Position numbers and translations under genes: made by a program
The notes under the pieces: generated by a model
Told to the model about the DNA's origin: nothing
Database searches by the model: none
Seen by the model: only the letters and a program-made list of their open reading frames with translations
Shown here: piece after piece, positions 1 to 64,000 of the stretch
Layout: every line of letters begins with the position of its first letter
Position numbering within the stretch: position 1 is the stretch's first letter
Source of the DNA: an uncultured Acidobacteriota bacterium
GTDB taxonomy: Bacteria; Acidobacteriota; Polarisedimenticolia; J045
Direction of reading: 5' to 3'
DNA length: 64,000 bases
Assembly (NCBI GenBank): GCA_963702425.1
Contig: CAVPCQ010000017.1
Location: forward strand, 64,001-128,000

Positions 1-279
1 CTGGGCCTGCTGAAGGGCAGGCAACGCACGCCCGGTGCCCCGTGGCGCATCCGCGTGACGGCGGACGACCAGCGCCGGCTCACCGAGGTCGACGCGCCCG
101 CGGGCTGGCTCCCGCTCAAGGCTGCCGCCCTCGCCCTGGGTGTCAGCCAGCAGACGGTCTTGCACCAACTCAAGGGCGGGCAACTCGAGGGCGTCCGGGT
201 CCGGGTCCGAGCCCGATCGGCCTGGCGAATTCACGTCCCGTCAACGCGTTACCCATCACGGACGACGCTCTTCGACTGA
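1..279 (+). CDS. 3' end of a large serine recombinase-family gene (C-terminal HTH-like region); starts upstream of window
   Basis: Open from base 1: ...TPGAPWRIRVT...APAGWLPLKAAALALGVSQQTVLHQLKGGQL...LFD*, a C-terminus I recognise from recombinase-family proteins; followed by an attR-like junction. Confidence 0.6.
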   Translation: MGLLKGRQRTPGAPWRIRVTADDQRRLTEVDAPAGWLPLKAAALALGVSQQTVLHQLKGGQLEGVRVRVRARSAWRIHVPSTRYPSRTTLFD

Positions 280-289
280 GCGGTTTTCG

Positions 290-335
290 AGGTGACTGAG
301 TATGTGCGACACACCCCGCGCTGCTCGTCCCGCAT
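290..335 (+). other. attR-like junction of second LSR element, putative core CC at 316-317
   Basis: GAGT-ATG-TGC-GAC-AC-ACC-CC aligns with CAGT-ATG-AAT-GAC-GC-TCC-TT of the other element; IS91-like transposase sequence resumes at 316. Confidence 0.6.
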
Positions 336-480
336 GAAGATCCTGGCCCAGATCCACCCGCCCGACACGACCCGCGCGATTCTCGACTGCCTCGGGCTGG
401 CCTCCCGCGCCCCGCCCCGCGCGCCGGCCCGCGCCGAGCCGGACCCGCTCCCCTCTCCCGGCAACGCCGCGGCGGACTGA
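316..480 (+). pseudogene. IS91/ISCR-type transposase C-terminal tail
   Basis: PRCSSRMKILAQIHPPDTTRAILDCLGLASRAPP..., near-identical to 8535-8699 and 21207-21371. Confidence 0.8.
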
Positions 481-697
481 ACTCATCGACAAACGGCCCG
501 GCCCACGCGGATCCTGACAACCCGGAGGGCGGATCTCCGCCTCCACGGCGGCCCTCCGCGCGTCCCAGGCGGGCCCGATCGCCGCGACGCGCAACGCCCG
601 ACCACGGCCGGCCCCCGCGGCCGGCCGCTCCCCCATCCTGCCGGCCTGCGGCTACGCTCTCCGCCTCAGAATCCGCGACTTGAATCGCTTATCCTCT
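481..697 (+). repeat. IS91/ISCR 3' end module with oriIS-like terminus (copy 1)
   Basis: Ends GCTACGCTCTCCGCCTCAGAATCCGCGACTTGAATCGCTTATCCTCT about 217 bp after the transposase stop; resembles ISCR oriIS (TTGAA..TAT.C). Confidence 0.75.
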
Positions 698-766
698 GAG
701 GTTCAGGGCGTCCCCGAAGCGCTGGACGAAAGTCACGGCACCCCAGCGCGCGGCCCGAACCTTCCG
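698..766 (-). pseudogene. Short antisense IS91/ISCR transposase fragment cut just before the HUH motif
   Basis: Minus strand reads RKVRAARWGAVTFVQRFGDALNL, the motif preceding N-x-H-x-H in ISCR transposases. Confidence 0.7.
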
Positions 767-801
767 CGCACCGCAATGCCGCTCCGATCCATCGCCAGGA
801 G

Positions 802-2892
802 CTACAGTGACGGCGCTGGACTCTCCCCCGAACTCCGCTCCAGCACGATCCCTCCCCGCAGGAACTCCTGGATCGCCGCGACGAACCGTCGCGCCGCAGG
901 GTAATCCGACGGCGGGACGACCGGCTTCTCCAGCATCAGCCCTCCGTCGAAGACAACCTCCCTAGCGTTCTCCCCCGGCCGCCATTCGGCCGAGAACTTC
1001 ATCCCCGGCCCGTCGATCTTCAGCTTTGGCAGCGTCCCCGTTGCGTGATAGCCGGCGGGAATCGTGAACGTCGACCGGCCGAGCACGCTCCGGACGTATT
1101 CCCAACGAACGCTGCCGAGCCGCTCGTCGGTGATCGGGAGGCCGATTCTCGATGAGTAGATGTCCGGCGGGCGAAGGAGGAGGGCATCCTCGAAGCGGAA
1201 GGCCAAACCACGCGTACGGCATCCATAGCGCATCGTAAGCGTCTTCTCGACGTCGTCCTGATTCTCGACCGTCACGGCCAGATCCTCAAGCCTGCCGCCG
1301 AACTCGTCCTGCAAGGCCCTCCGGACGCACTCGTCATCACAGTCCCCCAGCCACTCCCTCTCGGCCACCGCTTCCTGCATGTACCACTCGACTGTGCCCT
1401 CGATCCGCGAGTCGCCGGTCTCCTCTAGCTGGACCTGCTGCAAGTGCTTCTGGACGTTGTGATCCGCCGCACGTGCGGGAATGACATCGAGCCACTCGGC
1501 CACGCCAGAGCAGATCGAGCCCTCCCGTTCCCAAGGATCGACGCCGCAGAAGCCGACGGGTACTGCGATCCCTCCGGAACCGGGCCCGGAGCTGCGCCAG
1601 TGGACTACTCCGGCTGGGCAGCTGTCACATTCCAGATCGATGAAAATCCCGCTCGCGTTGACTCGCACGAGCATGCGTTCGCCGAGCGATGGATCCAGGT
1701 AGAACTTCGAGAGGTCGGCGAACGATCTGTCGTATGCCCAGACCACGCTCGAACGAAAGCCAGCCGCCGAGATCATCGTCGCCAGAACGATGGCACGCTC
1801 TTCGGCATCGCCGGAGCCGCTCTCGAGCACAGTGTTGACGTCTCGGGGCTCCCCTTCGTGACTGGTGACGCTGACGTTCGATCTCACCCAGCGGACCATC
1901 GTGCGAATCTTGGCTTCTCTCGTTTGGGCGGTCGCCAGTATGGCAGGGAGCAGGGACTTGAGTGAGCTGCGCTGTGCGACTGCCCTTCCCAAACGAACTC
2001 CCAGCCGGCCCCGATGAGAGTTCTGGTAGACACCCGGTCCATCCGGGGAGAGCGTCGCGTAGGCCCGGAGCCGATCGACATGGATGGGCCCCGAATGTGG
2101 CTCGGGCTCGTATCGCGGGACATCTCTGCACGTGAGGCCCGTCGTGTTCTTCTCAGGGCGAGAGTTCAGTTCGCACCGTTTAGCGTCGCGTCCCACGATC
2201 TCGACCGTCGGAGACAGCCCGGTCTTGCCTGCCACGGTGAGTTCGACATGGAGCGCAGGGACGGACGAATCGAGTTCCCACCAGCCGAGCCGCGAGTAGC
2301 CCGGGTACCAGTATTCTATGGACCACCAGTACGTGGAACCCTGCTGGTGCTCGAGCGTCGCGCCGGGAGACCCGAGTGTCGCACGCCAGGAGACAATGCA
2401 GCCTGGTCTGGTGTCCGGGTGCGTCCACTTGAGTGCACGGACCTCCGTATCGCCCCGGCGGTAGAGCACCACGGTCTGCTGCAAGTCTTCTGGCACGCGC
2501 CGCGATCCGTGGCCGGGACACTCAGACTCGGCCGCGAACTCGAGGACCCTGTAATCTTCGGGAATCTGCAACAGTCCGTTTGCCTGGTCCATTCCACGGG
2601 GACTCTGAACGAGGATGCGCCGCAAACGACTCAGTCGACGACGCGTCCCGAATGGTCCATCGACAGACCAGGTCGTCGCATCCTCGAGCGCCACCGCCGG
2701 CGCGTCGGGGAAGAGCCGGGCAGCCTCCGCACGCGGGTCGGGCGCAGCCTCGACTGCGCCGCCCGGGACCGCCGGGCTCTCTGCGCGGGGTAGGCTGCCG
2801 GAACCTGCTGCGAGCACCGTGAGTACGATCGCGCGCACGACGGCTTGTCGCGGGCCGACAAACGCGCCAAGCCCGTCGCTCCGCTCCCTCAC
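802..2892 (-). CDS. DUF3857/transglutaminase-like exported protein, catalytic Cys absent
   Basis: 696 aa, N-terminal hydrophobic segment, GSGDAEERAIVL in place of the GDC motif; start overlaps partner stop. Confidence 0.7.
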   Translation of the reverse strand: MRERSDGLGAFVGPRQAVVRAIVLTVLAAGSGSLPRAESPAVPGGAVEAAPDPRAEAARLFPDAPAVALEDATTWSVDGPFGTRRRLSRLRRILVQSPRGMDQANGLLQIPEDYRVLEFAAESECPGHGSRRVPEDLQQTVVLYRRGDTEVRALKWTHPDTRPGCIVSWRATLGSPGATLEHQQGSTYWWSIEYWYPGYSRLGWWELDSSVPALHVELTVAGKTGLSPTVEIVGRDAKRCELNSRPEKNTTGLTCRDVPRYEPEPHSGPIHVDRLRAYATLSPDGPGVYQNSHRGRLGVRLGRAVAQRSSLKSLLPAILATAQTREAKIRTMVRWVRSNVSVTSHEGEPRDVNTVLESGSGDAEERAIVLATMISAAGFRSSVVWAYDRSFADLSKFYLDPSLGERMLVRVNASGIFIDLECDSCPAGVVHWRSSGPGSGGIAVPVGFCGVDPWEREGSICSGVAEWLDVIPARAADHNVQKHLQQVQLEETGDSRIEGTVEWYMQEAVAEREWLGDCDDECVRRALQDEFGGRLEDLAVTVENQDDVEKTLTMRYGCRTRGLAFRFEDALLLRPPDIYSSRIGLPITDERLGSVRWEYVRSVLGRSTFTIPAGYHATGTLPKLKIDGPGMKFSAEWRPGENAREVVFDGGLMLEKPVVPPSDYPAARRFVAAIQEFLRGGIVLERSSGESPAPSL

Positions 2893-4865
2893 GGCTTGGC
2901 CCTCGTCTCCCGAACCACGACCACGCCTGCGTTGATCGAGGCGAGGGGGTCGCGAAGCGACAGCACCGCATCGCGCTTAGCGAGAGGGAGTACTGCCATC
3001 GCCAGCGTGAAGCTGCGAGAGACAACGAGCCGCCCGTCGGCGAAGGACACGTCCTGGGACACGCTGCCCACGTCGTTCGCGGCTTTGATTGCGCCGGGGT
3101 CGGACCATCCCGCAGCCGGCGGCAGCTCGATCTCGATCGTCTGACTCACGGTGCGCGGCAAGCCGGCGTAAGCCGAGCCTTCCGGCCCAGCGAGAGGCAC
3201 GGGCACGGAGCCCAAGTCCACGAATTCCCCCAGCGGCAGTGCGAGGAAGGAGCCGAATCGCCCCCACGGATTCGGACAGCGATACCCGTACGTGAATCGC
3301 CAGCGCAACTCGTCGACCGGCAGCACGTCGGTGACCTCGAGATTCTCGAAGGCGGGGCAGCGCTCCGCCGCACTCTCCAGCACCCACTCGCGCAGGTCGC
3401 GACCGCGAGCTGGCCGCCCCTCCTCATCGACGAATCTCGCGCGCAGGCTGCCTCCCATCGCAACCGCGACGGAGACCTCGAACCCCGCATCGGCGCGTCG
3501 CCAGGTCTCGTGCACGTCAGCGCGGTTGCGGTCAGGGCTGGGGGGCGGAACGCGGAGCAGCCCCGTGGTGCGGGGATCCATCGCCAGTCCGGCCGCCCCA
3601 TCCAGCGCGGGCGACAGGTCGAACGCTGAGTCCGGCTCCAGCGTCGCGTCGAACAGCCGGAGGCGACCGATCCCGGGGGCCTCGACGAGCGCCATCCCCG
3701 GGGCGGCGTCGCCCTTCCAGACGATGCCGACGATGGCGTGGTTGAACGCCTGGAAGGTCGGAAGATCCGGTGCGACGAAACCGTCTCGAGGGCTGATGAT
3801 CGCAATCGGAACCGCCTCGAGACCACGGGCGCGCAGCAACGCGAGCATGAGCGCGGTCTTGTCCTTGCAGTCCCCGAATCCGCGACTCAGTGTCGTCTCC
3901 GTCGGACGGGGCACCCACCCACCCCACCCGATACTGACGGCAAAGTACCGGATGGATCGCGCGATCCGCCCCGCGGCGCCGATCGTCGCGACCTGGTCGG
4001 TCGGAAGCTCCTTGACCAGCCGATCGATGCTGGCGTTCCTCTCCATCGCGGGCCGGGCGAGTGTCGCGAGCCAGCCGGCAACTCCCCCCCACGTCGAAAA
4101 GCGGGGCTCGCCGTTCTCCGGGATGGGCTCCAGGGTCATCGCGAGCCGCGGCGGAGCGGGGACCCACCCGCCGCTCGAGGCGGCACGCTGCGCGCGCACG
4201 TCGACGAAGCGCCATGTTCCGCCCGCGCTCTCGCCGGCCGGTCCAGGATTGCGTCCCTCCCCCACGGTCGATAGCACGCGCCATCCACGATGCGTCTCGA
4301 CGTCGACCTGGAATACGTCGACCGGCCAGGGTCCTTGCACGCGCAGGAGGTCCTGCGGCCAGTCCGACGCACTTTCGTAGCGGTACTGAACGGCGAAGAC
4401 CGTACCGGGCACGGCATCAGGGGGCGCAAGAGAAAGTAGCTCCGTATCGTCGAGTTCCATGACGTTGCCGAGGGACCGGAGGGTGCCATCCTCCTCGTCG
4501 AACGTCTCGACCCGACCCGACGGGCGCATGACCCAGCCCTTTACCTTGCTGTAGCGGACGAATGACGAGCGGTGGAGATCGACGCGTGCGGCGTCCTCCC
4601 CGTCGCGCGTGAGCACCTTGACCGCGAACCGGCGCACGCAGGTGCGCCCGCCATCGGAGACCACTTCACATCGGTGGTGATCGAGAAGAACGACGGCATC
4701 ATCTGTGGCGTGATGCGCTGCGCCTGCGGCGTCGAATTGCAGCGGGACCCAGTCCGGCATGGTTGCGGCGCGAGCGGACAGGCCAAGTACTTCCAGCAGA
4801 ACAGCCAGCGTGAGGAAGCTTGCCAGCCTTGCGGCGGACGATGGACTACCCACTCCGCGATCCAT
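2889..4865 (-). CDS. DUF3857 and transglutaminase-domain exported protein
   Basis: Signal peptide; IRYFAV, GFGDCKDKT, FNHAIV, FDAT (Cys-His-Asp triad). Confidence 0.85.
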   Translation of the reverse strand: MDRGVGSPSSAARLASFLTLAVLLEVLGLSARAATMPDWVPLQFDAAGAAHHATDDAVVLLDHHRCEVVSDGGRTCVRRFAVKVLTRDGEDAARVDLHRSSFVRYSKVKGWVMRPSGRVETFDEEDGTLRSLGNVMELDDTELLSLAPPDAVPGTVFAVQYRYESASDWPQDLLRVQGPWPVDVFQVDVETHRGWRVLSTVGEGRNPGPAGESAGGTWRFVDVRAQRAASSGGWVPAPPRLAMTLEPIPENGEPRFSTWGGVAGWLATLARPAMERNASIDRLVKELPTDQVATIGAAGRIARSIRYFAVSIGWGGWVPRPTETTLSRGFGDCKDKTALMLALLRARGLEAVPIAIISPRDGFVAPDLPTFQAFNHAIVGIVWKGDAAPGMALVEAPGIGRLRLFDATLEPDSAFDLSPALDGAAGLAMDPRTTGLLRVPPPSPDRNRADVHETWRRADAGFEVSVAVAMGGSLRARFVDEEGRPARGRDLREWVLESAAERCPAFENLEVTDVLPVDELRWRFTYGYRCPNPWGRFGSFLALPLGEFVDLGSVPVPLAGPEGSAYAGLPRTVSQTIEIELPPAAGWSDPGAIKAANDVGSVSQDVSFADGRLVVSRSFTLAMAVLPLAKRDAVLSLRDPLASINAGVVVVRETRAKP

Positions 4866-5029
4866 GGCAGGTTAACCATAGCACGGAAGCGGTCGTAAAG
4901 AGCCCTCTGACGAGTGACATGCCGGACATCGGGACTCCCCTACGGCCGCCTTTCGCTTCCAGCCGGCGAAAAGAACAGTCCACGCGCTCCCGCAAGCCCG
5001 CAGTGCTGGTACGCGTCATAGGCACGTGC

Positions 5030-5147
5030 CCCGTCACCCCCGACCCCGGGACCTGGCCCCACGCCTCCGGGTGACCGGCCTCCCGGCGCTCGGTCTCCCG
5101 ACCCCGGCGGCCGCTACCTCTCCTGGGCCGAGTTGCTGCGCCGAGTC
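5030..5147 (+). pseudogene. IS91/ISCR transposase fragment left of LSR insertion (5'-truncated)
   Basis: Encodes ...GRYLSWAELLRRV, homologous to 14860-14978; left boundary approximate. Confidence 0.75.
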
Positions 5148-5196
5148 TTGGACCGACCACCCGACTGCACCCGGTACCCGCGATGCGGTGCGTCGG

Positions 5197-5481
5197 ATGC
5201 GGATCACGCATCCGTTCCACCCGCTGCGGGGGCGGGAGTTCGTCGTGCTGGACGAGCGCCGCAACCGCCACGGCGAGCGGGTCTGGTACCGCGCTGAGGA
5301 CGGCTCGGCGCGGACGGTCCCGCGGGGCTGGACGAGCCTGGGGGAGGCCGATCTCTTCGCGACGATTTCGGCCGGGCGGGCCTGGTTTCGGTGGGACGAC
5401 CTGCGGCGGCTGGTGGCGTTGATCGGGGAGCTGCGGGAGGGGCTGGGCCCGGGGGACGCGGGGGGAGGGGGTGTCAAGTGA
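5197..5481 (+). CDS. DUF5372/Y4bD-like small protein (likely true start supplied by right end after circularisation)
   Basis: RITHPFHPLRGREF...ERVWY...TVPRGWTSL motif; no clear RBS before 5197. Confidence 0.7.
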   Translation: MRITHPFHPLRGREFVVLDERRNRHGERVWYRAEDGSARTVPRGWTSLGEADLFATISAGRAWFRWDDLRRLVALIGELREGLGPGDAGGGGVK

Positions 5482-5595
5482 ATTTCGTCCATATTGTCTG
5501 GAGTATTATGCTCGTAGCGGTCGGGGGCGCCACATCCGATCGGGCCTTGATCGGTCCAATACCGCGCATCAGAGCGATAACTGGCACAAGGCCCA

Positions 5596-5623
5596 TGGAC
5601 ACGGTCTTTGATGTGTGCATAAT
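5596..5623 (+). promoter_or_regulatory. Putative sigma70 promoter for HTH-recombinase operon
   Basis: TGGACA-16 bp-CATAAT in an AT-richer patch, AGGAGG RBS before ATG 5659; conserved in copy 2. Confidence 0.45.
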
Positions 5624-5658
5624 GGTCCTGACACACGGCGACGACCCAGGAGGAGACC

Positions 5659-6123
5659 ATGGCCGCACCGAGCGACGACTCCAAGCGCCGCGAGCTGGCC
5701 CGCCGCGGGGCCCTGCACCCCCACGCCGCGCAGGTCACGGACCCGCTCTTCGCGCGCGAGCCGTTCTTCGACCGCCGCGACGCGGTGCAGGTCAAGTACG
5801 AGATGCTGCGCAGCGTGCGAGCCGAGGGCCGTCCGGTGAGCCAGGCGGCGGCGCAGTTCGGCTTCTCGCGCCCGACCTTCTACGAGGCGCGAGCGGCCTT
5901 CGAGCGCGCCGGTCTGCCGGGTTTGCTGCCGGCGAAGAAAGGGCCGAAGCGCGCGCACAAGCTCTCGGCGGAGGTCCTGGCCTTCATCGACCGGCAGCTC
6001 GACGCCCGGCCGGCGCCGACCATGGAGGCACTCAGCGCGCGGATCCACGAGCACTTCGGCCGGTCGGTCCATCCCCGCAGCATCCGGCGCGCCCTGCTGC
6101 GCCGCACAAAAAAAAACCCGTAG
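5659..6123 (+). CDS. Helix-turn-helix protein of LSR element
   Basis: FFDRRDAVQVKYEMLR...VSQAAAQFGFSRPTFY...GLPGLLPAKKGPK; strong RBS. Confidence 0.85.
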   Translation: MAAPSDDSKRRELARRGALHPHAAQVTDPLFAREPFFDRRDAVQVKYEMLRSVRAEGRPVSQAAAQFGFSRPTFYEARAAFERAGLPGLLPAKKGPKRAHKLSAEVLAFIDRQLDARPAPTMEALSARIHEHFGRSVHPRSIRRALLRRTKKNP

Positions 6124-6410
6124 ACCCGCGCCCACCGACGTCCGGTCTCGCCGCGCACTACGAGCGGCTGCGGGAGGGTGTGCTCGGCGGCGACCGCCGG
6201 CCGTCGATCGGCGAGACGATCGTCCGTGGCCAGGGACTGTGGGCCTTCATCGCGCTCGCCGCGGCCGAGGCGCCGAGCGGCACGCCACCGCGCGTGGTCA
6301 CGGGATCGAGCGGCGCTCTGCCGGCACCGGCGGTGGCCGAGCGGGGCGCGCTGCTCGCGGCGTGGGCCGAGCTCGTCGTCGCCGTCGTGCAGCGCCCGGA
6401 GGTCTCATGA
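6108..6410 (+). CDS. Small ORF in the -1 frame after an A9 run, coupled (ATGA) to the recombinase
   Basis: KKKPVDPRPPTSGLAAHYERLR...PEVS*; no well-placed start codon; same in copy 2. Confidence 0.55.
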   Translation, partial: KKKPVDPRPPTSGLAAHYERLREGVLGGDRRPSIGETIVRGQGLWAFIALAAAEAPSGTPPRVVTGSSGALPAPAVAERGALLAAWAELVVAVVQRPEVS

Positions 6411-8500
6411 CCGAGGCCACGCCACAGAAGGTCGCCGCGACCCACCTGGCGCGCCAGGCCTTCCTCTACGTCCGCCAGTCGACGCTGCGCCAGGTGGTCG
6501 AGAATCCGGAGAGCACGCGCCGGCAGTACGCGCTGCGCGAGCGGGCCAGCGCGCTGGGCTGGCGGGCCGAGCAGATCGTCGTGATCGACTGCGATCTCGG
6601 TCGTTCGGGCGCGACGGCCGAGCGCGAGGGCTTCCAGCGGCTGGTCGCCGAGGTCGGGATGGGGCGGGCCGGGATCGTGCTCGGTCTCGAGGTTTCCCGC
6701 CTGGCCCGCAACTCCACCGACTGGCACCGCCTGCTCGAGATCTGCGCACTGACCGAGACGCTGATCCTCGACGAGGACGGCCTGTACGATCCGACGCAGT
6801 ACAACGACCGTTTGCTGCTCGGCTTGAAGGGCACGCTCTCGGAGGCCGAGCTGCACCTGCTGCGCGCGCGGATGCGCGGGGGTCTGCTGGCCAAGGCCCG
6901 CCGCGGCGAGCTGGGCCTCGGTCTGCCGGTCGGCCTGGTCTATGACGAGCTGGGGCGCGTCGTGCTGCATCCCGACGCGCAGGTGCGCGAGACCCTGGCG
7001 CTGTTCTTCCGCACCTTTCAGCGCACCGGGGCGGCTTGTGCGACGGTCAAGTATTTCTCGACGGAGCAGATCCCTTTCCCCGCGCCGACCCGCCCGGGGA
7101 GTCGCTCGGCGCAGGTCGTGTGGGGTCGGCTCAACCTCACGCGGGCCGTCAGCCTGCTGCACAACCCGCGCTACGCCGGGGCCTTCGCCTACGGCCGGCG
7201 CCGCGCGCGGCGGCAGCCCGACGGCCGCTTCCAGACCACGCGGGTACCGCGCGACCAATGGCTCGTGCTGCGCCTCGAGGCGCACCCGGGCTACATCGCG
7301 TGGGACGAGTTCGAGCGCAACCAGGAGCGGCTCGCGGCCTCGGCCCGGGCCTACGGGCTCGACCGCCGCGACGGCCCGCCGCGCGAAGGCCCGGCGCTGC
7401 TCCAGGGGCGCGTGCTCTGCGGCCGCTGCGGCGCGCGGATGACGGTCCGCTACCATCAGCGACGCGGCCAACTCGTGCCGGACTACGTCTGCTGTATCCG
7501 GACGCTGCAACACCGCGACCCGCCGTGCCAGGTCCTGCCCGGCGGCGCGGTCGACCGCGCGATCGGGCGTCTGATCGTCACGACGCTGACGCCCTTCGCC
7601 CTCGAGCTGACGCTCGCCGTCCAGGCCGAGCTCGAAACCCGCCTCGACGAGGCCGACCGGCTGCGCGGCCAGCAGATCGAACGCGCCCTGCACGAGGCCG
7701 AGCTGGCCCGCCGCCGCTACCTGCAGGTCGATCCGACGCATCGTCTCGTCGCCGCCTCGCTCGAGGCCGACTGGAATGACCGCCTGCGCGCGGTCGCCGA
7801 GACGCGCGAGCGCGTCGAGCACCAGCGCGACGCCGACCGCGGCGCTTTCGACGAGCAGACCCGGCAGCGGATCCGCGACCTCGCCGCCGACGTCCCGGCC
7901 GTCTGGGACGATCCCGCCACACCGCCGCGCGAGCGCAAGCGGATCCTCGGTCTGCTGCTCGCGGACGTCACGCTGGCCCGGCAGGACGACGAGATCACGC
8001 TCGCGGTCCGCTTCCGCGGCGGCGCGACGACGACGCTTCGCGTCCCGCTCCGGATCGGTCCCTGGCGCGGGCGGAAGACCCATCCCCAGGTCGTCGCACG
8101 GGCCGCGACGCTGCTCGCCTCCCACACCGCCGGCGAGGTCGCCGCGCGACTCAACGCGGAGGGCTTCACCTCCGGGGCCGGCCTCCCTTTCAAGCCGGAC
8201 ACCGTCGAATGGATGGGCCGGCACTACGGGCTGACCAGCCGACGCGACCACCTGCGTGCCGCCGGCCACCTCACCGCCGTCGAGCTCGCCGCACGGCTCC
8301 GCGTCAGCGTCGCCCGAGTCGGCTGCTGGCGTGCCGAGGGCCGGCTCACGGGGACGCGCTGCAACCAGAAAGACTGGCTCTACGACCCGATCGAGCGGCA
8401 GTCAGCGTGGATCCGGGAGCGTGCAGCGTGCGAAGATCGACGCCTCGACAGGCCGCGCGAGAACCGCACGATCACAGCGGCGACACGGGGTGCAGTATGA
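6407..8500 (+). CDS. Large serine recombinase (resolvase, recombinase, Zn-ribbon, coiled-coil and HTH regions)
   Basis: YVRQST catalytic motif, DLGRSG, SRLARN, LHNPRYAG, CGRCG..C..C; GGAGG RBS; stop lies within the attP arm. Confidence 0.93.
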   Translation: MTEATPQKVAATHLARQAFLYVRQSTLRQVVENPESTRRQYALRERASALGWRAEQIVVIDCDLGRSGATAEREGFQRLVAEVGMGRAGIVLGLEVSRLARNSTDWHRLLEICALTETLILDEDGLYDPTQYNDRLLLGLKGTLSEAELHLLRARMRGGLLAKARRGELGLGLPVGLVYDELGRVVLHPDAQVRETLALFFRTFQRTGAACATVKYFSTEQIPFPAPTRPGSRSAQVVWGRLNLTRAVSLLHNPRYAGAFAYGRRRARRQPDGRFQTTRVPRDQWLVLRLEAHPGYIAWDEFERNQERLAASARAYGLDRRDGPPREGPALLQGRVLCGRCGARMTVRYHQRRGQLVPDYVCCIRTLQHRDPPCQVLPGGAVDRAIGRLIVTTLTPFALELTLAVQAELETRLDEADRLRGQQIERALHEAELARRRYLQVDPTHRLVAASLEADWNDRLRAVAETRERVEHQRDADRGAFDEQTRQRIRDLAADVPAVWDDPATPPRERKRILGLLLADVTLARQDDEITLAVRFRGGATTTLRVPLRIGPWRGRKTHPQVVARAATLLASHTAGEVAARLNAEGFTSGAGLPFKPDTVEWMGRHYGLTSRRDHLRAAGHLTAVELAARLRVSVARVGCWRAEGRLTGTRCNQKDWLYDPIERQSAWIRERAACEDRRLDRPRENRTITAATRGAV

Positions 8501-8510
8501 ATGACGCTCC

Positions 8511-8699
8511 TTCGCTCTGGATGCCCTCCGCTGTCCGCGCTGCTCGTCCCGCATGAAGATCCTGGCCCAGATCCACCCGCCCGACACGACCCGCGCGATT
8601 CTCGACTGCCTCGGGCTGGCCTCTCGCGCCCCGCCCCGCGCGCCGGCCCGCGCCGAGCCCGACCCGCTCCCCTTTCCCGGCCTCGCCGCGGCGGACTGA
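8511..8699 (+). pseudogene. IS91/ISCR transposase C-terminal tail right of LSR insertion
   Basis: FALDALRCPRCSSRMKILAQIHPP...* continues RYLSWAELLRRV in frame once the element is removed. Confidence 0.85.
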
Positions 8700-8916
8700 A
8701 CTCCTGCACGAACGCCCCGGCCCACGCGGGTCCTGACCACCCGAAGGGCCGCACTCCGCCTCCACGGCGGCCCTCCGCGCGTCCCATGCGGGCCCGAGCG
8801 CCGCGACGCGCGGCGCCCGAACGCGGCCCGCCCCCGCGGCCTGCCGCTCCCCCATCCCGCAGGTCCGCGGCTAAGCGCTCCGCCTCAGAATCCGCGGCTT
8901 GAATCGCTTATCCTCT
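8700..8916 (+). repeat. IS91/ISCR 3' end module with oriIS-like terminus (copy 2)
   Basis: Ends CCGCCTCAGAATCCGCGGCTTGAATCGCTTATCCTCT. Confidence 0.75.
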
Positions 8917-9657
8917 CCGCTTTTCCGCCGGCTGCACCTCGCCAATGCACCGCGCGTGTGGCGGGAGCTGGCTGATCGCGCCGAACGCGAACAGTGGTCG
9001 TACCACGACTTCCTCAGCGCGCTCATCACCGGCGAGATTGCACACCGGCAGCAGACCCGCGTCCAACGCCTCGTCCGGCGTGCGCGCTTTCCGTATCTCA
9101 AGACGATCGACGACTTCGACTTCTCTCGGCAGACGGCGCTGCGCCCCAACCAACTGGGCTCATTTCTCTCGCCGGAGTTTGTTTCAGACGGCCGCTCCTT
9201 GGTCCTGCGCGGCAGGTCCGGCCGCGGCAAGACCCACCTGGCGATTGCAATCGCATACAAGGCAATCCAGAACGGCTTCGATGCGTACTTCGTGACCGCC
9301 GCCTCGCTGATCGACGATCTCTCCCGCGCCTCTGATGAGAAGCGGCTTGAGGCGGCTCTGCCGACCTACACGCACCCCGCTGTACTCGTCGTGGATGAAC
9401 TCGGCTACCTGACCTACTCCAACGACGCCGCCAATGTGCTGTACCACGTCGTCAACAACCGCTACCTGAAGCACCGCTCCATGATCTTCACGACGAACAA
9501 GCCCCTCGACGCATGGGGCGCCGTACTCCACGACAACGACCTCGCCACCGCGATCCTCGACCGGGTCCTCGAGCGGGGCCGGGCCCTCGTCCTGGACGGT
9601 CCATCTCACCGGACCATGCACCTCGGCCTTGACGACCCGACGGCCCCTGTGGCATAA
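8917..9657 (+). pseudogene. istB: IS21 helper ATPase, 5'-clipped by the oriIS end
   Basis: RARFPYLKTIDDFDF, GRSGRGKT Walker A, LVVDELGY, AILDRVL; no istA upstream. Confidence 0.85.
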
Positions 9658-9711
9658 AACGAACCGGCAGGACTTACTGGAAATAACCGGCAAGAGTTTC
9701 CGGAACCCACA
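9658..9711 (+). mobile_element. IS21 right end with subterminal repeats
   Basis: AACCGGCA repeated, ends ...TTTCCGGAACCCACA. Confidence 0.65.
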
Positions 9712-9945
9712 CTCGTCTCACCGGCGAGCGACCCGGGCACCCAGAGCGATCGCTGCTCGTCTCGCTCACCTCGCTCCGGGTACATGATTGCGCGTCGGCG
9801 TAGACGCCGTCCGCGACGAGTTTGACGCCGCCCTCGCGCCGCACACAGCGTCCGGGAGCATGAGTGACGTCTACTGGTCCTGCTGTTGAGCCTTGATGAA
9901 GGGCGGTCTCGAAACGAGACTCAATCCGCCCAGGGAGAGTCGTTC

Positions 9946-11052
9946 ATGCGTCGTGTTGCATGTGTCGCCGCTGCCGTTGTCTGCTGCCTCTTCTCATTCG
10001 CCCCGGCCAGGGCGGATAGGACGGTCTTCTTCGCGGACTGCCAGGTTGCTACGCCGGTGGATTCCGGTATCACGTCCGACACCATCAGCAGCAACGGCTA
10101 CATCTTCACCTACACGCGCGACAAGTTGTTCACGGGCGGGACAGGGCAGCCGATCGGCCGCGCGGTCCGCGTGCCGTGGCCGGACGGCGTCGAAGCGCAG
10201 GCCGTGACGACGCCACCGCCGGGCGTGTTCGACTACAAGGCACGAATCACGCTCCAGCGGGTCGATGGGGGACTGTTCGACCTGCCGGCATTCACGGCCA
10301 AGCTGCTCGGCAACACGGCAGCGACCGGCGCGGCGATCGAGATCATGCCGCTCCTGAACGGAGAGGACGCTTTCGCCGATCCTCTGTACTTTGACGCTTC
10401 TGGGTACTATGGCCAGGACTTCTCTTACGACACGTCACCGAACCCGATGGGCAGTACCGCTCTGCTGGTCGGGTTCGACACGTACAAGATCAACCTGTTC
10501 GTTGATTTCGCACTGGTGGCTCTCACCCTCGACAGCACCGCGCCGGCCGAACAGTCCTGTTGCCTGGCCGGCCTCTCGTGCGCGGAGCTGAAAGCGGAGG
10601 CTTGCCTGCTGCAGGGAGGAACGCCGCTGGGCGCCGGAACGAGTTGTTCCTGCAACCCCTGCCTGGCGCCCACCGGTCCGCCTCCGGCCCCCGACGGCCG
10701 CGGCGCCACCGCGCCGCTGCGCGCCGCGAACCTGGCGACGACGGGTGACTCGATGCAGGTGACCTGGGACGCGTCTTCGTGCCCGGCAACCGACTACAAC
10801 CTGGTCCACGGGGACCTGGCCCAGGTCGCCGGCTACTCGCTGGGCGGCGCCGTGTGCTCGATCGGAACGACCGGCAGTTTCGACTGGATCGGTGTGCCGG
10901 CGGGGAACCTCTACTTCCTGGTCGTCGGCACCGACGGCGCGGGAACGGAGAGCAGCTGGGGTCTCGATTCAGCGAATCAGGAGCGCAACGGGCCCGTTCC
11001 GTCGGGCGCGTGCGGGGTGACGGTCAAGGACGTCTCCGCAACCTGTCCCTGA
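9946..11052 (+). CDS. Secreted protein with Cys-rich linker and conserved C-terminal domain
   Basis: Signal peptide ending APARA; C-terminal YFLVV...ESSWGLDS...CP. Confidence 0.8.
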   Translation: MRRVACVAAAVVCCLFSFAPARADRTVFFADCQVATPVDSGITSDTISSNGYIFTYTRDKLFTGGTGQPIGRAVRVPWPDGVEAQAVTTPPPGVFDYKARITLQRVDGGLFDLPAFTAKLLGNTAATGAAIEIMPLLNGEDAFADPLYFDASGYYGQDFSYDTSPNPMGSTALLVGFDTYKINLFVDFALVALTLDSTAPAEQSCCLAGLSCAELKAEACLLQGGTPLGAGTSCSCNPCLAPTGPPPAPDGRGATAPLRAANLATTGDSMQVTWDASSCPATDYNLVHGDLAQVAGYSLGGAVCSIGTTGSFDWIGVPAGNLYFLVVGTDGAGTESSWGLDSANQERNGPVPSGACGVTVKDVSATCP

Positions 11053-11179
11053 TGCAGCGGCCGGTACCTTCAGGCGGCGACCAGGTCGGACGCGCCGATC
11101 GTGTTGGTCCAGGTCGCCGTTTTCCGTCCCCCGCAGTCGGTCCCGGACGCTTCCGGACGCGGCGCTCATGCGCCCCGCC

Positions 11180-12265
11180 TCAGTACCGATCGTCGTCTCC
11201 TGTCGGCGCCATCGGCAGCACGGGCCAGGTGGTTGCGTTGATCGTGGTGCCGCCGTGCGAGAAGGCCCCGGCACCCCGCACGAAGTCCGCCGGGAAGTTG
11301 AGCGCCGGCGCCGAGACCTCGTCCAGCGCGGCCCGCTGCTCCGGAGCCAGCACCAGGTCCAGCGCCGCGAGGTTCTCGTCGAGCTGGGCCAGCGTCCGCG
11401 CGCCGAGGATGGTCGACGCCACGCCCGGGCGTCCCTGCACCCACGCCAGCGCGACCTGCGCCGGGGTCGCCCCGAGCTCCGCGGCGACGCGTGTCACGAC
11501 GTCGAGCACCGAGAAGGCCCGCTCGTCGAGCGACGACACGACCCAGTCGCCGCGCCCCGGCGTCGCCTTCTGGACGCTCTCGCGCGTGTGCTTGCCGGTC
11601 AGCACGCCGTAGCGCAGCGGCGACCAGGGCGTCACGCCGAGCCCCAGCTCGAGCGCCATCGGGACCAGTTCCCCTTCGATCGTCCGCTCCAGCAGCGAGT
11701 ACTCGACCTGCAGCGCGATCACCGGCGACCACGAGCGGAAGTGCGCCGTGACCTGGGCCTGGGCGACCTTCCAGGCCGGCGTGTCGGAGAAGCCGACGTA
11801 GCGCACCTTGCCCGCCGCCACCAGGTCGTCGAGCACGCGCATCGTCTCCTCGATCGGGGTGATCGGGTCCCAGCAGTGCATCCAGTAGAGGTCGATGTAG
11901 TCGGTGTGGAGGCGCCGCAGCGAGTCCTCGCACGCGGCGACGATCGCCTTGCGGCTCGTGCCGCCGGCGTTCGGGTCGCCCGGGAAGAGGCTGGAGAAGA
12001 ACTTGGTCGCCAGGACGACGCGCCGGCGCTTGCCGGGGTGGCGCCCGAGGTGCTCGCCGAGGATCGCCTCGGAGTGACCCTTGGTGTAGAAGTTCGCGGT
12101 GTCGATGAAGTTGCCGCCCGCGTCGAGGTAACGGTCGATGATCGCCTTGGATTCGGTGGCGCTGGCGCCCCAGCCCCAGTCCTCGCCGAAGGTCATCGCA
12201 CCCAGGCAGAACGGGCTGACGGCGAGACCGGAGCGCCCGAGGGTCACGTAGTGGTTCAGCGGCAT
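11180..12265 (-). CDS. Aldo/keto reductase
   Basis: LGRSGL.VS.FCLGAMTFG, FIDTANFY, LATK, DYIDLY, GKVRYVGFS. Confidence 0.95.
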   Translation of the reverse strand: MPLNHYVTLGRSGLAVSPFCLGAMTFGEDWGWGASATESKAIIDRYLDAGGNFIDTANFYTKGHSEAILGEHLGRHPGKRRRVVLATKFFSSLFPGDPNAGGTSRKAIVAACEDSLRRLHTDYIDLYWMHCWDPITPIEETMRVLDDLVAAGKVRYVGFSDTPAWKVAQAQVTAHFRSWSPVIALQVEYSLLERTIEGELVPMALELGLGVTPWSPLRYGVLTGKHTRESVQKATPGRGDWVVSSLDERAFSVLDVVTRVAAELGATPAQVALAWVQGRPGVASTILGARTLAQLDENLAALDLVLAPEQRAALDEVSAPALNFPADFVRGAGAFSHGGTTINATTWPVLPMAPTGDDDRY

Positions 12266-12354
12266 GGGTCTCCCTCCGGGAACCGGGACAGTCTACGCCG
12301 CGTGGCGAAGGGGGCAATCGTGGGGCACGATCGGTCGCGGGAGGCTCGCCGAGC

Positions 12355-12720
12355 ATGAGGAAGGCCAGGAGCGTCGAGGAGTACCTCTCGCGGCAGGCAC
12401 CCGAAGCGCGCGCGGCGCTGGAGCAGCTCCGCGCGACGATCCGCGCGGCGCTGCCGGAGGCGACCGAGGGGATCGCGTGGGGGATGTGCGCGTTCAAGCT
12501 GGGCGGGAAGACCACGCTCTGCTACGCCGCGTTCAAGGCGCACTACAGCCTGTTCCCGATGTCGGCCGAGGTGATCTCGGACCACGCGGAGGAGCTGGGC
12601 GAGCGCGCCGCGAGCAAGGGTACGATCCGCTTCGCGAACGGCGAGCGGCTGCCCGTGCGCCTCGTCAGGAAGATCGTGAAGGCGCGCGTCGCGGAGGTCG
12701 AGGCGAAGCGGAAGCGGTGA
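12355..12720 (+). CDS. DUF1801/YdhG-like protein
   Basis: SVEEYL...LEQLRATIRAALPEATEGIAWGM...SKGTIRF; GGAGG RBS. Confidence 0.85.
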   Translation: MRKARSVEEYLSRQAPEARAALEQLRATIRAALPEATEGIAWGMCAFKLGGKTTLCYAAFKAHYSLFPMSAEVISDHAEELGERAASKGTIRFANGERLPVRLVRKIVKARVAEVEAKRKR

Positions 12721-12788
12721 TCTCGCCGGGACCGGCGCGGCGCTCCAGCCGTCGCTCCGGGCCGGCCGCCGCGCCAGCGTGGCCGTGG

Positions 12789-14426
12789 CTACGGGCAGTT
12801 GGTCGGGTCGACGAATGACTGGCAGGAGACGACCGGCGCCGGTCGCGGTGCTCCGGTCGAGTCGCTGCCGCAGTTCCCCTCGGTGGTCCCGTGCAGCGGC
12901 GCGACGAGGAAGTAGCGCGCCCCCGACGCGGGCGTCAGCGTCGCCTCGAGCACGCCGCCCGTCGTGCAGGCGACGGGCCGATGGCTCTGCCACGCCCCCA
13001 TCGTCCCCTCGTAGACGGCGAAGTCGCTCGCCGTGCCGCAGGCCGGGTCCCAGCGCAGGTCGAGCCCGGTTCCGCCCGCGTTCCGCACGACGCGCAGCCC
13101 GCCGACGCCGCCGGGGAAGGGCGGGTCGCCCGTCGCGCTCTGCGTGTAGTGGAACAGGACGAAGGGCGACTCCCCGACGACCGCGATCGTGCCGGTCGGC
13201 CCGCGGCGGACGCCGAGCCCGCGGACGGCTGCGTCGGTATAGGTGACCCAGTCCTCGTTCCCGGCCGCGGAGTACCGCACGGTGACGGTCTTGAGATAGC
13301 TCAGCTCGCCCGAGGTCGGGCCCGGGCCGCCCTGTCCCGTGACGTAGATCTCGTTCTCGGGACCGATCGTGACGAAGTAGGGGAACTCGTCGTTGTAGTT
13401 GTGGCGGTCGTAGACCTTCGACCAGAGCTGGGCGCCGCCGGAGTCGAGCTTGTAGGTCAGCCAGTTGGTGTAGATGCCGGTGTAGCCCGTGACGATGACG
13501 TTGCCGGCGGCGTCGACCGCGACGCGCCGCGCCGAATATCCCGGATACATCTTCGACCAGGCGATGTTCCCCGTCGGGCCGTACTTGACGACGTAGAACT
13601 GGTTCGAGGTCTGCTGGGTGTAGGTGCCGCCGACGACGTACGCTTCGCCGCCCGGCCCCAGGGCGATGTCGGCTCCGCTCGTCGACGCGGCCACGCGGGA
13701 GGACCACAGCAGGTTCCCCGCGGGGTCGTACTCGCCGGTGACGAACCAGCCGTTCGCACCGCCCGAGACGAGGACGTTCCCGTTCGGCCGGATCGCGAGC
13801 GCGCTCGGCCGATCGGCCGACAGGGCGTCGTACCCGAGGGCGCGGGTCCACGCCCGCTGGCCGCTCGCGGTGTACTTGACCGTGATCATGTCGTCGGTGC
13901 CGGACCAGGCCCGCGCGATGACGTAGGCGTTCCCCTGGGCATCGACTTCGACGCGATACGCGCGGCCGCGCGTGGCGGGGACGATGTCGCTCCAGAGCAC
14001 GGTGCCGTCGGCGTCGTAGCGGATCGTGACGTAGCCGGTGGTGCTCGAGTCCGAGAAGTCGCCGGAGACGGTGTAGCCGGTCACGACGGCGCCCCCGGCG
14101 GGGTGCACGGCGACCCACGCGCCCTGCTCGCGCGTCCCCGGGTTGTCGAACTCGCGCTGCCACAGCTGGTGGCCGAGCTGGTCGTACTTGGCGGTGACGA
14201 TCGTGGCGAAGGGGTACGAGCCGGTGACGTAGAGGAAGCCGGCGTCGTCGACCGCGACCATCGCACCGTAGAGACTGGAGGATCCCCACTGCGACACGGT
14301 GGCGGACCAGTCCTGCGACACCGAAGCGACGGCGAGCGCGGCGGGCCATGGAGCCAGCGCGATCGCGAGGGCCAGGAGGATCCGATTCCGGCAGGCTGCA
14401 GATCGGCGATGACGATGGCTGGACAC
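12789..14426 (-). CDS. Secreted SBBP-like beta-propeller protein with conserved C-terminal domain
   Basis: Signal peptide; repeated VAVDxxGNxYVTG...TVKYxxxGxxxW units. Confidence 0.85.
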   Translation of the reverse strand: MSSHRHRRSAACRNRILLALAIALAPWPAALAVASVSQDWSATVSQWGSSSLYGAMVAVDDAGFLYVTGSYPFATIVTAKYDQLGHQLWQREFDNPGTREQGAWVAVHPAGGAVVTGYTVSGDFSDSSTTGYVTIRYDADGTVLWSDIVPATRGRAYRVEVDAQGNAYVIARAWSGTDDMITVKYTASGQRAWTRALGYDALSADRPSALAIRPNGNVLVSGGANGWFVTGEYDPAGNLLWSSRVAASTSGADIALGPGGEAYVVGGTYTQQTSNQFYVVKYGPTGNIAWSKMYPGYSARRVAVDAAGNVIVTGYTGIYTNWLTYKLDSGGAQLWSKVYDRHNYNDEFPYFVTIGPENEIYVTGQGGPGPTSGELSYLKTVTVRYSAAGNEDWVTYTDAAVRGLGVRRGPTGTIAVVGESPFVLFHYTQSATGDPPFPGGVGGLRVVRNAGGTGLDLRWDPACGTASDFAVYEGTMGAWQSHRPVACTTGGVLEATLTPASGARYFLVAPLHGTTEGNCGSDSTGAPRPAPVVSCQSFVDPTNCP

Positions 14427-14536
14427 GGCTCGTTCCCTCCCCGGGGCTGACAGCTTACGGCGGATACCGCGCTCCGCGCAGGATGGTGTGTGACGCCGGT
14501 CGCACGCGAGCTTACGGACTCGTTAGCATGCGGGTC

Positions 14537-14978
14537 GACGCGGCGGTGCTGGAAGGCCCCCGATCGGCAGCGGCTCGAGCGGCTTTGCCGTTACGTCGCC
14601 CGACCGCCCCTCGCCAGCGAGCGGCTCTCCCGGCTCGAGGACGGCCGCCTGCTCTACCGGCTCAAGCGCCGCTGGCGCGACGGCACGACGGCGCTCGTCT
14701 TCGAGCCGCTCGAATTGATCGAGCGGCTCGCCGCGCTGGTGCCGCCGCCGCGCCGGCACCTCGTCCGCTACCACGGGGTCCTCGCCCCCGCCTCCGCGCT
14801 GCGCCCGTGGATCGTGCCCCATCCGCCCACCGAGGACGGGATCCCCGCCGACGACGTCACATCCAAGCCGGCACCTCCGGCACCTGGCCTCACGTCGCCG
14901 GGTGCGCGGCCTCCCGGCGCACGGTCTCCCGACCCCCGCGGCCGCTACCTCTCCTGGGCCGAGTTACTGCGCCGAGTG
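14537..14978 (+). pseudogene. IS91/ISCR-type (single-Tyr) transposase fragment, 5'-truncated
   Basis: DRQRLERLCRYVARPPLASERL...LKRRWRDGTT...LAALVPPPRRHLVRYHGVLAP...RYLSWAELLRRV. Confidence 0.9.
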
Positions 14979-15027
14979 TTGGACCGACCACCCGACTGCA
15001 CCCGGTACCCGCGATGCGGTGCGTCGG

Positions 15028-15312
15028 ATGCGGATCACGCATCCGTTCCACCCGCTGCGGGGGCGGGAGTTCGTCGTGCTGGACGAGCGCCGCAACCGCC
15101 ACGGCGAGCGGGTCTGGTACCGCGCTGAGGACGGCTCGGCGCGGACGGTCCCGCGGGGCTGGACGAGCCTGGGGGAGGCCGATCTCTTCGCGACGATTTC
15201 GGCCGGGCGGGCCTGGTTTCGGTGGGACGACCTGCGGCGGCTGGTGGCGTTGATCGGGGAGCTGCGGGAGGGGCTGGGCCCGGGGGACGCGGGGGGAGGG
15301 GGTGTCAAGTGA
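15028..15312 (+). CDS. DUF5372/Y4bD-like protein, copy 2
   Basis: Same as 5197-5481. Confidence 0.7.
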   Translation: MRITHPFHPLRGREFVVLDERRNRHGERVWYRAEDGSARTVPRGWTSLGEADLFATISAGRAWFRWDDLRRLVALIGELREGLGPGDAGGGGVK

Positions 15313-15488
15313 ATTTCGTCCATATTGTCTGGAGTATTATGCTCGTAGCGGTCGGGGGCGCCGCAGCCGATCGGGCCTTGATCAGCCGAATGCCGCGCAT
15401 CAGAGCGATAATGGCACAAGGCCCATGGACACGGTCTTTGATGTGTGCATAATGGTCCTGACACACGGCGACGACCCAGGAGGAGACC

Positions 15489-15953
15489 ATGGCCGCACCG
15501 AGCGACGACTCCAAGCGCCGCGAGCTGGCCCGCCGCGGGGCGCTGCACCCCCACGCCGCGCAGGTCACGGACCCGCTCTTCGCGCGCGAGCCGTTCTTCG
15601 ACCGCCGCGACGCGGTGCAGGTCAAGTACGAGATGCTGCGCAGCGTGCGGGCCGAGGGCCGTCCGGTGAGCCAGGCGGCGGCGCAGTTCGGCTTCTCGCG
15701 CCCGACCTTCTACGAGGCGCGAGCGGCCTTCGAGCGCGCCGGTCTGCCGGGTTTGCTGCCGGCGAAGAAAGGGCCGAAGCGCGCGCACAAGCTCTCGGCG
15801 GAGGTCCTGGCCTTCATCGACCGGCAGCTCGACGCCCGGCCGGCGCCGACCATGGAGGCACTCAGCGCGCGGATCCACGAGCACTTCGGCCGGTCGGTCC
15901 ATCCCCGCAGCATCCGGCGCGCCCTGCTGCGCCGCACAAAAAAAAACCCGTAG
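15489..15953 (+). CDS. HTH protein, copy 2
   Basis: Identical protein to 5659-6123; A9 run at 15938-15946. Confidence 0.85.
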   Translation: MAAPSDDSKRRELARRGALHPHAAQVTDPLFAREPFFDRRDAVQVKYEMLRSVRAEGRPVSQAAAQFGFSRPTFYEARAAFERAGLPGLLPAKKGPKRAHKLSAEVLAFIDRQLDARPAPTMEALSARIHEHFGRSVHPRSIRRALLRRTKKNP

Positions 15954-18370
15954 ACCCGCGCCCACCGACGTCCGGTCTCGCCGCGCACTACGAGCGGCTG
16001 CGGGAGGGTGTGCTCGGCGGCGACCGCCGGCCGTCGATCGGCGAGACGATCGTCCGTGGCCAGGGACTGTGGGCCTTCATCGCGCTCGCCGCGGCCGAGG
16101 CGCCGAGCGGCACGCCACCGCGCGTGGTCACGGGATCGAGCGGCGCTCTGCCGGCACCGGCGGTGGCCGAGCGGGGCGCGCTGCTCGCGGCGTGGGCCGA
16201 GCTCGTCGTCGCCGTCGTGCAGCGCCCGGAGGTCTCATGACCGAGGCCACGCCACAGAAGGTCGCCGCGACCCACCTGGCGCGCCAGGCCTTCCTCTACG
16301 TCCGCCAGTCGACGCTGCGCCAGGTGGTCGAGAATCCGGAGAGCACGCGCCGGCAGTACGCGCTGCGCGAGCGGGCCAGCGCGCTGGGCTGGCGGGCCGA
16401 GCAGATCGTCGTGATCGACTGCGATCTCGGTCGTTCGGGCGCGACGGCCGAGCGCGAGGGCTTCCAGCGGCTGGTCGCCGAGGTCGGGATGGGGCGGGCC
16501 GGGATCGTGCTCGGTCTCGAGGTTTCCCGCCTGGCCCGCAACTCCACCGACTGGCACCGCCTGCTCGAGATCTGCGCGCTGACCGAGACGCTGATCCTCG
16601 ACGAGGACGGCCTGTACGATCCGACGCAGTACAACGACCGTTTGCTGCTCGGCTTGAAGGGCACGCTCTCGGAGGCCGAGCTGCACCTGCTGCGCGCGCG
16701 GATGCGCGGGGGTCTGCTGGCCAAGGCCCGCCGCGGCGAGCTGGGCCTCGGTCTGCCGGTCGGCCTGGTCTATGACGAGCTGGGGCGCGTCGTGCTGCAT
16801 CCCGACGCGCAGGTGCGCGAGACCCTGGCGCTGTTCTTCCGCACCTTTCAGCGCACCGGGGCGGCTTGTGCGACGGTCAAGTATTTCTCGACGGAGCAGA
16901 TCCCTTTCCCCGCGCCGACCCGCCCGGGGAGTCGCTCGGCGCAGGTCGTGTGGGGTCGGCTCAACCTCACGCGGGCCGTCAGCCTGCTGCACAACCCGCG
17001 CTACGCCGGGGCCTTCGCCTACGGCCGGCGCCGCGCGCGGCGGCAGCCCGACGGCCGCTTCCAGACCACGCGGGTACCGCGCGACCAATGGCTCGTGCTG
17101 CGCCTCGAGGCGCACCCGGGCTACATCGCGTGGGACGAGTTCGAGCGCAACCAGGAGCGGCTCGCGGCCTCGGCCCGGGCCTACGGGCTCGACCGCCGCG
17201 ACGGTCCGCCGCGCGAAGGCCCGGCGCTGCTCCAGGGGCGCGTGCTCTGCGGCCGCTGCGGCGCGCGGATGACGGTCCGCTACCATCAGCGACGCGGCCA
17301 ACTCGTGCCGGACTACGTCTGCTGTCTCCGGACGCTGCAACACCGCGACCCGCCGTGCCAGGTCCTGCCCGGCGGCGCGGTCGACCGCGCGATCGGGCGT
17401 CTGATCGTCACGACGCTGACGCCCTTCGCCCTCGAGCTGACGCTCGCCGTCCAGGCCGAGCTCGAAACCCGCCTCGACGAGGCCGACCGGCTGCGCGGCC
17501 AGCAGATCGAGCGCGCCCTGCACGAGGCCGAGCTGGCCCGCCGCCGCTACCTGCAGGTCGATCCGACGCATCGTCTCGTCGCCGCCTCGCTCGAGGCCGA
17601 CTGGAATGACCGCCTGCGCGCGGTCGCCGAGACGCGCGAGCGCGTCGAGCACCAGCGCGACGCCGACCGCGGCGCTTTCGACGAGCAGACCCGGCAGCGG
17701 ATCCGCGACCTCGCCGCCGACGTCCCGGCCGTCTGGGACGATCCCGCCACACCGCCGCGCGAGCGCAAGCGGATCCTCGGTCTGCTGCTCGCGGACGTCA
17801 CGCTGGCCCGGCAGGACGACGAGATCACGCTCGCGGTCCGCTTCCGCGGCGGCGCCACGACGACGCTTCGCGTCCCGCTCCGGATCGGTCCCTGGCGCGG
17901 GCGCAAGACCCATCCCCAGGTCGTCGCACGGGCCGCGACGCTGCTCGCCTCCCACACCGCCGGCGAGGTCGCCGCGCGACTCAACGCGGAGGGCTTCACC
18001 TCCGGGGCCGGCCTCCCTTTCAAGCCGGACACCGTCGAATGGATGGGCCGGCACTACGTGGCAGTTCCGGCGATCGTGATCACCCGATCCGGGATCGTGA
18101 TCACTGATTCCGCTGATGGTGATCACGCGTCGGAGCGAAGCGACGGTCGGTTCGTTCTAGTTTCGCCTCCTGTCAAGCCTCGGCAGATTCTAACGCGGGA
18201 TCCCGATCGGTTGAAGGCTGGGTGGCAGCAGGGCCTGTGGGGCCTGTGGGCGGCGCGGCCGTTCGCGCCGTCCAAGGGGCGGTGGGAAACGCGACGTCAT
18301 GCGTTTTCCACGGACCCGCCAGGATCCATAGGCCGTCGCGCGTCAGCGCGAGTTCGGAGCGCAGCGACGA

Positions 18371-19126
18371 TCATCGGGTCTTGTCTCCGCCACGGATCGG
18401 ACTGCGGAGCTCGCGTTGCGAGGGCCCTTTGAGATCGATCTTGTGCGCGCGGTGGACCAGGCGATCCAGGATGGCGTCTGCGAGCATCGCTTCGCCGATC
18501 ACCTCGTGCCAGGCTTTGATCGGGAGCTGACCGGCCAGGAGTGTCGAGCCACGCTCGGCGCGGTCCTCGATCACCTCGAGCAGGTCGCGGCGCCCGGCGT
18601 CCTGGAGCGGCGAGAGCAGCCAGTCGTCGATCACCAGCAGATCGAGCTTGGCCAGTCGGGCCAGCAGGCGGCCGGACGAGCCGTCGCCGCGGGCGACGGC
18701 CAGGGCCTGGATCAGGCGCGGGGCGCGGACGTACTGGGCGGTGAAGCCCTTGCGGCAGGCGCGTTCGCCGAAGGCGCAGGCCAGGTAGGACTTTCCCGAT
18801 CCGGTCGGGCCGGTGATGATCAGGTTGTGCCGCTCGGTGATCCAGGTGCAGGTGCCGAGCGCGAGCAGCACCTGGCGATCCAGGCCGCGCCCGGGCTTGA
18901 CCTCGACGTCCTCGAGTGCGGCGTCGTAGCGCAGCCGCGCCAGCTTGAGCCGCCGCGTCAGCTTGCGCTGCTCGCGCTGGGTCCACTCGTGGTCGACCAG
19001 CAGACCGAAGCGCTCTTCGAAGCTGAGCGCGACGTGTGTGGTGTCGTGTTGCTGCCGGTCGAAGGCCTCGGCCATGCCGTGCAGGTTCATCGCCTGGAGC
19101 TTGTCGATCGTGGGTTGGGTCAGCAT
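18371..19126 (-). CDS. istB: IS21 helper ATPase
   Basis: MLTQPTIDKL..., GPTGSGKS, LLVIDDW, ADAILDRLVH. Confidence 0.93.
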   Translation of the reverse strand: MLTQPTIDKLQAMNLHGMAEAFDRQQHDTTHVALSFEERFGLLVDHEWTQREQRKLTRRLKLARLRYDAALEDVEVKPGRGLDRQVLLALGTCTWITERHNLIITGPTGSGKSYLACAFGERACRKGFTAQYVRAPRLIQALAVARGDGSSGRLLARLAKLDLLVIDDWLLSPLQDAGRRDLLEVIEDRAERGSTLLAGQLPIKAWHEVIGEAMLADAILDRLVHRAHKIDLKGPSQRELRSPIRGGDKTR

Positions 19127-20685
19127 TCGGTCTCCTGGGACACGTAGTAGTCCGCGCCACGGATGTTGGGATGGCCTTGCGGGGGGGGCGACAGAGCCAA
19201 CGGCTCGTCCGCGATCGGGACACGGTCGAGACCGGCTTGCAGGATGTTGTGCACGGTCTTGAAGCTCACGGCGGCGAGGCGTTCGGCCCGCGCACAGGCC
19301 GCCTCGAGACGGCCGTCGCCGTGCTTCTTGCCGAGACGCATCAGACCCAGACAGGCCCGATAGCCCTGCTCGGGGTGGGGCCTCGAGCGCAGGATCTGCT
19401 CGACCACGCGCCCCGTGGCCGGGCCGCTCTTCTCGGCCCAGTGGATCAGCCGCGAGGGCGTCCACTCGGCGTGGGCACGATGCGACGCGGGCATGTGCTC
19501 GGGGTAGGTCGAGCTCTGGCCGCGGCCCCGCAACCGCCGGTGCGACGTGATCCGGCGGCCGTTGTGGAAGACTTCGACGACGTCGGCGGTGAGGCGGGCG
19601 TCGACCTGCTCGTACAGCAGCGTGTACGGCACGCTGTAGGTGTTGTATTCGATCGCGATGTGGTAGTCGATGCTGACCCGGCAGGTCTTCCACTGGCCCA
19701 GCTCGTAGCGCCGCGGTGGCAGCGGCTTGAGTGCGGGCCGGTCGAGCTGCTCGAACAGCTCGCGGCGGCTGACACCCAGGGCGCGGATCCGCCGCTCGTT
19801 GAGGTGTCCGGTCAACTCCCGAATCGCCGCGTTCAGCTCGTGCAGGCTGAAGAAGATGCGATGCCGCAGCACCGCCAGGATCCAGCGCTCCGCCAGCAGC
19901 ACCCCCGCTTCGACCTTGGCCTTGTCCTTCGGCCGATAGCTCCGTGCTGGGATCACCGCGGTCCCGTAATGCGCCGCCATCTCGCCGTAGCTGCGGTTGA
20001 CCTCCGGCTCGTAACGACACGGCTTCGTCACCCCGCTCTTCAAGTTGTCGGGGACCAGCATCTCCGGGGCTCCGCCCCAGGCCTCAAACATGTGGACGTG
20101 TGCCCGGATCCACGGCTCCAGCTCCTGCGATTCCACCGCCTCGGCGTAGGTCTCACTGCTCGCCCCCAGCACCCCGACGAACAACTCCACTTCGCGCACG
20201 GCGCCCGTCGCGGGGTCAACGAGCCGCGGCTTGCTCCCGGCGAAGTCGACGAAGGCCTTCTCACCCGCCCGATGGACCTGCCGCATGCTCGGCTTGAGCC
20301 GCGCAGCGAAGCGTCGATACAACTCGCAGAACTGGCTGTAGCGATAGTGATTCACCGGGTGCGCCGCGGCGTACTCGCCCCACAGCAGCTGCAGCGTCAC
20401 GTGCTTGCGCCGCAGCTCCTGATGCACCCAGCTCCAGTCGGGGGGCAGCCGCTCGACCTCCACGCCCGGGGCCGGCGGGAACAGCCGCACCGTCAACGCC
20501 GCGTCGTCCAACTCCTCCGGCAGCGGCCAGGACAGACCGGCCGCCTGGGCGCGCTGGACGTAGGCGCAGACCGTACCCGTGCCGATCCCTGCCGACCGCG
20601 CGATCTCACGGTGCGTCAGCCGGCACTCCCATTTCAGTCGCAGGATCTCGCGCAACTTCCTCATCAGCAGCCTCTCGCCAGCCAT
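19120..20685 (-). CDS. istA: IS21 DDE transposase
   Basis: MRKLREILRL, YSQFCELY, GEKAFVDFAG, VPDNLKSGV, PKDKAKVE, HPNIRGADYY. Confidence 0.95.
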   Translation of the reverse strand: MAGERLLMRKLREILRLKWECRLTHREIARSAGIGTGTVCAYVQRAQAAGLSWPLPEELDDAALTVRLFPPAPGVEVERLPPDWSWVHQELRRKHVTLQLLWGEYAAAHPVNHYRYSQFCELYRRFAARLKPSMRQVHRAGEKAFVDFAGSKPRLVDPATGAVREVELFVGVLGASSETYAEAVESQELEPWIRAHVHMFEAWGGAPEMLVPDNLKSGVTKPCRYEPEVNRSYGEMAAHYGTAVIPARSYRPKDKAKVEAGVLLAERWILAVLRHRIFFSLHELNAAIRELTGHLNERRIRALGVSRRELFEQLDRPALKPLPPRRYELGQWKTCRVSIDYHIAIEYNTYSVPYTLLYEQVDARLTADVVEVFHNGRRITSHRRLRGRGQSSTYPEHMPASHRAHAEWTPSRLIHWAEKSGPATGRVVEQILRSRPHPEQGYRACLGLMRLGKKHGDGRLEAACARAERLAAVSFKTVHNILQAGLDRVPIADEPLALSPPPQGHPNIRGADYYVSQETEC

Positions 20686-20738
20686 CGGCCCCTCCGCAAA
20701 AGGGCCAGATTGACCGCGTTCGCTGCCGACGCCTACCA

Positions 20739-20894
20739 GTGATCACGATGCCCGGAATCCCTGATCACGATCCCGGAATCCCTGATCAGGATCCCGGAAT
20801 CCGCGATCACGATCCCCGGAACCGGTGATCACGATCCCGGAATCCCTGATCACGATGCCCCGGAATGAGCGATCACGATGGTCCGGAACCGCCA
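20739..20894. repeat. About seven tandem 21-23-bp subterminal repeats of IS21
   Basis: Unit (c/g)TGATCACGAT(g/c)CCGGAATCC, no spacers. Confidence 0.9.
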
Positions 20895-21182
20895 ACTACG
20901 GGCTGACCAGCCGACGCGACCACCTGCGTGCCGCCGGCCACCTCACCGCCGTCGAGCTCGCCGCACGGCTCCGCGTCAGCGTCGCCCGAGTCGGCTGCTG
21001 GCGTGCCGAGGGCCGGCTCACGGGGACGCGCTGCAACCAGAAAGACTGGCTCTACGACCCGATCGAGCGGCAGTCAGCGTGGATCCGGGAGCGTGCAGCG
21101 TGCGAAGATCGACGCCTCGACAGGCCGCGCGAGAACCGCACGATCACAGCGGCGACACGGGGTGCAGTATGAATGACGCTCC

Positions 21183-21371
21183 TTCGCTCTGGATGCCCTC
21201 CGCTGTCCGCGCTGCTCGTCCCGCATGAAGATCCTGGCCCAGATCCACCCGCCCGACACGACCCGCGCGATTCTCGACTGCCTCGGGCTGGCCTCTCGCG
21301 CCCCGCCCCGCGCGCCGGCCCGCGCCGAGCCCGACCCGCTCCCCTTTCCCGGGAACGCCGCCGCGGACTGA
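21183..21371 (+). pseudogene. IS91/ISCR transposase C-terminal tail
   Basis: FALDALRCPRC...*, in frame with 14537-14978 after element removal. Confidence 0.85.
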
Positions 21372-21577
21372 GCTCATCGACGAACGCCCGGGCCCTCGCG
21401 GGTCGTGCCAACCCGGAGGGCGGGACTCCGCCTCCGCGGCCGACCTCCGCGCATCCCTTTCGGCCACTTCGCCGCGACGCGCAGCGCCCGACCACGGCCG
21501 GCCCCCGCGACCCCTTCCCCGGCAGGCCCGCGGCTACGCTCTCCGCCTCAGAATCCGGCTTGAATCGCTTATCCTCT
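21355..21577 (+). repeat. IS91/ISCR 3' end module (copy 3), direct repeat of 24831-25053
   Basis: Ends GAATCCGGCTTGAATCGCTTATCCTCT. Confidence 0.8.
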
Positions 21578-21587
21578 GAAGACGACC

Positions 21588-22376
21588 CTAATCCGGTTTG
21601 GTCGCAGACTGCAGCCCCCTGAGGCTTTTCCAAATGGCCGCGGGTAAACCGGAGGGTCGAGTTCCATAAAAGACAGCCTTCCGGTTAGATATGTTGATCG
21701 CAAGGTCCTCAGCGGCCTGCGCCACGAGAAGAACGTCCTTTCCCATGCCGTCCGCAAGCCCTGCCTCGTAGTAGACATTCGGATTGCGCCCGTCGGCGAC
21801 CACGAGGGATAGCTTGCTCTTCCGTATTAGCTCTCGCGTGGTGCTCTGAATACCCTTCCTATGGGCCACTTCATCCGCTCGAACGCAATTGAACCCGTAT
21901 TCCTTGATTGTGGGTCTGATGTACTTCGAGTACATCCCTTCTAGGTTCCTCGTAAAGGGCATCGCGACGAATACGTACTGTTGACTCCTCATTGAGCTCA
22001 TTTTGCGGCAAAGATCTAAGTCAAAGCTCTTCAGTCGCTCCTCACTCGGCTTCGGCATGAAGTCGTAGCCAGGGCTGCGCTCGCGCATGAGCTCGGCGGT
22101 GATGAAACGAGAAATGACCAAGATGGAGTTCGATCCGTATCGAGGATGAAGCTCATCCGCGAGCCTTAGGCCCCCGAACTCCAATCCCCTGTAGTCGAGC
22201 TTTGCATCAATAACGACGATATCAAAGAGCTGTCGCTCGGCTAGCAAACGCGCTGCAGTTCCTTCCGTTTGGACGGTCACCCGGAATCTGGAACGCCTCT
22301 GGATTTGTCGCTTGTAGAGATATGCCAGGTCGGCGTTGTCATCCAGGAGAAGTACCTTCCACTCCATCTGTCTCAT
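21588..22376 (-). CDS. Receiver domain fused to nucleoside-2-deoxyribosyltransferase/TIR-like domain
   Basis: KVLLLDDN...DIVVIDAKL; YVFVAMPF...CVRADEV...GRNPNVYYEAGLADGMGKDV. Confidence 0.75.
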   Translation of the reverse strand: MRQMEWKVLLLDDNADLAYLYKRQIQRRSRFRVTVQTEGTAARLLAERQLFDIVVIDAKLDYRGLEFGGLRLADELHPRYGSNSILVISRFITAELMRERSPGYDFMPKPSEERLKSFDLDLCRKMSSMRSQQYVFVAMPFTRNLEGMYSKYIRPTIKEYGFNCVRADEVAHRKGIQSTTRELIRKSKLSLVVADGRNPNVYYEAGLADGMGKDVLLVAQAAEDLAINISNRKAVFYGTRPSGLPAAIWKSLRGLQSATKPD

Positions 22377-23559
22377 CTAAAGCCTCCGGCGGCAGGAGTA
22401 TGGTGACGGATGCGCCGCCGCGTCGATTCGTCTGCAATACCACGTTTCCACCCAATCTCTCGACGATCCTATAGACGCTCTGTAACCCAAAGCCACGTCC
22501 CTTGCCTTTGGTCGAGAAGCCGCGACCTCCTCTCATTGATGTGTTGAGCCGATCCAGATGTGATCCCCATCCCGGTCCGTTGTCACTCACCCTGGCCACA
22601 AACAAATTCCCCGGTGGCTCGCTACGAAGAACTACGGAGACCCGTGGGCGTGCGGGATTTGTCGCCCTGGCAGTCAAGGTCTCCGCAGCGTTCGCCAGCA
22701 GTGGTCGTAGCAACACGGTAATCACTGCACGGGGGAATACGTGAGACGGGTGCACGCGCTCTGTGTCGACAATCAACCTGGTGCCGCGCGGCGCAGGATG
22801 CGGTAGCGTCCGAAACAGGTCGCGAACGTGCTTCTGCAGAGAAGGAGCGACGATGGTGTCCGGAGGTCTTGGCGGGCGGTAGAATTGACGTACAAGGTCG
22901 TGAAGATCAGACAGCACGCGACATGCACGCGTTAGGGAGGACGTGAGCACTTCGAGGTCTCGTTTGTGCTCTTGTTTCACCGCTTCTAGTTCTAGGAGGT
23001 CAGCGCAACCTAGGGAGGCGCCAAGACAGTTTGCCAAATCGTGGCAATAGCCGCCAACGATCTCTGCTATGGCTGTGGCTAGAGGATGTGACGATTTTTG
23101 GCGCGGATGTTGCTGAAAGTAGTGACCGTACTTCTGAAGAAGGATCGCTCGTCTGTCGACACCTGGCTCTGCACGAAGCGCTTCGTCGATGCTATGGGTA
23201 AGAGCAGGAACATCTTGCGGCTTCGTGAGCATCTCAAAGATACCCAGCTCGATTCCGAAGTCCAGCCGAAAGCCCGGGTACCCCGTCAGTAGGATCACGC
23301 GCGTGCCGCTTCCGGCGATGTGTCCGGCGGCAGCGACTCCCCCTATCCCGGGCATTACGACGTCGACGAGCGCGACATCCGGCTTGAAGGCGGAGGCGAC
23401 AGCTATCGCCTCCTCGCCAGAAGCTGCCACCCTAACATCATACCCCTCGTGCCGTAGGGCCCTGGCTAGGCCTTCTCGAACGTCAGAGTCATCGTCTACA
23501 AGGAGAACCCTTCCCGTAGACCGGGTCGTATGTTTGACTTGTCGGCGATTCTGATTCAT
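22339..23559 (-). CDS. Hybrid receiver-histidine kinase with no sensor or TM domain
   Basis: VLLVDDD, DVVMPG, TKP; HDLANCL H-box; LANA, SDNGPG, GRGFGL. Confidence 0.85.
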   Translation of the reverse strand: MNQNRRQVKHTTRSTGRVLLVDDDSDVREGLARALRHEGYDVRVAASGEEAIAVASAFKPDVALVDVVMPGIGGVAAAGHIAGSGTRVILLTGYPGFRLDFGIELGIFEMLTKPQDVPALTHSIDEALRAEPGVDRRAILLQKYGHYFQQHPRQKSSHPLATAIAEIVGGYCHDLANCLGASLGCADLLELEAVKQEHKRDLEVLTSSLTRACRVLSDLHDLVRQFYRPPRPPDTIVAPSLQKHVRDLFRTLPHPAPRGTRLIVDTERVHPSHVFPRAVITVLLRPLLANAAETLTARATNPARPRVSVVLRSEPPGNLFVARVSDNGPGWGSHLDRLNTSMRGGRGFSTKGKGRGFGLQSVYRIVERLGGNVVLQTNRRGGASVTILLPPEALDETDGVEGTSPG

Positions 23560-23955
23560 CTGCTGCGCCTTCGGTCGCGAAGACGATCTCTTAGCGATTC
23601 GCGCCTCTCGGAAGTCAACGTTGACCGAGGGCATTCCTAGCGCCAAGCACAGTTGGCACGCGGTCCTCGCGCACGCTGTGCTCTACTCTACATCATGGAG
23701 AGGCATCCGAGCGTTGTCGCGTCGCCAAGCGCGGGCGAGCCAACATGGGCGGGCGTTTCGTTCCCCGCGTGATCGCCGCCGCCCTGATCGCACTCGGCCT
23801 GGCAGCGATCGGGCACGGCCGGACGAGCGGGACAATAGGCCCGGCCCGCGCCCGCATGGTTGCCTCGTCTTGAGGCATTCGGCAGAGGCGTGCCGCAAGC
23901 GAGCTCACTCGCGCAGCATGAACGGCTGGCCACAGGCTGCAGGCAGGGCCGCGAG

Positions 23956-23985
23956 GGCGGATAGCCGGTATTGGCCGCGTTTCCC
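23956..23985 (-). repeat. Divergent oriIS-like end of the minus-strand IS91 remnant
   Basis: CGCGGC-N10-TATCC, same spacing as plus-strand copies, about 200 bp past the transposase stop. Confidence 0.5.
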
Positions 23986-24157
23986 CACCGGCTCAGGCTG
24001 GCACTGGCCGGGGGGGCTGACAGGCGGCCGCGGGCGCGGCAGCAGGAGGAAGCGGCCCGACGGAACCTCACGGGAGCGGCCCAAGCCGGCCGAGCTCGGG
24101 CTTCAGCGGCCGGAGCCGCCGCAGCAGGGCACAGCCCTCGCGGCGCGAGGCCTCGCC

Positions 24158-24349
24158 TCAGTCGCTGGACCAGTCGGGGTCGGGCTCGAACAGCGCCGCC
24201 GTAGTCCGCCGCGGCGGAGCCACGGGCGGCGGCCGGGCCGACAGCCCGAGGCACTCCAGGATCGCTCCGGCCGTGTCGGGCGGATGAATCGCGGCAAGGA
24301 TTCTCATCGGTCCGTGGCACCGCGGGCACTCCAGGACATCCACGGCGAA
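24158..24349 (-). pseudogene. Divergent IS91/ISCR transposase C-terminal tail
   Basis: FAVDVLECPRCHGPMRILAAIHPPDTAGAILECLGLSARPPP. Confidence 0.85.
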
Positions 24350-24830
24350 GGAGCGTCATTCATACTGCACCCCGTGTCGCCGCTGTGATCGTGCGGTTCT
24401 CGCGCGGCCTGTCGAGGCGTCGATCTTCGCACGCTGCACGCTCCCGGATCCACGCTGACTGCCGCTCGATCGGGTCGTAGAGCCAGTCTTTCTGGTTGCA
24501 GCGCGTCCCCGTGAGCCGGCCCTCGGCACGCCAGCAGCCGACTCGGGCGACGCTGACGCGGAGCCGTGCGGCGAGCTCGACGGCGGTGAGGTGGCCGGCG
24601 GCACGCAGGTGGTCGCGTCGGCTGGTCAGCCCGTAGTGCCGGCCCATCCATTCGACGGTGTCCGGCTTGAAAGGGAGGCCGGCCCCGGAGGTGAAGCCCT
24701 CCGCGTTGAGTCGCGCGGCGACCTCGCCGGCGGTGTGGGAGGCGAGCAGCGTCGCGGCCCGTGCGACGACCTGGGGATGAGTCTTCCGCCCGCGCCAGGG
24801 ACCGATCCGGAGCGGCACGCGAAGCGTCGT
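24348..24830 (-). mobile_element. LSR element copy 3, inverted, only recombinase 3' end and attR left
   Basis: Reverse complement of ~8030-8512; attR ...ATGAATGACGCTCC-TT-CGCCGTGGATG. Confidence 0.9.
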
Positions 24831-25053
24831 ACGCCGCCGCGGACTGAGCTCATCGACGAACGCCCGGGCCCTCGCGGGTCGTGCCAAGCCGGAGGGCGGG
24901 ACTCCGCCTCCGCGGCCGACCTCCGCGCATCCCTTTCGGCCACTTCGCCGCGACGCGCAGCGCCCGACCACGGCCGGCCCCCGCGACCCCTTCCCCGGCA
25001 GGCCCGCGGCTACGCTCTCCGCCTCAGAATCCGGCTTGAATCGCTTATCCTCT
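24831..25053 (+). repeat. IS91/ISCR 3' end module (copy 4)
   Basis: Near-identical to 21355-21577 (one substitution noticed). Confidence 0.85.
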
Positions 25054-25074
25054 ACGCCGGGCCATGCCCCCGGC

Positions 25075-25181
25075 GGCTGGAGGCGCGCGCCGGGGCACGT
25101 AGCGCGAGACTGCGCGTTCCGGGACCTCAAGGCCAAGCGTCTGGATCTCGCCGTGGATGCGCGGCGCTCCCCGCGCCGGAT
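25075..25181 (-). pseudogene. rve/integrase-core transposase fragment
   Basis: Reads GAPRIHGEIQTLGLEVPERAVSRYVPRR, homologous to 28965-29050. Confidence 0.65.
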
Positions 25182-25194
25182 AGCCCGGCCGCAG

Positions 25195-25272
25195 CCCGCC
25201 TCCGCGGCCGGCCGCTCCCCCATCCCGCAGCTACGCTCTCCGCCTCGGAATCCGCGGCTTGAATCGCTCATC
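25195..25272 (+). repeat. Short oriIS-like module (copy 5)
   Basis: CTACGCTCTCCGCCTCGGAATCCGCGGCTTGAATCGCTCATC. Confidence 0.75.
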
Positions 25273-25637
25273 TGCCCAAAGCGAGGCCGTAACCGCAGCG
25301 ATTCCGGGAGCGACCTGCGTTCCCGTGAATGGTGTAGTTGCTCCCTCGGATCGAACGCCCCGGATTCTGCACCGCCGCCGGGCATCGATCAGTGACTTTC
25401 GTCACATTGGGGCGCGCGCCCATCCTCGCTGCGGGTCAGGGGGGCGGGCCGCTTCTGCCCTGACCTCCCCCAAATACGGTGTGTGCACGGGAAACGCCTA
25501 GCCGCGTCGGACTAATGGAAGTATATAAACGCGCCGCCGCCTGGACGGCGAACGAATCGGCGCGAGCGGATCGCAGCCCTGCGTTGGGCCTTTCCGATCG
25601 GCTGGAGCCCCCGACGGGGCGCGTAGAGGAGCTAGAA

Positions 25638-27671
25638 ATGCGGGGTTTGATCACATCGATCGTGGGGGCCATCGTTCTGGCGACGAGCGCCGTTCCCGTG
25701 TCGAGTCAAGGCTCTCCGGATTCTGCACCACCCGGGAAACCGATCGAGTTTCGTTACTACCGTGTCGGAAACACCGGCTTGCAGGGCGACACGAGCGAAG
25801 CGCTGTGGGTCGGGCCTGACGGCGATCCCTGGATCGGCGGGTACGATCCGATCTTCGAAGAAGGGGGGATCGCGAAGTTCATCCAGGCCGAGGAGCGCTT
25901 CGTGAACCTATCCAATGTCGAGCTCAGGATCCTGGGTCATCCCAGCGACACCGGCACGGTGCGCGTCCAGGACATCGTGGCCGACCGCCGTGGGGTGCTC
26001 TGGTTTCCCTCATGGACGGCGGTGTTCTCGTACGACCCCGCGGTCGGTCCGTCGTCCCTGCAGCGATACGATCTCGACGGGTCGAGCGGTGTCGACGGGG
26101 GAGCCACCGACGCCGAGGTGGCGCCCGACGGAACGGTGTGGATGGCGAGAAAGCAAAGCGTCGCCCGGTTCAACCCATCGACCCGCCGGTGGATCCACTG
26201 GAACGTGATCGCGGATCATCTGGCCGTTCAGCCGAAGCCGACCGGTGGATACTACGTCTGGGCCGAGTTCCACGAGTCCTTCCTGTCTGGTTTCGTTACC
26301 CGGTACGACAGCGCCACCGGAGTTTGGACGGACATGCCCGCCCAGGGCGGCCGGGGCCGGATCTTCATCCTTCAGGAGAAGGACGCGGTCGACGACGCGG
26401 GGAACGTGTGGGCCTACGACATCGGCGATGATGTCTTCAACGATCCCCTGACGATCGGGTACCTGCCTCCGAACGGCCTCTGGGTCGAGGTGCCGACGCC
26501 CTGGCCTCTGGGCGAACTGAACGAGTGCGCGGCGTTCAAGGCCTACGGCAGCGGCCGGGCGCTCTGCGCGTCGAGCGGCGGAACCGTCTTCGGTTGGGAC
26601 GGTGCCTCCTGGACCGACCTCGGCGTCGGTGGCGGCGACGCCTCGGCGATCGAGGCGGTCGACATCAACGTCGCCACTGGAACGGTGTGGACGACGGGTG
26701 CCGGCGGTGCGGCCAGGCGCGACCCCGCGACGGGGCATTGGCAGCGCTATCGGATCACCAACTGCTCGCAGGGGGACAACTTCGCGCTCGACCTCTCCCT
26801 CACTCCCACGGGGGAAGTGTGGACGACCGCCAACATCGGCACCGGCGTCGGTGGCTTCCAGCACTTCGACGGCACGAGGTGGCGAGGATTCAACCAGTTC
26901 ACCTACGACCTCCCCGGAACGGGTCCTTTCCCGTTCCCGTCGGATTCCACCTTCGCTATCGCCTACCGACCGTCCAACGGTCACGTGGCGCTCGGAATGC
27001 CCGGAGGCGGGGTGCAGGAGTGGACCGGAACCGAGTACCTCGACCTGGGGTTGAGCAACTGGTACCCGACGCGTCTGTTAGAGGACTCCCTGGGACGTCT
27101 CTGGGCGGGTGCCGAAGACTCCATGATCGGCATTTACTCCGGCGGCGCGTGGAAGACGTTCGACCTGACCCTGTTCGCTGGAGCCCCGGCTGCCGACCCC
27201 GATCGGCCGGGTTGGGTGTGGCTCACGGGGCCCGACGGCTCGGTCTGGACTGACGGAACGACCGTCGAGAACATCCTGCTCCCGGAGGTGCCTCACGGCT
27301 CGGCCCCGGTCGGCAAGAGCCGGGCGTGGGTCGGCGGTTCGGGCCTGTACCTCGTCGACATGGCGACGAAGACCTACGAGTTCTACGGCCCCGAGACGAC
27401 TCAGAGCCTGAATGCCCGACCGTTTGGCGTCTCCCCGGACGGGATTCTTTGGTTCGGGTGCGACGAGGGGCTGTGCTGGGTCGACACCAAGGTCACCCCG
27501 CTGCGCCGCGGCGGTGTCTTTCGCGCCCCGCCCAGCGGAGAGCCACAGTGGGGCGGGCTGCCCTGGTGGCCGGTCCGGGCCGAGCTCCGGGTCACGCCGG
27601 ACTACTACGAGATCTGGATGACCACGCCGAGCCGCGGGATCACGGTGCTCAAAGTCGCGCCCATGCATTGA
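25638..27671 (+). CDS. Secreted beta-propeller protein (Reg_prop-like repeats)
   Basis: GAGGAG RBS, signal peptide, repeated (A/S)PDGxxW and DSLGRLW blades. Confidence 0.8.
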   Translation: MRGLITSIVGAIVLATSAVPVSSQGSPDSAPPGKPIEFRYYRVGNTGLQGDTSEALWVGPDGDPWIGGYDPIFEEGGIAKFIQAEERFVNLSNVELRILGHPSDTGTVRVQDIVADRRGVLWFPSWTAVFSYDPAVGPSSLQRYDLDGSSGVDGGATDAEVAPDGTVWMARKQSVARFNPSTRRWIHWNVIADHLAVQPKPTGGYYVWAEFHESFLSGFVTRYDSATGVWTDMPAQGGRGRIFILQEKDAVDDAGNVWAYDIGDDVFNDPLTIGYLPPNGLWVEVPTPWPLGELNECAAFKAYGSGRALCASSGGTVFGWDGASWTDLGVGGGDASAIEAVDINVATGTVWTTGAGGAARRDPATGHWQRYRITNCSQGDNFALDLSLTPTGEVWTTANIGTGVGGFQHFDGTRWRGFNQFTYDLPGTGPFPFPSDSTFAIAYRPSNGHVALGMPGGGVQEWTGTEYLDLGLSNWYPTRLLEDSLGRLWAGAEDSMIGIYSGGAWKTFDLTLFAGAPAADPDRPGWVWLTGPDGSVWTDGTTVENILLPEVPHGSAPVGKSRAWVGGSGLYLVDMATKTYEFYGPETTQSLNARPFGVSPDGILWFGCDEGLCWVDTKVTPLRRGGVFRAPPSGEPQWGGLPWWPVRAELRVTPDYYEIWMTTPSRGITVLKVAPMH

Positions 27672-27823
27672 CTGAAGGAGACCAGCGATCTCGGATCGCG
27701 GCCCGGCGCTGTTTTCGCCGTCGACAAAGGCGGTCGCGACGCGCGCTCAGCGCGGCGAAGTCGGGTCGAGCGTGAGCACAGTGACGGGGTTGTTCGTCGA
27801 GCGGCATGCTGGGCTGCAAGAGC

Positions 27824-28180
27824 TGTCCCTCGCCACAACCCCGTCATCCGCTGGCACCGCGAGGGCTTCGGGCGGTACTGGCGCTGGACACCGAGGCGCC
27901 ACGCTGGACGACCGAGCACACGAGCCGACATCCGCGCCCTCGTGCACCGGATGGCCGCCAAGAAGCCAGCGTGGCGAGCGCCGCGCATCCACGGTGAGAT
28001 ACAGAAGTGTGGCCGCGAGTTCTCCGTACGCACCGTCTCGCGCACCATGCCCCGGCGCCGGGCCAATCCCGACGAACGGCAACGATGGCGCACCTTTCTC
28101 GCCAATTACCTCGCTACCTGATCCTCGACCGGGACGCCAAGTACGGCCACGAGGTCCTCGCCACAATCCGGCGCGCCATC
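27824..28180 (+). pseudogene. Internally deleted rve-element remnant
   Basis: TGTCCCTCGCCACAACC left end joined to VIRWHREGF... and RYLILDRDAKYGHEV. Confidence 0.7.
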
Positions 28181-28492
28181 GCGGCCCTGCAGGCCACGGT
28201 CGGGTGACGCTAAGGCCGACATCAACTTCCTCCTGACGGTGATGGGGAGGCGGTTCTTCGAGGCGACGCTGCCAGCGCTGGTCGCGGCGATCGAGAAGAT
28301 GAACCAGAGCATCGACCGCCCGCACCAAGGGCTCGGCAGTAAGGTCCTCACCCTGAGCGCCTCCGAGCAGCCGAAGGGCGGCGAGGTGGCCGTCAACGAA
28401 CGACTCGGCGGGCTGCTGCGCAGCTACCGACGGTCGGCCTGACGGCCAAACACATCGCGAGCACTGACCTCTTGACGTGGACCAGGGCCACC

Positions 28493-29733
28493 TGTCCCTC
28501 GCCAAAACCGCGTCCGCTCTGCCCATCAACGAGTTGCGCTCCTGTACAGGATGTCCGAATCGCCCGCGAACGAGCCCGGTTGCCCTCCGTTTCGACCGCC
28601 GTCATCGTCCGGGGATGCTCAACCGCGCTCTTGCCGTCGCCCGGACTGTCCTCGCGATCTTCGCCCGCCGGGCCGACCTGATCCTGGAGAACCTCGCGCT
28701 CCGCCAGCAGCTCGCTGTTCTTCGACGGAAGCACCCTCGACCTCGTCTCCGCGCGTCCGATCGATTCTTCTGGCTTGCCCTGCGCCGCTACTGGCCGCGA
28801 TGGAAGGAGACGCTCGCCATCGTCCAGCCCGAGACCGTCATCCGCTGGCATCGCGAGGGCTTCAGGCGGTACTGGCGCTGGACACCGCGTCGCCGCGCTG
28901 GACGACCGAGCACAGGAGCCGATATCCGTGCCCTCGTGCACCGGATGGCCGCCGAGAATCCAGCCTGGGGCGCGCCCCGCATTCACGGCGAGATTCAGAA
29001 GCTCGGCCTGGAGGTCTCCGAGCGCACGGTCTCGCGTTGCATGCCCCGGCGCCCGGTCGATCCAGAGGCGCGTCAGCGCTGGCGAACATTCCTCAGCAAC
29101 CACCGCGAGGTCATCGCCGCGATCGACTTCTTTACGGTCCCCACCGCCACGTTCCGCGTGCTCTACGTCTTCTTCGTCGTCCACCACGCTCGGCGCGAGC
29201 TGATGCACTTCCGTGTGACGACCCATCCGACCGCGGCCTGGATCACGCAGCAACTCCGCGAGGCGTTCCCCTACGACCAGGCACCGCGCTACCTGATCCT
29301 CGACCGCGACGCCAAGTACGGCCACGAGGTCCTCACCGCGATCCGCCACATGGGCATCACACCAAAGCAGATCATGGCGCGCAGCCCCTGGCAGAACGGA
29401 GTCGCCGAGCGGTTCGTCAGCACCGCACGCCGCGATCTCCTGGATCACGTCATTGTCCTCAACGCGAAACACCTGCAGCGCCTGCTGGCCGGCTTCGCCT
29501 CGTACTACCTCAACGATCGGACGCACTTGTCCCTGGAGAAGGACACGCCCGCGGTGCGAGTCGTGGAGCCGAAGCCGCATCCAGCCGCCGCGGTCATCGC
29601 TCTGCCTCGCCTCGGCGGGCTTCACCATCGCTACGCCTGGCACCGCGCGGCCTGACGCTTCCGCCCGACAAGTCCATGGACGCGGTCTCGTCGTGGAGGG
29701 CGTGTGCCCACGCAGGAAGGCGCACCGCCACCA
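28493..29733 (+). mobile_element. rve/integrase-core IS with TGT left end; right end not seen
   Basis: TGTCCCTCGCCAAAACC start shared with copies at 27824 and 45618. Confidence 0.7.
28615..29655 (+). CDS. Integrase-core (rve, DDE) transposase
   Basis: LENLALRQQLAVL, WGAPRIHGE, AIDFFTV, YLILDRDAKY, SPWQNGVAER, LGGLHHRY. Confidence 0.9.
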   Translation: MLNRALAVARTVLAIFARRADLILENLALRQQLAVLRRKHPRPRLRASDRFFWLALRRYWPRWKETLAIVQPETVIRWHREGFRRYWRWTPRRRAGRPSTGADIRALVHRMAAENPAWGAPRIHGEIQKLGLEVSERTVSRCMPRRPVDPEARQRWRTFLSNHREVIAAIDFFTVPTATFRVLYVFFVVHHARRELMHFRVTTHPTAAWITQQLREAFPYDQAPRYLILDRDAKYGHEVLTAIRHMGITPKQIMARSPWQNGVAERFVSTARRDLLDHVIVLNAKHLQRLLAGFASYYLNDRTHLSLEKDTPAVRVVEPKPHPAAAVIALPRLGGLHHRYAWHRAA

Positions 29734-30396
29734 CCGGGGCAGCCCGCGCTTGAGGAACGCCTGCTTGAGGCAGTCCTTGAGACTGCGCAGATGCTGCTCC
29801 GGATAGAACTGCGCGTGGGGGACGAGACGCGTGGCGTCGTCGAGGACGCCGATCAGGTAGACCTTGCGCCGCGAGCCGTCGGGCGCGGGCAGCGCCGGCC
29901 CGACCAGCACGTCGGTCTGCCAGCAGTCGCCGGCCAGGTCGAACGCGAAGGCGCGGTGGTCGCGGTGCCGCGGGACCCGACGCTGATCGAGGCCCTGAGC
30001 GCGCAGGAAGCGGTAGAGCGTCGAGAGCGCGGGCGGGCTGACCACCCCGCCCGCCCGCAATTCGGCGACCAACCCCGGGCCGTCGAGCTCGACATGACCG
30101 CGCGCGAGCGTGACGATCCGCTCCGCGAGTTCGGCGTCGATGCGGCGCGACGCGCCGCGATCCTTGCGCGCTTTGGGCACCAGCCCGTCGAGCCCCTCGC
30201 GGCGATAGCGGTAGAACCACTCCTCGAGCGTGCCCGGCGCGATCCGCAGCGGCCCGCGCTGCGGGTGCGTGTGGACCTGTTCCGCGCACTGTGCGAGGGC
30301 GCGACGCAGGGCACCCCGCGGGCCCGCGAAACTCAGCAGCGGACCCAGCACCTGGTAACGCCACAACGCGATCTGCAGACCCGGAGCATCGGCCAT
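29734..30396 (-). pseudogene. Mu/IS481-like DDE transposase, 3'-truncated
   Basis: IALWRYQVLGPLL, YRREGLDGLVPKARKDRG, WQTDVLVGP, LDDATRL, KRGLPR then breaks off. Confidence 0.8.
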
Positions 30397-30533
30397 GCCA
30401 CCTCCATTCCAGGGGGGGTGGCAATGTCCGAGCACCCGGGCGAGCCGGCACTGCCGAAACCGTGTGGCGCGATTGACTTCGGCGCGCCGAGCGACGCCCG
30501 TCCGACGAGGTCCCGGAGCAATCCGGTGACGGC

Positions 30534-31115
30534 TCAGGCCAAACCGATCCCGAATCGCGTTTGAAACGCTCGCCCATGGCCGCGGAACGCCGCGCCCACC
30601 TCCGGGCAGCCCGCGCAGAGCCCGCCCACCAGCAGCGCCAGATCACGCCACTGCGGCCGCGTCTCTTGCTGCGGAGTCGGTGCTCGCGCCCGGCAACTCG
30701 CGAGGTACTCCAGCACGAACGCCCGCCGCCCCAGGAACCCCCGCAGCAGCGCCTGGGCCACGGCGTGGCCCGCCCGCCGCCGCACACGCTGCAACGCGCT
30801 CGACACGCGCGCACCGCGCACGATGCCGGACAGGAAGCACCCCAGTATTTCCGGACCGTGCTGCCGCCGCGGCAGGCAGAAGTCGGACAGCAACGACATG
30901 GTCCGGCCCGTCACCGCACACAGCAGCCGCCGGACCGCGACCCGTTGCTCCGGCTCCGGATCCGGAAGCAGCGCCCACCGCTCGTACCAGCCGTGGCACC
31001 GCAGGGGGTGCCGCGACGCGCAGTACGGACAGCACCGCGTCGCGCCCGTCACGAGTTGCTCGGGCTGCTCCAGGTAGGACTTGATCCCGCCCGGAACCGG
31101 ACATACTCTCTGCAT
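30534..31115 (-). CDS. DUF6431-like Zn-finger protein typically upstream of such transposases
   Basis: CPYC...HGWYER...RRLLC...TMSLLSDFCLPRRQH. Confidence 0.7.
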   Translation of the reverse strand: MQRVCPVPGGIKSYLEQPEQLVTGATRCCPYCASRHPLRCHGWYERWALLPDPEPEQRVAVRRLLCAVTGRTMSLLSDFCLPRRQHGPEILGCFLSGIVRGARVSSALQRVRRRAGHAVAQALLRGFLGRRAFVLEYLASCRARAPTPQQETRPQWRDLALLVGGLCAGCPEVGAAFRGHGRAFQTRFGIGLA

Positions 31116-31423
31116 CGCATCGGTACGGGGAAACAGCCACTTGCGTCGAAACACGAGCGCTGCTTCCCACGCCTCACGAGCCCCGCAGTTGGCGCTGCGG
31201 GGCTCGACTCTTCTCGGGTGGGTGGTCGCCGGAATCTACCAGAGACTCATCCGGTCGTCGCCTCGGACGTCCGAGACCACAAGACCGTCACTCGCTCGGA
31301 AAGATCGCGGCGCACAAGAGGGCTCTCGGAGCGACGCGGGTGACATTGGTCTGCCCGTAGCACGTGCTCGCGACGTCTCGAACCGCGGTCCGCCTCGCTC
31401 GGCGGTCCGCAGTTCGAGACGCC

Positions 31424-32134
31424 CTATGCCAGTCGCGACAGCACGTGGCGCACTTCGCCGTCGACTTCGACGGGATCGTGCACCGTCGAGGCGATCTCCT
31501 CACGCAGCGCCTTCGCGTAGCGCTCGCGAAGTCGGTGCACCGCGATTCGCAGAGCGCCTTCCGAGCGTTCCAGCTCGGCCGCGAGCTCGCGATACGAGAT
31601 GCGCGCTTCGCTTCCGTCGAGATAGCCCAGCAGCCGTTTGAAGTCCCGGAAGTAACCTCCGTGCCGAGCCGCGCGTTCCAGACGTCTCAAGGCCCGTTGC
31701 CGCACCCGCTCGGCCCACTGGAGCTCGAATTCGTCCTCCGGGGTCCAGTCGTGTGCGAGCACCTCGCCGAGACGTTCGGATGCGTCGTGATCGTCGACTT
31801 CGACGGCGAAGCTGCCGCCCCCGCGCTTCAGCGCGCCAGCGTGCGAGGCCTGGCTCGCGAGAAACTGCTTGAGGGTGTGAAGGAGCAGGGCCCGAAGCCG
31901 ACCCGCTGCCGGGTTTGCCTTGGCCACGAACCGGCGCTCCATCAGGTAGACGAAGTAGGACTGGATGAGATCGCGCGCGTCCTCGTCGGGGTATCCTCGT
32001 CGTCGTACGTACGCGTAGAGCGGAAACCAGTACCCCTGATACAGCCGCGCCAGCGCCGCGCGCGATCGCTCGGGGTCGGAGTCGGCGATGGCATCGACGA
32101 TGCTCCAGCGCGTCTCGGGAAACGAATCGGCCAT
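31424..32134 (-). CDS. ECF sigma-70 factor (FPETRWS type)
   Basis: FPETRWS, YWFPLYAYVRRRG, ISYRELAAEL...RIAVHRLRERY. Confidence 0.9.
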   Translation of the reverse strand: MADSFPETRWSIVDAIADSDPERSRAALARLYQGYWFPLYAYVRRRGYPDEDARDLIQSYFVYLMERRFVAKANPAAGRLRALLLHTLKQFLASQASHAGALKRGGGSFAVEVDDHDASERLGEVLAHDWTPEDEFELQWAERVRQRALRRLERAARHGGYFRDFKRLLGYLDGSEARISYRELAAELERSEGALRIAVHRLRERYAKALREEIASTVHDPVEVDGEVRHVLSRLA

Positions 32135-32414
32135 GGATACACCTCCGATCAGTGTCGCGCCGGGTGCTCTGATTCGCCTCCCGGCCCGATGCAGGGCGAT
32201 TCATCCGCGCGGAGCTACCGATCGTGACTCGACCAACCGCCCTCTCTGCACGGCTGGGAGCCTGTCCGAGTATTGACTCGGACCGGCCACGCGAGGGAGC
32301 GAATTCCGGCGGATTCAGCCGTATCGACGGTCAATTAGGTTTTCGCTCCAGGGCGCTTTGCGGAGCACCGCTTGCATCGATCTCACTCCTACTCAAACGG
32401 CTCTGAGATGGGTT

Positions 32415-35333
32415 CTAGCCGTCGCTCTCAGGCGTCTGGCTCGCGATCGCTGTCTCTTCCTCGTACCGGCCCTGGTCGTGATAGAGGCTGGCCAGGAGAT
32501 CTATGGTCTCCCGCGTGTAGCGGGACTCGTTGCCATAGAGTTCGCGGCTGATCCCGACGGCTCCTTCGAGCAGCGGTTCCGCCTCCGCGTGAAGGCCCCG
32601 CTCCTTGTACGCCACACCCAGGTCCCTCATCGCCCAGAGCGTCAAGATCTGCTTCTCGCCCCAGAGGCGGCGACGGATCGCGAAGACGTCCCCGAACTCC
32701 CGGATCGCGTCGTCGAGACGGCCCTGTGTCCGGTAGAGTTGAGCGAGGCTGCGTCTGAGATCGAGCGTGGACGGGTGGTCCGGGCCGAGATCCCGTTGAA
32801 CCGAGCCGATCGCGTCGAGGTACAGACGTTCGGCCTCCTCATACCGGTTCTGATCATGATAAAGGGAGGCCAGACAGCTCAAGGAACTCAGGGTGTAATG
32901 CCACTCGTCGCCGTGGAGCCGCCGGCTGATCTCGACGGCTTCTCTCAGCAGTGATTCCGCCTCCCCATAGAGCTTCCCCTCCTTGAGTGCCATACCCAAG
33001 TTCCTCATGACCCCGAGCGTCCAGACGTGCTCCTCGCCCTGGAGGCGCCGGTTGGCGTCGAACACCTCCCTGAGTTCCCGGATCGCGTCGTCGCGACGGC
33101 CCTCTCTTCGGTAGAGCTGGCCCAGGTTGTTCCTGAGATCGAGCGTGGTCGGATGATCCGGCCCCAGATCCCGTCGAGCCGACTCGATCGCGGCGAGGTA
33201 TCTCGCTTCCACCTCCTCGAGACGTCCCTGAGACTTCTGGGTCATCCCCAGGTCGGCGATGAGCGTGAGCGTTTCAGGATGGGTATCGTCCCAGGTTGCC
33301 CGAGCACCCGCGAGGGCGCGCCGAAAAGCCGATTCGGCCTGGTCGTTCTGGCCAAGCGAGAAGTGGAGCCAGCCCAGAGTCCTCAGCAGGCCGATGGTCT
33401 GGGGGTGATAGTCGCCGCGGATCGTCCGGCTGATCTCGATGGCGCGTTCGCACAGCGTCATGGACTCGGGGCGACCGGCCCCAAGTACCTCGGCGAGTGT
33501 CTGCATCGAGGTCAGAGTAGTGGGGTGCTCTTCGCCGAGCGTCCGCCTGGCCAGGTCCAGCGTGCTCCGGGCCATGGCTTCCCTCTCCGCCAGGCGATGC
33601 GGGTGGGCAAGGGTCGGCTCCAAAGAGGCCAGGCTGTTCATCGCGAGGAGCGCGTCGGGATGGTCCTCGCTCCGAGACCTCCGGGTGATGTCGATCACCG
33701 CTTGATACTGCTCGCGGGCCTCGTCGAACCGGCCCTCCGATCGGTACGAATCCGCCAGGCTGAAACGGCAACTCGTGGCCCTATCGGAATCCTCGCCGTA
33801 CAGCTGCGTGCACAGGCGCAGCGCACGTTTCAGATGCGGTTCCGCCCGGACGTACAGGCCCGAGTCCTTGAACCAGTTTCCGAAGGTGGTTCGAACGGCG
33901 GCCTCGGCGCTGGGCTGACCCGCAAACTGAGATCCGATGGAGGCCTCGGACTTGTCGAGCACCTCCAGGAGCGTCACGCTCCGCCCCTTCTTCTTCGCAT
34001 CGACCGACGCCAGGATGTTGGCAAGGAACGACGAGCTGGCCTCGGATTGCTCGAGTTCTGCTTTCTGCTGACGGTTCGAAGCCACGAGGGCGAAGGCCAG
34101 CGCGCCCGACGCCATCACGACGCCGAAAGCGATCGCCGCTGTCAACGCCAACTTCGCACGGTTGCGTCTCGCCAGCTTTCGGAGCCTGTACATCGCGCTG
34201 GGAGGACCGGCCATCACCGGCTCATCGCGCAGGTAGCGGCTGATGTCCTCCGCCAGCGCGTCCGCGGTTTCGTACCTTCGGGTGCGATCTTTCGACATCG
34301 CCTTCAGGACGATCCAGTCGAGGTCTTCGCGCAGCTGCCGGGCACGCGCGCGCGTGTCCGTGTCGCGCCGGGCCGTCTGACCGCTGCGACTCTCAGGGAT
34401 GGAAGCAACTTTCTTGCTCGGGGGCACCGGCTCCACGTCCCGGAGGATGCGCTGAATCTCCGGCCACCCGACACGGAACGATTTCGGGTCGAACGGCGTT
34501 GCGCCCGTGAGCAGCTCGTAAAGAACCACGCCCAGCGAGTACACGTCGGTGCGAGTGTCGACGTCCAGGCCGGTGTTGTCCGCCTGCTCCGGGCTCATGT
34601 ACTCCGGCGTGCCGATCATCTGACCATGCCGAGTGAAGAACGTGCCGTCGTTGACGGACAGGTTCGTCGCCTTGGCGATCCCAAAATCGATGATCTTGGC
34701 CACCGGGGAGCCATCGACGAGTGTCACCAGGATGTTCGACGGTTTGAGGTCGCGATGAATCACACCCTTGTGGTGCGCGTGCTGGATCGCCCGGCAGACG
34801 GGAATGAACAGACTCAGCCGGTCCGGGATGGGGAGACTGTACCGGTCGCAGTACTTCGTGATCGGCTCGCCCCCGATGAGTTCCATCACGAAGTAGGGCC
34901 GCCCGAGAGCCGTCTCGCCCGCGTCCAAGGCCCGGGCGATGTTGGGGTGATCCATCAGCGCCAACATGTGGCGCTCGGCCTCGAAGCGGGCCAACACTTC
35001 ACGGGTATCCATTCCGGCCTTCAGCACCTTGAGGGCCACGCGCCGGCGGACGGGTTCCTCCTGCTCGGCCCGATAGACGAGCCCCATGCCACCTTCGCCG
35101 ATCTTGTCCAGGATGCGGTAGCAGCCGATGTACTCCGGCTGGACCTCGAATCGGAGCGCGGGCTGCCCGCCCGACGGACCGACGTCGAGGCGTGGCACGC
35201 ATGGGGGGCCGGGACCCTCCTGAACACTGGGCGGGAGCTCCGCCGCAGACTTGGCGCAGCGCGCGGTCGCGCGGGTGCTGGACGGAGTGTCGCCGACGCC
35301 GACACGACGATTGCGGTTGCTGACGTTGTCCAT
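32415..35333 (-). CDS. Ser/Thr protein kinase with TM segment and TPR repeats
   Basis: IGEGGMG, VALK, HRDLKPSN, DFGIAK, GTPEYMSPE; repeated LGxDHPxTL; start uncertain. Confidence 0.92.
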   Translation of the reverse strand: MDNVSNRNRRVGVGDTPSSTRATARCAKSAAELPPSVQEGPGPPCVPRLDVGPSGGQPALRFEVQPEYIGCYRILDKIGEGGMGLVYRAEQEEPVRRRVALKVLKAGMDTREVLARFEAERHMLALMDHPNIARALDAGETALGRPYFVMELIGGEPITKYCDRYSLPIPDRLSLFIPVCRAIQHAHHKGVIHRDLKPSNILVTLVDGSPVAKIIDFGIAKATNLSVNDGTFFTRHGQMIGTPEYMSPEQADNTGLDVDTRTDVYSLGVVLYELLTGATPFDPKSFRVGWPEIQRILRDVEPVPPSKKVASIPESRSGQTARRDTDTRARARQLREDLDWIVLKAMSKDRTRRYETADALAEDISRYLRDEPVMAGPPSAMYRLRKLARRNRAKLALTAAIAFGVVMASGALAFALVASNRQQKAELEQSEASSSFLANILASVDAKKKGRSVTLLEVLDKSEASIGSQFAGQPSAEAAVRTTFGNWFKDSGLYVRAEPHLKRALRLCTQLYGEDSDRATSCRFSLADSYRSEGRFDEAREQYQAVIDITRRSRSEDHPDALLAMNSLASLEPTLAHPHRLAEREAMARSTLDLARRTLGEEHPTTLTSMQTLAEVLGAGRPESMTLCERAIEISRTIRGDYHPQTIGLLRTLGWLHFSLGQNDQAESAFRRALAGARATWDDTHPETLTLIADLGMTQKSQGRLEEVEARYLAAIESARRDLGPDHPTTLDLRNNLGQLYRREGRRDDAIRELREVFDANRRLQGEEHVWTLGVMRNLGMALKEGKLYGEAESLLREAVEISRRLHGDEWHYTLSSLSCLASLYHDQNRYEEAERLYLDAIGSVQRDLGPDHPSTLDLRRSLAQLYRTQGRLDDAIREFGDVFAIRRRLWGEKQILTLWAMRDLGVAYKERGLHAEAEPLLEGAVGISRELYGNESRYTRETIDLLASLYHDQGRYEEETAIASQTPESDG

Positions 35334-35689
35334 CGAGGGCCTCGTTGCCCGAACCTGGATCGTCCCTGAGAGGTCGTCGTGCGCGCGCGAGCACAGGGGC
35401 CGGCCCGAGGACGTTGCCCCCACCCGGAGGGCCACGGGATGATAGCGCTTCCGCGAATCCCGTCAACTGTAGGGACTCACGCGTCGATCGCTCGGCGGTG
35501 GACGCTCGTGCGGTGAATCAGCCGCGCCTGATGGGCGATCACGGCGGCCGTTTCCACGATGGTTCCGTCCGGCTCCGCGCTTGCGCCTGCGTTGCTGCTA
35601 CTGTGTCCACCTGCGGCCGTCTTACGGCTCTCATGCGTCACCGGACGACGGAGGCCCCCGAAGCGACACCTTCGCAGAACAACGTCACC

Positions 35690-36320
35690 TGCGGCCCGCC
35701 TGTTCCTGTTGGCGGCGCTGGCGCTGAGATTCGATTCCGCGCGAGCGGCCTCCGTGCCGTTCGACGCGACGCGGAACGAGATAGCCGGCAGCGCCGCCTG
35801 GATCATCGATCCGGACACCTGGGACCGGCGGCCCCTGTACGGGCACGGCCCTCGAATCGAACCCCGGCCGCTTCCCGGTTCCGCCGCAGGCCAGAATCAC
35901 CGCCACGACGCCGGAGACGTTCTGGACCGGCGGGATCTCCGCGTGGGCGGTGGACCTGGTGAAGTCCGCGCATACGATCGAGCAGTTGCCGCACGGCGGG
36001 CGGATCACCGAGTGCCCTGAGTCCGAGATTCAAAGCACAATTCGACGGTTCTGCGCGCTTCTGGCTGCGTTGCTCGTCCTTGCCGTAGCCCAGGTACGCT
36101 GGCGTCCTCGCGCCTCGCCAGAGTCACGCAGCCCTCGCCGACTTGTGCCGCGAATCTCGGACTCAGGACAAGCTGGACCCCTCGAATCCGCAAGACCTCT
36201 CGCACTACGACGTCTTCGTCGTGGTCGAGCCGCAGAGTCCGTTCACGGTCGCCGAGAATCAGGCCATCCTCGACTGCGTCGCCGGAGGAGGCGGCCTCTT
36301 CATGGCCGGCGACCGCAAGA
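35690..36320 (+). pseudogene. Degraded secreted hydrolase-like gene with frameshifts and internal insert
   Basis: Pieces VPFDATRNEIAGSAAWIID / PETFWTGGISAWAVDLVK / SNPQDLSHYDVFVVVEP...GGGLFMAGD in different frames. Confidence 0.5.
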
Positions 36321-36471
36321 CACGGCGGGCGGGCACGCTTCCGGCGCCTCGCCGGCCCTCCGCCGGCACCGTGTGTAACGAATCCCGGGGGATCGGGGTG
36401 GTTGGGGCAGGAGGACACCGGATACACCCACCTCTCAGCGACGATGTCGCTGTTGCCTCGGAGGACTCGCA

Positions 36472-37929
36472 ATGACAACGGCCAACCTCACGTTCGGCAA
36501 TCAGGTTTCGACGTTCCACGAAGACGCTCCTCATCGCCGACACCGCGGCACCCGGTTCCTGTGCTCGGCCGCCGCCATCCTCGCGATGATCGTCACCTCG
36601 ATCCCCGTCACTCTCGCCGCAGAAGACGAGGACCGCGGCGCCCGGCCTCTCGGAGAGGTCTCGCCGGACAAAGCCCTGGTCTACCTCATTCGTCCCAGCG
36701 CCTACGTCGCCAAGTGGGCGAAGTCGTCCGTCTATTCGGACCAGGTGTTCCTTGGGACGCTCCGCAACTCGAGTTACGCATTCGCGTATGTCGAGCCGGG
36801 GGAGCACCTCCTCTGGAGCGTCATGCAGGGGCGCGTGCTGGCGACCGGGCGGTTCGAGTTCATAGCGGGCAAGCAATATCACCTGAGGGTGAATCCTACG
36901 GCGATCGCTCTCGTCCCCGAAGAGGAGGCGCGCGGCATCATCGAGGAGGTCAAGTCGTACGTCACGCTGACGGAGGAGGAGCTCGAGGACTCGAAGAAGA
37001 ACCTGGACAAGAGGTGGGCCAAGGCCCAGGAGAAAGACGCCGCCAAACCGCGCGTGGCGATAGAGAAGATGGTGGCGGAAACGCCCCCGGCCGACGTGGC
37101 CGGGAAGTTGCGGATCCCGAAGGGGACCACGATCACGCTCGCGCTTCTCGAGAACGTCTCGTCGGCGTGGAACCAGCCCGGCGACAGCGTCCGCTTCCGC
37201 GTCGTCCACGATTTCGTCATCGAGGGCACCACGTTCCTGCACGCCGGAACGAACCTCGAGGCGAAACTCCGCGCGGTCGTGCGGGCCTCTGGCAGCGGAC
37301 GACCCGGTGCCATCGACATCGCGTTCCCGGGTGTGCGCGCCGCGGATGGAACGCCCGTTCCCTTAGTCGGGTACGCGATGAGCACGGGGAAGAACCGTGA
37401 AGGGACCGCGCTCGGCACTGCCAGCGTCGGTGGACTGCTCGGAGGACTCATCGGCACGGCGATCAAAGGGGGTGAAGCGCTGCTCCAGATCGGCGCGCTC
37501 TACGAGGCGACTACCCCCGTCGATGTCTGGGTCGACCCCACGCGCGCAACGCCACCCGCAGCGGGCCCTGCCGGCTTTGCGCCTCCCGAGCTGGCCCTGC
37601 CCTCGAATGCTCAAGAGGTCGAGTGCAAGATCAAGACGGGTTGCCGGGGCCTGGATGACGTCTTGATCCAGCTCCAGTCCGAGCTGCAGCCGTCGCGGAT
37701 CGCGATCCGCACGATCGATGGACGCGAGCTTCCGTCGCCGATCTCCGCGTCGGTGACGAAGCGGGAGAAGGACGGCCGCTGGACCTGCACGTTCCCGGGA
37801 TGGAGTGTCGTGCGGAATCTCCCGCTGCGTGAGGGTACCGCCTCGTCGTCCATCCAGATCGAAGGGAGTCTCGAGAACGGGACCGCCTTCAGGAGCGACA
37901 CGGTGGTCCCCGTGGTGGTTCGTCAGTGA
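36472..37929 (+). CDS. Exported protein with DUF2846-like N-terminal domain
   Basis: GGAGG RBS, hydrophobic leader, KALVYLIRPS...YAFAYVEPGEH; IPKGTTITLALLENVSS. Confidence 0.75.
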   Translation: MTTANLTFGNQVSTFHEDAPHRRHRGTRFLCSAAAILAMIVTSIPVTLAAEDEDRGARPLGEVSPDKALVYLIRPSAYVAKWAKSSVYSDQVFLGTLRNSSYAFAYVEPGEHLLWSVMQGRVLATGRFEFIAGKQYHLRVNPTAIALVPEEEARGIIEEVKSYVTLTEEELEDSKKNLDKRWAKAQEKDAAKPRVAIEKMVAETPPADVAGKLRIPKGTTITLALLENVSSAWNQPGDSVRFRVVHDFVIEGTTFLHAGTNLEAKLRAVVRASGSGRPGAIDIAFPGVRAADGTPVPLVGYAMSTGKNREGTALGTASVGGLLGGLIGTAIKGGEALLQIGALYEATTPVDVWVDPTRATPPAAGPAGFAPPELALPSNAQEVECKIKTGCRGLDDVLIQLQSELQPSRIAIRTIDGRELPSPISASVTKREKDGRWTCTFPGWSVVRNLPLREGTASSSIQIEGSLENGTAFRSDTVVPVVVRQ

Positions 37930-37951
37930 TCATCGGCGGAGAGAGACGACC

Positions 37952-38020
37952 GCCCGGGGGCGTGATCTCACTGCCCCCGGGCCGGCGCTCGGGACCGAGG
38001 CCGGGCTCGGCCTCGGTCCC
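37952..38020 (+). terminator. Two strong GC hairpins after CDS (no U-tract)
   Basis: GCCCGGGGGC...GCCCCCGGGC and GGGACCGAGGCCG-GGCT-CGGCCTCGGTCCC. Confidence 0.5.
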
Positions 38021-38057
38021 TCCGCATCGTGAACACCGCACAGGTGTAGCGCGCCAC

Positions 38058-38617
38058 GTGCGCCGTGAAAGGTCCGTTGGTCCAGCAGGTGCAAGTCCTG
38101 CCCCGGCAAAGGTCGTCCCGGCCGGGTGGCGATCCCAGCAGTGGTGGAGGCGACGAAGCGGTCGAAGCCTGGGAGAAAGAAGGCGACGCGAGGTCGTCTG
38201 CGAGCCAATAGGCCGCAACGCGAGTGAACACCGAGAGGGCCCCGAGAGTCACGATGCGAAGGCCGCCCCTCCCAAGCACAGGGGAAGGCTCCTACGGATG
38301 GCACGCAGTGAAGGACGACGCGTGCGGTCCGCTTCGCCGGGGTGGTGGGTGGCGGCATGCAGCGCGGAGCGGCGGGCAACACGGGAAGCCCGCTTCGGTG
38401 GCTGCGGCCAACGAGCGCGCGAGGCGCTCGGCCGAAGCGGGTGGCGGAGGGGCTCGTAGTACCGGTGAGACCGGGTAATGCCGGTGGAGGGATGGGGCCC
38501 TGGTTCCGGGGAGCCGACGGAGCAGCACGGGAGGGAGGCGATGGGCGATGAGCCTAGCAACGCCCGAGACGCCCCAGACGCGGCAGTTGACGCTATACCT
38601 GAAGGCCAAGCGAGAGT
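38058..38617 (+). ncRNA. Group II intron 5' part (domains I-III and start of RT ORF), truncated
   Basis: Begins GTGCG; contains GTAGTACCGGTGAGACCGGGTAATGCCGGTGGAGGGA; ORF at 38548 MSLATPETPQTRQLTLYLKAKRE. Confidence 0.8.
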
Positions 38618-39035
38618 CGACCACGTCATCGTTCTCAACGAGAAGCACCTGCAGCGCCTTCTGGCCGGCCTCGCCTGGTAATACCTCAACGACCGGACGC
38701 ACTTGTCCCTCAAGAAGGATGCGCCCGCGGTGCGAGCTGTGGAGAGGAAGCCCGGTCCAGCCGCCGAAGTCATCGCCCTACCTCGCCTTGGCGGACTTCA
38801 TCATCGCTACGCTTGGCGCCGCGCGGCCTGACGATTCCGCTCGACCAATCCATCGCCGCGGCCTCGTGGTGGAGCGCGTGTGCCGTTGCGGACGGCGGAC
38901 CGCCGCCCTCTCTGTCAACCGGTGGGCAGGACCGTCGCCGATACGCGCAGGGGCGCGTTCGACCGGCGCGTTTGCCTGCCATTCCGCGCCGCGTGCGCCA
39001 TCAGCAATGCGCGAACTCGATATTGGCGAACAACA
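38618..39035 (+). pseudogene. rve-element 3' remnant with right terminal repeat
   Basis: DHVIVLNEKHLQRLL...LGGLHHRYAWRRAA with internal stop; ends TATTGGCGAACAACA. Confidence 0.75.
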
Positions 39036-42000
39036 CCAGTACGGCCGCCGCACGCGCCGCCGGAAGCAGCAGTCCCATCCGCTCGGACTCGGCGAGCGCC
39101 GCCTCGGCCGCGGCCGCCGCGGCGTCGCCTTTCCCTGCCGCCGCGAGCGCTTCGGCCCGCAGTGCGGCGGCGGCGGGACGCTCGGGCTGCGGCGCCCGCT
39201 CGACCGCGAGGGCCGCGTCGAAGGCCTCGAGCGCTTCGGCCTTGCGTCCGCGCCGCAGGGCCGCCTCGCCCTGCAGGGTCAGCGCCGGCACTCGAAGGGC
39301 GGCGACGTCCGCGCCGGGAAGCGCACGCGGAGGGCCACGCGGTGCGCGTCGTTCCAGCGCCCCTCGTAGGCCAGCGCGACGCCCCGCGCCAGTTCCACCC
39401 GCGCCTCGAGGTCGGACAGACCGGGCGCATCGCGTACCGCGCGCCGGGCAACGTCGAGGTCCTCGGCCGCTTCGCGATCGCGGCCCAGCGCGGACAGCAC
39501 CTGCGCCCGCCGCACGCGCGCGTAGGTGACGTAGGCCGGCAGCGTGTGGGCGCTGAACACCGCGGCGGCGCGGGATGCGCCGTCGAGCGCGTCGGCGAGA
39601 CGGCCCTGGCGATCGAAGATCTCGGCCAGGCCGGCCCACGCCCAACCGGCGGCCTGGGAGGCCCGCTCGACCGGGGCATCGCCGGCAATCTCGCGGTACG
39701 TGGCGATCGCCGCGTCGATCTCGCCGCGCTGATACCGGATGTCGGCCAGCATCAGCCCGCTGGTGGAGGCGCTGTCGGTGCGGCCGAGCGAGCGCGCCAA
39801 GGCGACCGCTTCGGAAACGAGCGGCTCGGCCTCGTCGATGCGCCCCGTGTACTGAAGCAGGCTGCCAAGGTTGACGAGCGGGTCCAGCATGAGCGGCTCG
39901 TTCTGCAGCTGTCGCGCCACGTCGAGCGACTCGCGCAGCTGCCGCTCGGCCTGGGCGAAGTCGCCCTGCAGGTAGAACTGCACGCCACGGCGCAGCAGCG
40001 CCTCGCTCAACAGCGCGAGGTGCCCCGTCTCGCGCGCGACCGCCTCCGCCTTCTGGAGCGCGCGCTCGGCTTCCCGCGGTCGACCCAGCCGCAGCTCGTT
40101 GGCCGCGACTTCCATCTCGGATCGCGCCGCGCCGACGGTGCGCCCGGCGCGCTCGAACTGGCCCGCGGCAGAGGCAAACGCCGTGCCGGCCGCGGCGAAG
40201 TCCGCCTTCATGTCCGCCACCTGGCCGCGCGCGAACTGCGCGACAGCAAGACCTTCCGTGCTCTCGAGCTGGTCATAGAGCCGCTCGGCCGCGTCCAGCA
40301 CGGCCTCGGCCCGGGCCGGCTCATTCGCGAGCGTCAGCGTCTCGGCCTGGGCCAGGTACAGCGACGGATCGGCCGGCTCGCGCTCGAGGGCCCGCTGCAA
40401 CACGGCGAGGCTCTCGGTGAGCTGGCCCGCATCGGCAAGCGCGCTCGCGTGCAGTCGCAGGAGTCCGGCCTCGTCGGGGAACCGCTCGACCAGCGCTGCC
40501 GTCGCCGCGACCGCCTCGGCGGCGCGCCCAAAGGTGCGGGCCCAGATGGCCTTCAGCGTCAGCGACAGCCGCTCCTGCTCGGCGGTGCCGGCGTCCGGCG
40601 CCAGATCGAGGGCGTGCGTCGCCGCGTCGCGCGCTCGCGCGCCGTAGCCGGCCTCGTTCAGCGCCTCAGCGAGCCGCGCGAACGCCATCGAGTAGCCGGC
40701 GTCGAGCTCGACGGCCGCACTGAACCGCGCTACCGCCTCGTTGACCTTTCCGTCACGCAGTGCTGCCTGACCGCGTTCGTACAGCAGCCGGGCCTCGTCG
40801 GAGGCGGAGGTGAGATCGACGAGATCGACCCGGTCGTCGCGCCAGGCGGTCAACCGCCCCACGCCGGGCAGTGTCGTCCGCAGCTGCCTGGAAAGCCGTT
40901 CGGCCAGGGCGAGGGGGTCGCCGGCCTCGGCGCGCAGGGCCGGGAGTTCCGGCCGGCCGCGCGACGGTGCCGGCTCGAGCGTCGCCACGTAGCGGTCTCC
41001 TTCCTTGTACAGCGTGCCGGTGAACAGGTAATCGAGCCCCATCGCCTGCGCGACCCGCCGCGCCGCGGCCGGCTCCAGCGCCGCAGGATCGCCGCCCGCC
41101 GCTCTGGCGAGCTCGGCGGGGCCACGAACGCGCGCGAGCCGCGACGCAGAGAGATCGGTGGCGACGAGGTCGGCGATCATCGTGGCGTGCAGCGTCCCAG
41201 CCGCCTCGCCGGTGCGATCGTCGAGTGCCGCGATCGCGATCGCGAAACGCGGCGCTTCCCAGGCGGGGGGCGAGAGGAACCAGCGGGACCCCAGCGCCGC
41301 GACCGCGACGGTGGGGACCGCCAGGGCTGCGAACGAGATCGCGACGCGCCGGCGCCGGGCCGCGGCTGCAGCGTCCTGGGCCTTGACCCACTCGCCGCGC
41401 TGCGCGCGCTGGAGGTCCTCCGCCAGCGCCGCGGCGCTCGCGTAGCGCTCCTCGGGGCGCTTGCGCAGCCCGCGCTCCAGGACCGCGCGCAGGCCGGGCG
41501 TCGCATCGAAGGTCCGCGAGGCCTCGCGTGCGGCGGGAGGCTCGGTCAGGATGGCGCTGATGGTCTCTGCCTGGGTCTCGCGACGGAACGGGTGAATGCC
41601 GGTGGTCAGCTCGAAGCTGACGACCGCGAGCGAGAACAGATCGCTGGCGGGGCCCAGTTCCTCGGCACGGAGCTGTTCGGGCGACATGTACGCCACCGTA
41701 CCGACGATCGTCCCGTGGCGCGTCAGCGAGTCGTCGGCGGTCTCTGCCGTCGAGCCGATCGCGGACGCGGGCGCGCTTGGCCGCGCCAGCCCGAAGTCGA
41801 GCAGCTTGACGTGCCCGCTGCCGGAGACGATGACGTTGCCCGGCTTGACGTCGCGATGAACCAGGCCGTGCTCGTGGACCGCGCGCAGTGCCTCGGCCAG
41901 CTCCTCGCACCAGGCCAGCCGCTGATCCATGCCGATGGACGGGTCCTTGCCCGCCTCCATCAGCGTCCGGCCCTCGAGGTACTCCATCACCAGGTAGGTG

Positions 42001-42290
42001 TTGCCGTCCGCCTCGAGCACGTCGAATACGGTCGCGACGAACGGGTTCACGATCGACGCGGCGACTCGGGCTTCGCGCAGGAAGCGGGCGCGCACGTCCT
42101 GGCGCGCCAGCAGCTCCGGGTGGACCACCTTGATCGCGACGGGCCGGTGAAGGCGCGTATCCTGCGCCAGGAAGACCTCACCCATCCCGCCACGACCGAG
42201 CGGTCGCTCCATCCGGTAGGGTCCGATCTCCTGCGTGGGACCTCCCCCCTACGCCTCGGACGCTGGTCGTTCGTGGCCGTTGCGCGTCAT
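39036..42290 (-). pseudogene. Ser/Thr kinase with TM and TPR repeats; early in-frame stop, frameshift near 39310, 3' end clipped
   Basis: LGRGGMGEV, HRDVKPGN, DFGLA, GTVAYMSPE; TAG at 42249-42251; 39279-42212 remains open. Confidence 0.75.
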
Positions 42291-42374
42291 ATACGCCGCT
42301 TGGGGGCGCGGTTCAAGGGCCCTGCGACGCCGGCGAAACGCCGCGCCCGAAGGTGAGGCGGGGCGGTTGTCGAC

Positions 42375-42504
42375 CGGTCCCACGGGGCCGATCCCCGCGC
42401 CGCGCCGTGCCCGACCGCGGCCCGCCCCCGCGGCCTGCCGTTCCCCCATCCCGCCGGTCCGGGGCTACGCTCTCCGCCTCGGATTCGCGGCTTGAATCGC
42501 CTAC
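42375..42504 (+). repeat. oriIS-like module (copy 6)
   Basis: GGCTACGCTCTCCGCCTCGGATTCGCGGCTTGAATCGCCTAC. Confidence 0.75.
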
Positions 42505-42595
42505 TGCAGCGCTCCGGCCGCAATCAAGTCGATGACCTTCGCGATCCGCCGGTGCACTCTAGCGATCGGACCCCGATCGGGTGTGAGATCCGTCC

Positions 42596-43535
42596 ATGGA
42601 CGCCTTTCTCGACAAGCACGTCGACAAGATCCACGGCTCGCTCTCCTGTTTCGACCGCGTGCTCTTCCGGGACTACCTGCCGTTCTTTTCCAGCCGCGAG
42701 ATCACGCCGTTCCTCGAACGCCAGAAGGTCCGGCCCGACGGCCTGAAGGACTTCCTCGTCGGGCAGGCCGAGCGTTTGAAGCAGCACGTGCGCCCACTAG
42801 CCCAGCGCCAGGGCCGGCCCTTCCTGGTCTTCGCGGAGCGGGTGCGCAGGGACGAGACGGCACGCGAGATCGCCGCGCGGAGTGGGATCACGGAAGGACT
42901 GGCGTGCGTGCTGTCGACGCTCGAGCCGTGCTGGACGTTCATGCTCCGCTGGGATGAAGCACGACAGCGTCTGCCGGCGGGTCGGGACCGTGATCAACGA
43001 GCCCGGCGAGTTCCGGTTACGCCGCCGCGGCGGCCGCCGCGTGACGGCGTGTGCCGCCCTTGAGGAAGAGCGTGTCCACCCTCTTCCGCTACCGCGAGAT
43101 CTCGCTCCAGAGCAACGCGCGGTATCTCAATGCCCTGGCCCAGGTCGATGATCCCTCGACGGGCGTGCACGTCCTGGACTCCCTCACGACACGCAAGAAG
43201 ACCGCCGCCGCGCGGCCGGCCAACCCCTTCCATCCGCTCTCTCGACCCGAAACTCAGCTCTTCGCCGCCCTGATGCGCGCGAATGCGCTCCACGGATTCA
43301 CGAATCACGACCTCAGCAACAGGCTCGACCCCGCCGCGTTTCGCCTTGACGACGATCCCCGCAAGCGCAACGCCCAGATCAGCCGGCTTCTTCATGGGCT
43401 CCACGTCTGCCGACTGATCGCCAAGATCCCGCGCTGCCGCCGCTCACGGTCACCGACTTCGGCTGGCGCGTCATGAGCACGGCTCTCGAGTTGCGCTACC
43501 GGGAGTTTCCAGCCCCCTTCACTGGTTTCGCTTGA
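42596..43535 (+). pseudogene. Transposase-like protein with C-terminal wHTH, internally deleted and frameshifted
   Basis: MDAFLDKHVDKIHGSLSCFDRVLFR; TVINEPGEF; LRKSV...NARYLNALA; HGFTNHDL...LIAKIPR. Confidence 0.6.
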
Positions 43536-43631
43536 AGCGGCTGCCCACTTCTCTGCAGAATACGGAGAAGTTGCGAAGAGAAGAGCTACCCGCCCTCCTC
43601 CTCGAGGCCACAGTTGAGAGGGATGCTGACG

Positions 43632-44696
43632 ATGAAGCTGGAAGACCTGGGATACGACGAATTCTTTGAAGAAGGGCGCGAGGCGTCCGGGTTTCCAAGC
43701 TGCGCGGTAGCGCGGGTCGCGGCGGAGCACAGGGGTTTCTACAGGATCATCAGCCCGGACGGCGAGTGCCTGGCCGAGGTCGCCGGGAAACTGGCCCACG
43801 CGGCGTTGAAACGGGAGGATTACCCGGCGGTGGGGGACTGGGTGGCCGTTACCGGGATGGAGCCGGGGCCGGCGGTGATCCACGGCATCCTGCCGAGGAG
43901 GACGCTGCTCAGGAGGATGAACTCCGGTCGGCCGGAACCCCAGGTGATCGCCGCCAACATCGATCTCGCCTTCATCGTCGAGTCCATCGACCGCGACTTC
44001 AACCTGAACCGCCTGGAGAGGTACCTGGCCATCGCCTGGGACGCCGGCATCAAGACCACGGTCATCCTGAACAAGATCGACCTGATCTCCGTTCCTGAGC
44101 GGTCGTCATTCAGCTCTCGCATCGAGAGCAGGTTCCATACCGGCGAGGTCCTCATGGTGAGTGCCGCTTCAGGTGAGGGCCTGGGTGGATTGACGAACCG
44201 CATCCCGAGAGGAAAAACCGGCTGCTTCCTGGGGTCCTCGGGGGTCGGCAAGTCCAGCCTGATCAACCGGCTGCTCGAAGCAGCGGTCATCCGGACGGAA
44301 GTGATCAGCGCTCATACCGGACAGGGCCAACACACCACGACGGCCAGGGAAATGTACTTCATGAAGAACGGCGGGATCGTCGTCGACAACCCGGGCATGC
44401 GGGAAGTGGGAGTGGCGGCCTCGGCGACCGTGATCGAGGACACCTTCGAGGATGTGGCCGAACTGGCCGGGCGGTGCGCCTTCCGGGATTGCACGCATGA
44501 GCACGAACCGGGATGCGCGGTGCGCGAGGCGATTGAAACCGGCGGGTTGGACCGGAAGAGGTTCGCCAATTACCTCAAACTGAAGCAGGAAGCGGAGCAC
44601 TTCGAGATGACGGCGCTGGAAAAGCGGCGGAAAGACCGGAGTTTCGGGCAGTACGTCAAGCGGGCGAAGAAGCAGTCCAGGAAACCGAGGGATTGA
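43632..44696 (+). CDS. rsgA: Ribosome small subunit-dependent GTPase A
   Basis: PAVGDWV, LNKID, GSSGVGKS, HTTT, DNPGMRE, CAFRDCTHEHEPGC. Confidence 0.95.
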   Translation: MKLEDLGYDEFFEEGREASGFPSCAVARVAAEHRGFYRIISPDGECLAEVAGKLAHAALKREDYPAVGDWVAVTGMEPGPAVIHGILPRRTLLRRMNSGRPEPQVIAANIDLAFIVESIDRDFNLNRLERYLAIAWDAGIKTTVILNKIDLISVPERSSFSSRIESRFHTGEVLMVSAASGEGLGGLTNRIPRGKTGCFLGSSGVGKSSLINRLLEAAVIRTEVISAHTGQGQHTTTAREMYFMKNGGIVVDNPGMREVGVAASATVIEDTFEDVAELAGRCAFRDCTHEHEPGCAVREAIETGGLDRKRFANYLKLKQEAEHFEMTALEKRRKDRSFGQYVKRAKKQSRKPRD

Positions 44697-45099
44697 GGCA
44701 CACCGGTTGGCCGGCAGCATCAAGGAGAAGGACATCGCGGGAACGACAACTTCCGGGATGTGGCTCCGAGCGCGGAAGGTCTCGGACGGGGGGAGCGGAT
44801 CCGCGAGCTTGTCGGTCGCATGAGCTTGATGGAGAGGATGGGGCAAGCGGATCGGGGGGCCTTGGTAGGGTCGAGCACTGGCGCGGTACTTCTTGGATGC
44901 GGCCCATCCGTTGCTTGTGCTTCGCCAAGATCGCATCCACGCGTCGGCACGACTGATGCCTCGGTGAATGCCGGGGCAAGAGGCACTCGCGACGGCATCG
45001 GCGACGGTCGCGCCCAACGGCTGGCAGAAATGGCGGCGGGGAGAGCGACACCAAGGAACACGCGCTCGGCGACGACGCGGCGGCCGCCGCAGAGACGAC

Positions 45100-45618
45100 A
45101 TGGCCGAGCTTCTGGATCGCGCCGTGAAGGCGTGGCGCGCCCCTCGACAAGTTCTCGGCCGCCATCCGGTAGACGAGAGCGCGGATGTCGACCGTTGTGC
45201 TCGGGTCTCCAGCGTGGCGCCGCGATTTCCCACGCCCCTACCGTCTGAAGCCTTCGCGCTGCCAGCGCATGACGGTTGCGGGCTGCACGATGGCGAGCGC
45301 CTCCTCCCATCGGGTCCACCAGCGGGGCAGAGCCAGCCAGAGGAAGCCGTCGATGACGAGAAGGCGGGGCCGGGGATTCTTCCGCTGGAGGACGACAAGC
45401 TGCTGGCGGAGCGCGAGGTTCTCGATCAGAAGATGGGCGCGGCCGGCGAAGTTCGCGACGAGAGCCCGGAGGACGGCAAGGAGGCGGTGGAGCATCCATG
45501 CACGATGGCGGCCGTAGGGAGTGAGAGCAGCCGGGCTCATCCGCGGGCGATTCGGGTATCCTGCATGGAAGCGCAACTCGTTGAAGGGCAAGGCGGACGG
45601 GGTTTTTCGCGAAGGACA
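45100..45618 (-). pseudogene. rve-element 5' remnant abutting an oriIS module
   Basis: Left end TGTCCTTCGCGAAAAACC at 45618; LIENLALRQQLVVL...MRWQREGFRR*. Confidence 0.75.
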
Positions 45619-45655
45619 GCTCTCCGCCTCAGAAACCGCGGCTTGTATCGTTTCC
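45619..45655 (+). repeat. Degenerate oriIS-like end (copy 7)
   Basis: GCTCTCCGCCTCAGAAACCGCGGCTTGTATCGTTT. Confidence 0.65.
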
Positions 45656-45958
45656 GTGCCCTCATCGAACGTCTGGTTCACGACGGACTTCGACACAAGA
45701 TCCCGGTAGAGGCCGGGCAAACGCGACCACGCGGCCTTTCGGCCGTGCTGGACGTGCACGACGCGGCCGGTCGCCCTGTTCGAACTCAGCAGTTTCCACT
45801 TCCCTTGACGGCTCCACCTCGGGTGGTGGATTCTGCGGCCGGCCGCCCTAGATTCTGCCGTGATGTTCGGCTTCTCTCGAGACGGGAGGTCGCTCGCCGC
45901 CGTTTCAAATTCATGACTTTTCCTCCGCGCGGGTGGTCATCCGTAAAGTTGATTGCCG

Positions 45959-47125
45959 ATGAGAGTACTGACCCTGTTCGGTACGCGTCCCGAAGTCATC
46001 AAGCTTGCTCCCGTGATCCGGGAGCTGGAAGCGGCCGGCGAGTTCACGACAGTCAACGTGCATTCCGGCCAGCACGAAGGTCTGGCACAGCCCTTCGTCG
46101 AGGCGTTCGGCATACGGGTCGACCACGATCTCAGGGTCATGCGGCCGTGCCAGACCCCGAGCGACGTCTGCTCTCGCGTGCTCGACGCTCTTGACGGAGT
46201 GCTCGTGCGGGAAGCCCCTGACGCGATTCTCGTGCAGGGTGATACCACAACCGCTCTCGCTGGGGCCCTGTGTGCGTTCCATGCCAGGATTCCTGTGGGG
46301 CACGTGGAGGCAGGCCTGCGATCGGGCAACGATCTTAGCCCGCACCCGGAGGAGATGAACCGTCGGCTCATCACGCGGCTTGCGACCTGGCACTTCGCAG
46401 CCACCGAACTGAATCGCGAGAACCTCCTCCGCGAAGGCGTAGCGGACGCGCAAATCTTCGTCACTGGAAACCCTGTCGTCGATTCGGTCCAGCGTGTCTA
46501 CCAGCGGCTGCGGCCGGGCCGGGCTCTCCAGCGGGTCCAGGCCGAGATGCGGCACTCCCGCATCCTCGTCCTGACCACGCACCGGCGGGAGAGCTTCGGA
46601 GAAGCGATGATGGAGAACCTGCGAGTACTCCGCCGTTTCGTGAACGAGCACCCCGACGTCGGCCTCGTGTTTCCCGTGCACCCCAACCCGACGGTGGTGA
46701 GCGCAGCACGCAGCGTCCTCAGTGACCACCCCCGCGTGCTCCTGATCGAGCCCCTCGGTTACGAGGACTTCATCGCTCTCCTTTCCGCAGCGTGGCTCGT
46801 CGTGTCCGACTCCGGCGGTATCCAGGAGGAGGCCCCCAGCGTCGGGCGCCCCCTCCTGATCCTCCGCGAGAACACTGAGCGGCCGGAAGCCGTAAGCTCC
46901 GGTGTCGCACGCCTCGTCGGTGGGTGTCCAGAGCGCCTGGCGGCCATGCTGGAGGAGGCGGCTTCGCCAGGGTCCTGGGCCGAGACGGCGGGCACGGTGG
47001 CCAATCCTTTTGGCCGTGGAGACGCCGGCATCATCATTGCGCGGACGTTGCGCGGACTGTTGAGGGGAAGATCGGAGCCTCGGGCGTACGCCCCGGAAGT
47101 TGGTCCGACTCCAGAGGATTCTTAG
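45959..47125 (+). CDS. wecB: UDP-N-acetylglucosamine 2-epimerase (non-hydrolysing)
   Basis: FGTRPEVIKLAP, VQGDTTT, HVEAGLRS, HRRES, SDSGGIQEEAP, TERPE. Confidence 0.95.
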   Translation: MRVLTLFGTRPEVIKLAPVIRELEAAGEFTTVNVHSGQHEGLAQPFVEAFGIRVDHDLRVMRPCQTPSDVCSRVLDALDGVLVREAPDAILVQGDTTTALAGALCAFHARIPVGHVEAGLRSGNDLSPHPEEMNRRLITRLATWHFAATELNRENLLREGVADAQIFVTGNPVVDSVQRVYQRLRPGRALQRVQAEMRHSRILVLTTHRRESFGEAMMENLRVLRRFVNEHPDVGLVFPVHPNPTVVSAARSVLSDHPRVLLIEPLGYEDFIALLSAAWLVVSDSGGIQEEAPSVGRPLLILRENTERPEAVSSGVARLVGGCPERLAAMLEEAASPGSWAETAGTVANPFGRGDAGIIIARTLRGLLRGRSEPRAYAPEVGPTPEDS

Positions 47126-47479
47126 GAAGGTTGGTACTGCGTCGATAGTGACCAGGATTGGAATGGGCCCGGCTCACCGAATAGCAGATCTCGGGAGACG
47201 ATACCGTCCGATCGCCGTGAAAGAGGGGATGTTGCCTTCTGCCAGAGAAGATCGAATGGTACAGTCGCTGTCAAGTCAAGCAGGGTGATCGCCCTGTCGA
47301 AGTAGGCGCGAAGGAGAGTCGGCCGCTGAGCCAGACGCTGATGGCCGTTGTGGCGCATGGCGCGGAGTCCGTTGAGGTCGTGCGGGCAGAGATCCGCGAC
47401 GACCGGACCCTGGGGCCAGGCCTCATCGCTTCGACGGGATGAAACTGCGAGGCATGGTCCGGCAAGTGATGTCCGCGCG

Positions 47480-47546
47480 GCCAGGCGGCCTGCCGCTCCC
47501 CTTCCCGCAGGCCCCGCCTCGGAGATCGCCGCTTGAATCGCTTGTC
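47480..47546 (+). repeat. Degenerate oriIS-like end (copy 8)
   Basis: GCGGCCTGCCGCTCCCCTTCCCGCAGG...CCGCCTCGGA...GCTTGAATCGCTTGTC. Confidence 0.6.
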
Positions 47547-47549
47547 TGC

Positions 47550-47700
47550 GGCCGGCCACCTGTTCGGGGAGAGCCCGGTGTCGTGCCTGAAGCACGCGGC
47601 GCTCAGCCGGGCAACCGACGGCTGGCGGAGGATCTCGATCACCGACTTCGAGCGACATCGGTTCAAGCGCGTCGCGGAGGAAACACGGAGGGCGTACCAG
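47550..47700 (+). pseudogene. IS256-like transposase C-terminal remnant
   Basis: HLFGE...AALSRATDGWRRISITDFERHRFKRVAEE. Confidence 0.45.
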
Positions 47701-48099
47701 GTGGCAACGGAACCGGTCACGAGACCGCTCTGGCCATGTATCCGGTCGGCCCGACCATCAGGGGCGCCGAGCAACTGCAGTCGCTGCTTCGTTGTCGGGT
47801 CGTGGTTCGCGCTTCTCACGTCGCGGGGTTTCAGGATCCGCGATTGACGAGCACTGCGATACCTTCGGGGCCGGGATCACGCTCTTCGATGACGGAGCAG
47901 GGGCCGCGCGAGGGTCCGGGGGGGAGGAGTGGCAGACGTGACTGGCTGGCGGCCCCTCGCCACCCGTTCCCCGGCCGCGGTTGCGCGCGCGGGGTCGAAT
48001 CAGTTACGGTTTAGAAGTTGACTGCGCTGCCTCGTTCCGGGATTGAGCCCCGAACGGCCGGAAAGGCGCAACCGTGACCGGCCCGAGGAGTTATCCGCC

Positions 48100-48640
48100 G
48101 ATCTCTTCCAGCATGGGTGAGGCGAGGCGCACGCGCCGATGCTCGGGTGCGTGGCGGCGCACACCTCGCCCCCCGCGGCCTCTGTCGTGGTCGCTGACTG
48201 GTCAACCGACAAGATGCCGAGGATCCTCTCCGAGTACTCCTTACTCTCGCGCGTTCGGGGGATTGGTGCGAGAGGTGGTGCGGACGGCATCGACCGCCAC
48301 CGCTGCCTCCAACACGGCTGGATGGGGAAGAGCGTCGCCGGCGAGCCTCTGCCCGTCGTCGACCTCCGGCCGATGGGATCGACCCAGAAGAGCATCTGGG
48401 CGGGGCGCGACCGCACCGGCTACGGGCAGTACTCCGCGGGAGCTTCGCCCCTCTCTTTGCTGGCGAGCGCTGCCTTCCGGCTGCCACAGCATTCCGTTCT
48501 CCGCGGAGACGTGGCGATGATCTGGGAACACCTTCGAAGGGCAGCCCAGAGCGCCCCCCAATGCGGGCACGCGGCGTCTCACCGTTGCTGGCGAGGCTGC
48601 CGACGCGGGTGTCTCGGGCGCAGCGAGGGCGAGGCGACGC
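48100..48640 (+). pseudogene. Degraded GT2 paralog of 62801-63748
   Basis: GIDRHRCLQHGW...LRPMGSTQKSIWAGRDRTGYGQY matches the intact gene. Confidence 0.7.
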
Positions 48641-48697
48641 GACCGCTCGGCGTGAGGAAGGCCGCAATCTGGCGGGCTGCGCACGGGAGCGTGGAGC

Positions 48698-49489
48698 GTG
48701 GGTAGCGGGGGCGCGGAGGACAGGAGAAGGCTCGAGGTCGTCGGGTGCCCGTTCGACCCCGTGACGATGGAATCCGCGGTGGCGCGATGTGTCGAGTGGT
48801 GTCGAGGCCCGCGGGCTCCCCACACCGTGATCACAGCCAACGCCGCCATCCTGTGCATGATGCGCAGAGACCCGGAGCTCCGCGACGCTTGTCGCCGCGG
48901 CGACCTCATCGTGGCTGACGGCATGCCGGTGGTGTGGACCTCGCGACTGGCGGGGAGCCCGCTGCCGGAGCGCGTGGCCGGAGTCGACCTCATGACGCGG
49001 CTCCTGGAGGCGGGTGACCGCAACCACTTGCGCGTTTACTTCCTCGGGGCGCGACCGGAGGTGGTGAAGGAGCTCACGGGGCACTGCGGGCGCAGCTACC
49101 CCGGACTGACCGTCTGCGGCGCTCGCGACGGCTACTTCGACCCCACCGACGACGGACGGATCGTCGACGCGGTCAGGAAGAGTGCGGCCGACCTGCTCTT
49201 CGTGGGAATGCCAAGCCCCTTCAAGGAGACCTGGTGCGAGCGGCACCGGGTTGCCCTCGACGTACCGGTGATCATGGGAGTCGGGGGCGGCTTCGACGCC
49301 GTCACCGGCTATGTACGGCGGGCCCCGCGCCTCCTGCAGTCGATGGGCCTCGAATGGTCTTGGCGGCTGGCGATGGAGCCCCGCAAGATGTGGAAGCGCT
49401 ACCTGTTCACGAACACCGAGTTCCTGTGGCTCGCTGCAGGCGAGGTGTGGCGCGGGCGACGCTCGGGAGGCATGGCCAGACCCGGATGA
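48698..49489 (+). CDS. WecB/TagA/CpsF-family glycosyltransferase
   Basis: ITANA, VADGMPVVW, ERVAGVDL, FVGMPSPFKE, GVGGGFD, GLEWSWRL. Confidence 0.92.
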   Translation: MGSGGAEDRRRLEVVGCPFDPVTMESAVARCVEWCRGPRAPHTVITANAAILCMMRRDPELRDACRRGDLIVADGMPVVWTSRLAGSPLPERVAGVDLMTRLLEAGDRNHLRVYFLGARPEVVKELTGHCGRSYPGLTVCGARDGYFDPTDDGRIVDAVRKSAADLLFVGMPSPFKETWCERHRVALDVPVIMGVGGGFDAVTGYVRRAPRLLQSMGLEWSWRLAMEPRKMWKRYLFTNTEFLWLAAGEVWRGRRSGGMARPG

Positions 49490-49847
49490 TGCTGGCGGCC
49501 CGGCGCATGGAGCGGATCGACGACCGGCTCGAGGTCGGACACCCCTACATGGCCTTCGTCCGGGGCGACACTGTGACGGTGTTCGTGGCGGCCCTCGCCT
49601 CCTTCCACCGGAAGATCCCGATCGACCAGGGCGGTCACCGTCAGACCCGTCTGAAGGTCGATGAGATCGCCTCAGACACCGGCCTCCGTCTCGATCACCT
49701 CGGGCAGTTCTGCAGCGGCGCGAGCGAGGGGTTCTGGCCGCGCTCGACGGCCGCGGGGAGAGAGACGATGGCGCAGTTGCGGCGCGAGGGAACTGGCATG
49801 CTAGGATTCCATGGGGATTCGAGTTGTTCGCGCAGGGCGGGAACGAA

Positions 49848-50297
49848 GTGAGCGGCAAGATCGAGACGAACGACGTGCTTCGCGCGGCCGCCGAGGCCAT
49901 ATGGGTCGCCGCTCAGCGGGAGACATGGGCGTCCCTCCTCCTCGTCCCGGCGGAGCCTGGCCTGTCTACGGCCGCCCTCGCGGAAGCAGTGGCAGCGGTC
50001 GGCACCGCCCAGAGGGGCGAGCGCGTCGAGGCGCTCGACCTGCGCGGGCTGTCCCTCGAGGGCTCCCGGACCGCGGCCGAGATGCTCGCCGACGAGTCCA
50101 CCCCCTACCAGCGGGTCGCCGCCATCGACTGCCCCACCGATAGCCAGACCGCGCTCCTGCTCGCGTCCGCCGCGGGTGCGAGCATTCTGGTCGTCGAACT
50201 GGAACGCACGGAGTCGGCGGCGGCGCGCAGGGTGATGGACCTCGTGGGACCCGCGCGTTTCCTTGGGGCGGTCGTCGCATCGCCCAGCCCCACCTGA
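49848..50297 (+). CDS. CpsD/CapB-like small exopolysaccharide export accessory protein
   Basis: WASLLLVPAEPG...AIDCP...ILVVEL...RFLGAVV; context. Confidence 0.55.
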   Translation: MSGKIETNDVLRAAAEAIWVAAQRETWASLLLVPAEPGLSTAALAEAVAAVGTAQRGERVEALDLRGLSLEGSRTAAEMLADESTPYQRVAAIDCPTDSQTALLLASAAGASILVVELERTESAAARRVMDLVGPARFLGAVVASPSPT

Positions 50298-50423
50298 GCG
50301 GGCGCTACTCGACGATGACCGCGTCGCCCGGCAGCGGCGCGAACGACACACATGTCCCGTTGGGCAGCGGGAGCAGGCACCAGTCGAAGCGGCTGCGGAG
50401 TGGGCCTGGGGCGCCCGCCCCGG

Positions 50424-51908
50424 TCACGCGCGCGAGGGGCCGCCTCGTGGCGGCAGATCCTGCCGGTGAAGGAGCGGGCTCGTGGGGACCTCGGCGAGAA
50501 TAGCCAACCCGAGGCCGCGCTCAACCTGCCAGGCTTGGACGATTCGGCCCCGCCTCGCCTCGAGGCCCAACGCGGCGAGCATGCCCAGGAAGAGCCCCCC
50601 GAGGATGCCCGAAGCCAGGATCGCCCACTTGACGCGGCGATTTGACGGCGTGCGAGGCGGGAGGGCCGGCTTGATCACCGCATAGCGGAAGGGCACGCTC
50701 GCGCGGACGGCGTCGAGTTCGAGCCGGGCCCCCTCGAGGCGATCCGAGATTCCGTAGTAGCGCGCGATGGCCGCCGTGACGCGGCTGCGCACGTAGTCCA
50801 CGGCTGGGCGGACTGTCGGGACCTCGGGAGGAACCACCGGTGCCGCGGCTGACGAGGCCGCTCTCGCGGGGCCGTCGACAAGGTCGGCGGCGGTACCGCC
50901 TTGCGCAATGTAGAGGGCCTCGAGTTCATCGATTTCTTTGCGAAGTGAGGCGATCTGGGGAGAATCCACCGCCACCGCCTCCAGGCTTCTCCGCGTGTCG
51001 ACCACGATCGGGTGCGTGTCCGAGTAGATCACTCTCTGCTCCGCGAGCTGGGTCTGCAACTCCGCGATCCGGCGCTGGCGGTAGCTCAGCAACTCGTCGA
51101 GGGCACGCCGCCTCGAGGTGATGGAGGAGCGCAGGCCGACCAGGCGGACGATCTCGTCGCTGTTCGGCTCCGGAGAAGGAGCGGTCACGGGCGTTGAGGC
51201 CGCAGTCTTCTTCGGCACCGAGGGCTCGCTGGCGAGGGCGAGGTCGAGATCGCGGCGGGCCTCGGCGAGCCGTGCCTCGAGAATCGCGATCGACTCCCCG
51301 AGGACCGCCAGATCGTTACGCTCCCGGAAGTCCAAGAAGCCCTTTATGGTGGCTTCGAGGAGGCGAACCGTCATCTCGGGGTCGTTCCACGTCAGACCCA
51401 CCGTGAGCAATCCGGACCCGTCGTCCTGGAGCTCGGTCCAGGCCACGAAACGGCTCTCGAGGGTCGCGACGAGGATGTCGAAGAGCTGCTCGTCGCTCAC
51501 GTCTCCTCCCATCATCAGCCGGTCCTTCAGACGGAGTATCGGGGAGCGGGTCGCCCTCCACTGCTCGAGCAGTCCTGTCTCCGCGATCGCAGCGACCAAG
51601 TTGCCGCGACGCACGAGCTCGGACGTGGCGCGGGCGTTGGCCCGGGCGTCGGCGCTCAGAGTCCGGCCCGGGTTGGTGAGGATCGCTATGAGGTCGGGAC
51701 GCGGCGCCAGCAGCTTCGTCTCGACGAAGTACCGGTTTGGCACCACCCACGCGAGGAACATGGCCGCGGCCCCGATGAGGACGGTCGGAGCGAGGACCGC
51801 AAGCGGATGACACCGTATGGCCCGCCATCCATAGGAGAGCCAGTCAATGATGTACTCCGCGTCGAGGGAGCCCTCGTCTTCCTCGTGGGACGGCACGTCG
51901 TGTCTCAT
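50424..51908 (-). CDS. Polysaccharide chain-length determinant (Wzz/GumC-like)
   Basis: Two TM segments, coiled coil, YSDTHPIV, VIKPALPP. Confidence 0.8.
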   Translation of the reverse strand: MRHDVPSHEEDEGSLDAEYIIDWLSYGWRAIRCHPLAVLAPTVLIGAAAMFLAWVVPNRYFVETKLLAPRPDLIAILTNPGRTLSADARANARATSELVRRGNLVAAIAETGLLEQWRATRSPILRLKDRLMMGGDVSDEQLFDILVATLESRFVAWTELQDDGSGLLTVGLTWNDPEMTVRLLEATIKGFLDFRERNDLAVLGESIAILEARLAEARRDLDLALASEPSVPKKTAASTPVTAPSPEPNSDEIVRLVGLRSSITSRRRALDELLSYRQRRIAELQTQLAEQRVIYSDTHPIVVDTRRSLEAVAVDSPQIASLRKEIDELEALYIAQGGTAADLVDGPARAASSAAAPVVPPEVPTVRPAVDYVRSRVTAAIARYYGISDRLEGARLELDAVRASVPFRYAVIKPALPPRTPSNRRVKWAILASGILGGLFLGMLAALGLEARRGRIVQAWQVERGLGLAILAEVPTSPLLHRQDLPPRGGPSRA

Positions 51909-52319
51909 GGGATCAAGGATACCAGCAGGCGGGGGGGCGAGCGTGGCCCCCCGCTTCGCGACAGCGGAGCCTCCGTCCGGCGTCGCTCGAGGGGCATGGG
52001 CCCGCGATATGGGGCCTCGGGCCGATCCGGGCCTACGGACCCCGCTTCACGCCGTTGCCGGTCCGAAGGTGCTGCAGGCGCTCCGCCTCGCCGCCAGCGT
52101 GGCCGCCGCGCCGTGGCCCGCTGCGCTTCTCGAGCTGCGGTGTCGCGGTCTTCGGGCGTCCCGCTGGCGGAACGCGTCGAGGATCATGAAGGACGCGATG
52201 CTGGGCGTGAAATTCGCTGATGGCCTGCCCTGGAAGAGGTCGCGCTGCGAACGTCAGCGTCAGTCCAGGACTTGAATCGGCGCTGTCGACTCGCGCAACG
52301 GCTTGCGTCGAAGGGCAAC

Positions 52320-53387
52320 TCATCCAGCGGCCGACGGTCGTCGATTCCAGAACATCGCGCGGCGCATTCTCTGCCGCAAGCCAGGAAGCATGAGCAGGGC
52401 GAACAGCCGTCGAGCGGCTCTGCGTGGCAACAGGCCGACCGCCACGAACCAGCCAGCCATGAGGACGCGGCGGTCCGACGGTATCCCCTTGTTCCGCAAA
52501 GCCGCGAGCGCGCCAGAGAAGCTGAGGCTCCAGACGGAGTCACCAGGGAAGGGGTGGGAGTCCGGAGCGAGCTTGCAGGAAACGAGACGGAACTGCACAT
52601 GTCGCATGTGCCTCATCGGTAGCCTGTCAGAGACCGGGATTCCCCGTGCCAGCGCGTTGGTGCGCACCAACTGCAACTCCCTCGTGCTCATGGCGAGCAG
52701 GTCCCGAACTTTGCCCACGTCCACGCCTGACTGGTATTGGTAGGTCGTGGAGTCGTTTCCCCCGTGCATGCGGTAGCATCCCAGAGGCTTCTCGATGGCC
52801 GCGACCGGTCCGTAGAAAGGAACGGTGTGGACAAGATACCCGTCGGGAGCCCGGACGTACTCCTTCTCATCAAGGGGCAGCAGTCGCTCCAACACTTCGC
52901 GACGAAAGGCGTTCGCCGTGCTGACCATGCACGTGAAGGTCCCCCGGGACGTCAGGATCGACGTCACGTCACCAGAGTCCAGGCGGACCCGTTTCCAGGG
53001 GTATTCCGCGATGAAGCGGCCTTGCGCATCGACGATATTGAGGCGGAACTGGATCAGTACGGCGCCGCTCCGCGCGGCGTCGACGACCTCCTGGGTCGCG
53101 CCCGGAAGATACCAATCGTCGGCATCCAGGAACATGACAAGTTCACCTCGGCTTGCGGCAAAGCCGGTGTTGACACAGGAGCCATGCCCGCCATTCGACT
53201 TGAGAACGGGGCGGATCCGGCCGCCATAGCTCCGGATGATCTCGACCGACCCGTCAGTGGATCCGTCGTCGACCACAATGACCTCGACGTGCTTGTAGGC
53301 TTGTCCGAGGGCCGACTCGATCGACTGCCGAAGAAAGCGGTCGTAGTTGTAGTTGACGATCACCACGCTCACTAGTGGCTCATGCAC
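52320..53387 (-). CDS. GT2 glycosyltransferase
   Basis: VSVVIVNYNY, VVDDGSTD, FLDADD, YRMHGGN. Confidence 0.9.
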   Translation of the reverse strand: MHEPLVSVVIVNYNYDRFLRQSIESALGQAYKHVEVIVVDDGSTDGSVEIIRSYGGRIRPVLKSNGGHGSCVNTGFAASRGELVMFLDADDWYLPGATQEVVDAARSGAVLIQFRLNIVDAQGRFIAEYPWKRVRLDSGDVTSILTSRGTFTCMVSTANAFRREVLERLLPLDEKEYVRAPDGYLVHTVPFYGPVAAIEKPLGCYRMHGGNDSTTYQYQSGVDVGKVRDLLAMSTRELQLVRTNALARGIPVSDRLPMRHMRHVQFRLVSCKLAPDSHPFPGDSVWSLSFSGALAALRNKGIPSDRRVLMAGWFVAVGLLPRRAARRLFALLMLPGLRQRMRRAMFWNRRPSAAG

Positions 53388-53937
53388 GGAAGGCTCCTCG
53401 CGCCATGCGCCAGTAGAGGGTGCCTGATCAGATCGGCGGCGTTCTGACGCCAAGCGCGCGACGCCGGGCCGGCGAAATCGATCCACGTGCGCGCTATCGA
53501 GCCTCCAGGAGCGGACTCGGACTCTGGCGGGATGGGGCCGCCAGTCCGGGCCTCCTCCCCTCGGTGGCAAGCGGGTATCTTCCCGGTGTACGGGCCACGA
53601 CCGACGTTGACGAAGCCCCATCTCGATCGGAGGAACTGTCCCCTGAGCGAACCCTCGACGCTTCGGAGGCGCTTCGCGCGTGCCAGGTCATCCTCCATCG
53701 CGAGGACATTCGCAACCTCCTCCAGGTGCGCCCTTCGCGGGAGCTCGAGCCGTCCTCGAAGGCGGCGCCACAGCAGTCCGGCACTCGGAGAGCGCTGAGG
53801 CCCGGCCGGACCGATCGCGGGAAAAAGCTCACCGTACCCGGGCGAGGGAGTGATCCCGACCTGCTCGAATTCCGTGGTGATCTCGCCCTTCCGGCCGGTA
53901 CTGCTTGGCAGATCCCGCCCGAGACAGTCCCTCAGAC

Positions 53938-54546
53938 TCATCCCCATGCGCGGGCGTACTCCTGTGGGATCGCGAGCGCTGCCAGGCCCGCGGCGCCGCC
54001 GGGGACGAACTCCCGTCGTGCCGCCGGAGTGAGCTCTCCCACTCGCACAACCAGGAACGCGTGGCGGGCCAGCTGAGGCAGGATGAGCTCCTGGCCTGCG
54101 ACCTTGTGGAACTCGTTGGCGAGAACCTGAGTGAAGGCGAGCCATCGGTCGGTCTCTGCTTCGTTGCCGAAGACCTCCGTCTCAGCGCCTTCGATATTGT
54201 GCTGCGGCAGACAGAGGCGCGCCAGCCGCACGAGAGGCTCGTACAGCTTCTGGATAAGGCACTGGCGAAACACCGCCACGTCGCTGGCGCCCCTTCGAAC
54301 CGCGATCTCATGCGAACCGATGTCGGCGTCGGTGTCCTCCAGCAAAGTCAACCGTCCCCTGCGTTCGACGTGGATGCGGTGACGGGGAGCCTCCCGGAGG
54401 AACCGCCAAGACTCGCCGTACGCGGCGAAGCCCGCCCGTCGAACTAACCGATCGGGAAGAAGCGCGGCGCCGAGCCGCCCCCACTCCCAAGGAGAGTACG
54501 ACGCGGCGACGACGAGGGCGCGGCGATTCTCGTTGTGCGATCCCAT
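53938..54546 (-). pseudogene. FkbM-family methyltransferase remnant with internal deletion
   Basis: RRGASDVAVFRQC joined directly to NIEGAETEVF...WL...EFH; SAM motif missing. Confidence 0.5.
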
Positions 54547-54844
54547 GGCCGGTCGGTAGGGTACCCCGAGTCGGCTGCGCGTGTCACAACGTCCGGTAGC
54601 GTCCGCGGTGGCCGCTCGCTGCAATGGTCCGCAAGTCGCCCCGTTGTCTCGACCCCCTGCGGCGCTCCGTTCGGCCGGGAGCACGGGGTCGAGACCCAGT
54701 TGAACTCAGCTCCCCATGAGGCGTTCGGGCGGATGGCCGCGAACCGGCGATGGACGAAGTCGGGGGGCGGCGGCGCCTCGATCGGGGGCGTGATCGCTTC
54801 TGGCCCCGGACGGCGCTCCGAAGGCCCACCTGCGGCATTTCACT

Positions 54845-55480
54845 CTGGTGGGCGCGGTCGGCGAGGCGACCGAGCGCGGCCGCGGCGAGCAGCGGATTGC
54901 TGAAGGACTCGGGCCACTCGGAGAAGGCGCGGTTTCGAGGTGACGCTCATCGAGCCGCACTCGTAGCGTTCGTTGACGATCTCGTGGAGGTCCTCGGGAC
55001 CGGGGGCGGGGAGCGCCTAGAGCCCGAAGTCGTCGAGTCATGTGGAGCTGCGCATAGCTCGACGAATTCGGCTTGCTGGTGCCGGCTGTAAGAGGACGTC
55101 ATCACGAAGGCCCAAGACGTCCACACCGCCCCCGACCGGGGGTCGAGCAACCGGCCGGCGAAGCCGAAGTCGAGCTGGGCCTCGGCCCCTGGCTCGACCT
55201 CAGCCCGTACCTCCGCCTCGGGTACCCGCGGCTCCAGCCGTCGCACCAGCCGCCAGATCGACGAGTAGCTGCCGGTGAAGGCGTGCCCCTCGCGCAGCCG
55301 CTGGTGAATCGCCCGACACTCGACCCCTTGCCGGCGCAACGCCCGGATCTGCGCGATGGACTGCTCGGCCTACGACACCGTCAGCAGGGGGCTCACCGCC
55401 GGCAGGCTCACCGCAAGCCGCGCCGCCAACTCCGCAGTCGGGGGTAGCGCCGTGCCCGGCAGCTTATCTCTCCGGATCAG
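54845..55480 (-). pseudogene. IS21 remnant (istA and istB fragments)
   Basis: GSYSSIWRLVR...PGAEAQLDFG...FVMTSSYSRH; DDFGL*...LHEIVNERYE...LLAAAALGRL. Confidence 0.75.
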
Positions 55481-55972
55481 CGGGTTACGCCGGTCGCACC
55501 TGGGCGCTCCCGCACGATTCCGTCCTCTCACTCGGCGAGAAGACGCTGGATCGCGCGGCGCGGCCGTTGGCGACCACGCCGTGAAGCGGGTGGACTCGAT
55601 CGTCGGTGACAGCCTTGTGATCCAGGTACCCGCGCTTGTGCCTCGCCGGTCTGTATCGGGGCCTTGCGATGAACCGCCCTGGGTCGTGAGGTCGCTGCTG
55701 GACGGGCAGCTGGGATTGCCGCAGGCTCTGGATCGCGAGTTCATCCGAGTCTCCCGTCCATGTCTTGTCCGCCTCCGCGCTCGGGGCTGGTGGGGCACGG
55801 TGGGAAACCCTGAGAAGATCGACCACCTGCCGCCAACGGTCAGCGCGGGCGGAACTCCGGCCCCGCGCTGAGCTCGACGATGGATCCGGGCGGATCTGCA
55901 TCGAGCCGCACGAGCTCGAGAAGGTCGAAGACGACCACTGGACTGCGGCGGGACCCTTCCCACCATCTTTCC

Positions 55973-57190
55973 TCATGCCCCGACAGGACCGGCTCCGCCG
56001 AGCAGCCGCTCGTACACCGCGTCGAGCCTGTGAGACTCGCGCTCCCAGTTGTAGCGATCGCGCGAGCAGCGCAGGGCATTCTCCCGGAACGCGCGGTAGG
56101 TGTCCGGCTCATCGACGAGGCGCCGGACGGCTTCGGCGATGTCCCGCGGGTCCTCGCAGTCCACGGTCAAGCCCACTCGCTCTCCGCTCACCAACTCCCT
56201 CATCCCCGGGTAGTCGTTTGTGATCACCGGGAGGCCCATCATCATGTACTCGTGCACCTTGTTGGGGGCGCAGTAGTAGTTGTTTCGGCACGTGTTCCGA
56301 TAGAGCAGCACCCCGGCGTCGGCGGACGCAGTGTAGTGGTGCAGCTCGTCGTAGTGAACGGGGGGCAGGACCACGGCGCGTTGGGGATCGGGAATCAGCG
56401 GCCGCAGGTCCGCATACTCGCCGTAGCCACTCCCGATCAGGACCAGGACCGTCCCGTTTGCGAAGTACCGTGTCGCGGCGAGAAGCTCCTTGACGCAGCG
56501 CTCCTCGTCGAAAAGGCCCTGGTACAGTAGAACGAAGCGCGCCTCGATTCCGCGTCGCCTGAGTTCCTCGGGAATCACGCTCGTCCTCATGGGCGGTCGG
56601 TAGGGCGGGCAGTTCATGATCGTGACGGGGGGCCGACGCGCGCCGGCCTCCTCTCGCATGATCCGCGAGCGGTTCGCCTCCGGCGTGATGACCGTGTCCA
56701 CCAGTGGTACGAGTGTCCGCTCGAGATGTCTCCAGAAGCCAGCGAAGCGCACCTTCCGATGGGTCTCGGCGTGCAGTTCGTGAGCGTGATACAGCACGGG
56801 GCGTCCCTTCAGGGCGGCCGCGGACAGGGTAGCCGGCAGGGTGGGCAGATCATGCGCCTCGAAGAGATCGGCCTTCGAGCGCAGTGCGGCGGCGATGGCT
56901 CGAACGTTGTACTCGGCGTAAGTGGCGAAGTACTGGACGAAGGCCGTCAGCGTGGATCGGGGCGAGAGGCCGTACATCCGGCTGAACAGGCGGCGAGTCT
57001 TCGAGTAGATCCGCACGACATCGAAGTCGCCGGCATAGCGTTCGAGGCGTGGCAGCTCGGGACGCTCGGTGAGGCAGAGCACGCGCACGTCGTAGCCGGA
57101 ACGGGCCAGTGACCGTGCCTTATTGAGTAGTGGCGGAAGGCTCGACGGATCGGACACGTAGGTGACCATGCAGATTCGCTTGCCGTGCAT
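55973..57190 (-). CDS. GT4 glycosyltransferase
   Basis: KRICMV, EAHDL, YHAHE, YQG, PNKVHEYMMMGLPVI. Confidence 0.9.
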   Translation of the reverse strand: MHGKRICMVTYVSDPSSLPPLLNKARSLARSGYDVRVLCLTERPELPRLERYAGDFDVVRIYSKTRRLFSRMYGLSPRSTLTAFVQYFATYAEYNVRAIAAALRSKADLFEAHDLPTLPATLSAAALKGRPVLYHAHELHAETHRKVRFAGFWRHLERTLVPLVDTVITPEANRSRIMREEAGARRPPVTIMNCPPYRPPMRTSVIPEELRRRGIEARFVLLYQGLFDEERCVKELLAATRYFANGTVLVLIGSGYGEYADLRPLIPDPQRAVVLPPVHYDELHHYTASADAGVLLYRNTCRNNYYCAPNKVHEYMMMGLPVITNDYPGMRELVSGERVGLTVDCEDPRDIAEAVRRLVDEPDTYRAFRENALRCSRDRYNWERESHRLDAVYERLLGGAGPVGA

Positions 57191-57574
57191 TCCCTGCCCG
57201 TCCTGGAGTGATGCCGGCATCGAGGGCCGGGTTCTTCGCGATCTTCGAGCGCAACAGAACCTCCGTCGTGGTAGAAAGCAGGCGCGAGCCAGCCTTCCTT
57301 GTCTCGGAGGCTTCGTGCGCGGGAAGCCTAGCACACGACAGACCCTTGTCCTCCCGCGCCTCGCTGACTCGACTTCGACGGAACTGCCCCGGGAAGCCCG
57401 GAGACCGGATCAGTCGAGTCCCACCTCCATGGCGACACTCTGTTGGTTGTCATGATGGCGCTGTTCGAACTCGGTCGCGGGACGTGCCCGATCGCGTCGA
57501 ACCCGGCCGCTACTGCCCGCCGGCGTCTCCCCGCCGGCGGTAGCTTGGACGCACTTCCAGGCTGAGCGGGCGGC

Positions 57575-59587
57575 TCAGGTGCTGATGCCGACGTCGTGCC
57601 GTTCGCACCAGGACAGGAGCACGTAGAGTGCCCAGACACGGGACCAGTAGAGCCCGGGTCGGCCATCCAGGTAGGAGCGCCAGAGGATCTGCAGCGAACG
57701 GTTGTCCAGTCCGGCGCGCCTGGTGGCCTCGGGGTCGTGGAACAGGGCCTCCATCCGAGGCCGCAGGCTCTTGCGCGCCCAGGCCTCGATCGGGAGGACG
57801 AAGCCAGACTTTGGCCGCTCGAAGATGGCGGGATCGAGCCGAGCGAGCGCCAGATCGCGCAGGAGCTGCTTCCTCTGGAGGGGAAGGAAACGGCGCGCCG
57901 GATCGACGCCGGACACTTTCTCGAGCAGGACGTGATCGAGAAGCGGTACGCGTACCTCGAGGGAGGCTGCCATGCTCGCCGCGTCCGTGTCGCGTAGCAG
58001 GCGCTCGCCGATGAAGCTGAGGAGCTCGAGCAGCGAGACCCCGTGGAGCAGAGCATCTCCGGCGGAGCACTCCCGCCAGGACTCGGCGACGGCCACGGGA
58101 AGGCCGTACTGCTGCCGGGCCTGCGCGGCCCGCACGGTGACCTCTGCAAGCGCGGTCTGCGTTTCCCGGGTGAACAGGGCGTAAAAAGCCTGGTAGAGGC
58201 CCAGCAGGTCCGGAGCGGCTCGAGCCACTTCGTCGAGCTTGCCCCACCGAGTTTGGGGCGAGGCGACGCCGAAGACGTCCCAGTAGAGGCGGTGCACCGC
58301 GTGTGCGGCAAAGTTGACGCCTGCGTCCGTAAGCCGTCGAACTGGGCCGGGCAGTGCGCGAGGGATCCAAGCACTCACCCTGACGGCTTTCTGCAGCTCG
58401 GCGAAGCTGGGGTAGCCGCCGAAGACCTCGTCGCCCCCGGTGCCTGCCAGAGCCACGGTCATCCCCGCGTCGCGGGCTGCCCGACTCACGAAGTAAGTGT
58501 TGATGCCATCGAAGGTCGGCTGATCGATCGCCTCCAGCGCCTGGGGCAGCTGCTGCCTGAAGGCCTGCTCCGTGAGGGTCGCCGTCGAGTGCACGGTTCC
58601 GAGCAAGTCTGCGACGCGGCTGGCGTAACGTGTCTCGTCCCACGCTTCCTCGTCGAATCCGATGGTGAACGTGTGGACGGAGCCGGGCGCCGCCTCGCTC
58701 GCGAGAGCCGCAACCGCGCTGGAATCGATGCCGCCCGACAGGAAGACTCCGAGCGGCACGTCCGCAACGAGCTGCATCCTCACAGTTTCCAGGAGCTCCT
58801 CGCGCACCTCAGCGATCGAGATTCGACGGCCGCTCGACGACGGCATCCGCCAGTAGCGCCGCTCCGTACGCCGGTTGCTCGGCTCGCTCCCCGATGGCGG
58901 CTCGATCGTCAGGATGGTCGCCGCCGAAAGCAGGTTCACGCCGTCGACGATGGTCCCGGGGCCGATGACGAATCCTTGCCAGAGGTACGATGCGACGCCC
59001 GCCGGGTCGAGGCGCCGGGGCACCGCACCGGTCGAGAGGAGGGCACGGAGTTCGGAGGCGAAGAGAACCGCCTCCTCGCCGGTTTCGTTGTCGTGAACGA
59101 TCGTCCAGTAGAGGGGCTTGACGCCCATCGGATCGCGGACGAGGTGGACAGCGGGACCGCCGGGGTCAAAGATCGCCAAGGCGAAGATGCCGCGAAGGCG
59201 CGGGACCGCGTCGAGGCCCCACCGCTTGTAGGCCTTCAGAACGACCTCAGTGTCGCTCGTCGAGACGAAGCGCTCCCCGACGGCCTCGAGTTCCTGTCTC
59301 AGGCTGCGGAAGTTGTAGATTTCGCCGTTGAACGTGACCGCGCAACCCGAAGCAACGTCCACCATGGGCTGGGCACCGGCATCGGAGAGGTCGATGATCG
59401 CGAGTCGCCGGTGCCCGAGGGTGACCTCACCCCCAGCTGATTGCCAGATCCCCGCGCCGTCCGGACCGCGATGCCGTTGTGCATCGCACGCCCTGCGGAC
59501 GTGGTTCGAGAGGCTGTCTCTGCGGTCGCGTTTAGGCACCCGATCCGCCGGTGCGAGAAGGCCTATGGCGCCAGCAATTCCGCACAT
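57575..59587 (-). CDS. asnB: Asparagine synthase-like amidotransferase
   Basis: MCGIAG, HRGPD, HRRLAIID, FNGEIYN, LSGGIDSS, GTGGDE, SLEVRVP. Confidence 0.95.
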   Translation of the reverse strand: MCGIAGAIGLLAPADRVPKRDRRDSLSNHVRRACDAQRHRGPDGAGIWQSAGGEVTLGHRRLAIIDLSDAGAQPMVDVASGCAVTFNGEIYNFRSLRQELEAVGERFVSTSDTEVVLKAYKRWGLDAVPRLRGIFALAIFDPGGPAVHLVRDPMGVKPLYWTIVHDNETGEEAVLFASELRALLSTGAVPRRLDPAGVASYLWQGFVIGPGTIVDGVNLLSAATILTIEPPSGSEPSNRRTERRYWRMPSSSGRRISIAEVREELLETVRMQLVADVPLGVFLSGGIDSSAVAALASEAAPGSVHTFTIGFDEEAWDETRYASRVADLLGTVHSTATLTEQAFRQQLPQALEAIDQPTFDGINTYFVSRAARDAGMTVALAGTGGDEVFGGYPSFAELQKAVRVSAWIPRALPGPVRRLTDAGVNFAAHAVHRLYWDVFGVASPQTRWGKLDEVARAAPDLLGLYQAFYALFTRETQTALAEVTVRAAQARQQYGLPVAVAESWRECSAGDALLHGVSLLELLSFIGERLLRDTDAASMAASLEVRVPLLDHVLLEKVSGVDPARRFLPLQRKQLLRDLALARLDPAIFERPKSGFVLPIEAWARKSLRPRMEALFHDPEATRRAGLDNRSLQILWRSYLDGRPGLYWSRVWALYVLLSWCERHDVGIST

Positions 59588-59607
59588 TGATCCACCATCC
59601 AGAGCAC

Positions 59608-61095
59608 TCAGGGCCGCCCGGGCATCAGTTCCCGGACGAGTAGCATGACCTGGCGCGGGTGCACCACGCCGAACATGGTGACGAGGCCACCATAGACCGG
59701 CAGGTCGACAGCGAGTCGCCAAGGTCCGAGTGGAGCGAGAACCCAGTGGAGGGCGACCGTCAGGAGCACGGCGAGCCCCGTGCGGCCGAGGACCTGCCGG
59801 CGCCGCGCGTCGATGACCTGAGGGCCGACCGCGACCAGCAGTGCCCCGAGCACGACGAACTCCTTGGCCAGCATTGCCAGCGCCATGCCCGTGCCCGCGC
59901 CCCCAATGCCCAGTCTCGACCCGATCGCAGGCACCAGGAAGAGCGCGGCGGCCACCTGGAAGACGATGCCGACGATGGATATCCCCGTGAGACGCCAGCC
60001 GAGACCCTGCACCACGAGAGCGGTTGCCAGCAAGATCGAGAAGTAGATCAGCAAGATGAGCGCCGCCAGCGCGCGGAGGCTCCCTGCTCCCGGCGTGAAT
60101 GGGGCGCCGAAGGCCAGGCGCATCCAAGTGTCCGCCCCGAGCGCGAGGACAAGCGCCACAGGCGTGGTGATGGCGAGGACCGCCTCAAGGGTCCGGCGGA
60201 ATACCGCGACCATCTCTTCCCGGGAGCGCTCGAGCGCCCTCGAGTAGAGTGGCGCCAGCACCGCGTAGAGGATCGGGGTCAGGAGCAGCGCAATGCTTGC
60301 CATCGTCTGGGACGCACCGTACCAGCCAACGTCAGTATCGCTTGCCATAAGGCCCAGCAGAGCCGTATCGAGTCGAACTCCGAGGACCTGCGCGATGCTG
60401 TGGGCATAGAACCCGAGGCTCGCTCCGATCGCTGCCCGAGTCGCGATCCGGTCCACGCGGAACGCGACTCCGAGGCTGCGGCGCACCGACCTCCTGAGGA
60501 CCAGAGCCTTGAGACCTTCGGAAACCGCGAAGACGAGCGCGAAGCTCGCGAGCGACCAGCGCGCCAGGATGCCGGCCGCCATGCCGACCCCCCACACCAG
60601 CTTCGCGAGCACGTTCGTGACCGCCAGCTCGTTAACCGTCGCATTGGCCTGGAGAAGTGCAGCCAGGCTGCCGTTCACGAAGAACAGGAGATGTCCCAAG
60701 CCGAAGGCTATCAGCAGGGGCCTGATCGCGGGAGGGCGATCTCCCAGCGGAAGCAGCAGGAGGAGGGCCAGGAGGGCGAGAGAGACGAGGAACCTCATGA
60801 GCAGGGTGCCGCCGAAGAACTCCGAAGCGTGCTGCGGCCGAACGGGAATCTCCCTCTGGATGTAGGCGTCGATCCCGAGCCCGGCGCAACCGAGGACGGC
60901 AGCGGCGAGGCCATCGGCGAAGCTCAGCAGACCAAAGGCTTCCGGTCCGAGGTGGCGTGGCAGCCAGAAGCGTATGACGAGGCCGATCGCCCACGTGACG
61001 CAAAGCGACAGGCTCAGCTTGCCCGCGTTACGGAGCGCGGTCCGCGTGTCCCGCGCCAGCGAATCCGGCGCGGCCGGCTCCGAGCCCGTGATCAC
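59608..61095 (-). CDS. Polysaccharide flippase (Wzx-like)
   Basis: Many TM helices, LPRHLGPEAFG, DVGWYGAS; GTG overlaps upstream TGA. Confidence 0.85.
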   Translation of the reverse strand: MITGSEPAAPDSLARDTRTALRNAGKLSLSLCVTWAIGLVIRFWLPRHLGPEAFGLLSFADGLAAAVLGCAGLGIDAYIQREIPVRPQHASEFFGGTLLMRFLVSLALLALLLLLPLGDRPPAIRPLLIAFGLGHLLFFVNGSLAALLQANATVNELAVTNVLAKLVWGVGMAAGILARWSLASFALVFAVSEGLKALVLRRSVRRSLGVAFRVDRIATRAAIGASLGFYAHSIAQVLGVRLDTALLGLMASDTDVGWYGASQTMASIALLLTPILYAVLAPLYSRALERSREEMVAVFRRTLEAVLAITTPVALVLALGADTWMRLAFGAPFTPGAGSLRALAALILLIYFSILLATALVVQGLGWRLTGISIVGIVFQVAAALFLVPAIGSRLGIGGAGTGMALAMLAKEFVVLGALLVAVGPQVIDARRRQVLGRTGLAVLLTVALHWVLAPLGPWRLAVDLPVYGGLVTMFGVVHPRQVMLLVRELMPGRP

Positions 61096-62498
61096 GCCGT
61101 GCCGGTCTGTGTTGGTGCTGGTGTTGACTCCGCCTCTTTGAGTTTGGTGGGTGGCGGTTCCGGGCCGTCTCGTGCTACTGCCGAGGAGTTCAGGTCGTTC
61201 CGCCGCGTCGCTCTCGAGGGGGCAGCCTGGCGGGCCCACGTCGCCGTGGTCGCTGCGACGGCGATGGCCGTCCCGGCGACCAGGGTGCAGGCGAGCTGCT
61301 TCATGCCGAGATCGCCATAGCACTGGGCACCGAACGCCGGGAGCACCGCGACCGCCGCCATGGCGGCGGCTCGCTCCGGGGGCCGCCTGGCCCCCACGTA
61401 GCCACGGGTCCCGAGGAATGCTGCGACCGGCACGACGATCCACATCCCGAAGAGACCGACCAGGCCGCCGAAAGCGATCATTCCGATGAACGAGTTGTGA
61501 GGCATGTAAAGATACTGCCACCAATCAGGGCCGAAGTTCGCGAAGACACTCGTCGTCTTCTGGTAGGGCAGACCCCAGCCCTGGCCAAGGACCGGGTTCG
61601 ACTCAGCGAGAGTGAAGAGCAGGTTGCGTACCTCCTCGAGCCGGGCGAGTGACGAGTTGTCCGCGTCGGAGCCCGCGCTCGAGAAGGCACGGAGGGGCTC
61701 GAACACCGCTTCCGTCCGCCCCCATCCCACCGCGGCGTAGAGGAGAAACAGCGGTGCCAGCGCCATCAACGCTAGGTGGATCCTCGCACGCTGCCGCCCT
61801 CTCGGCAGCTGAGCGTAGATGAAAACCATACCGAGGACGAGATTCACCCACGCGAGACGGCGACCGTTGAGGGTGATCGCCCAGAGCAGGTAGGCCGAGC
61901 CCATGCCCGCCCACAACCAGGACAGCCACCTGCGCCGGGCGAGTGCCCAGCTCAGGAAGATCAGGATTCCGGCCGCGAAGAGGAGTGAATCCTCGTGGGT
62001 CGTCATGTAAGTGGGGGGCGGGACGATCTTCCCCTTCACATGGTAGAAGTAGAAGTACAGCACGAGTGTCGCCCGCACGACGCCAGCCGCGAGAACGGTG
62101 GCCCCGACCGCAATCAGGTCGCGCTTGTTGCGCATCGCGCCCGAGAGAAGGGCGGCCAGCAGCAGCGCGGTGAGGAACGCTCTGAGCTGGAAGTAGGCCT
62201 GGTAGCCGCTCCCCCCGTGGGCCAATCCCCACGCCAGGCCCAAGGCGATGCTGGCCAGGCTCACCACGATCGCCCCGTCCAACACTGAGGACCTCCGGCG
62301 CATCGCGCCGGGCCAGAAGAGGCAGAATGGAGCCAGGGCGATCAGCGTGAGTTGCCATGGAGACAGGTTGATGCCCGGGAGGGACGTGACGATCGGATCG
62401 AGAACGGCGAAGATGCTCTTCCAGTGGCCTTCGTAGACCAGGCTCTGGCTCTCCTCCGTCCACGCCACGAATAGAAGCACGCACAGCACTCGACACAT
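61092..62498 (-). CDS. O-antigen ligase/polymerase (Wzy-like) membrane protein
   Basis: Multi-TM, NGRRLAW, LGQGWG, PHNSFIG. Confidence 0.8.
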   Translation of the reverse strand: MCRVLCVLLFVAWTEESQSLVYEGHWKSIFAVLDPIVTSLPGINLSPWQLTLIALAPFCLFWPGAMRRRSSVLDGAIVVSLASIALGLAWGLAHGGSGYQAYFQLRAFLTALLLAALLSGAMRNKRDLIAVGATVLAAGVVRATLVLYFYFYHVKGKIVPPPTYMTTHEDSLLFAAGILIFLSWALARRRWLSWLWAGMGSAYLLWAITLNGRRLAWVNLVLGMVFIYAQLPRGRQRARIHLALMALAPLFLLYAAVGWGRTEAVFEPLRAFSSAGSDADNSSLARLEEVRNLLFTLAESNPVLGQGWGLPYQKTTSVFANFGPDWWQYLYMPHNSFIGMIAFGGLVGLFGMWIVVPVAAFLGTRGYVGARRPPERAAAMAAVAVLPAFGAQCYGDLGMKQLACTLVAGTAIAVAATTATWARQAAPSRATRRNDLNSSAVARDGPEPPPTKLKEAESTPAPTQTGTA

Positions 62499-62510
62499 CA
62501 GGCGGGAGCC

Positions 62511-62687
62511 TCAGACCCAGCGGTAACGAAGGCAGTAGAGGATGAGCAGGTAGGCCACGTCGAAGATCAGGACCCACAGGAGAAGGCGCAGGAGGGCCGG
62601 ACGCAGCCGGCGCTTCCTGCCCGCGAGGATGCCGATCAGGACTGGCACATAAATGACCATGAGGAGGAGGGTCTTTCCGCCGCTCAT
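62511..62687 (-). CDS. Small two-TM membrane protein
   Basis: 58 aa, hydrophobic-basic-hydrophobic pattern, in operon. Confidence 0.55.
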   Translation of the reverse strand: MSGGKTLLLMVIYVPVLIGILAGRKRRLRPALLRLLLWVLIFDVAYLLILYCLRYRWV

Positions 62688-62800
62688 TGGACCAGTATAC
62701 GAGAAGAAGGGGGACTCCTCTCCCCCGACCTGCGGGCCCGCTGCCTCGTCCATGCCTACGTGCTCGAGCCGCAGGTCGGGCAGCTCGGTCCGCGCACGGC

Positions 62801-63748
62801 TCACGGCTTGCGCCCCGAGCGGCGGGCTTGCCACAGCGCAGCCTGTTCTTCGTTCACCCGTCGCGTGGCGTCGCGCTTGCCGTACCGGAGGCACATGAGC
62901 TGATAGCGGCGCAGGAAAGGGCGAAACCCGGGCAGATCGTAACGGGGCACACCGCGCGCCCAGCTCGAGAAATAGCTCCACAACATGGCCGCGCTCCCTA
63001 CGAGGACGGGGTGCCTCGGAACGCGGTACAGAGCACTCACAACGAAGTACAGCGGAGAGGTGCCCATGAAGTACTGGCCGTACCCGGTGCGCAGCCTCCC
63101 GGCCCAGATCCCATTCTGGCTCGAGCCCATGGGGCGCAGGTGGACGAAGCGGAGGGAGTCGTCGTCAACGCTCTCCGCGATCCAGCCCAGCATGCGACAG
63201 CAGTGGCAGTCGATTCCGTCCCACATGATCGTTCTCTCGAAGCCCCCGATCTCGCTGAAGCAGGCGGCGCGGTAGAACTTCGACGCGCCGACTGACATCT
63301 CGTCACCACACACCTCCGGTACGAGTCGGCCGGTGGAGGGGTGCACGAAGTAGGGTTTTCCGGACGTCGTTCCGATCCGTGGGTTCGACTCCATCCGTTG
63401 CATGAGCCCTTCGAAATAGCGGGGCGGGAGCTCGAGGTCGAGATCCAGCTTGCACAGGTAGTCGAAGGCCCCGGTGTCGACGACCCCCAGCCCCGTGCGA
63501 AAGGCCTCGATGACGCCGGGGCCCACGGCGCGACCGCCCCTGTCGGAGCGTCGGACGACCTGGAGGTACGGTAGCCGTCTTTCGTACTCGCCGAGAATCG
63601 CTGGCGTCGCATCGGTCGAGCCGTCGTCAACGATCACCCAGAGAGCAGGGGGAATCGACTGGGCGACGACGCTATCCAGGGTGCGGCGCATGAAGCTCGC
63701 TTCGTCGCGGCAGGGGGAGATCAGTGCGTATCTGCGCTCACTTGCCAT
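62801..63748 (-). CDS. GT2 glycosyltransferase
   Basis: LISPCRDE, VIVDDGSTD, KLDLD, WDGID. Confidence 0.92.
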   Translation of the reverse strand: MASERRYALISPCRDEASFMRRTLDSVVAQSIPPALWVIVDDGSTDATPAILGEYERRLPYLQVVRRSDRGGRAVGPGVIEAFRTGLGVVDTGAFDYLCKLDLDLELPPRYFEGLMQRMESNPRIGTTSGKPYFVHPSTGRLVPEVCGDEMSVGASKFYRAACFSEIGGFERTIMWDGIDCHCCRMLGWIAESVDDDSLRFVHLRPMGSSQNGIWAGRLRTGYGQYFMGTSPLYFVVSALYRVPRHPVLVGSAAMLWSYFSSWARGVPRYDLPGFRPFLRRYQLMCLRYGKRDATRRVNEEQAALWQARRSGRKP

Positions 63749-64000
63749 AGGGGAGTATCGCGTACGGTTTCAGGATCTTCAACATGGGGCTCCTGTCAGC
63801 AATCCAAGCCCGCCGGGCGTGCTGTCCGAGAGCCCTTGACCACCGTGACGACGTTCATTGAATCCCAGGAGTGGAGGAACTACGTTTTCGGGGGCACCGT
63901 AGCCCGACGAATGAAGAGCCACGCCCGGCCTGTCACGGCCCGCGATCTAGGCAGCCGTGAGACCCCGGAAGGAGTAACCGCATGTGGGCCCGCCGCGCCG

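What the first reader, a model, noticed from the sequence alone, without database searches (positions are those of the whole stretch)
5148..8512. Serine-recombinase mobile element that specifically targets IS91/ISCR rolling-circle transposase genes
Seen: three copies (5148-8512, 14979-21184, inverted partial 24348-24830) have the same attR boundary, a TT that begins the Phe codon of the transposase motif WAELLRRV|F(A)xD.L.CPRC. Removing copy 1 or 2 restores the transposase frame. The joined ends give a symmetric attP, GGGTGCAGT-N11-TCC-TT-GGA-N11-ACTGCACCC. The elements are near-identical while their hosts differ (gagttgctgcgccgagtc vs gagttactgcgccgagtg; third host FAVDVLECPRCHGPM), which indicates independent insertions. 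Known: LSRs cut at a central dinucleotide; the gene set recalls the Rhizobium NGR234 y4bA-D repeat (from memory). Inference: an element parasitising another element, possibly hitch-hiking on rolling-circle mobilisation, with attB defined as about ctgcgccgagtn-TT-cgcyntggatg.
Basis: partly seen in the sequence, partly recalled or inferred. Interest (0 to 1): 0.85.

Follow-up and report, generated by a model that had tools for sequence, protein, structure and literature searches.

The report
Serine-recombinase element homing into transposase genes
A 3.4-kb mobile element uses a large serine recombinase to insert at one exact codon of IS91 transposase genes, and its relatives in many phyla land in the same way in the catalytic-motif codons of other insertion sequences' transposases.

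Summary
Window 5148-8512 is a 3,365-bp element bounded by TT. It encodes DUF5372, an HTH protein, a 94-aa ORF and a 697-aa large serine recombinase (LSR). It sits in the Phe codon of the WAELLRRV|F motif of an IS91-type transposase gene. The genome has three full copies and one partial copy, all at this codon, and at least five empty sites. Element and flank similarities disagree: elements are 97.6-99.6% identical while hosts are 76-99%. That indicates separate integrations.

A second, distant DUF5372+LSR element (2,750 bp, CC core) sits 27 bp downstream in the same gene.

Across 160 related loci, all 13 IS91-flanked LSRs fall in one starred 16-row set. The other relatives sit antisense at the Asn/Lys codon four residues before the catalytic Glu of rve-type DDE transposases: 39 of 55 and 21 of 30 loci, against 3.6% for control TT sites.

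The four-gene repeat on pNGR234a is a member. Identical 3,322-bp copies there use attB sites sharing only 20-23 of 42 bases.

DUF5372 is modelled at the recombinase's DBD2/coiled-coil junction, where directionality factors bind.

Verdict: a new variant of a known kind. Hitch-hiking on IS91 transposition is unsupported.

The parts
1..317 (+). Right end of element B, a distant DUF5372+LSR element. The whole element is C17:61568-64317 (2,750 bp). Its CC core is at window 316-317.
318..699 (+). IS91 3' part downstream of element B, 92% identical to 8535-8916.
5043..5147 (+). Left IS91 transposase fragment of copy 1, ending ...WAELLRRV. Similarity to other IS91 copies starts at 5043.
5148..5149 (+). 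Core TT at attL of copy 1.
5150..5172 (+). Left arm of attP (GGA-N11-ACTGCACCC).
   Evidence: the arm is conserved in relatives
5200..5481 (+). DUF5372 gene (93 aa), a candidate recombination directionality factor.
   Evidence: Pfam PF17342, E 6.4e-23; complex model
5659..6123 (+). HTH protein gene (154 aa; HTH_32/29/28/23).
6126..6410 (+). Small ORF (94 aa) with no family match. It is conserved in position, and an 88-aa CDS is annotated at this position in pNGR234a.
6407..8500 (+). Large serine recombinase gene (697 aa). The ATG overlaps the stop of the small ORF.
8487..8510 (+). Right arm of attP (GGGTGCAGT-N11-TCC). It overlaps the LSR stop codon.
8511..8512 (+). Core TT at attR of copy 1, the first two bases of the Phe codon.
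8513..8916 (+). IS91 3' part: the transposase C-terminus (stop at 8697-8699) and the shared 3' end of the IS.
14490..14978 (+). IS91 transposase fragment left of copy 2. Y2_Tnp profile positions 102-177 match at 14559-14786.
14979..18062 (+). Copy 2, left part (DUF5372, HTH, small ORF, LSR residues 1 to about 607).
18063..20894 (-). IS21-type element (istA 19120-20685; the istB-type domain lies in ORF 18371-20020) inserted in the LSR gene of copy 2.
20895..21184 (+). Copy 2, right part, ending in the core TT (21183-21184).
21185..21577 (+). IS91 3' part right of copy 2.
24348..24840 (-). Inverted partial copy, the last 493 bp of the element (LSR residues 542-697, 100% identical).
24224..24347 (-). 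Diverged IS91 C-terminal coding part (FAVDVLECPRCHGPM...) next to the partial copy.

Best explanation
The feature is a small (3,365 bp) integrative element. It moves by site-specific recombination catalysed by its own large serine recombinase (LSR).

Mechanism. In the excised circle the two ends join into an imperfectly palindromic attP (GTGCAGT-N14-TT-N14-ACTGCAC). The recombinase pairs attP with an attB inside the coding sequence of IS91-type (Y2, rolling-circle) transposase genes. It cuts both sites at the central TT and exchanges strands. The element then lies in a fixed orientation, co-directional with the transposase gene, with TT at both junctions. The transposase is split between ...WAELLRRV and F..D...CP.C.

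Why this target works. The target codons are conserved, so the same attB recurs in diverged IS91 copies. One genome therefore offers many landing sites whose loss costs the cell nothing.

The wider family. This element is the IS91-targeting branch of a cross-phylum family of about 3.3-kb elements (DUF5372, HTH, small ORF, LSR). Its other members integrate, antisense, at the Asn/Lys codon four residues before the catalytic Glu of rve-type DDE transposases. At least one member sits in IS66 tnpB.

Accessory protein. DUF5372 probably binds the recombinase at the DBD2/coiled-coil junction and acts as its directionality (excision) factor.

Shown here: boundaries, empty sites, discordant element and flank similarity, family-wide target pattern. 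Inferred: the catalytic steps (from what is established for LSRs), the circular form, and the role of DUF5372.
For: Anatomy. Pfam finds Resolvase (E 8.7e-21), Recombinase and Zn_ribbon_recom in the 697-aa protein, and Ser25 with its R-x-S context is invariant in 13 aligned relatives. DUF5372 scores E 6.4e-23. The HTH ORF is conserved at 45-53% identity in relatives.

Junctions. All 4 copies of element A have identical ends, TT at both sides in the 3 full copies, and natural empty sites exist. In one of four laid metagenome runs, contigs join 5143/5146 directly to 8511. That shows only that uninterrupted IS91 sites exist, not excision.

Independent integration. Element identities are A1-A2 99.6% and A0-A1 97.6%. 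Right-flank identities are A1-A2 90.3%, A0-A2 99.2%, A1-empty site 97.1%, and partial-copy host 76-79%.

No copy outside IS91 in this genome. All 5 of 5 DUF5372 matches lie in IS91 fragments.

Relatives.
- 549 of 599 candidate stretches in genome contigs and 382 of 449 in metagenome contigs encode relatives; 80 of each were kept.
- Element length is 3.29-3.46 kb. The core is TT/TT in 46 of 55 and in 27 of 30 loci where both ends could be placed.
- All 13 LSRs with IS91 flanks lie in one starred 16-row set that holds none of the 60 DDE-type rows. The other 3 rows of that set are contigs without usable flanks.
- The three closest relatives of the window's LSR (71, 64 and 60% identity) have F..D..C..C right flanks.

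DDE pattern. The [N/K]xxxE arrangement is restored antisense in 39 of 55 and 21 of 30 loci. The antisense Glu codon is present at 71 of 86 true left junctions against 238 of 6,526 control TT sites in the same flanks. The Pfam rve domain ends at the junction, at profile position 100-102 of 102, in 5 of 7 DDE representatives. rve matches 23 of 54 right-flank ORFs.

NGR234. Eight full 3,322-bp copies are bounded by TT, and all 8 restore K-x-x-x-E motifs.

DUF5372 with the LSR. The complex model scores 0.64 against a best control of 0.00. That mark was reached by 58 of 80 solved complexes and 2 of 110 mismatched pairs. The runs agree in at least 81% of contacts and the partner's pLDDT is at least 68. 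The interface residues are 337-342, 393-413, 481-517 and 533-541. In the AF2 model (mean pLDDT 63) these are zinc-ribbon strands and the DBD2-proximal ends of the long helices 396-440 and 446-480, not the tip. Verified directionality factors bind at the DBD2-CC junction (PMC12286644, passages read). DUF5372 has no PDB relative (best E 0.27).
Against: - No recombination was observed. The four laid runs gave no joint from the element's right end back to its left end, which a circle would give. They are contigs and cannot show rare forms.
- Every IS91 copy in this assembly looks 5'-truncated: the 3 Y2_Tnp matches start at profile position 92 or later. The hosts here are therefore remnants rather than live IS91s.
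- Copy 2's recombinase is broken by IS21, and A0's HTH ORF is split between two frames. Only copy 1 has all four ORFs open.
- In 16 of 55 and 9 of 30 loci the restored site showed no [N/K]xxxE motif. 4 of these 16 and 1 of these 9 are IS91 sites; others have doubtful left ends.
- The DDE-type attB consensus is weak. It is not clear how the recombinase finds its site.
- The complex score is the model's own confidence, obtained with my own alignments, and the LSR model is of modest confidence.
Confidence: 0.85

Rival explanations
1. The repeated unit is the composite [IS91 fragment + element + IS91 3' end]. It was copied as a block by IS91 rolling-circle or one-ended transposition, or by segmental duplication. 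On this reading the recombinase integrated once and hitch-hiked afterwards.
For: IS91 sequence flanks every copy. All IS91 pieces share the same 3' end (to 8916, 21577 and 699) and have variable 5' truncation, as abortive rolling-circle copying from the 3' origin would give. That direction of copying is recalled and comes from no call. Six occupied sites lie within 90 kb of one contig.
Against: Element and flank similarities are discordant. The partial copy's host is only 76-79% identical to the others, while its element part is 98-100% identical. Empty sites exist. Relatives in unrelated metagenomes sit at the same codon of quite different IS91 genes.
Confidence: 0.06
2. The recombinase is a loose, multi-targeting (transposon-like) LSR that inserts at many TT sites. 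Copies are seen in IS genes only because insertions elsewhere are removed by selection.
For: The attB consensus of the DDE-targeting relatives is poor. Identical or nearly identical LSRs use attB sites sharing 13-23 of 42 bases. Multi-targeting LSR clades are known (PMC10083194, passages read).
Against: Neutrality cannot explain the exact codon. The antisense Glu codon is at 71 of 86 junctions against 3.6% of control TT sites taken from the same flanks, which are largely IS sequence. In this genome all six insertions use one of two exact positions in one gene. Intergenic and accessory DNA should also tolerate insertions, yet few loci lack a transposase motif.
Confidence: 0.06
3. The recombinase genes are cargo or a resolution system belonging to an IS91-derived transposon, not a separate element.
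For: They are always found inside IS91 sequence in this genome.
Against: The boundaries are base-precise with a palindromic joined-end site. The transposase reading frame is interrupted, and it is continuous at natural empty sites. The same four-gene unit sits in unrelated DDE and IS66 genes elsewhere.
Confidence: 0.02

Closest known systems
The 3,322-bp four-gene repeat of Sinorhizobium fredii NGR234 plasmids. That paper is not held, so the name and its statement that the copies lie in other ISs are recalled, not read.
   Same: Same gene order: DUF5372, HTH, small ORF, recombinase. LSR identity is 52%. The end rule is the same: 7-base arm, N14, TT. The core is TT, the size is similar, and all 8 full copies split transposase genes.
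   Different: The NGR234 copies lie antisense in the K-x-x-x-E motif of three kinds of DDE transposase gene. The window's element lies in the sense orientation in an IS91 (Y2/HUH-type) gene, and its LSR belongs to a separate clade.
Large serine recombinase integrases of phages and islands (Bxb1, PhiC31, SPbeta, CcrAB, XisF).
   Same: Same domain set. There are weak NCBIfam matches to XisF and CcrA, far below their cut-offs. The system has a central dinucleotide, a palindromic attP, and a small partner protein modelled at the DBD2-CC junction.
   Different: The element carries no phage or conjugation genes and is only 3.4 kb. Its attB lies in another mobile element's transposase gene. In the DDE branch, one recombinase uses very unlike attB sequences.
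Multi-targeting LSRs (TndX/TnpX-like, DUF4368 clade) described in PMC10083194 (passages read).
   Same: One recombinase can have several attB sequences.
   Different: Pfam reported no DUF4368 match in this LSR. The targets are one structural position of transposase genes, not a short motif spread over many gene families.
Mobile elements that hunt other mobile elements: the Tn5053/Tn402 'res hunters', IS1111-attC, IS4321/IS5075 in Tn21 ends (all recalled), and the tyrosine integrase clade that targets prophage late genes (PMC10111431, abstract seen in the listing).
   Same: The landing site lies in another mobile element, so the host cell is spared and the guest travels with its carrier.
   Different: These use other enzymes (DDE, DEDD or tyrosine recombinases). 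Here the target is the coding sequence of the carrier's own transposase, which is inactivated.

Membership tests
Large serine recombinases | N-terminal resolvase catalytic domain with the nucleophilic serine | tested here: met
   PF00239, E 8.7e-21. R23, Q24 and S25 are invariant in 13 relatives.
Large serine recombinases | Recombinase domain (DBD1) followed by a zinc-ribbon domain (DBD2) with an inserted coiled coil | tested here: met
   PF07508 and PF13408 match. The AF2 model has strands at 336-362, long paired helices at 396-440 and 446-480, and strands at 518-547, with mean pLDDT only 63.
Large serine recombinases | attP as an imperfect inverted repeat around a 2-base crossover that is also present in attB, attL and attR | tested here: met
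   The arms are conserved across 38 distinct relatives.
Large serine recombinases | Catalysis of attP x attB recombination | not testable with these tools
   Needs a plasmid or in vitro assay.
DUF5372-LSR four-gene elements (NGR234 repeat type) | Gene order DUF5372, HTH, small ORF, LSR within about 3.3 kb | tested here: met
   Lengths are 3.29-3.46 kb in relatives.
DUF5372-LSR four-gene elements (NGR234 repeat type) | Ends GTGCAnT-N14-core and core-N14-AnTGCAC | tested here: met
DUF5372-LSR four-gene elements (NGR234 repeat type) | Integration antisense at the [N/K]xxxE codons of a DDE transposase gene | tested here: not met
   The window's element lies in the sense orientation in an IS91 gene. 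This marks a separate clade. It is a relative that works alike, not the same target class.
IS91 family (identity of the host gene) | Y2_Tnp transposase domain | tested here: met
   There are 3 matches over the Pfam cut-off, upstream of B1, copy 2 and A0, all partial (profile positions 92-178).
IS91 family (identity of the host gene) | N-terminal Zn_Tnp_IS91 domain and a complete element with both ends | tested here: not met
   No complete gene was found in this assembly. The feature is met in relative L028, whose gene has Zn_Tnp_IS91 and Y2_Tnp positions 1-179 upstream of the junction.
Recombination directionality factors (role of DUF5372) | Binds the cognate LSR at the DBD2/coiled-coil junction | tested here: inconclusive
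   The model supports binding: score 0.64 against a best control of 0.00. The place agrees with PMC12286644. This is a model, not a measurement.
Recombination directionality factors (role of DUF5372) | Switches the LSR to attL x attR excision | not testable with these tools
   Needs an assay.

The most novel reading that the evidence does not exclude
This element is one branch of a large, cross-phylum guild of 3.3-kb 'transposase-homing' LSR elements that appears to be undescribed as such. Their attB is the coding sequence of the most conserved motif of other elements' transposition genes: the DDE catalytic Glu region, the IS91 C-terminal motif, and IS66 TnpB.

Identical recombinases integrate at DNA sites that share little beyond the TT core and a few bases (13-23 of 42), yet always at the same codon position. 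Site choice would therefore not follow the classical picture of one long, specific attB. It may rest on a sparse code or on help from the HTH or DUF5372 proteins.

Such elements would be natural inactivators of insertion sequences and a source of integrases with unusual, possibly tunable, target rules.
Probability: 0.45. Interest if true: 0.9.

Novelty: new variant of a known kind. Interest (0 to 1): 0.8.

Why it matters
It shows a mobile element whose landing pad is the transposase gene of another mobile element. It gives base-level attP and attB predictions that can be tested directly.

IS91/ISCR-type elements spread accessory genes. A recombinase that recognises and splits their transposase gene is a natural tool and a new layer of element-on-element parasitism.

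The family-wide pattern explains many 'recombinase family protein / DUF5372' genes next to transposase pseudogenes. The plasmid collection alone holds 420 records with 787 places, mostly rhizobial.

The pattern also explains why these elements break metagenome assemblies into contigs of about 3-4 kb.

It poses a concrete puzzle for recombinase specialists: how one LSR uses attB sites that are barely alike.

It gives DUF5372 a testable role.

Tried and rejected
Rejected annotations and labels:
- The long ORF 5478-6410 (310 aa) was rejected as a gene. Relatives match the overlapping frame (HTH ORF 5659-6123) at 45-53% identity with E down to 1e-48, against about 30-35% for the long frame.
- My label 'IS91' for L095 was withdrawn. 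Only 68 bases of flank exist, with a 20-residue match.

Method steps that failed first:
- My first pattern for the left end failed for nearly all loci. I replaced it with the N14 spacing rule.
- Choosing flank frames by longest open frame picked wrong strands in G+C-rich DNA. I replaced that with tblastn against representatives.

Searches with no result:
- NCBIfam found nothing for DUF5372 or the long ORF 5478-6410, Pfam nothing for the small ORF, and PHROGs nothing for DUF5372 or the small ORF. PDB has no relative of DUF5372.

Hitch-hiking on IS91 transposition: no element-plus-flank pair has matching similarity, so there is no support.

Reads:
- Four runs were laid and all are contigs. No circle joint was seen, which is no evidence either way.
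- The skips at 5143/5146 to 8511 in run X5 show only that uninterrupted IS91 sites exist.
- No RNA holder is listed.

Literature:
- 'DUF5372' gave 0 papers and 'NGRIS-4' gave 0.
- No listed paper describes LSR integration into transposase genes.
- ('NGRIS' matched anywhere in a word) returned only unrelated papers.
- Perret et al. 1997 is not held. What I say of it is recalled.
- The main text of PMC10083194 (passages read) names enriched LSR target genes but no transposase.

Rows left out:
- L087, because its right end was misplaced (apparent length 6,774).
- LSR rows under 550 aa from the trees.
- Loci whose contig ends at the element, because no flank is available.

Full report
1. What is in the window

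A self-comparison shows that 5043-8231 matches 14873-18062 at 99.2% over 3,191 columns. 8223-8916 matches 20895-21577 at 93.2%. 8019-8636 matches 24840-24224 in inverted orientation.

Reading the sequence gives the junctions.
- The left flank of copy 1 ends ...WAELLRRV and is followed by TT at 5148-5149.
- The right end is ...TCC followed by TT at 8511-8512.
- The next bases continue the same frame as F-ALDALRCPRCSS....
- Copy 2 has the same two junctions.
- Its extra 2.8 kb is an IS21-type element on the minus strand (IstB_IS21 E 4.4e-66; Mu-transpos_C_2/rve). It cuts the recombinase at about residue 607.
- The inverted partial copy keeps the last 493 bp of the element and the same TT. It is followed by a clearly different host, FAVDVLECPRCHGPM.

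2. Genes

- 5200-5481 encodes a DUF5372 protein (E 6.4e-23).
- The 310-aa ORF that a mechanical listing gives between it and the recombinase is not the gene. Relatives conserve the overlapping frame, a 154-aa helix-turn-helix protein at 5659-6123, at 45-53% identity.
- A 94-aa ORF (6126-6410) follows, with no family match.
- The 697-aa recombinase (6407-8500) starts at an ATG that overlaps the stop of the small ORF. It has Resolvase, Recombinase and Zn_ribbon_recom domains.
- Copy 1 has all four ORFs open.
- A0 has an intact recombinase with 2 substitutions, but its HTH ORF is split between two frames.
- Copy 2's recombinase is broken by IS21.

3. The rest of the genome

The window is C17:64001-128000 of a 5.1-Mb, 42-contig assembly (91% complete, 5.85% contaminated).
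- A further full copy (A0, 97.6% identical) lies at C17:48229-51592 with the same junctions.
- A natural uninterrupted site lies at C17:2357. Four more lie on C19, C32 and C18.
- All five DUF5372 matches of the genome are on C17: three of element A and two of a second element, B.
- Element B is 2,750 bp. Its recombinase is about 38% identical to relatives and sits on a long branch. It is inserted 27 bp downstream of A's site in the same gene, in the Pro codon of C-P-R-C, with CC as the shared core. The spacing between arm and core is the same as in A.
- B's hosts have an empty A site, and A's hosts have an empty B site.
- Y2_Tnp (IS91 transposase) matches lie upstream of three occupied sites. 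All start at profile position 92 or later, so no complete IS91 gene is present in this assembly.

4. Separate integrations or copies of a block?

Element similarity and flank similarity disagree.
- A1 and A2 are 99.6% identical, but their right flanks are 90.3% identical.
- A0 and A2 share 99.2% right flanks, but their elements are 97.6% identical.
- A1's right flank is closest (97.1%) to the empty site.
- The partial copy's host is 76-79% like the others, while its element part is 98-100% identical.

This is what separate integrations into different IS91 copies give. It is not what copying of a composite block gives. Later recombination between copies cannot be excluded.

In one of four laid metagenome runs, contigs join 5143/5146 to 8511. 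This shows only that uninterrupted IS91 sites exist. No circle junction was seen, and contigs could not show a rare one.

5. Relatives elsewhere

The recombinase has thousands of relatives (8,000 of 8,000 scored candidates). Most are on contigs about as long as the element.

From 549 confirmed stretches in genome contigs I received 80 loci from many phyla.
- Their right ends are strikingly alike: GTGCAnT, 14 bases, then TT, overlapping or just after the recombinase stop.
- Their left ends mirror this.
- Both ends could be placed in 55 loci (L087 left out).
- Lengths are 3.29-3.46 kb, and the core is TT/TT in 46 of 55.

Removing the element in silico restores an open frame.
- In 39 of 55 loci this frame is on the strand opposite to the recombinase and reads [N/K]-x-x-x-E.
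- The TT is the complement of the first two bases of the Asn or Lys codon.
- Examples are YDNAxxE, PQAKGRVE, PWQNPYVE and KGKVE.
- In 4 of 55 loci it is the IS91 motif on the sense strand.

Pfam places the end of the rve domain at the junction (profile position 100-102 of 102) in five of seven DDE representatives. It shows a complete IS91 gene upstream of the junction in L028. rve matches 23 of 54 right-flank ORFs.

A control was run on the same flanks. 238 of 6,526 other TT sites (3.6%) have the antisense Glu codon at that distance, against 71 of 86 true left junctions.

A second, independent set of 80 metagenome loci (382 of 449 stretches confirmed) gave 30 loci with both ends: 27 TT/TT, 21 [N/K]xxxE and 1 IS91. 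The three closest relatives of the window's recombinase (71, 64 and 60% identity) all have F..D..C..C flanks.

In a FastTree of 159 recombinases, one starred set of 16 rows holds all 13 IS91-flanked rows, 3 rows without usable flanks, and none of the 60 DDE-type rows. This tree uses local support values only, and element B sits on a long branch.

IS91 targeting is therefore the habit of one clade.

6. The NGR234 repeat

pNGR234a carries DUF5372, HTH, an 88-aa CDS and a recombinase in this order.
- The two NGR234 plasmids hold eight full copies and one broken copy.
- All eight full copies are 3,322-3,323 bp and bounded by TT.
- All eight split DDE transposase genes at K-x-x-x-E. Five read RDKAKVE, two TPQAKGRVE and one RTKGKDE.
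- Three copies compared base by base are identical (3,322 of 3,322). Their attB sites share only 20-23 of 42 bases.
- In other pairs, recombinases identical at 694 of 696 residues (L060/L061) use sites sharing 13 of 42 bases. Identical recombinases (679 of 679; L082/L083) use sites sharing 20 of 42.

Across 42 distinct DDE-type sites the consensus is weak. Beyond the TT it consists of TC at -12/-11 (the Glu codon) and a few partly conserved bases. attP is highly conserved. How the enzyme finds its place is unexplained.

In a Rhizobium phaseoli plasmid, a member lies inside IS66 tnpB, antisense, again at a Lys codon of a conserved motif.

I recall that Perret et al. (1997) reported that all copies of NGRIS-4 in NGR234 lie in other ISs. 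I could not read the paper. If NGRIS-4 is this repeat, the preference for ISs was noticed long ago. As far as my ten searches show, the enzyme, the codon-level site, the IS91 branch and the breadth were not described.

7. The small proteins

DUF5372 has no solved relative and no PHROG.

A complex model of the recombinase with DUF5372, using my alignments of 13 and 37 rows, passed.
- The score is 0.64 (runs 0.63, 0.73, 0.64) against a best control of 0.00.
- That mark was reached by 58 of 80 solved complexes and 2 of 110 mismatched pairs.
- The runs agree in at least 81% of contacts, and the partner's pLDDT is at least 68.
- The model supports binding but does not show it.

The touching residues of the recombinase are 337-342, 393-413, 481-517 and 533-541. 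In an AF2 model (mean pLDDT 63) these are zinc-ribbon strands and the domain-proximal ends of the long helical hairpin 396-480, not its tip.

That is where verified directionality factors are predicted to bind, and in one case seen to bind (PMC12286644, passages read). I therefore propose DUF5372 as the excision factor, with odds of about one in two.

The HTH protein resembles transposase HTH domains. Its role is open.

8. Verdict

- The element is an LSR-driven integrative element with an attB inside IS91 transposase genes.
- It belongs to a wide family that homes into conserved motifs of transposition genes.
- The hitch-hiking idea remains a guess.
- Compared with what is known, this is a new variant of a known kind: an LSR element, related to the NGR234 repeat, with a target in a different transposase superfamily.
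- The family-level target rule and the loose attB are the parts most worth testing.

Noticed in passing
window 1-317 (whole element C17:61568-64317); second copy C17:36058-41365: Element B is a distant DUF5372+LSR element of 2,750 bp with a CC core. It is inserted 27 bp downstream of element A's site in the same IS91 gene (Pro codon of CPRC). The second copy is 5,308 bp, so it carries about 2.5 kb of extra DNA that I did not examine.
   Followed up: partly
window 18063-20894: An IS21-type element with an open 521-aa istA-type ORF has inserted into the recombinase gene of copy 2. About 9 bases (8223-8231) are repeated at its two sides. It has runs of 21-22-bp repeats near one end (20741-20859).
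   Followed up: partly
window 24831-25053: A 223-bp IS91 3' end, 99.6% identical to 21355-21577, starts exactly where the inverted partial copy of the element is cut off. It begins near the transposase stop codon.
   Followed up: no
G000 C17:2285-2761, C19:about 4650-4802, C32:about 99900-100070, C18:about 11237-11700 and 20362-20530: Short IS91 3'-terminal fragments with intact, empty attB sites. All IS91 pieces in the assembly keep the same 3' end and differ in how much of the 5' part is left. No complete IS91 gene was found.
   Followed up: partly
L119, L122 (metagenome loci): The two flanks of one element come from different transposase types: SPQA... on one side and ...NAACESF on the other. 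This would be expected after recombination between two element copies sitting in different ISs.
   Followed up: no
L188 (Rhizobium phaseoli Brasil 5 plasmid pRphaBra5c, locus 2230-5615): A family member lies inside IS66 tnpB, between the annotated tnpB stub and the IS66 transposase gene. It is antisense, at a Lys codon of the conserved ...WDGSG.CLVAK... motif. This is a target that is not a DDE catalytic motif.
   Followed up: partly
L098, L100, L106 (NGR234 plasmids); L060/L061; L082/L083: Identical or nearly identical recombinases use attB sites that share only 13-23 of 42 bases, always at the same codon position. No current explanation accounts for this.
   Followed up: partly
L095:3390-3459: The 68 bases of right flank read, antisense, like the N-terminal zinc-binding motif of IS91 transposases (...SCKGRDACPSCNAK). 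If real, a DDE-clade recombinase uses a second site type in IS91 genes. The flank is too short to test.
   Followed up: no
window 8899-9657: An IstB-type ORF (252 aa, E 1.7e-64) starts at the very end of the IS91 3' part of copy 1. I did not look for an adjacent istA.
   Followed up: no
window 27841-29345, 45092-45619, 29443-29729/38619-38904, 32458-33200: Further repeat families lie in the window. Two copies at 28108-28170 and 29283-29345 read, by my own translation of the repeat letters...RYLILDRDAKYG..., which I recall as a motif of rve-type transposases. A 378-bp tandem pair lies at 32458-33200. None carries a DUF5372 element.
   Followed up: no

Follow-up and report, generated by a model that had tools for sequence, protein, structure and literature searches.

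Circle-junction promoters are known from IS3-, IS30- and IS110-type elements, where they are termed Pjunc, and from Tn4451, in which the tnpX promoter is found at the circle joint. These systems assemble the -35 and -10 halves of a promoter and control transcription of the transposase. The archaeal integrases of the SSV1 type and the intP product of Mx8 are tyrosine recombinases with attP inside the int gene. Mycobacteriophage BPs also uses a tyrosine integrase, and it is the 3′ end of the repressor gene that is exchanged, with a stable or a degradable repressor as the alternatives. The integration-dependent immunity of BPs and its relatives places attP inside a protein-coding gene and uses the recombination state as a genetic switch, as far as the accessible part of the source goes (PMC4557955). 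The directionality factors (RDFs) of large serine integrases include phiC31 gp3, SPbeta SprB and Bxb1 gp47, according to the portions available of the respective papers (PMC5814800, PMC11722253, PMC12286644).

The window analysed here, a stretch of DNA of 64,000 nucleotides, contains an intact copy of a compact 3.36-kb IS-like element at positions 5150-8510, with the gene order DUF5372, HTH, orfX and large serine recombinase (LSR). Very probably, the attP site of this element splits the DUF5372 gene, such that the start is lost on integration and rebuilt in the circle; the circles and the translation are inferred. The genome also contains two empty sites (C17:2333-2379 and C19:4711-4757), from which the ends were defined. 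The matches to the left and right flanks overlap by the dinucleotide TT at both sites (C17:2357-2358 and C19:4735-4736), which places the crossover core at 5148-5149 in attL and at 8511-8512 in attR. The element length, 3361 bp, is the distance between these cores. The target is the remnant of an IS91/ISCR-like transposase gene. Its C-terminal coding end forms the left half of attB (5100-5147, plus strand), as recognised by flank identity to the empty sites, and the right half together with the remainder of the remnant ORF lies at 8513-8699 (plus strand; empty-site comparison and NCBIfam). The empty-site fragment matched NCBIfam model NF052416 (ISCR clade Ia transposase) at positions 434-506 of 509 with an E value of 4.8e-10; a search of the attB fragment against Pfam gave no transposase match. 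The insertion meets the criteria for the LSR type, being conservative and site-specific with a 2-bp crossover and no target duplication. The element also meets those for an IS-like element: it is short, has defined ends, occurs in multiple copies at different sites and carries mobility-related genes only. It does not qualify as a classical DDE-type IS, given that nothing more than the shared 2-bp core is duplicated and a serine recombinase moves the element.

The LSR ORF (6407-8500, plus strand) terminates in GTA TGA, with the stop codon at 8498-8500, and is overlapped as ATGA by an ATG at 8497-8499. An SD-like GGGGTG (8487-8492) stands before this ATG, and 11 nt separate the ATG from the TT at 8511-8512. 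When the right end is joined to the left end at TT, the ATG is in frame with the body of DUF5372, in whose frame a codon begins at 5149 and whose ORF ends at 5481. The initial annotation had pointed out the overlap of stop and start and had read from ATG 8497 across attP into DUF5372; the overlap is present as described, and our TT join gave the same peptide. In the joined ORF, the TT core falls across codons 5 and 6, which places the attP core inside coding sequence. From codon 6 to the stop, the gene body occupies 5149-5481 on the plus strand, with the Pfam domain (PF17342) at 5203-5433 and candidate internal starts at GTG 5188 and ATG 5197. The P arm of attP, which is the inner half of attR (8487-8510, plus strand), holds the GGGGTG, a GGTGCA at 8489-8494, the ATG and codons 2-5. 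The P′ arm, the inner half of attL (5150-5171, plus strand), holds codons 6-13 and a TGCACC at 5166-5171. The arms form an imperfect inverted repeat in which GGTGCA at core -22 mirrors TGCACC at core +18.

The SD, the start codon and codons 2-5 lie at the right end, within the P arm (8487-8511), and codon 6 onward at the left end (5149-5481). In the mechanism that we propose, integration would remove the translation start from the gene, because this start is located across attP from the DUF5372 body. Excision as a circle would rebuild DUF5372 directly 3′ of the LSR gene, and the DUF5372 protein would be a read-out of the excised state. Transcription would begin at a putative sigma70-like promoter of the HTH-orfX-LSR operon at 5596-5623 (plus strand; TGGACA, 16 nt, CATAAT), which is assigned by consensus match only, and would proceed through HTH, orfX and LSR, across attP and into DUF5372. 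This site was the only one found in a scan of 4900-8800, against 0.1 expected in shuffles, and it lies 3′ of the DUF5372 stop codon, in agreement with the earlier statement that the DUF5372 ORF is upstream of the predicted promoter.

The HTH ORF (5659-6123, plus strand, 154 aa; Pfam HTH_32, HTH_29 and HTH_28) encodes a protein similar to the N-terminal HTH of the transposases of IS630 and IS481. An A9 run at 6108-6116 (plus strand) is a candidate site for -1 frameshifting or transcriptional slippage from the HTH ORF into orfX, and 33 of 35 unique homologs have a run of A8-A9 approximately 300-490 nt before the start of LSR. orfX itself (6117-6410, plus strand, approximately 95 codons) is in the -1 frame relative to the HTH ORF, has a stop codon that overlaps the LSR start as ATGA, and had no match in Pfam or NCBIfam.

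The genome holds three copies of the element as well as fragments. Copy 2 (14981-21182, plus strand) has the same ends and the same in-frame join, as the initial annotation had claimed, and a third copy outside the window (C17:48231-51590) does so too in its join. The LSR gene of copy 2 is interrupted at approximately 18059-20894 by an IS21-family element encoding IstA (rve and Mu-transpos_C_2) and IstB, both on the minus strand. The leaders of copies 0 and 1 differ by four synonymous and three non-synonymous changes, which are too few to use. The right end of a related element, element B, is present at 1-319 (plus strand), with the LSR-B stop at 277-279, GAGGTGA at 289-295, ATG at 302-304 and a shared CCCGC at 315-319; its left end lies upstream of the window (C17:61572), and its LSR gene has approximately 65% nucleotide identity. 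Element B also joins in frame, with GAGGTGA as the SD and 23 codons preceding VTH, and its left end offers no canonical start in that frame. Its DUF5372 scores 25.3-25.4 bits against PF17342, for which the gathering cut-off is 25. Since element B contains DUF5372 and LSR only, this pair constitutes the core module.

Further copies come from genomes of the same phylum, where element ends were defined by copy comparison. Genome G279 has eight copies of one family, near-identical with different flanks, and three of another, and G353 has three copies; all join in frame with an SD and ATG or GTG. For the second G279 family, our arm-symmetry script ranked an out-of-frame pairing first, and the in-frame join rests on the copy comparison. 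In G137, LSR and DUF5372 are naturally contiguous, and DUF5372 has its own start and a 23-codon leader.

We compared 80 homologous loci from many phyla, drawn from a family with at least 512 relatives confirmed by tblastn and 133 plasmid records. Culturable carriers among the genome and plasmid matches belong to Paraburkholderia, Caballeronia, Bradyrhizobium, Sorangium and Kibdelosporangium, among others. An unconstrained arm-symmetry scan of all right and left pairs was too noisy, with best scores of approximately 14-16 of 26 nearly everywhere and inconsistent pairings, and a fixed-geometry motif rule was adopted for this reason. The rule is blind to frame: it requires GGTGCA at core -22, TGCAC at core +18 and the same core dinucleotide at both ends, and it rendered 41 loci scorable. 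A frame across attP that was random among homologs would have refuted the initial annotation by its own account. Instead, 40 of the 41 loci are in phase 0, 39 with exactly 23 leader codons and one with 22, and they share an identical geometry of SD, ATG or GTG, 11 nt, core, 18 codons and then (V/I)THPF. The strict rule paired L109 out of frame; L123, L128 and L130 are also in frame under relaxed rules. Six loci in which the LSR end is present but the ends are damaged or divergent remain unresolved (L096, L104, L105, L109, L131 and L133), L140 is ambiguous, and a plasmid copy from Sinorhizobium meliloti (L151) is unscored because its left junction is degenerate. The compared loci are phylogenetically related and not independent. 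Judged from sequence comparison, the split-gene layout is conserved and is not due to chance.

Frame 0 contains no stop codon in any of the 33 unique joined leaders (17 clusters at 70% nucleotide identity), whereas frames 1 and 2 contain stops in 29 and 28 of them, respectively, and 2000 shuffles gave stops in a mean of 20.3 of 33 with a minimum of 9. An open frame might also arise as a by-product of the constraint on an att site of approximately 50 bp in combination with high G+C content, in which case no junction protein would be made and DUF5372 would be decaying or otherwise regulated. Long chance ORFs do occur in high-G+C genomes, the integrated-state frame is open for 120 nt into the flank, and the leader shows neither a conserved amino-acid sequence nor third-position periodicity. 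We nevertheless give this explanation hardly any credence. Low-G+C homologs such as L081 have the same open frame. Codons 15-23 lie outside the att arms, where the DNA is nearly unconstrained, yet they never gain a stop or a non-triplet indel and leader length is fixed. The DNA of the DUF5372 domain itself has clear coding periodicity (0.90/0.78/1.54 bits). Since the leader peptide is unconserved and lacks periodicity, selection is visible only as the open frame and the fixed length, and we do not claim purifying selection on the peptide. The recombinase-binding arms overlap some of the SD (GGTG) and some of the leader, and DNA-level constraint therefore contributes to the conservation of both.

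Start signals at the two ends of the element differ in strength. The calculated SD duplex energy is -6.3 kcal/mol for ATG 8497 and -3.0 kcal/mol for ATG 5197, with the HTH and LSR starts at approximately -10 kcal/mol. Across the 33 unique homologs, the median for the right-end start is -7.1 kcal/mol. These values bear on the simplest alternative, in which DUF5372 is an ordinary gene of the integrated state that starts at ATG 5197 or GTG 5188, and the right-end ATG and SD are recombinase-binding DNA that is in frame by chance. ATG 5197 is in frame two codons before the start of the Pfam domain, gene callers have annotated the database proteins of close homologs (P0001-P0013) from such internal starts, and GGTGCA does belong to the symmetric attP arms. 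A GTG, TTG or ATG occurs at the internal position in 12 of the 40 in-frame homologs, but the left end has no canonical in-frame start in the other 28, in element B or in either G279 family, and GTG 5188 is lost in copy 0. Where an internal start codon does exist (12 of 33 sequences), its SD pairing is no better than that of the same position without one (medians of -3.1 and -2.9 kcal/mol). The right-end start codon is kept in all 41 scorable loci (ATG in 29, GTG in 12) and has no symmetric counterpart in the P′ arm; the leader that it opens is uninterrupted and fixed in length, as described above. An ordinary integrated-state gene is accordingly very unlikely in our assessment.

The claim that DUF5372 lacks an evident ribosome-binding site when integrated is borne out in part: pairing at ATG 5197 is weak, yet this codon remains possible as a weak start. 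As the internal ATG is present, a short integrated-state isoform cannot be excluded in this element. We examined 13 of 24 DUF5372 matches in a collection of 5.8 billion proteins, and each of these begins at the domain, close to it or in the flank. This search was word-limited and provides no evidence that a full-length, circle-derived DUF5372 is absent.

The initial annotation had further proposed that only the circle makes the full protein, by translational coupling. The conserved in-frame join supports dependence on the circle, with the reservation about ATG 5197 noted above. The ATGA overlap is not conserved, since the position of the LSR stop varies among homologs between 8 nt after and 62 nt before the right-end start; what is retained is the SD, the start codon, the 11 nt and the core. 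Circle formation and translation of the joined ORF remain inferences, and no circle, transcript or peptide was observed. Logan contigs of four DNA metagenome runs contain the empty-site joint (5143 to 8511 in X5), and the circle joint is absent among the joints listed from them (15 of 21). Contigs drop rare forms, so that this absence is uninformative about circles. No RNA run was among the sequencing runs listed as carrying the element.

The DUF5372 ORF at 5026-5481 scores 79.9 bits against PF17342, and 81 bits when read from 5197, well within the family (gathering cut-off 25). An AF2 model (pLDDT 80) consists of an SH3-like barrel and a C-terminal helix. A profile search of the PDB gave nothing meaningful (E ≥ 0.48), and the best matches of a Foldseek search of the PDB were weak ones to barrels of the KOW, SH3 and Tudor types (E ≥ 0.028), from which no functional assignment follows. 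The literature searched, which excludes subscription journals and supplements, does not mention DUF5372 and has no description of serine-recombinase IS-like elements with split genes or circle-dependent starts. The 697-aa recombinase meets the domain criteria of an LSR (Pfam Resolvase 18-168, Recombinase 195-310 and Zn_ribbon_recom 331-386); catalysis of attP x attB is itself inferred. It shares 49-56% identity with homologs from many phyla, and R23-Q24-S25 is invariant in 31 sequences. Its AF2 model shows a zinc ribbon at 336-378, antiparallel coiled-coil helices at 379-440 and 446-480, and an extra C-terminal helical domain at 552-679.

Models of the LSR-DUF5372 complex gave an ipSAE of 0.76 in three runs, compared with 0.00 for the best of three controls. 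At least 76% of contacts are shared among the runs, and the pLDDT of the partner is at least 69. Of 80 solved complexes, 58 reached a mark of 0.76, as did 2 of 110 mismatched pairs; these counts are approximate because our own alignments were used. The modelled interface involves LSR residues 337-342, 393-413 and 479-541, corresponding to the zinc ribbon and the base of the coiled coil, and the invariant HPFHPL motif and C-terminal helix of DUF5372. Known RDFs bind LSRs at DBD2 near the coiled-coil junction, as stated in the available portion of PMC12286644. The predicted DUF5372 site is at this same location, which is a prediction only, without binding data. The initial suggestion that DUF5372 is a candidate directionality factor thus gains in-silico support from the predicted interface, while its function and direction of action are only inferred.

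Going further, DUF5372 might bind LSR at the zinc-ribbon (DBD2)/coiled-coil junction and switch the LSR of the circle toward integration, acting as an inverse or anti directionality factor. We regard this additional inference as a serious possibility that falls somewhat short of probable. The state of the DNA would set the state of the cofactor. More tentative still is the broader proposal that the cofactor gene is wired to the DNA state as a self-resetting excise-then-insert toggle, in which the integrated element would have LSR alone and the circle would have LSR with DUF5372 as the inverse factor. DUF5372 would then turn LSR toward integration, or neutralise an excision factor, only in the circle, and the elements would represent a widespread, undescribed serine-recombinase family that homes into conserved motifs of other transposase genes.

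Alternatively, the split gene could be real and DUF5372 a classical RDF, which promotes attL x attR and blocks attP x attB. Supply from the circle alone would then create positive feedback: other copies would be excised in a burst and the excised state would be locked in. The predicted binding site is that of the known RDFs, many genomes are multicopy and so offer targets for a trans-acting factor, and the weak internal start found in a minority of elements could supply a first trickle of protein. On the other hand, the circle would always co-express LSR and a blocker of integration, which would be self-defeating in the absence of any recognised gene for replication. Element B lacks both further accessory genes and an internal start, and its first excision could therefore not depend on DUF5372. 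We consider a classical RDF unlikely, with the caveat that there are no data on direction. A factor made by the circle only is hard to reconcile with an excision-promoting RDF and argues by inference against that polarity; the direction of the effect that we favour, toward integration, is a guess.

What decides between excision and integration in serine-recombinase elements is a central question in mobile-DNA biology, and cognate directionality factors for genome editing with serine integrases are scarce and hard to find. The present locus suggests an accessory gene that is switched by the recombination event itself, in a family conserved across many phyla and with a logic that is directly testable. 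It also calls for a correction of annotation, since DUF5372 has been called from internal or spurious starts when its conserved start lies approximately 3.3 kb away at the opposite end of the element. A predicted partnership with LSR is the first candidate role for DUF5372. If true, a compact two-protein toggle would be a new tool principle for serine-integrase genome engineering.

Compared with the described systems, the element resembles BPs in that the attP core lies within coding sequence and the integrated and excised DNA encode different products, as far as the accessible account of BPs allows the comparison. It differs in being an IS-like element with a serine recombinase, and not a phage with a tyrosine integrase and repressor, the criteria for which it does not meet. 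Here the 5′ end of the gene (SD, start and five codons) is removed, silencing the gene and not altering it, and the product is predicted to bind the recombinase. As in the Pjunc systems, a mobility function would be expressed depending on circularisation, and the enzyme of Tn4451 is also a large serine recombinase; in our element, however, the junction connects a translation initiation region with a coding body, and the gene under control is an accessory factor and not the recombinase. Integration partitions or alters a coding sequence that excision restores, as with the SSV1-type and Mx8 integrases, but there the integrase gene is split, whereas the recombinase here is whole whether the element is integrated or excised, and the division affects only its predicted partner. 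Like phiC31 gp3, SprB and gp47, DUF5372 is a small accessory protein of the same element with a predicted contact to DBD2 at the base of the coiled coil. Unlike these factors, to which it has no relationship in sequence or fold, it is encoded by a gene that attP splits.

Element A (window 5150-8510) is a mobile element of 3.36 kb with four co-oriented ORFs. The DUF5372 ORF at its left end (Pfam PF17342, 79.9 bits; stop at 5481) is followed by a consensus-type sigma70-like promoter (5596-5623) directed into an operon that encodes an HTH protein (5659-6123), orfX, which has no assignment and ends at 6410, and a large serine recombinase (LSR) of 697 amino acids (6407-8500; Resolvase, Recombinase and Zn_ribbon_recom domains), the last two ORFs meeting in an ATGA overlap. 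The genome comprises 5.1 Mb in 42 contigs, of which the window takes up C17:64001-128000. A BLAST search of this genome recovered copy 0 upstream of the window (C17:48231-51590, 98% identical), copy 2 at window 14981-21182 (99% identical, split by an IS21-family element) and one further fragment. At two unoccupied target sites in this genome the left- and right-flank matches share exactly two bases, TT, and element A is therefore bounded by TT 5148-5149 and TT 8511-8512; judged from sequence, such a 2-bp crossover is characteristic of a serine recombinase. The element sits in what remains of an IS91/ISCR-like transposase gene, its C-terminal coding end (match to NCBIfam NF052416 over positions 434-506 of 509, E 4.8e-10). 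In the attP rebuilt from these ends, GGTGCA at core -22 is mirrored on the other arm by TGCACC at core +18.

Rebuilding attP also joins two parts of a reading frame. The ATG at 8497 is overlapped by the LSR stop (TGA, 8498-8500), with GGGGTG 4 nt upstream and the TT core eleven nt downstream. Joined at TT, it reads in frame into the left-end DUF5372 ORF and yields exactly the peptide proposed in the initial annotation; the like arrangement claimed there for copy 2 is present in all three copies (0, 1 and 2). The DUF5372 ORF does lie upstream of the element's predicted promoter, as had been supposed, the only sigma70-like site in 4900-8800 being downstream of the DUF5372 stop. The ATGA coupling of LSR stop and DUF5372 start does not generalize: in homologs the position of the LSR stop ranges from 62 nt before the start to 8 nt after it, and the coupling is therefore only a local detail of element A. 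Across the family as compared here, the conserved unit is a Shine-Dalgarno (SD) sequence, a start codon, 11 nt and the core.

PF17342 is present in 16 of 401 genomes in a same-phylum sample. One genome (G279) has eight near-identical copies of 3349 bp, whose ends are fixed by their different flanks, and a second family in three copies; another (G353) has three copies. The elements of both genomes all join in frame, from an ATG or GTG that is preceded by a strong SD. For the second G279 family the in-frame join comes from copy comparison, the symmetry script having put another, out-of-frame pairing first, and in G332 the right boundary was inferred from register alone.

With each species represented by one genome, a wider scan gave at least 512 relatives confirmed by tblastn, of which the best-scoring 80 loci were examined. 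These come from Pseudomonadota, Acidobacteriota, Chloroflexota, Actinomycetota, Myxococcota, Planctomycetota, Gemmatimonadota and others, and 73 have an LSR match beside DUF5372, its start typically ~1.2 kb downstream. Ends were paired by a rule blind to reading frame, which combined a GGTGCA-like motif at -22 near the LSR stop, a TGCAC-like motif at +18 upstream of the domain and identical core dinucleotides; 30 loci that do not include an intact LSR 3' end and 9 without a motif pair were left out. The frame across attP is not random in homologs, being in phase 0 at 40 of the 41 scorable loci. The sole out-of-phase locus, L109, is mis-paired (core CC) and has had its right end replaced; the core is otherwise TT (38 loci) or TC (2). 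At the fixed start position all 41 have ATG (29) or GTG (12). Under relaxed rules L123, L128 and L130 are likewise in frame and L140 is ambiguous, and the ends of L096, L104, L105, L131 and L133 are damaged or divergent. No well-defined attP out of frame was found among the examined loci. The loci share descent and hence are not an independent sample, and the conserved motif partly doubles as recombinase-binding DNA.

The leader, meaning the codons of the joined ORF before the (V/I)THPF or VTH motif, is exactly 23 codons long in 39 of the 40 in-phase loci and 22 in the other, a variation of one whole codon at most. Of 33 unique leaders, which form 17 clusters at 70% identity, none contains a stop in frame 0, and 29 and 28 contain stops in frames 1 and 2, respectively; among shuffled leaders the mean with stops was 20.3 of 33 and the minimum 9 in 2000 shuffles. 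Past the att arm the sequence is nearly free of constraint, and no codon periodicity was seen in the leader. Free of stops, fixed in length and nearly unconstrained in sequence, the leader is thus maintained as an open frame of constant length whose peptide can change freely.

The median SD pairing energy is -7.1 kcal/mol for the right-end start (-6.3 in the window). For the position two codons upstream of the domain it is -3.1 in sequences with a start codon there (12/33) and -2.9 in those without one (21/33). In the window, the internal candidates ATG 5197 and GTG 5188 both pair at -3.0, and the HTH and LSR starts at -10.3 and -10.2. GTG 5188 is lost in copy 0, and the left end lacks any canonical in-frame start at 28 of the 40 in-frame loci. 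Gene callers place the DUF5372 starts of this family internally or in the flank. On a Sinorhizobium meliloti plasmid (NZ_CP141215.1, 263753-273986), where the left junction is degenerate, DUF5372 is annotated as a truncated 68-aa protein; the record presents the element as four unrelated genes and lacks a mobile-element feature. Members of the family occur commonly on plasmids of rhizobia and Burkholderiaceae (133 records, of which 59 are from Sinorhizobium).

Element B, a second, distantly related LSR element in the same genome, has inserted into the target used by element A, 26 bp downstream of that element's site (right end at window 1-319, remainder at C17:61572-64000, upstream of the window). 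Its LSR has ~65% nucleotide identity to that of element A, and its DUF5372 scores 25.3-25.4 bits. The right end carries GAGGTGA, six nucleotides and ATG; the join is in frame, the VTH motif follows after 23 codons, and the left end is without a canonical in-frame start. Element B contains DUF5372 and LSR only, without HTH and orfX, so this pair is the core module. Its DUF5372-like ORF is longer and extends up to the LSR start, and a second copy (~C17:36062-41360) is broken by ~2.5 kb. In a divergent relative (L150, G137:C21:116000-128500, 7483-11760) LSR and DUF5372 are contiguous in the chromosome, 190 nt apart, and DUF5372 is a full-length gene that has a start of its own and a leader once more 23 codons long. 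An HTH_17 gene and then a tyrosine integrase adjoin this locus, which may represent an unsplit or attP-form arrangement carried within another island.

In the AF2 model (pLDDT 80) the DUF5372 body folds as a small SH3-like barrel with a C-terminal helix and a floppy leader; PDB profile and Foldseek searches returned no meaningful relatives for it. Modelled with the LSR, using alignments of 31 (LSR) and 38 (DUF5372) rows, it gave an ipSAE of 0.76 in three runs, and the best of three controls scored 0.00. The runs share at least 76% of contacts, with partner pLDDT of at least 69. Of solved complexes, 58 of 80 come up to the tool's ipSAE mark, as do 2 of 110 mismatched pairs; these counts are only rough because the alignments were self-made. 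The predicted interface comprises the invariant HPFHPL motif and C-terminal helix of DUF5372 and LSR residues 337-342, 393-413 and 479-541, which in the LSR model map to the zinc ribbon and to both feet of the long hairpin that coiled-coil helices 379-440 and 446-480 form. This predicted position is the one at which known directionality factors are reported to bind their recombinases. The LSR also has an extra helical C-terminal domain beyond DBD2 (residues ~552-679, window 8060-8440), which is conserved across the family and of unknown role.

We propose that in the integrated state the promoter would drive HTH, orfX and LSR, leaving the DUF5372 body upstream and stripped of SD and start. In an excised circle the same transcript would cross attP and ribosomes would initiate at 8497; DUF5372 would therefore appear only when a circle exists. 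The comparative data reach no further than the split, its geometry and its conservation; circles, translation, LSR binding and the direction of any effect are inferred, without direct evidence of circles, RNA or protein. DUF5372 could be a classical recombination directionality factor with positive feedback, but such a factor made by the circle alone would stop that circle integrating, and we rank this reading second and consider it unlikely. For the same reason we lean, tentatively and short of calling it probable, towards an inverse role, in which DUF5372 puts the LSR into integration mode or dislodges an excision factor.

The HTH ORF ends at an A9 run (window 6108-6116), beyond which orfX carries on in the -1 frame. 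In 33 of 35 unique homologs an A8-A9 run precedes the LSR start by ~300-490 nt; of the other two, one has A7 and one has no run. The run resembles a conserved site of programmed -1 frameshifting or transcriptional slippage, which would yield an HTH-orfX fusion in the manner of IS1 and IS3 transposases. Family members insert into other transposase genes (flanks of L080, L088, L093, L101, L143 and L145; window 5100-5147 and 8513-8699). Among ten flanking ORFs, four run up to the junction with an rve core domain at their end, two have a Mu-transposase C-terminal domain, one is an IS91 gene (Zn_Tnp_IS91 and Y2_Tnp), one has a sigma70_r4-like HTH only and two have no match; the L139 target has the same IS91/ISCR-like C-terminal motif as that in the window. 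Further IstB genes lie beside targets at window 8899-9657 and in L012. The IS21-family element inside the copy 2 LSR gene (window 18059-20894) encodes IstA (rve and Mu-transpos_C_2) and IstB on the minus strand, and an inverted fragment of the 3' part of element A (query 2914-3444, 97% identical) occupies window 24317-24843, minus strand. Copies 0 and 1 differ at 81 positions, 59 of them within the leftmost 600 bp, which hold the DUF5372 gene and the promoter region, and their LSR genes are nearly identical; this unevenness (window 5150-5700 versus C17:48231-48780) suggests a mosaic formed by recombination between lineages.

No description of these elements was found in the literature searched, which excluded subscription journals, ISfinder and supplementary files, and DUF5372 went unmentioned in a search of about 8.4 million papers that likewise excluded subscription journals and supplementary files. 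Circle-dependent expression is known from IS junction promoters and Tn4451 tnpX, and integration alters SSV1 int and Mx8 intP. Genes altered by integration are also known from the BPs-type integration-dependent immunity systems (PMC4557955). Element A differs from these systems in that a serine recombinase is at work, in that the translation start is removed rather than the 3' end or half of a promoter, and in that the split gene encodes the predicted partner of the recombinase itself.
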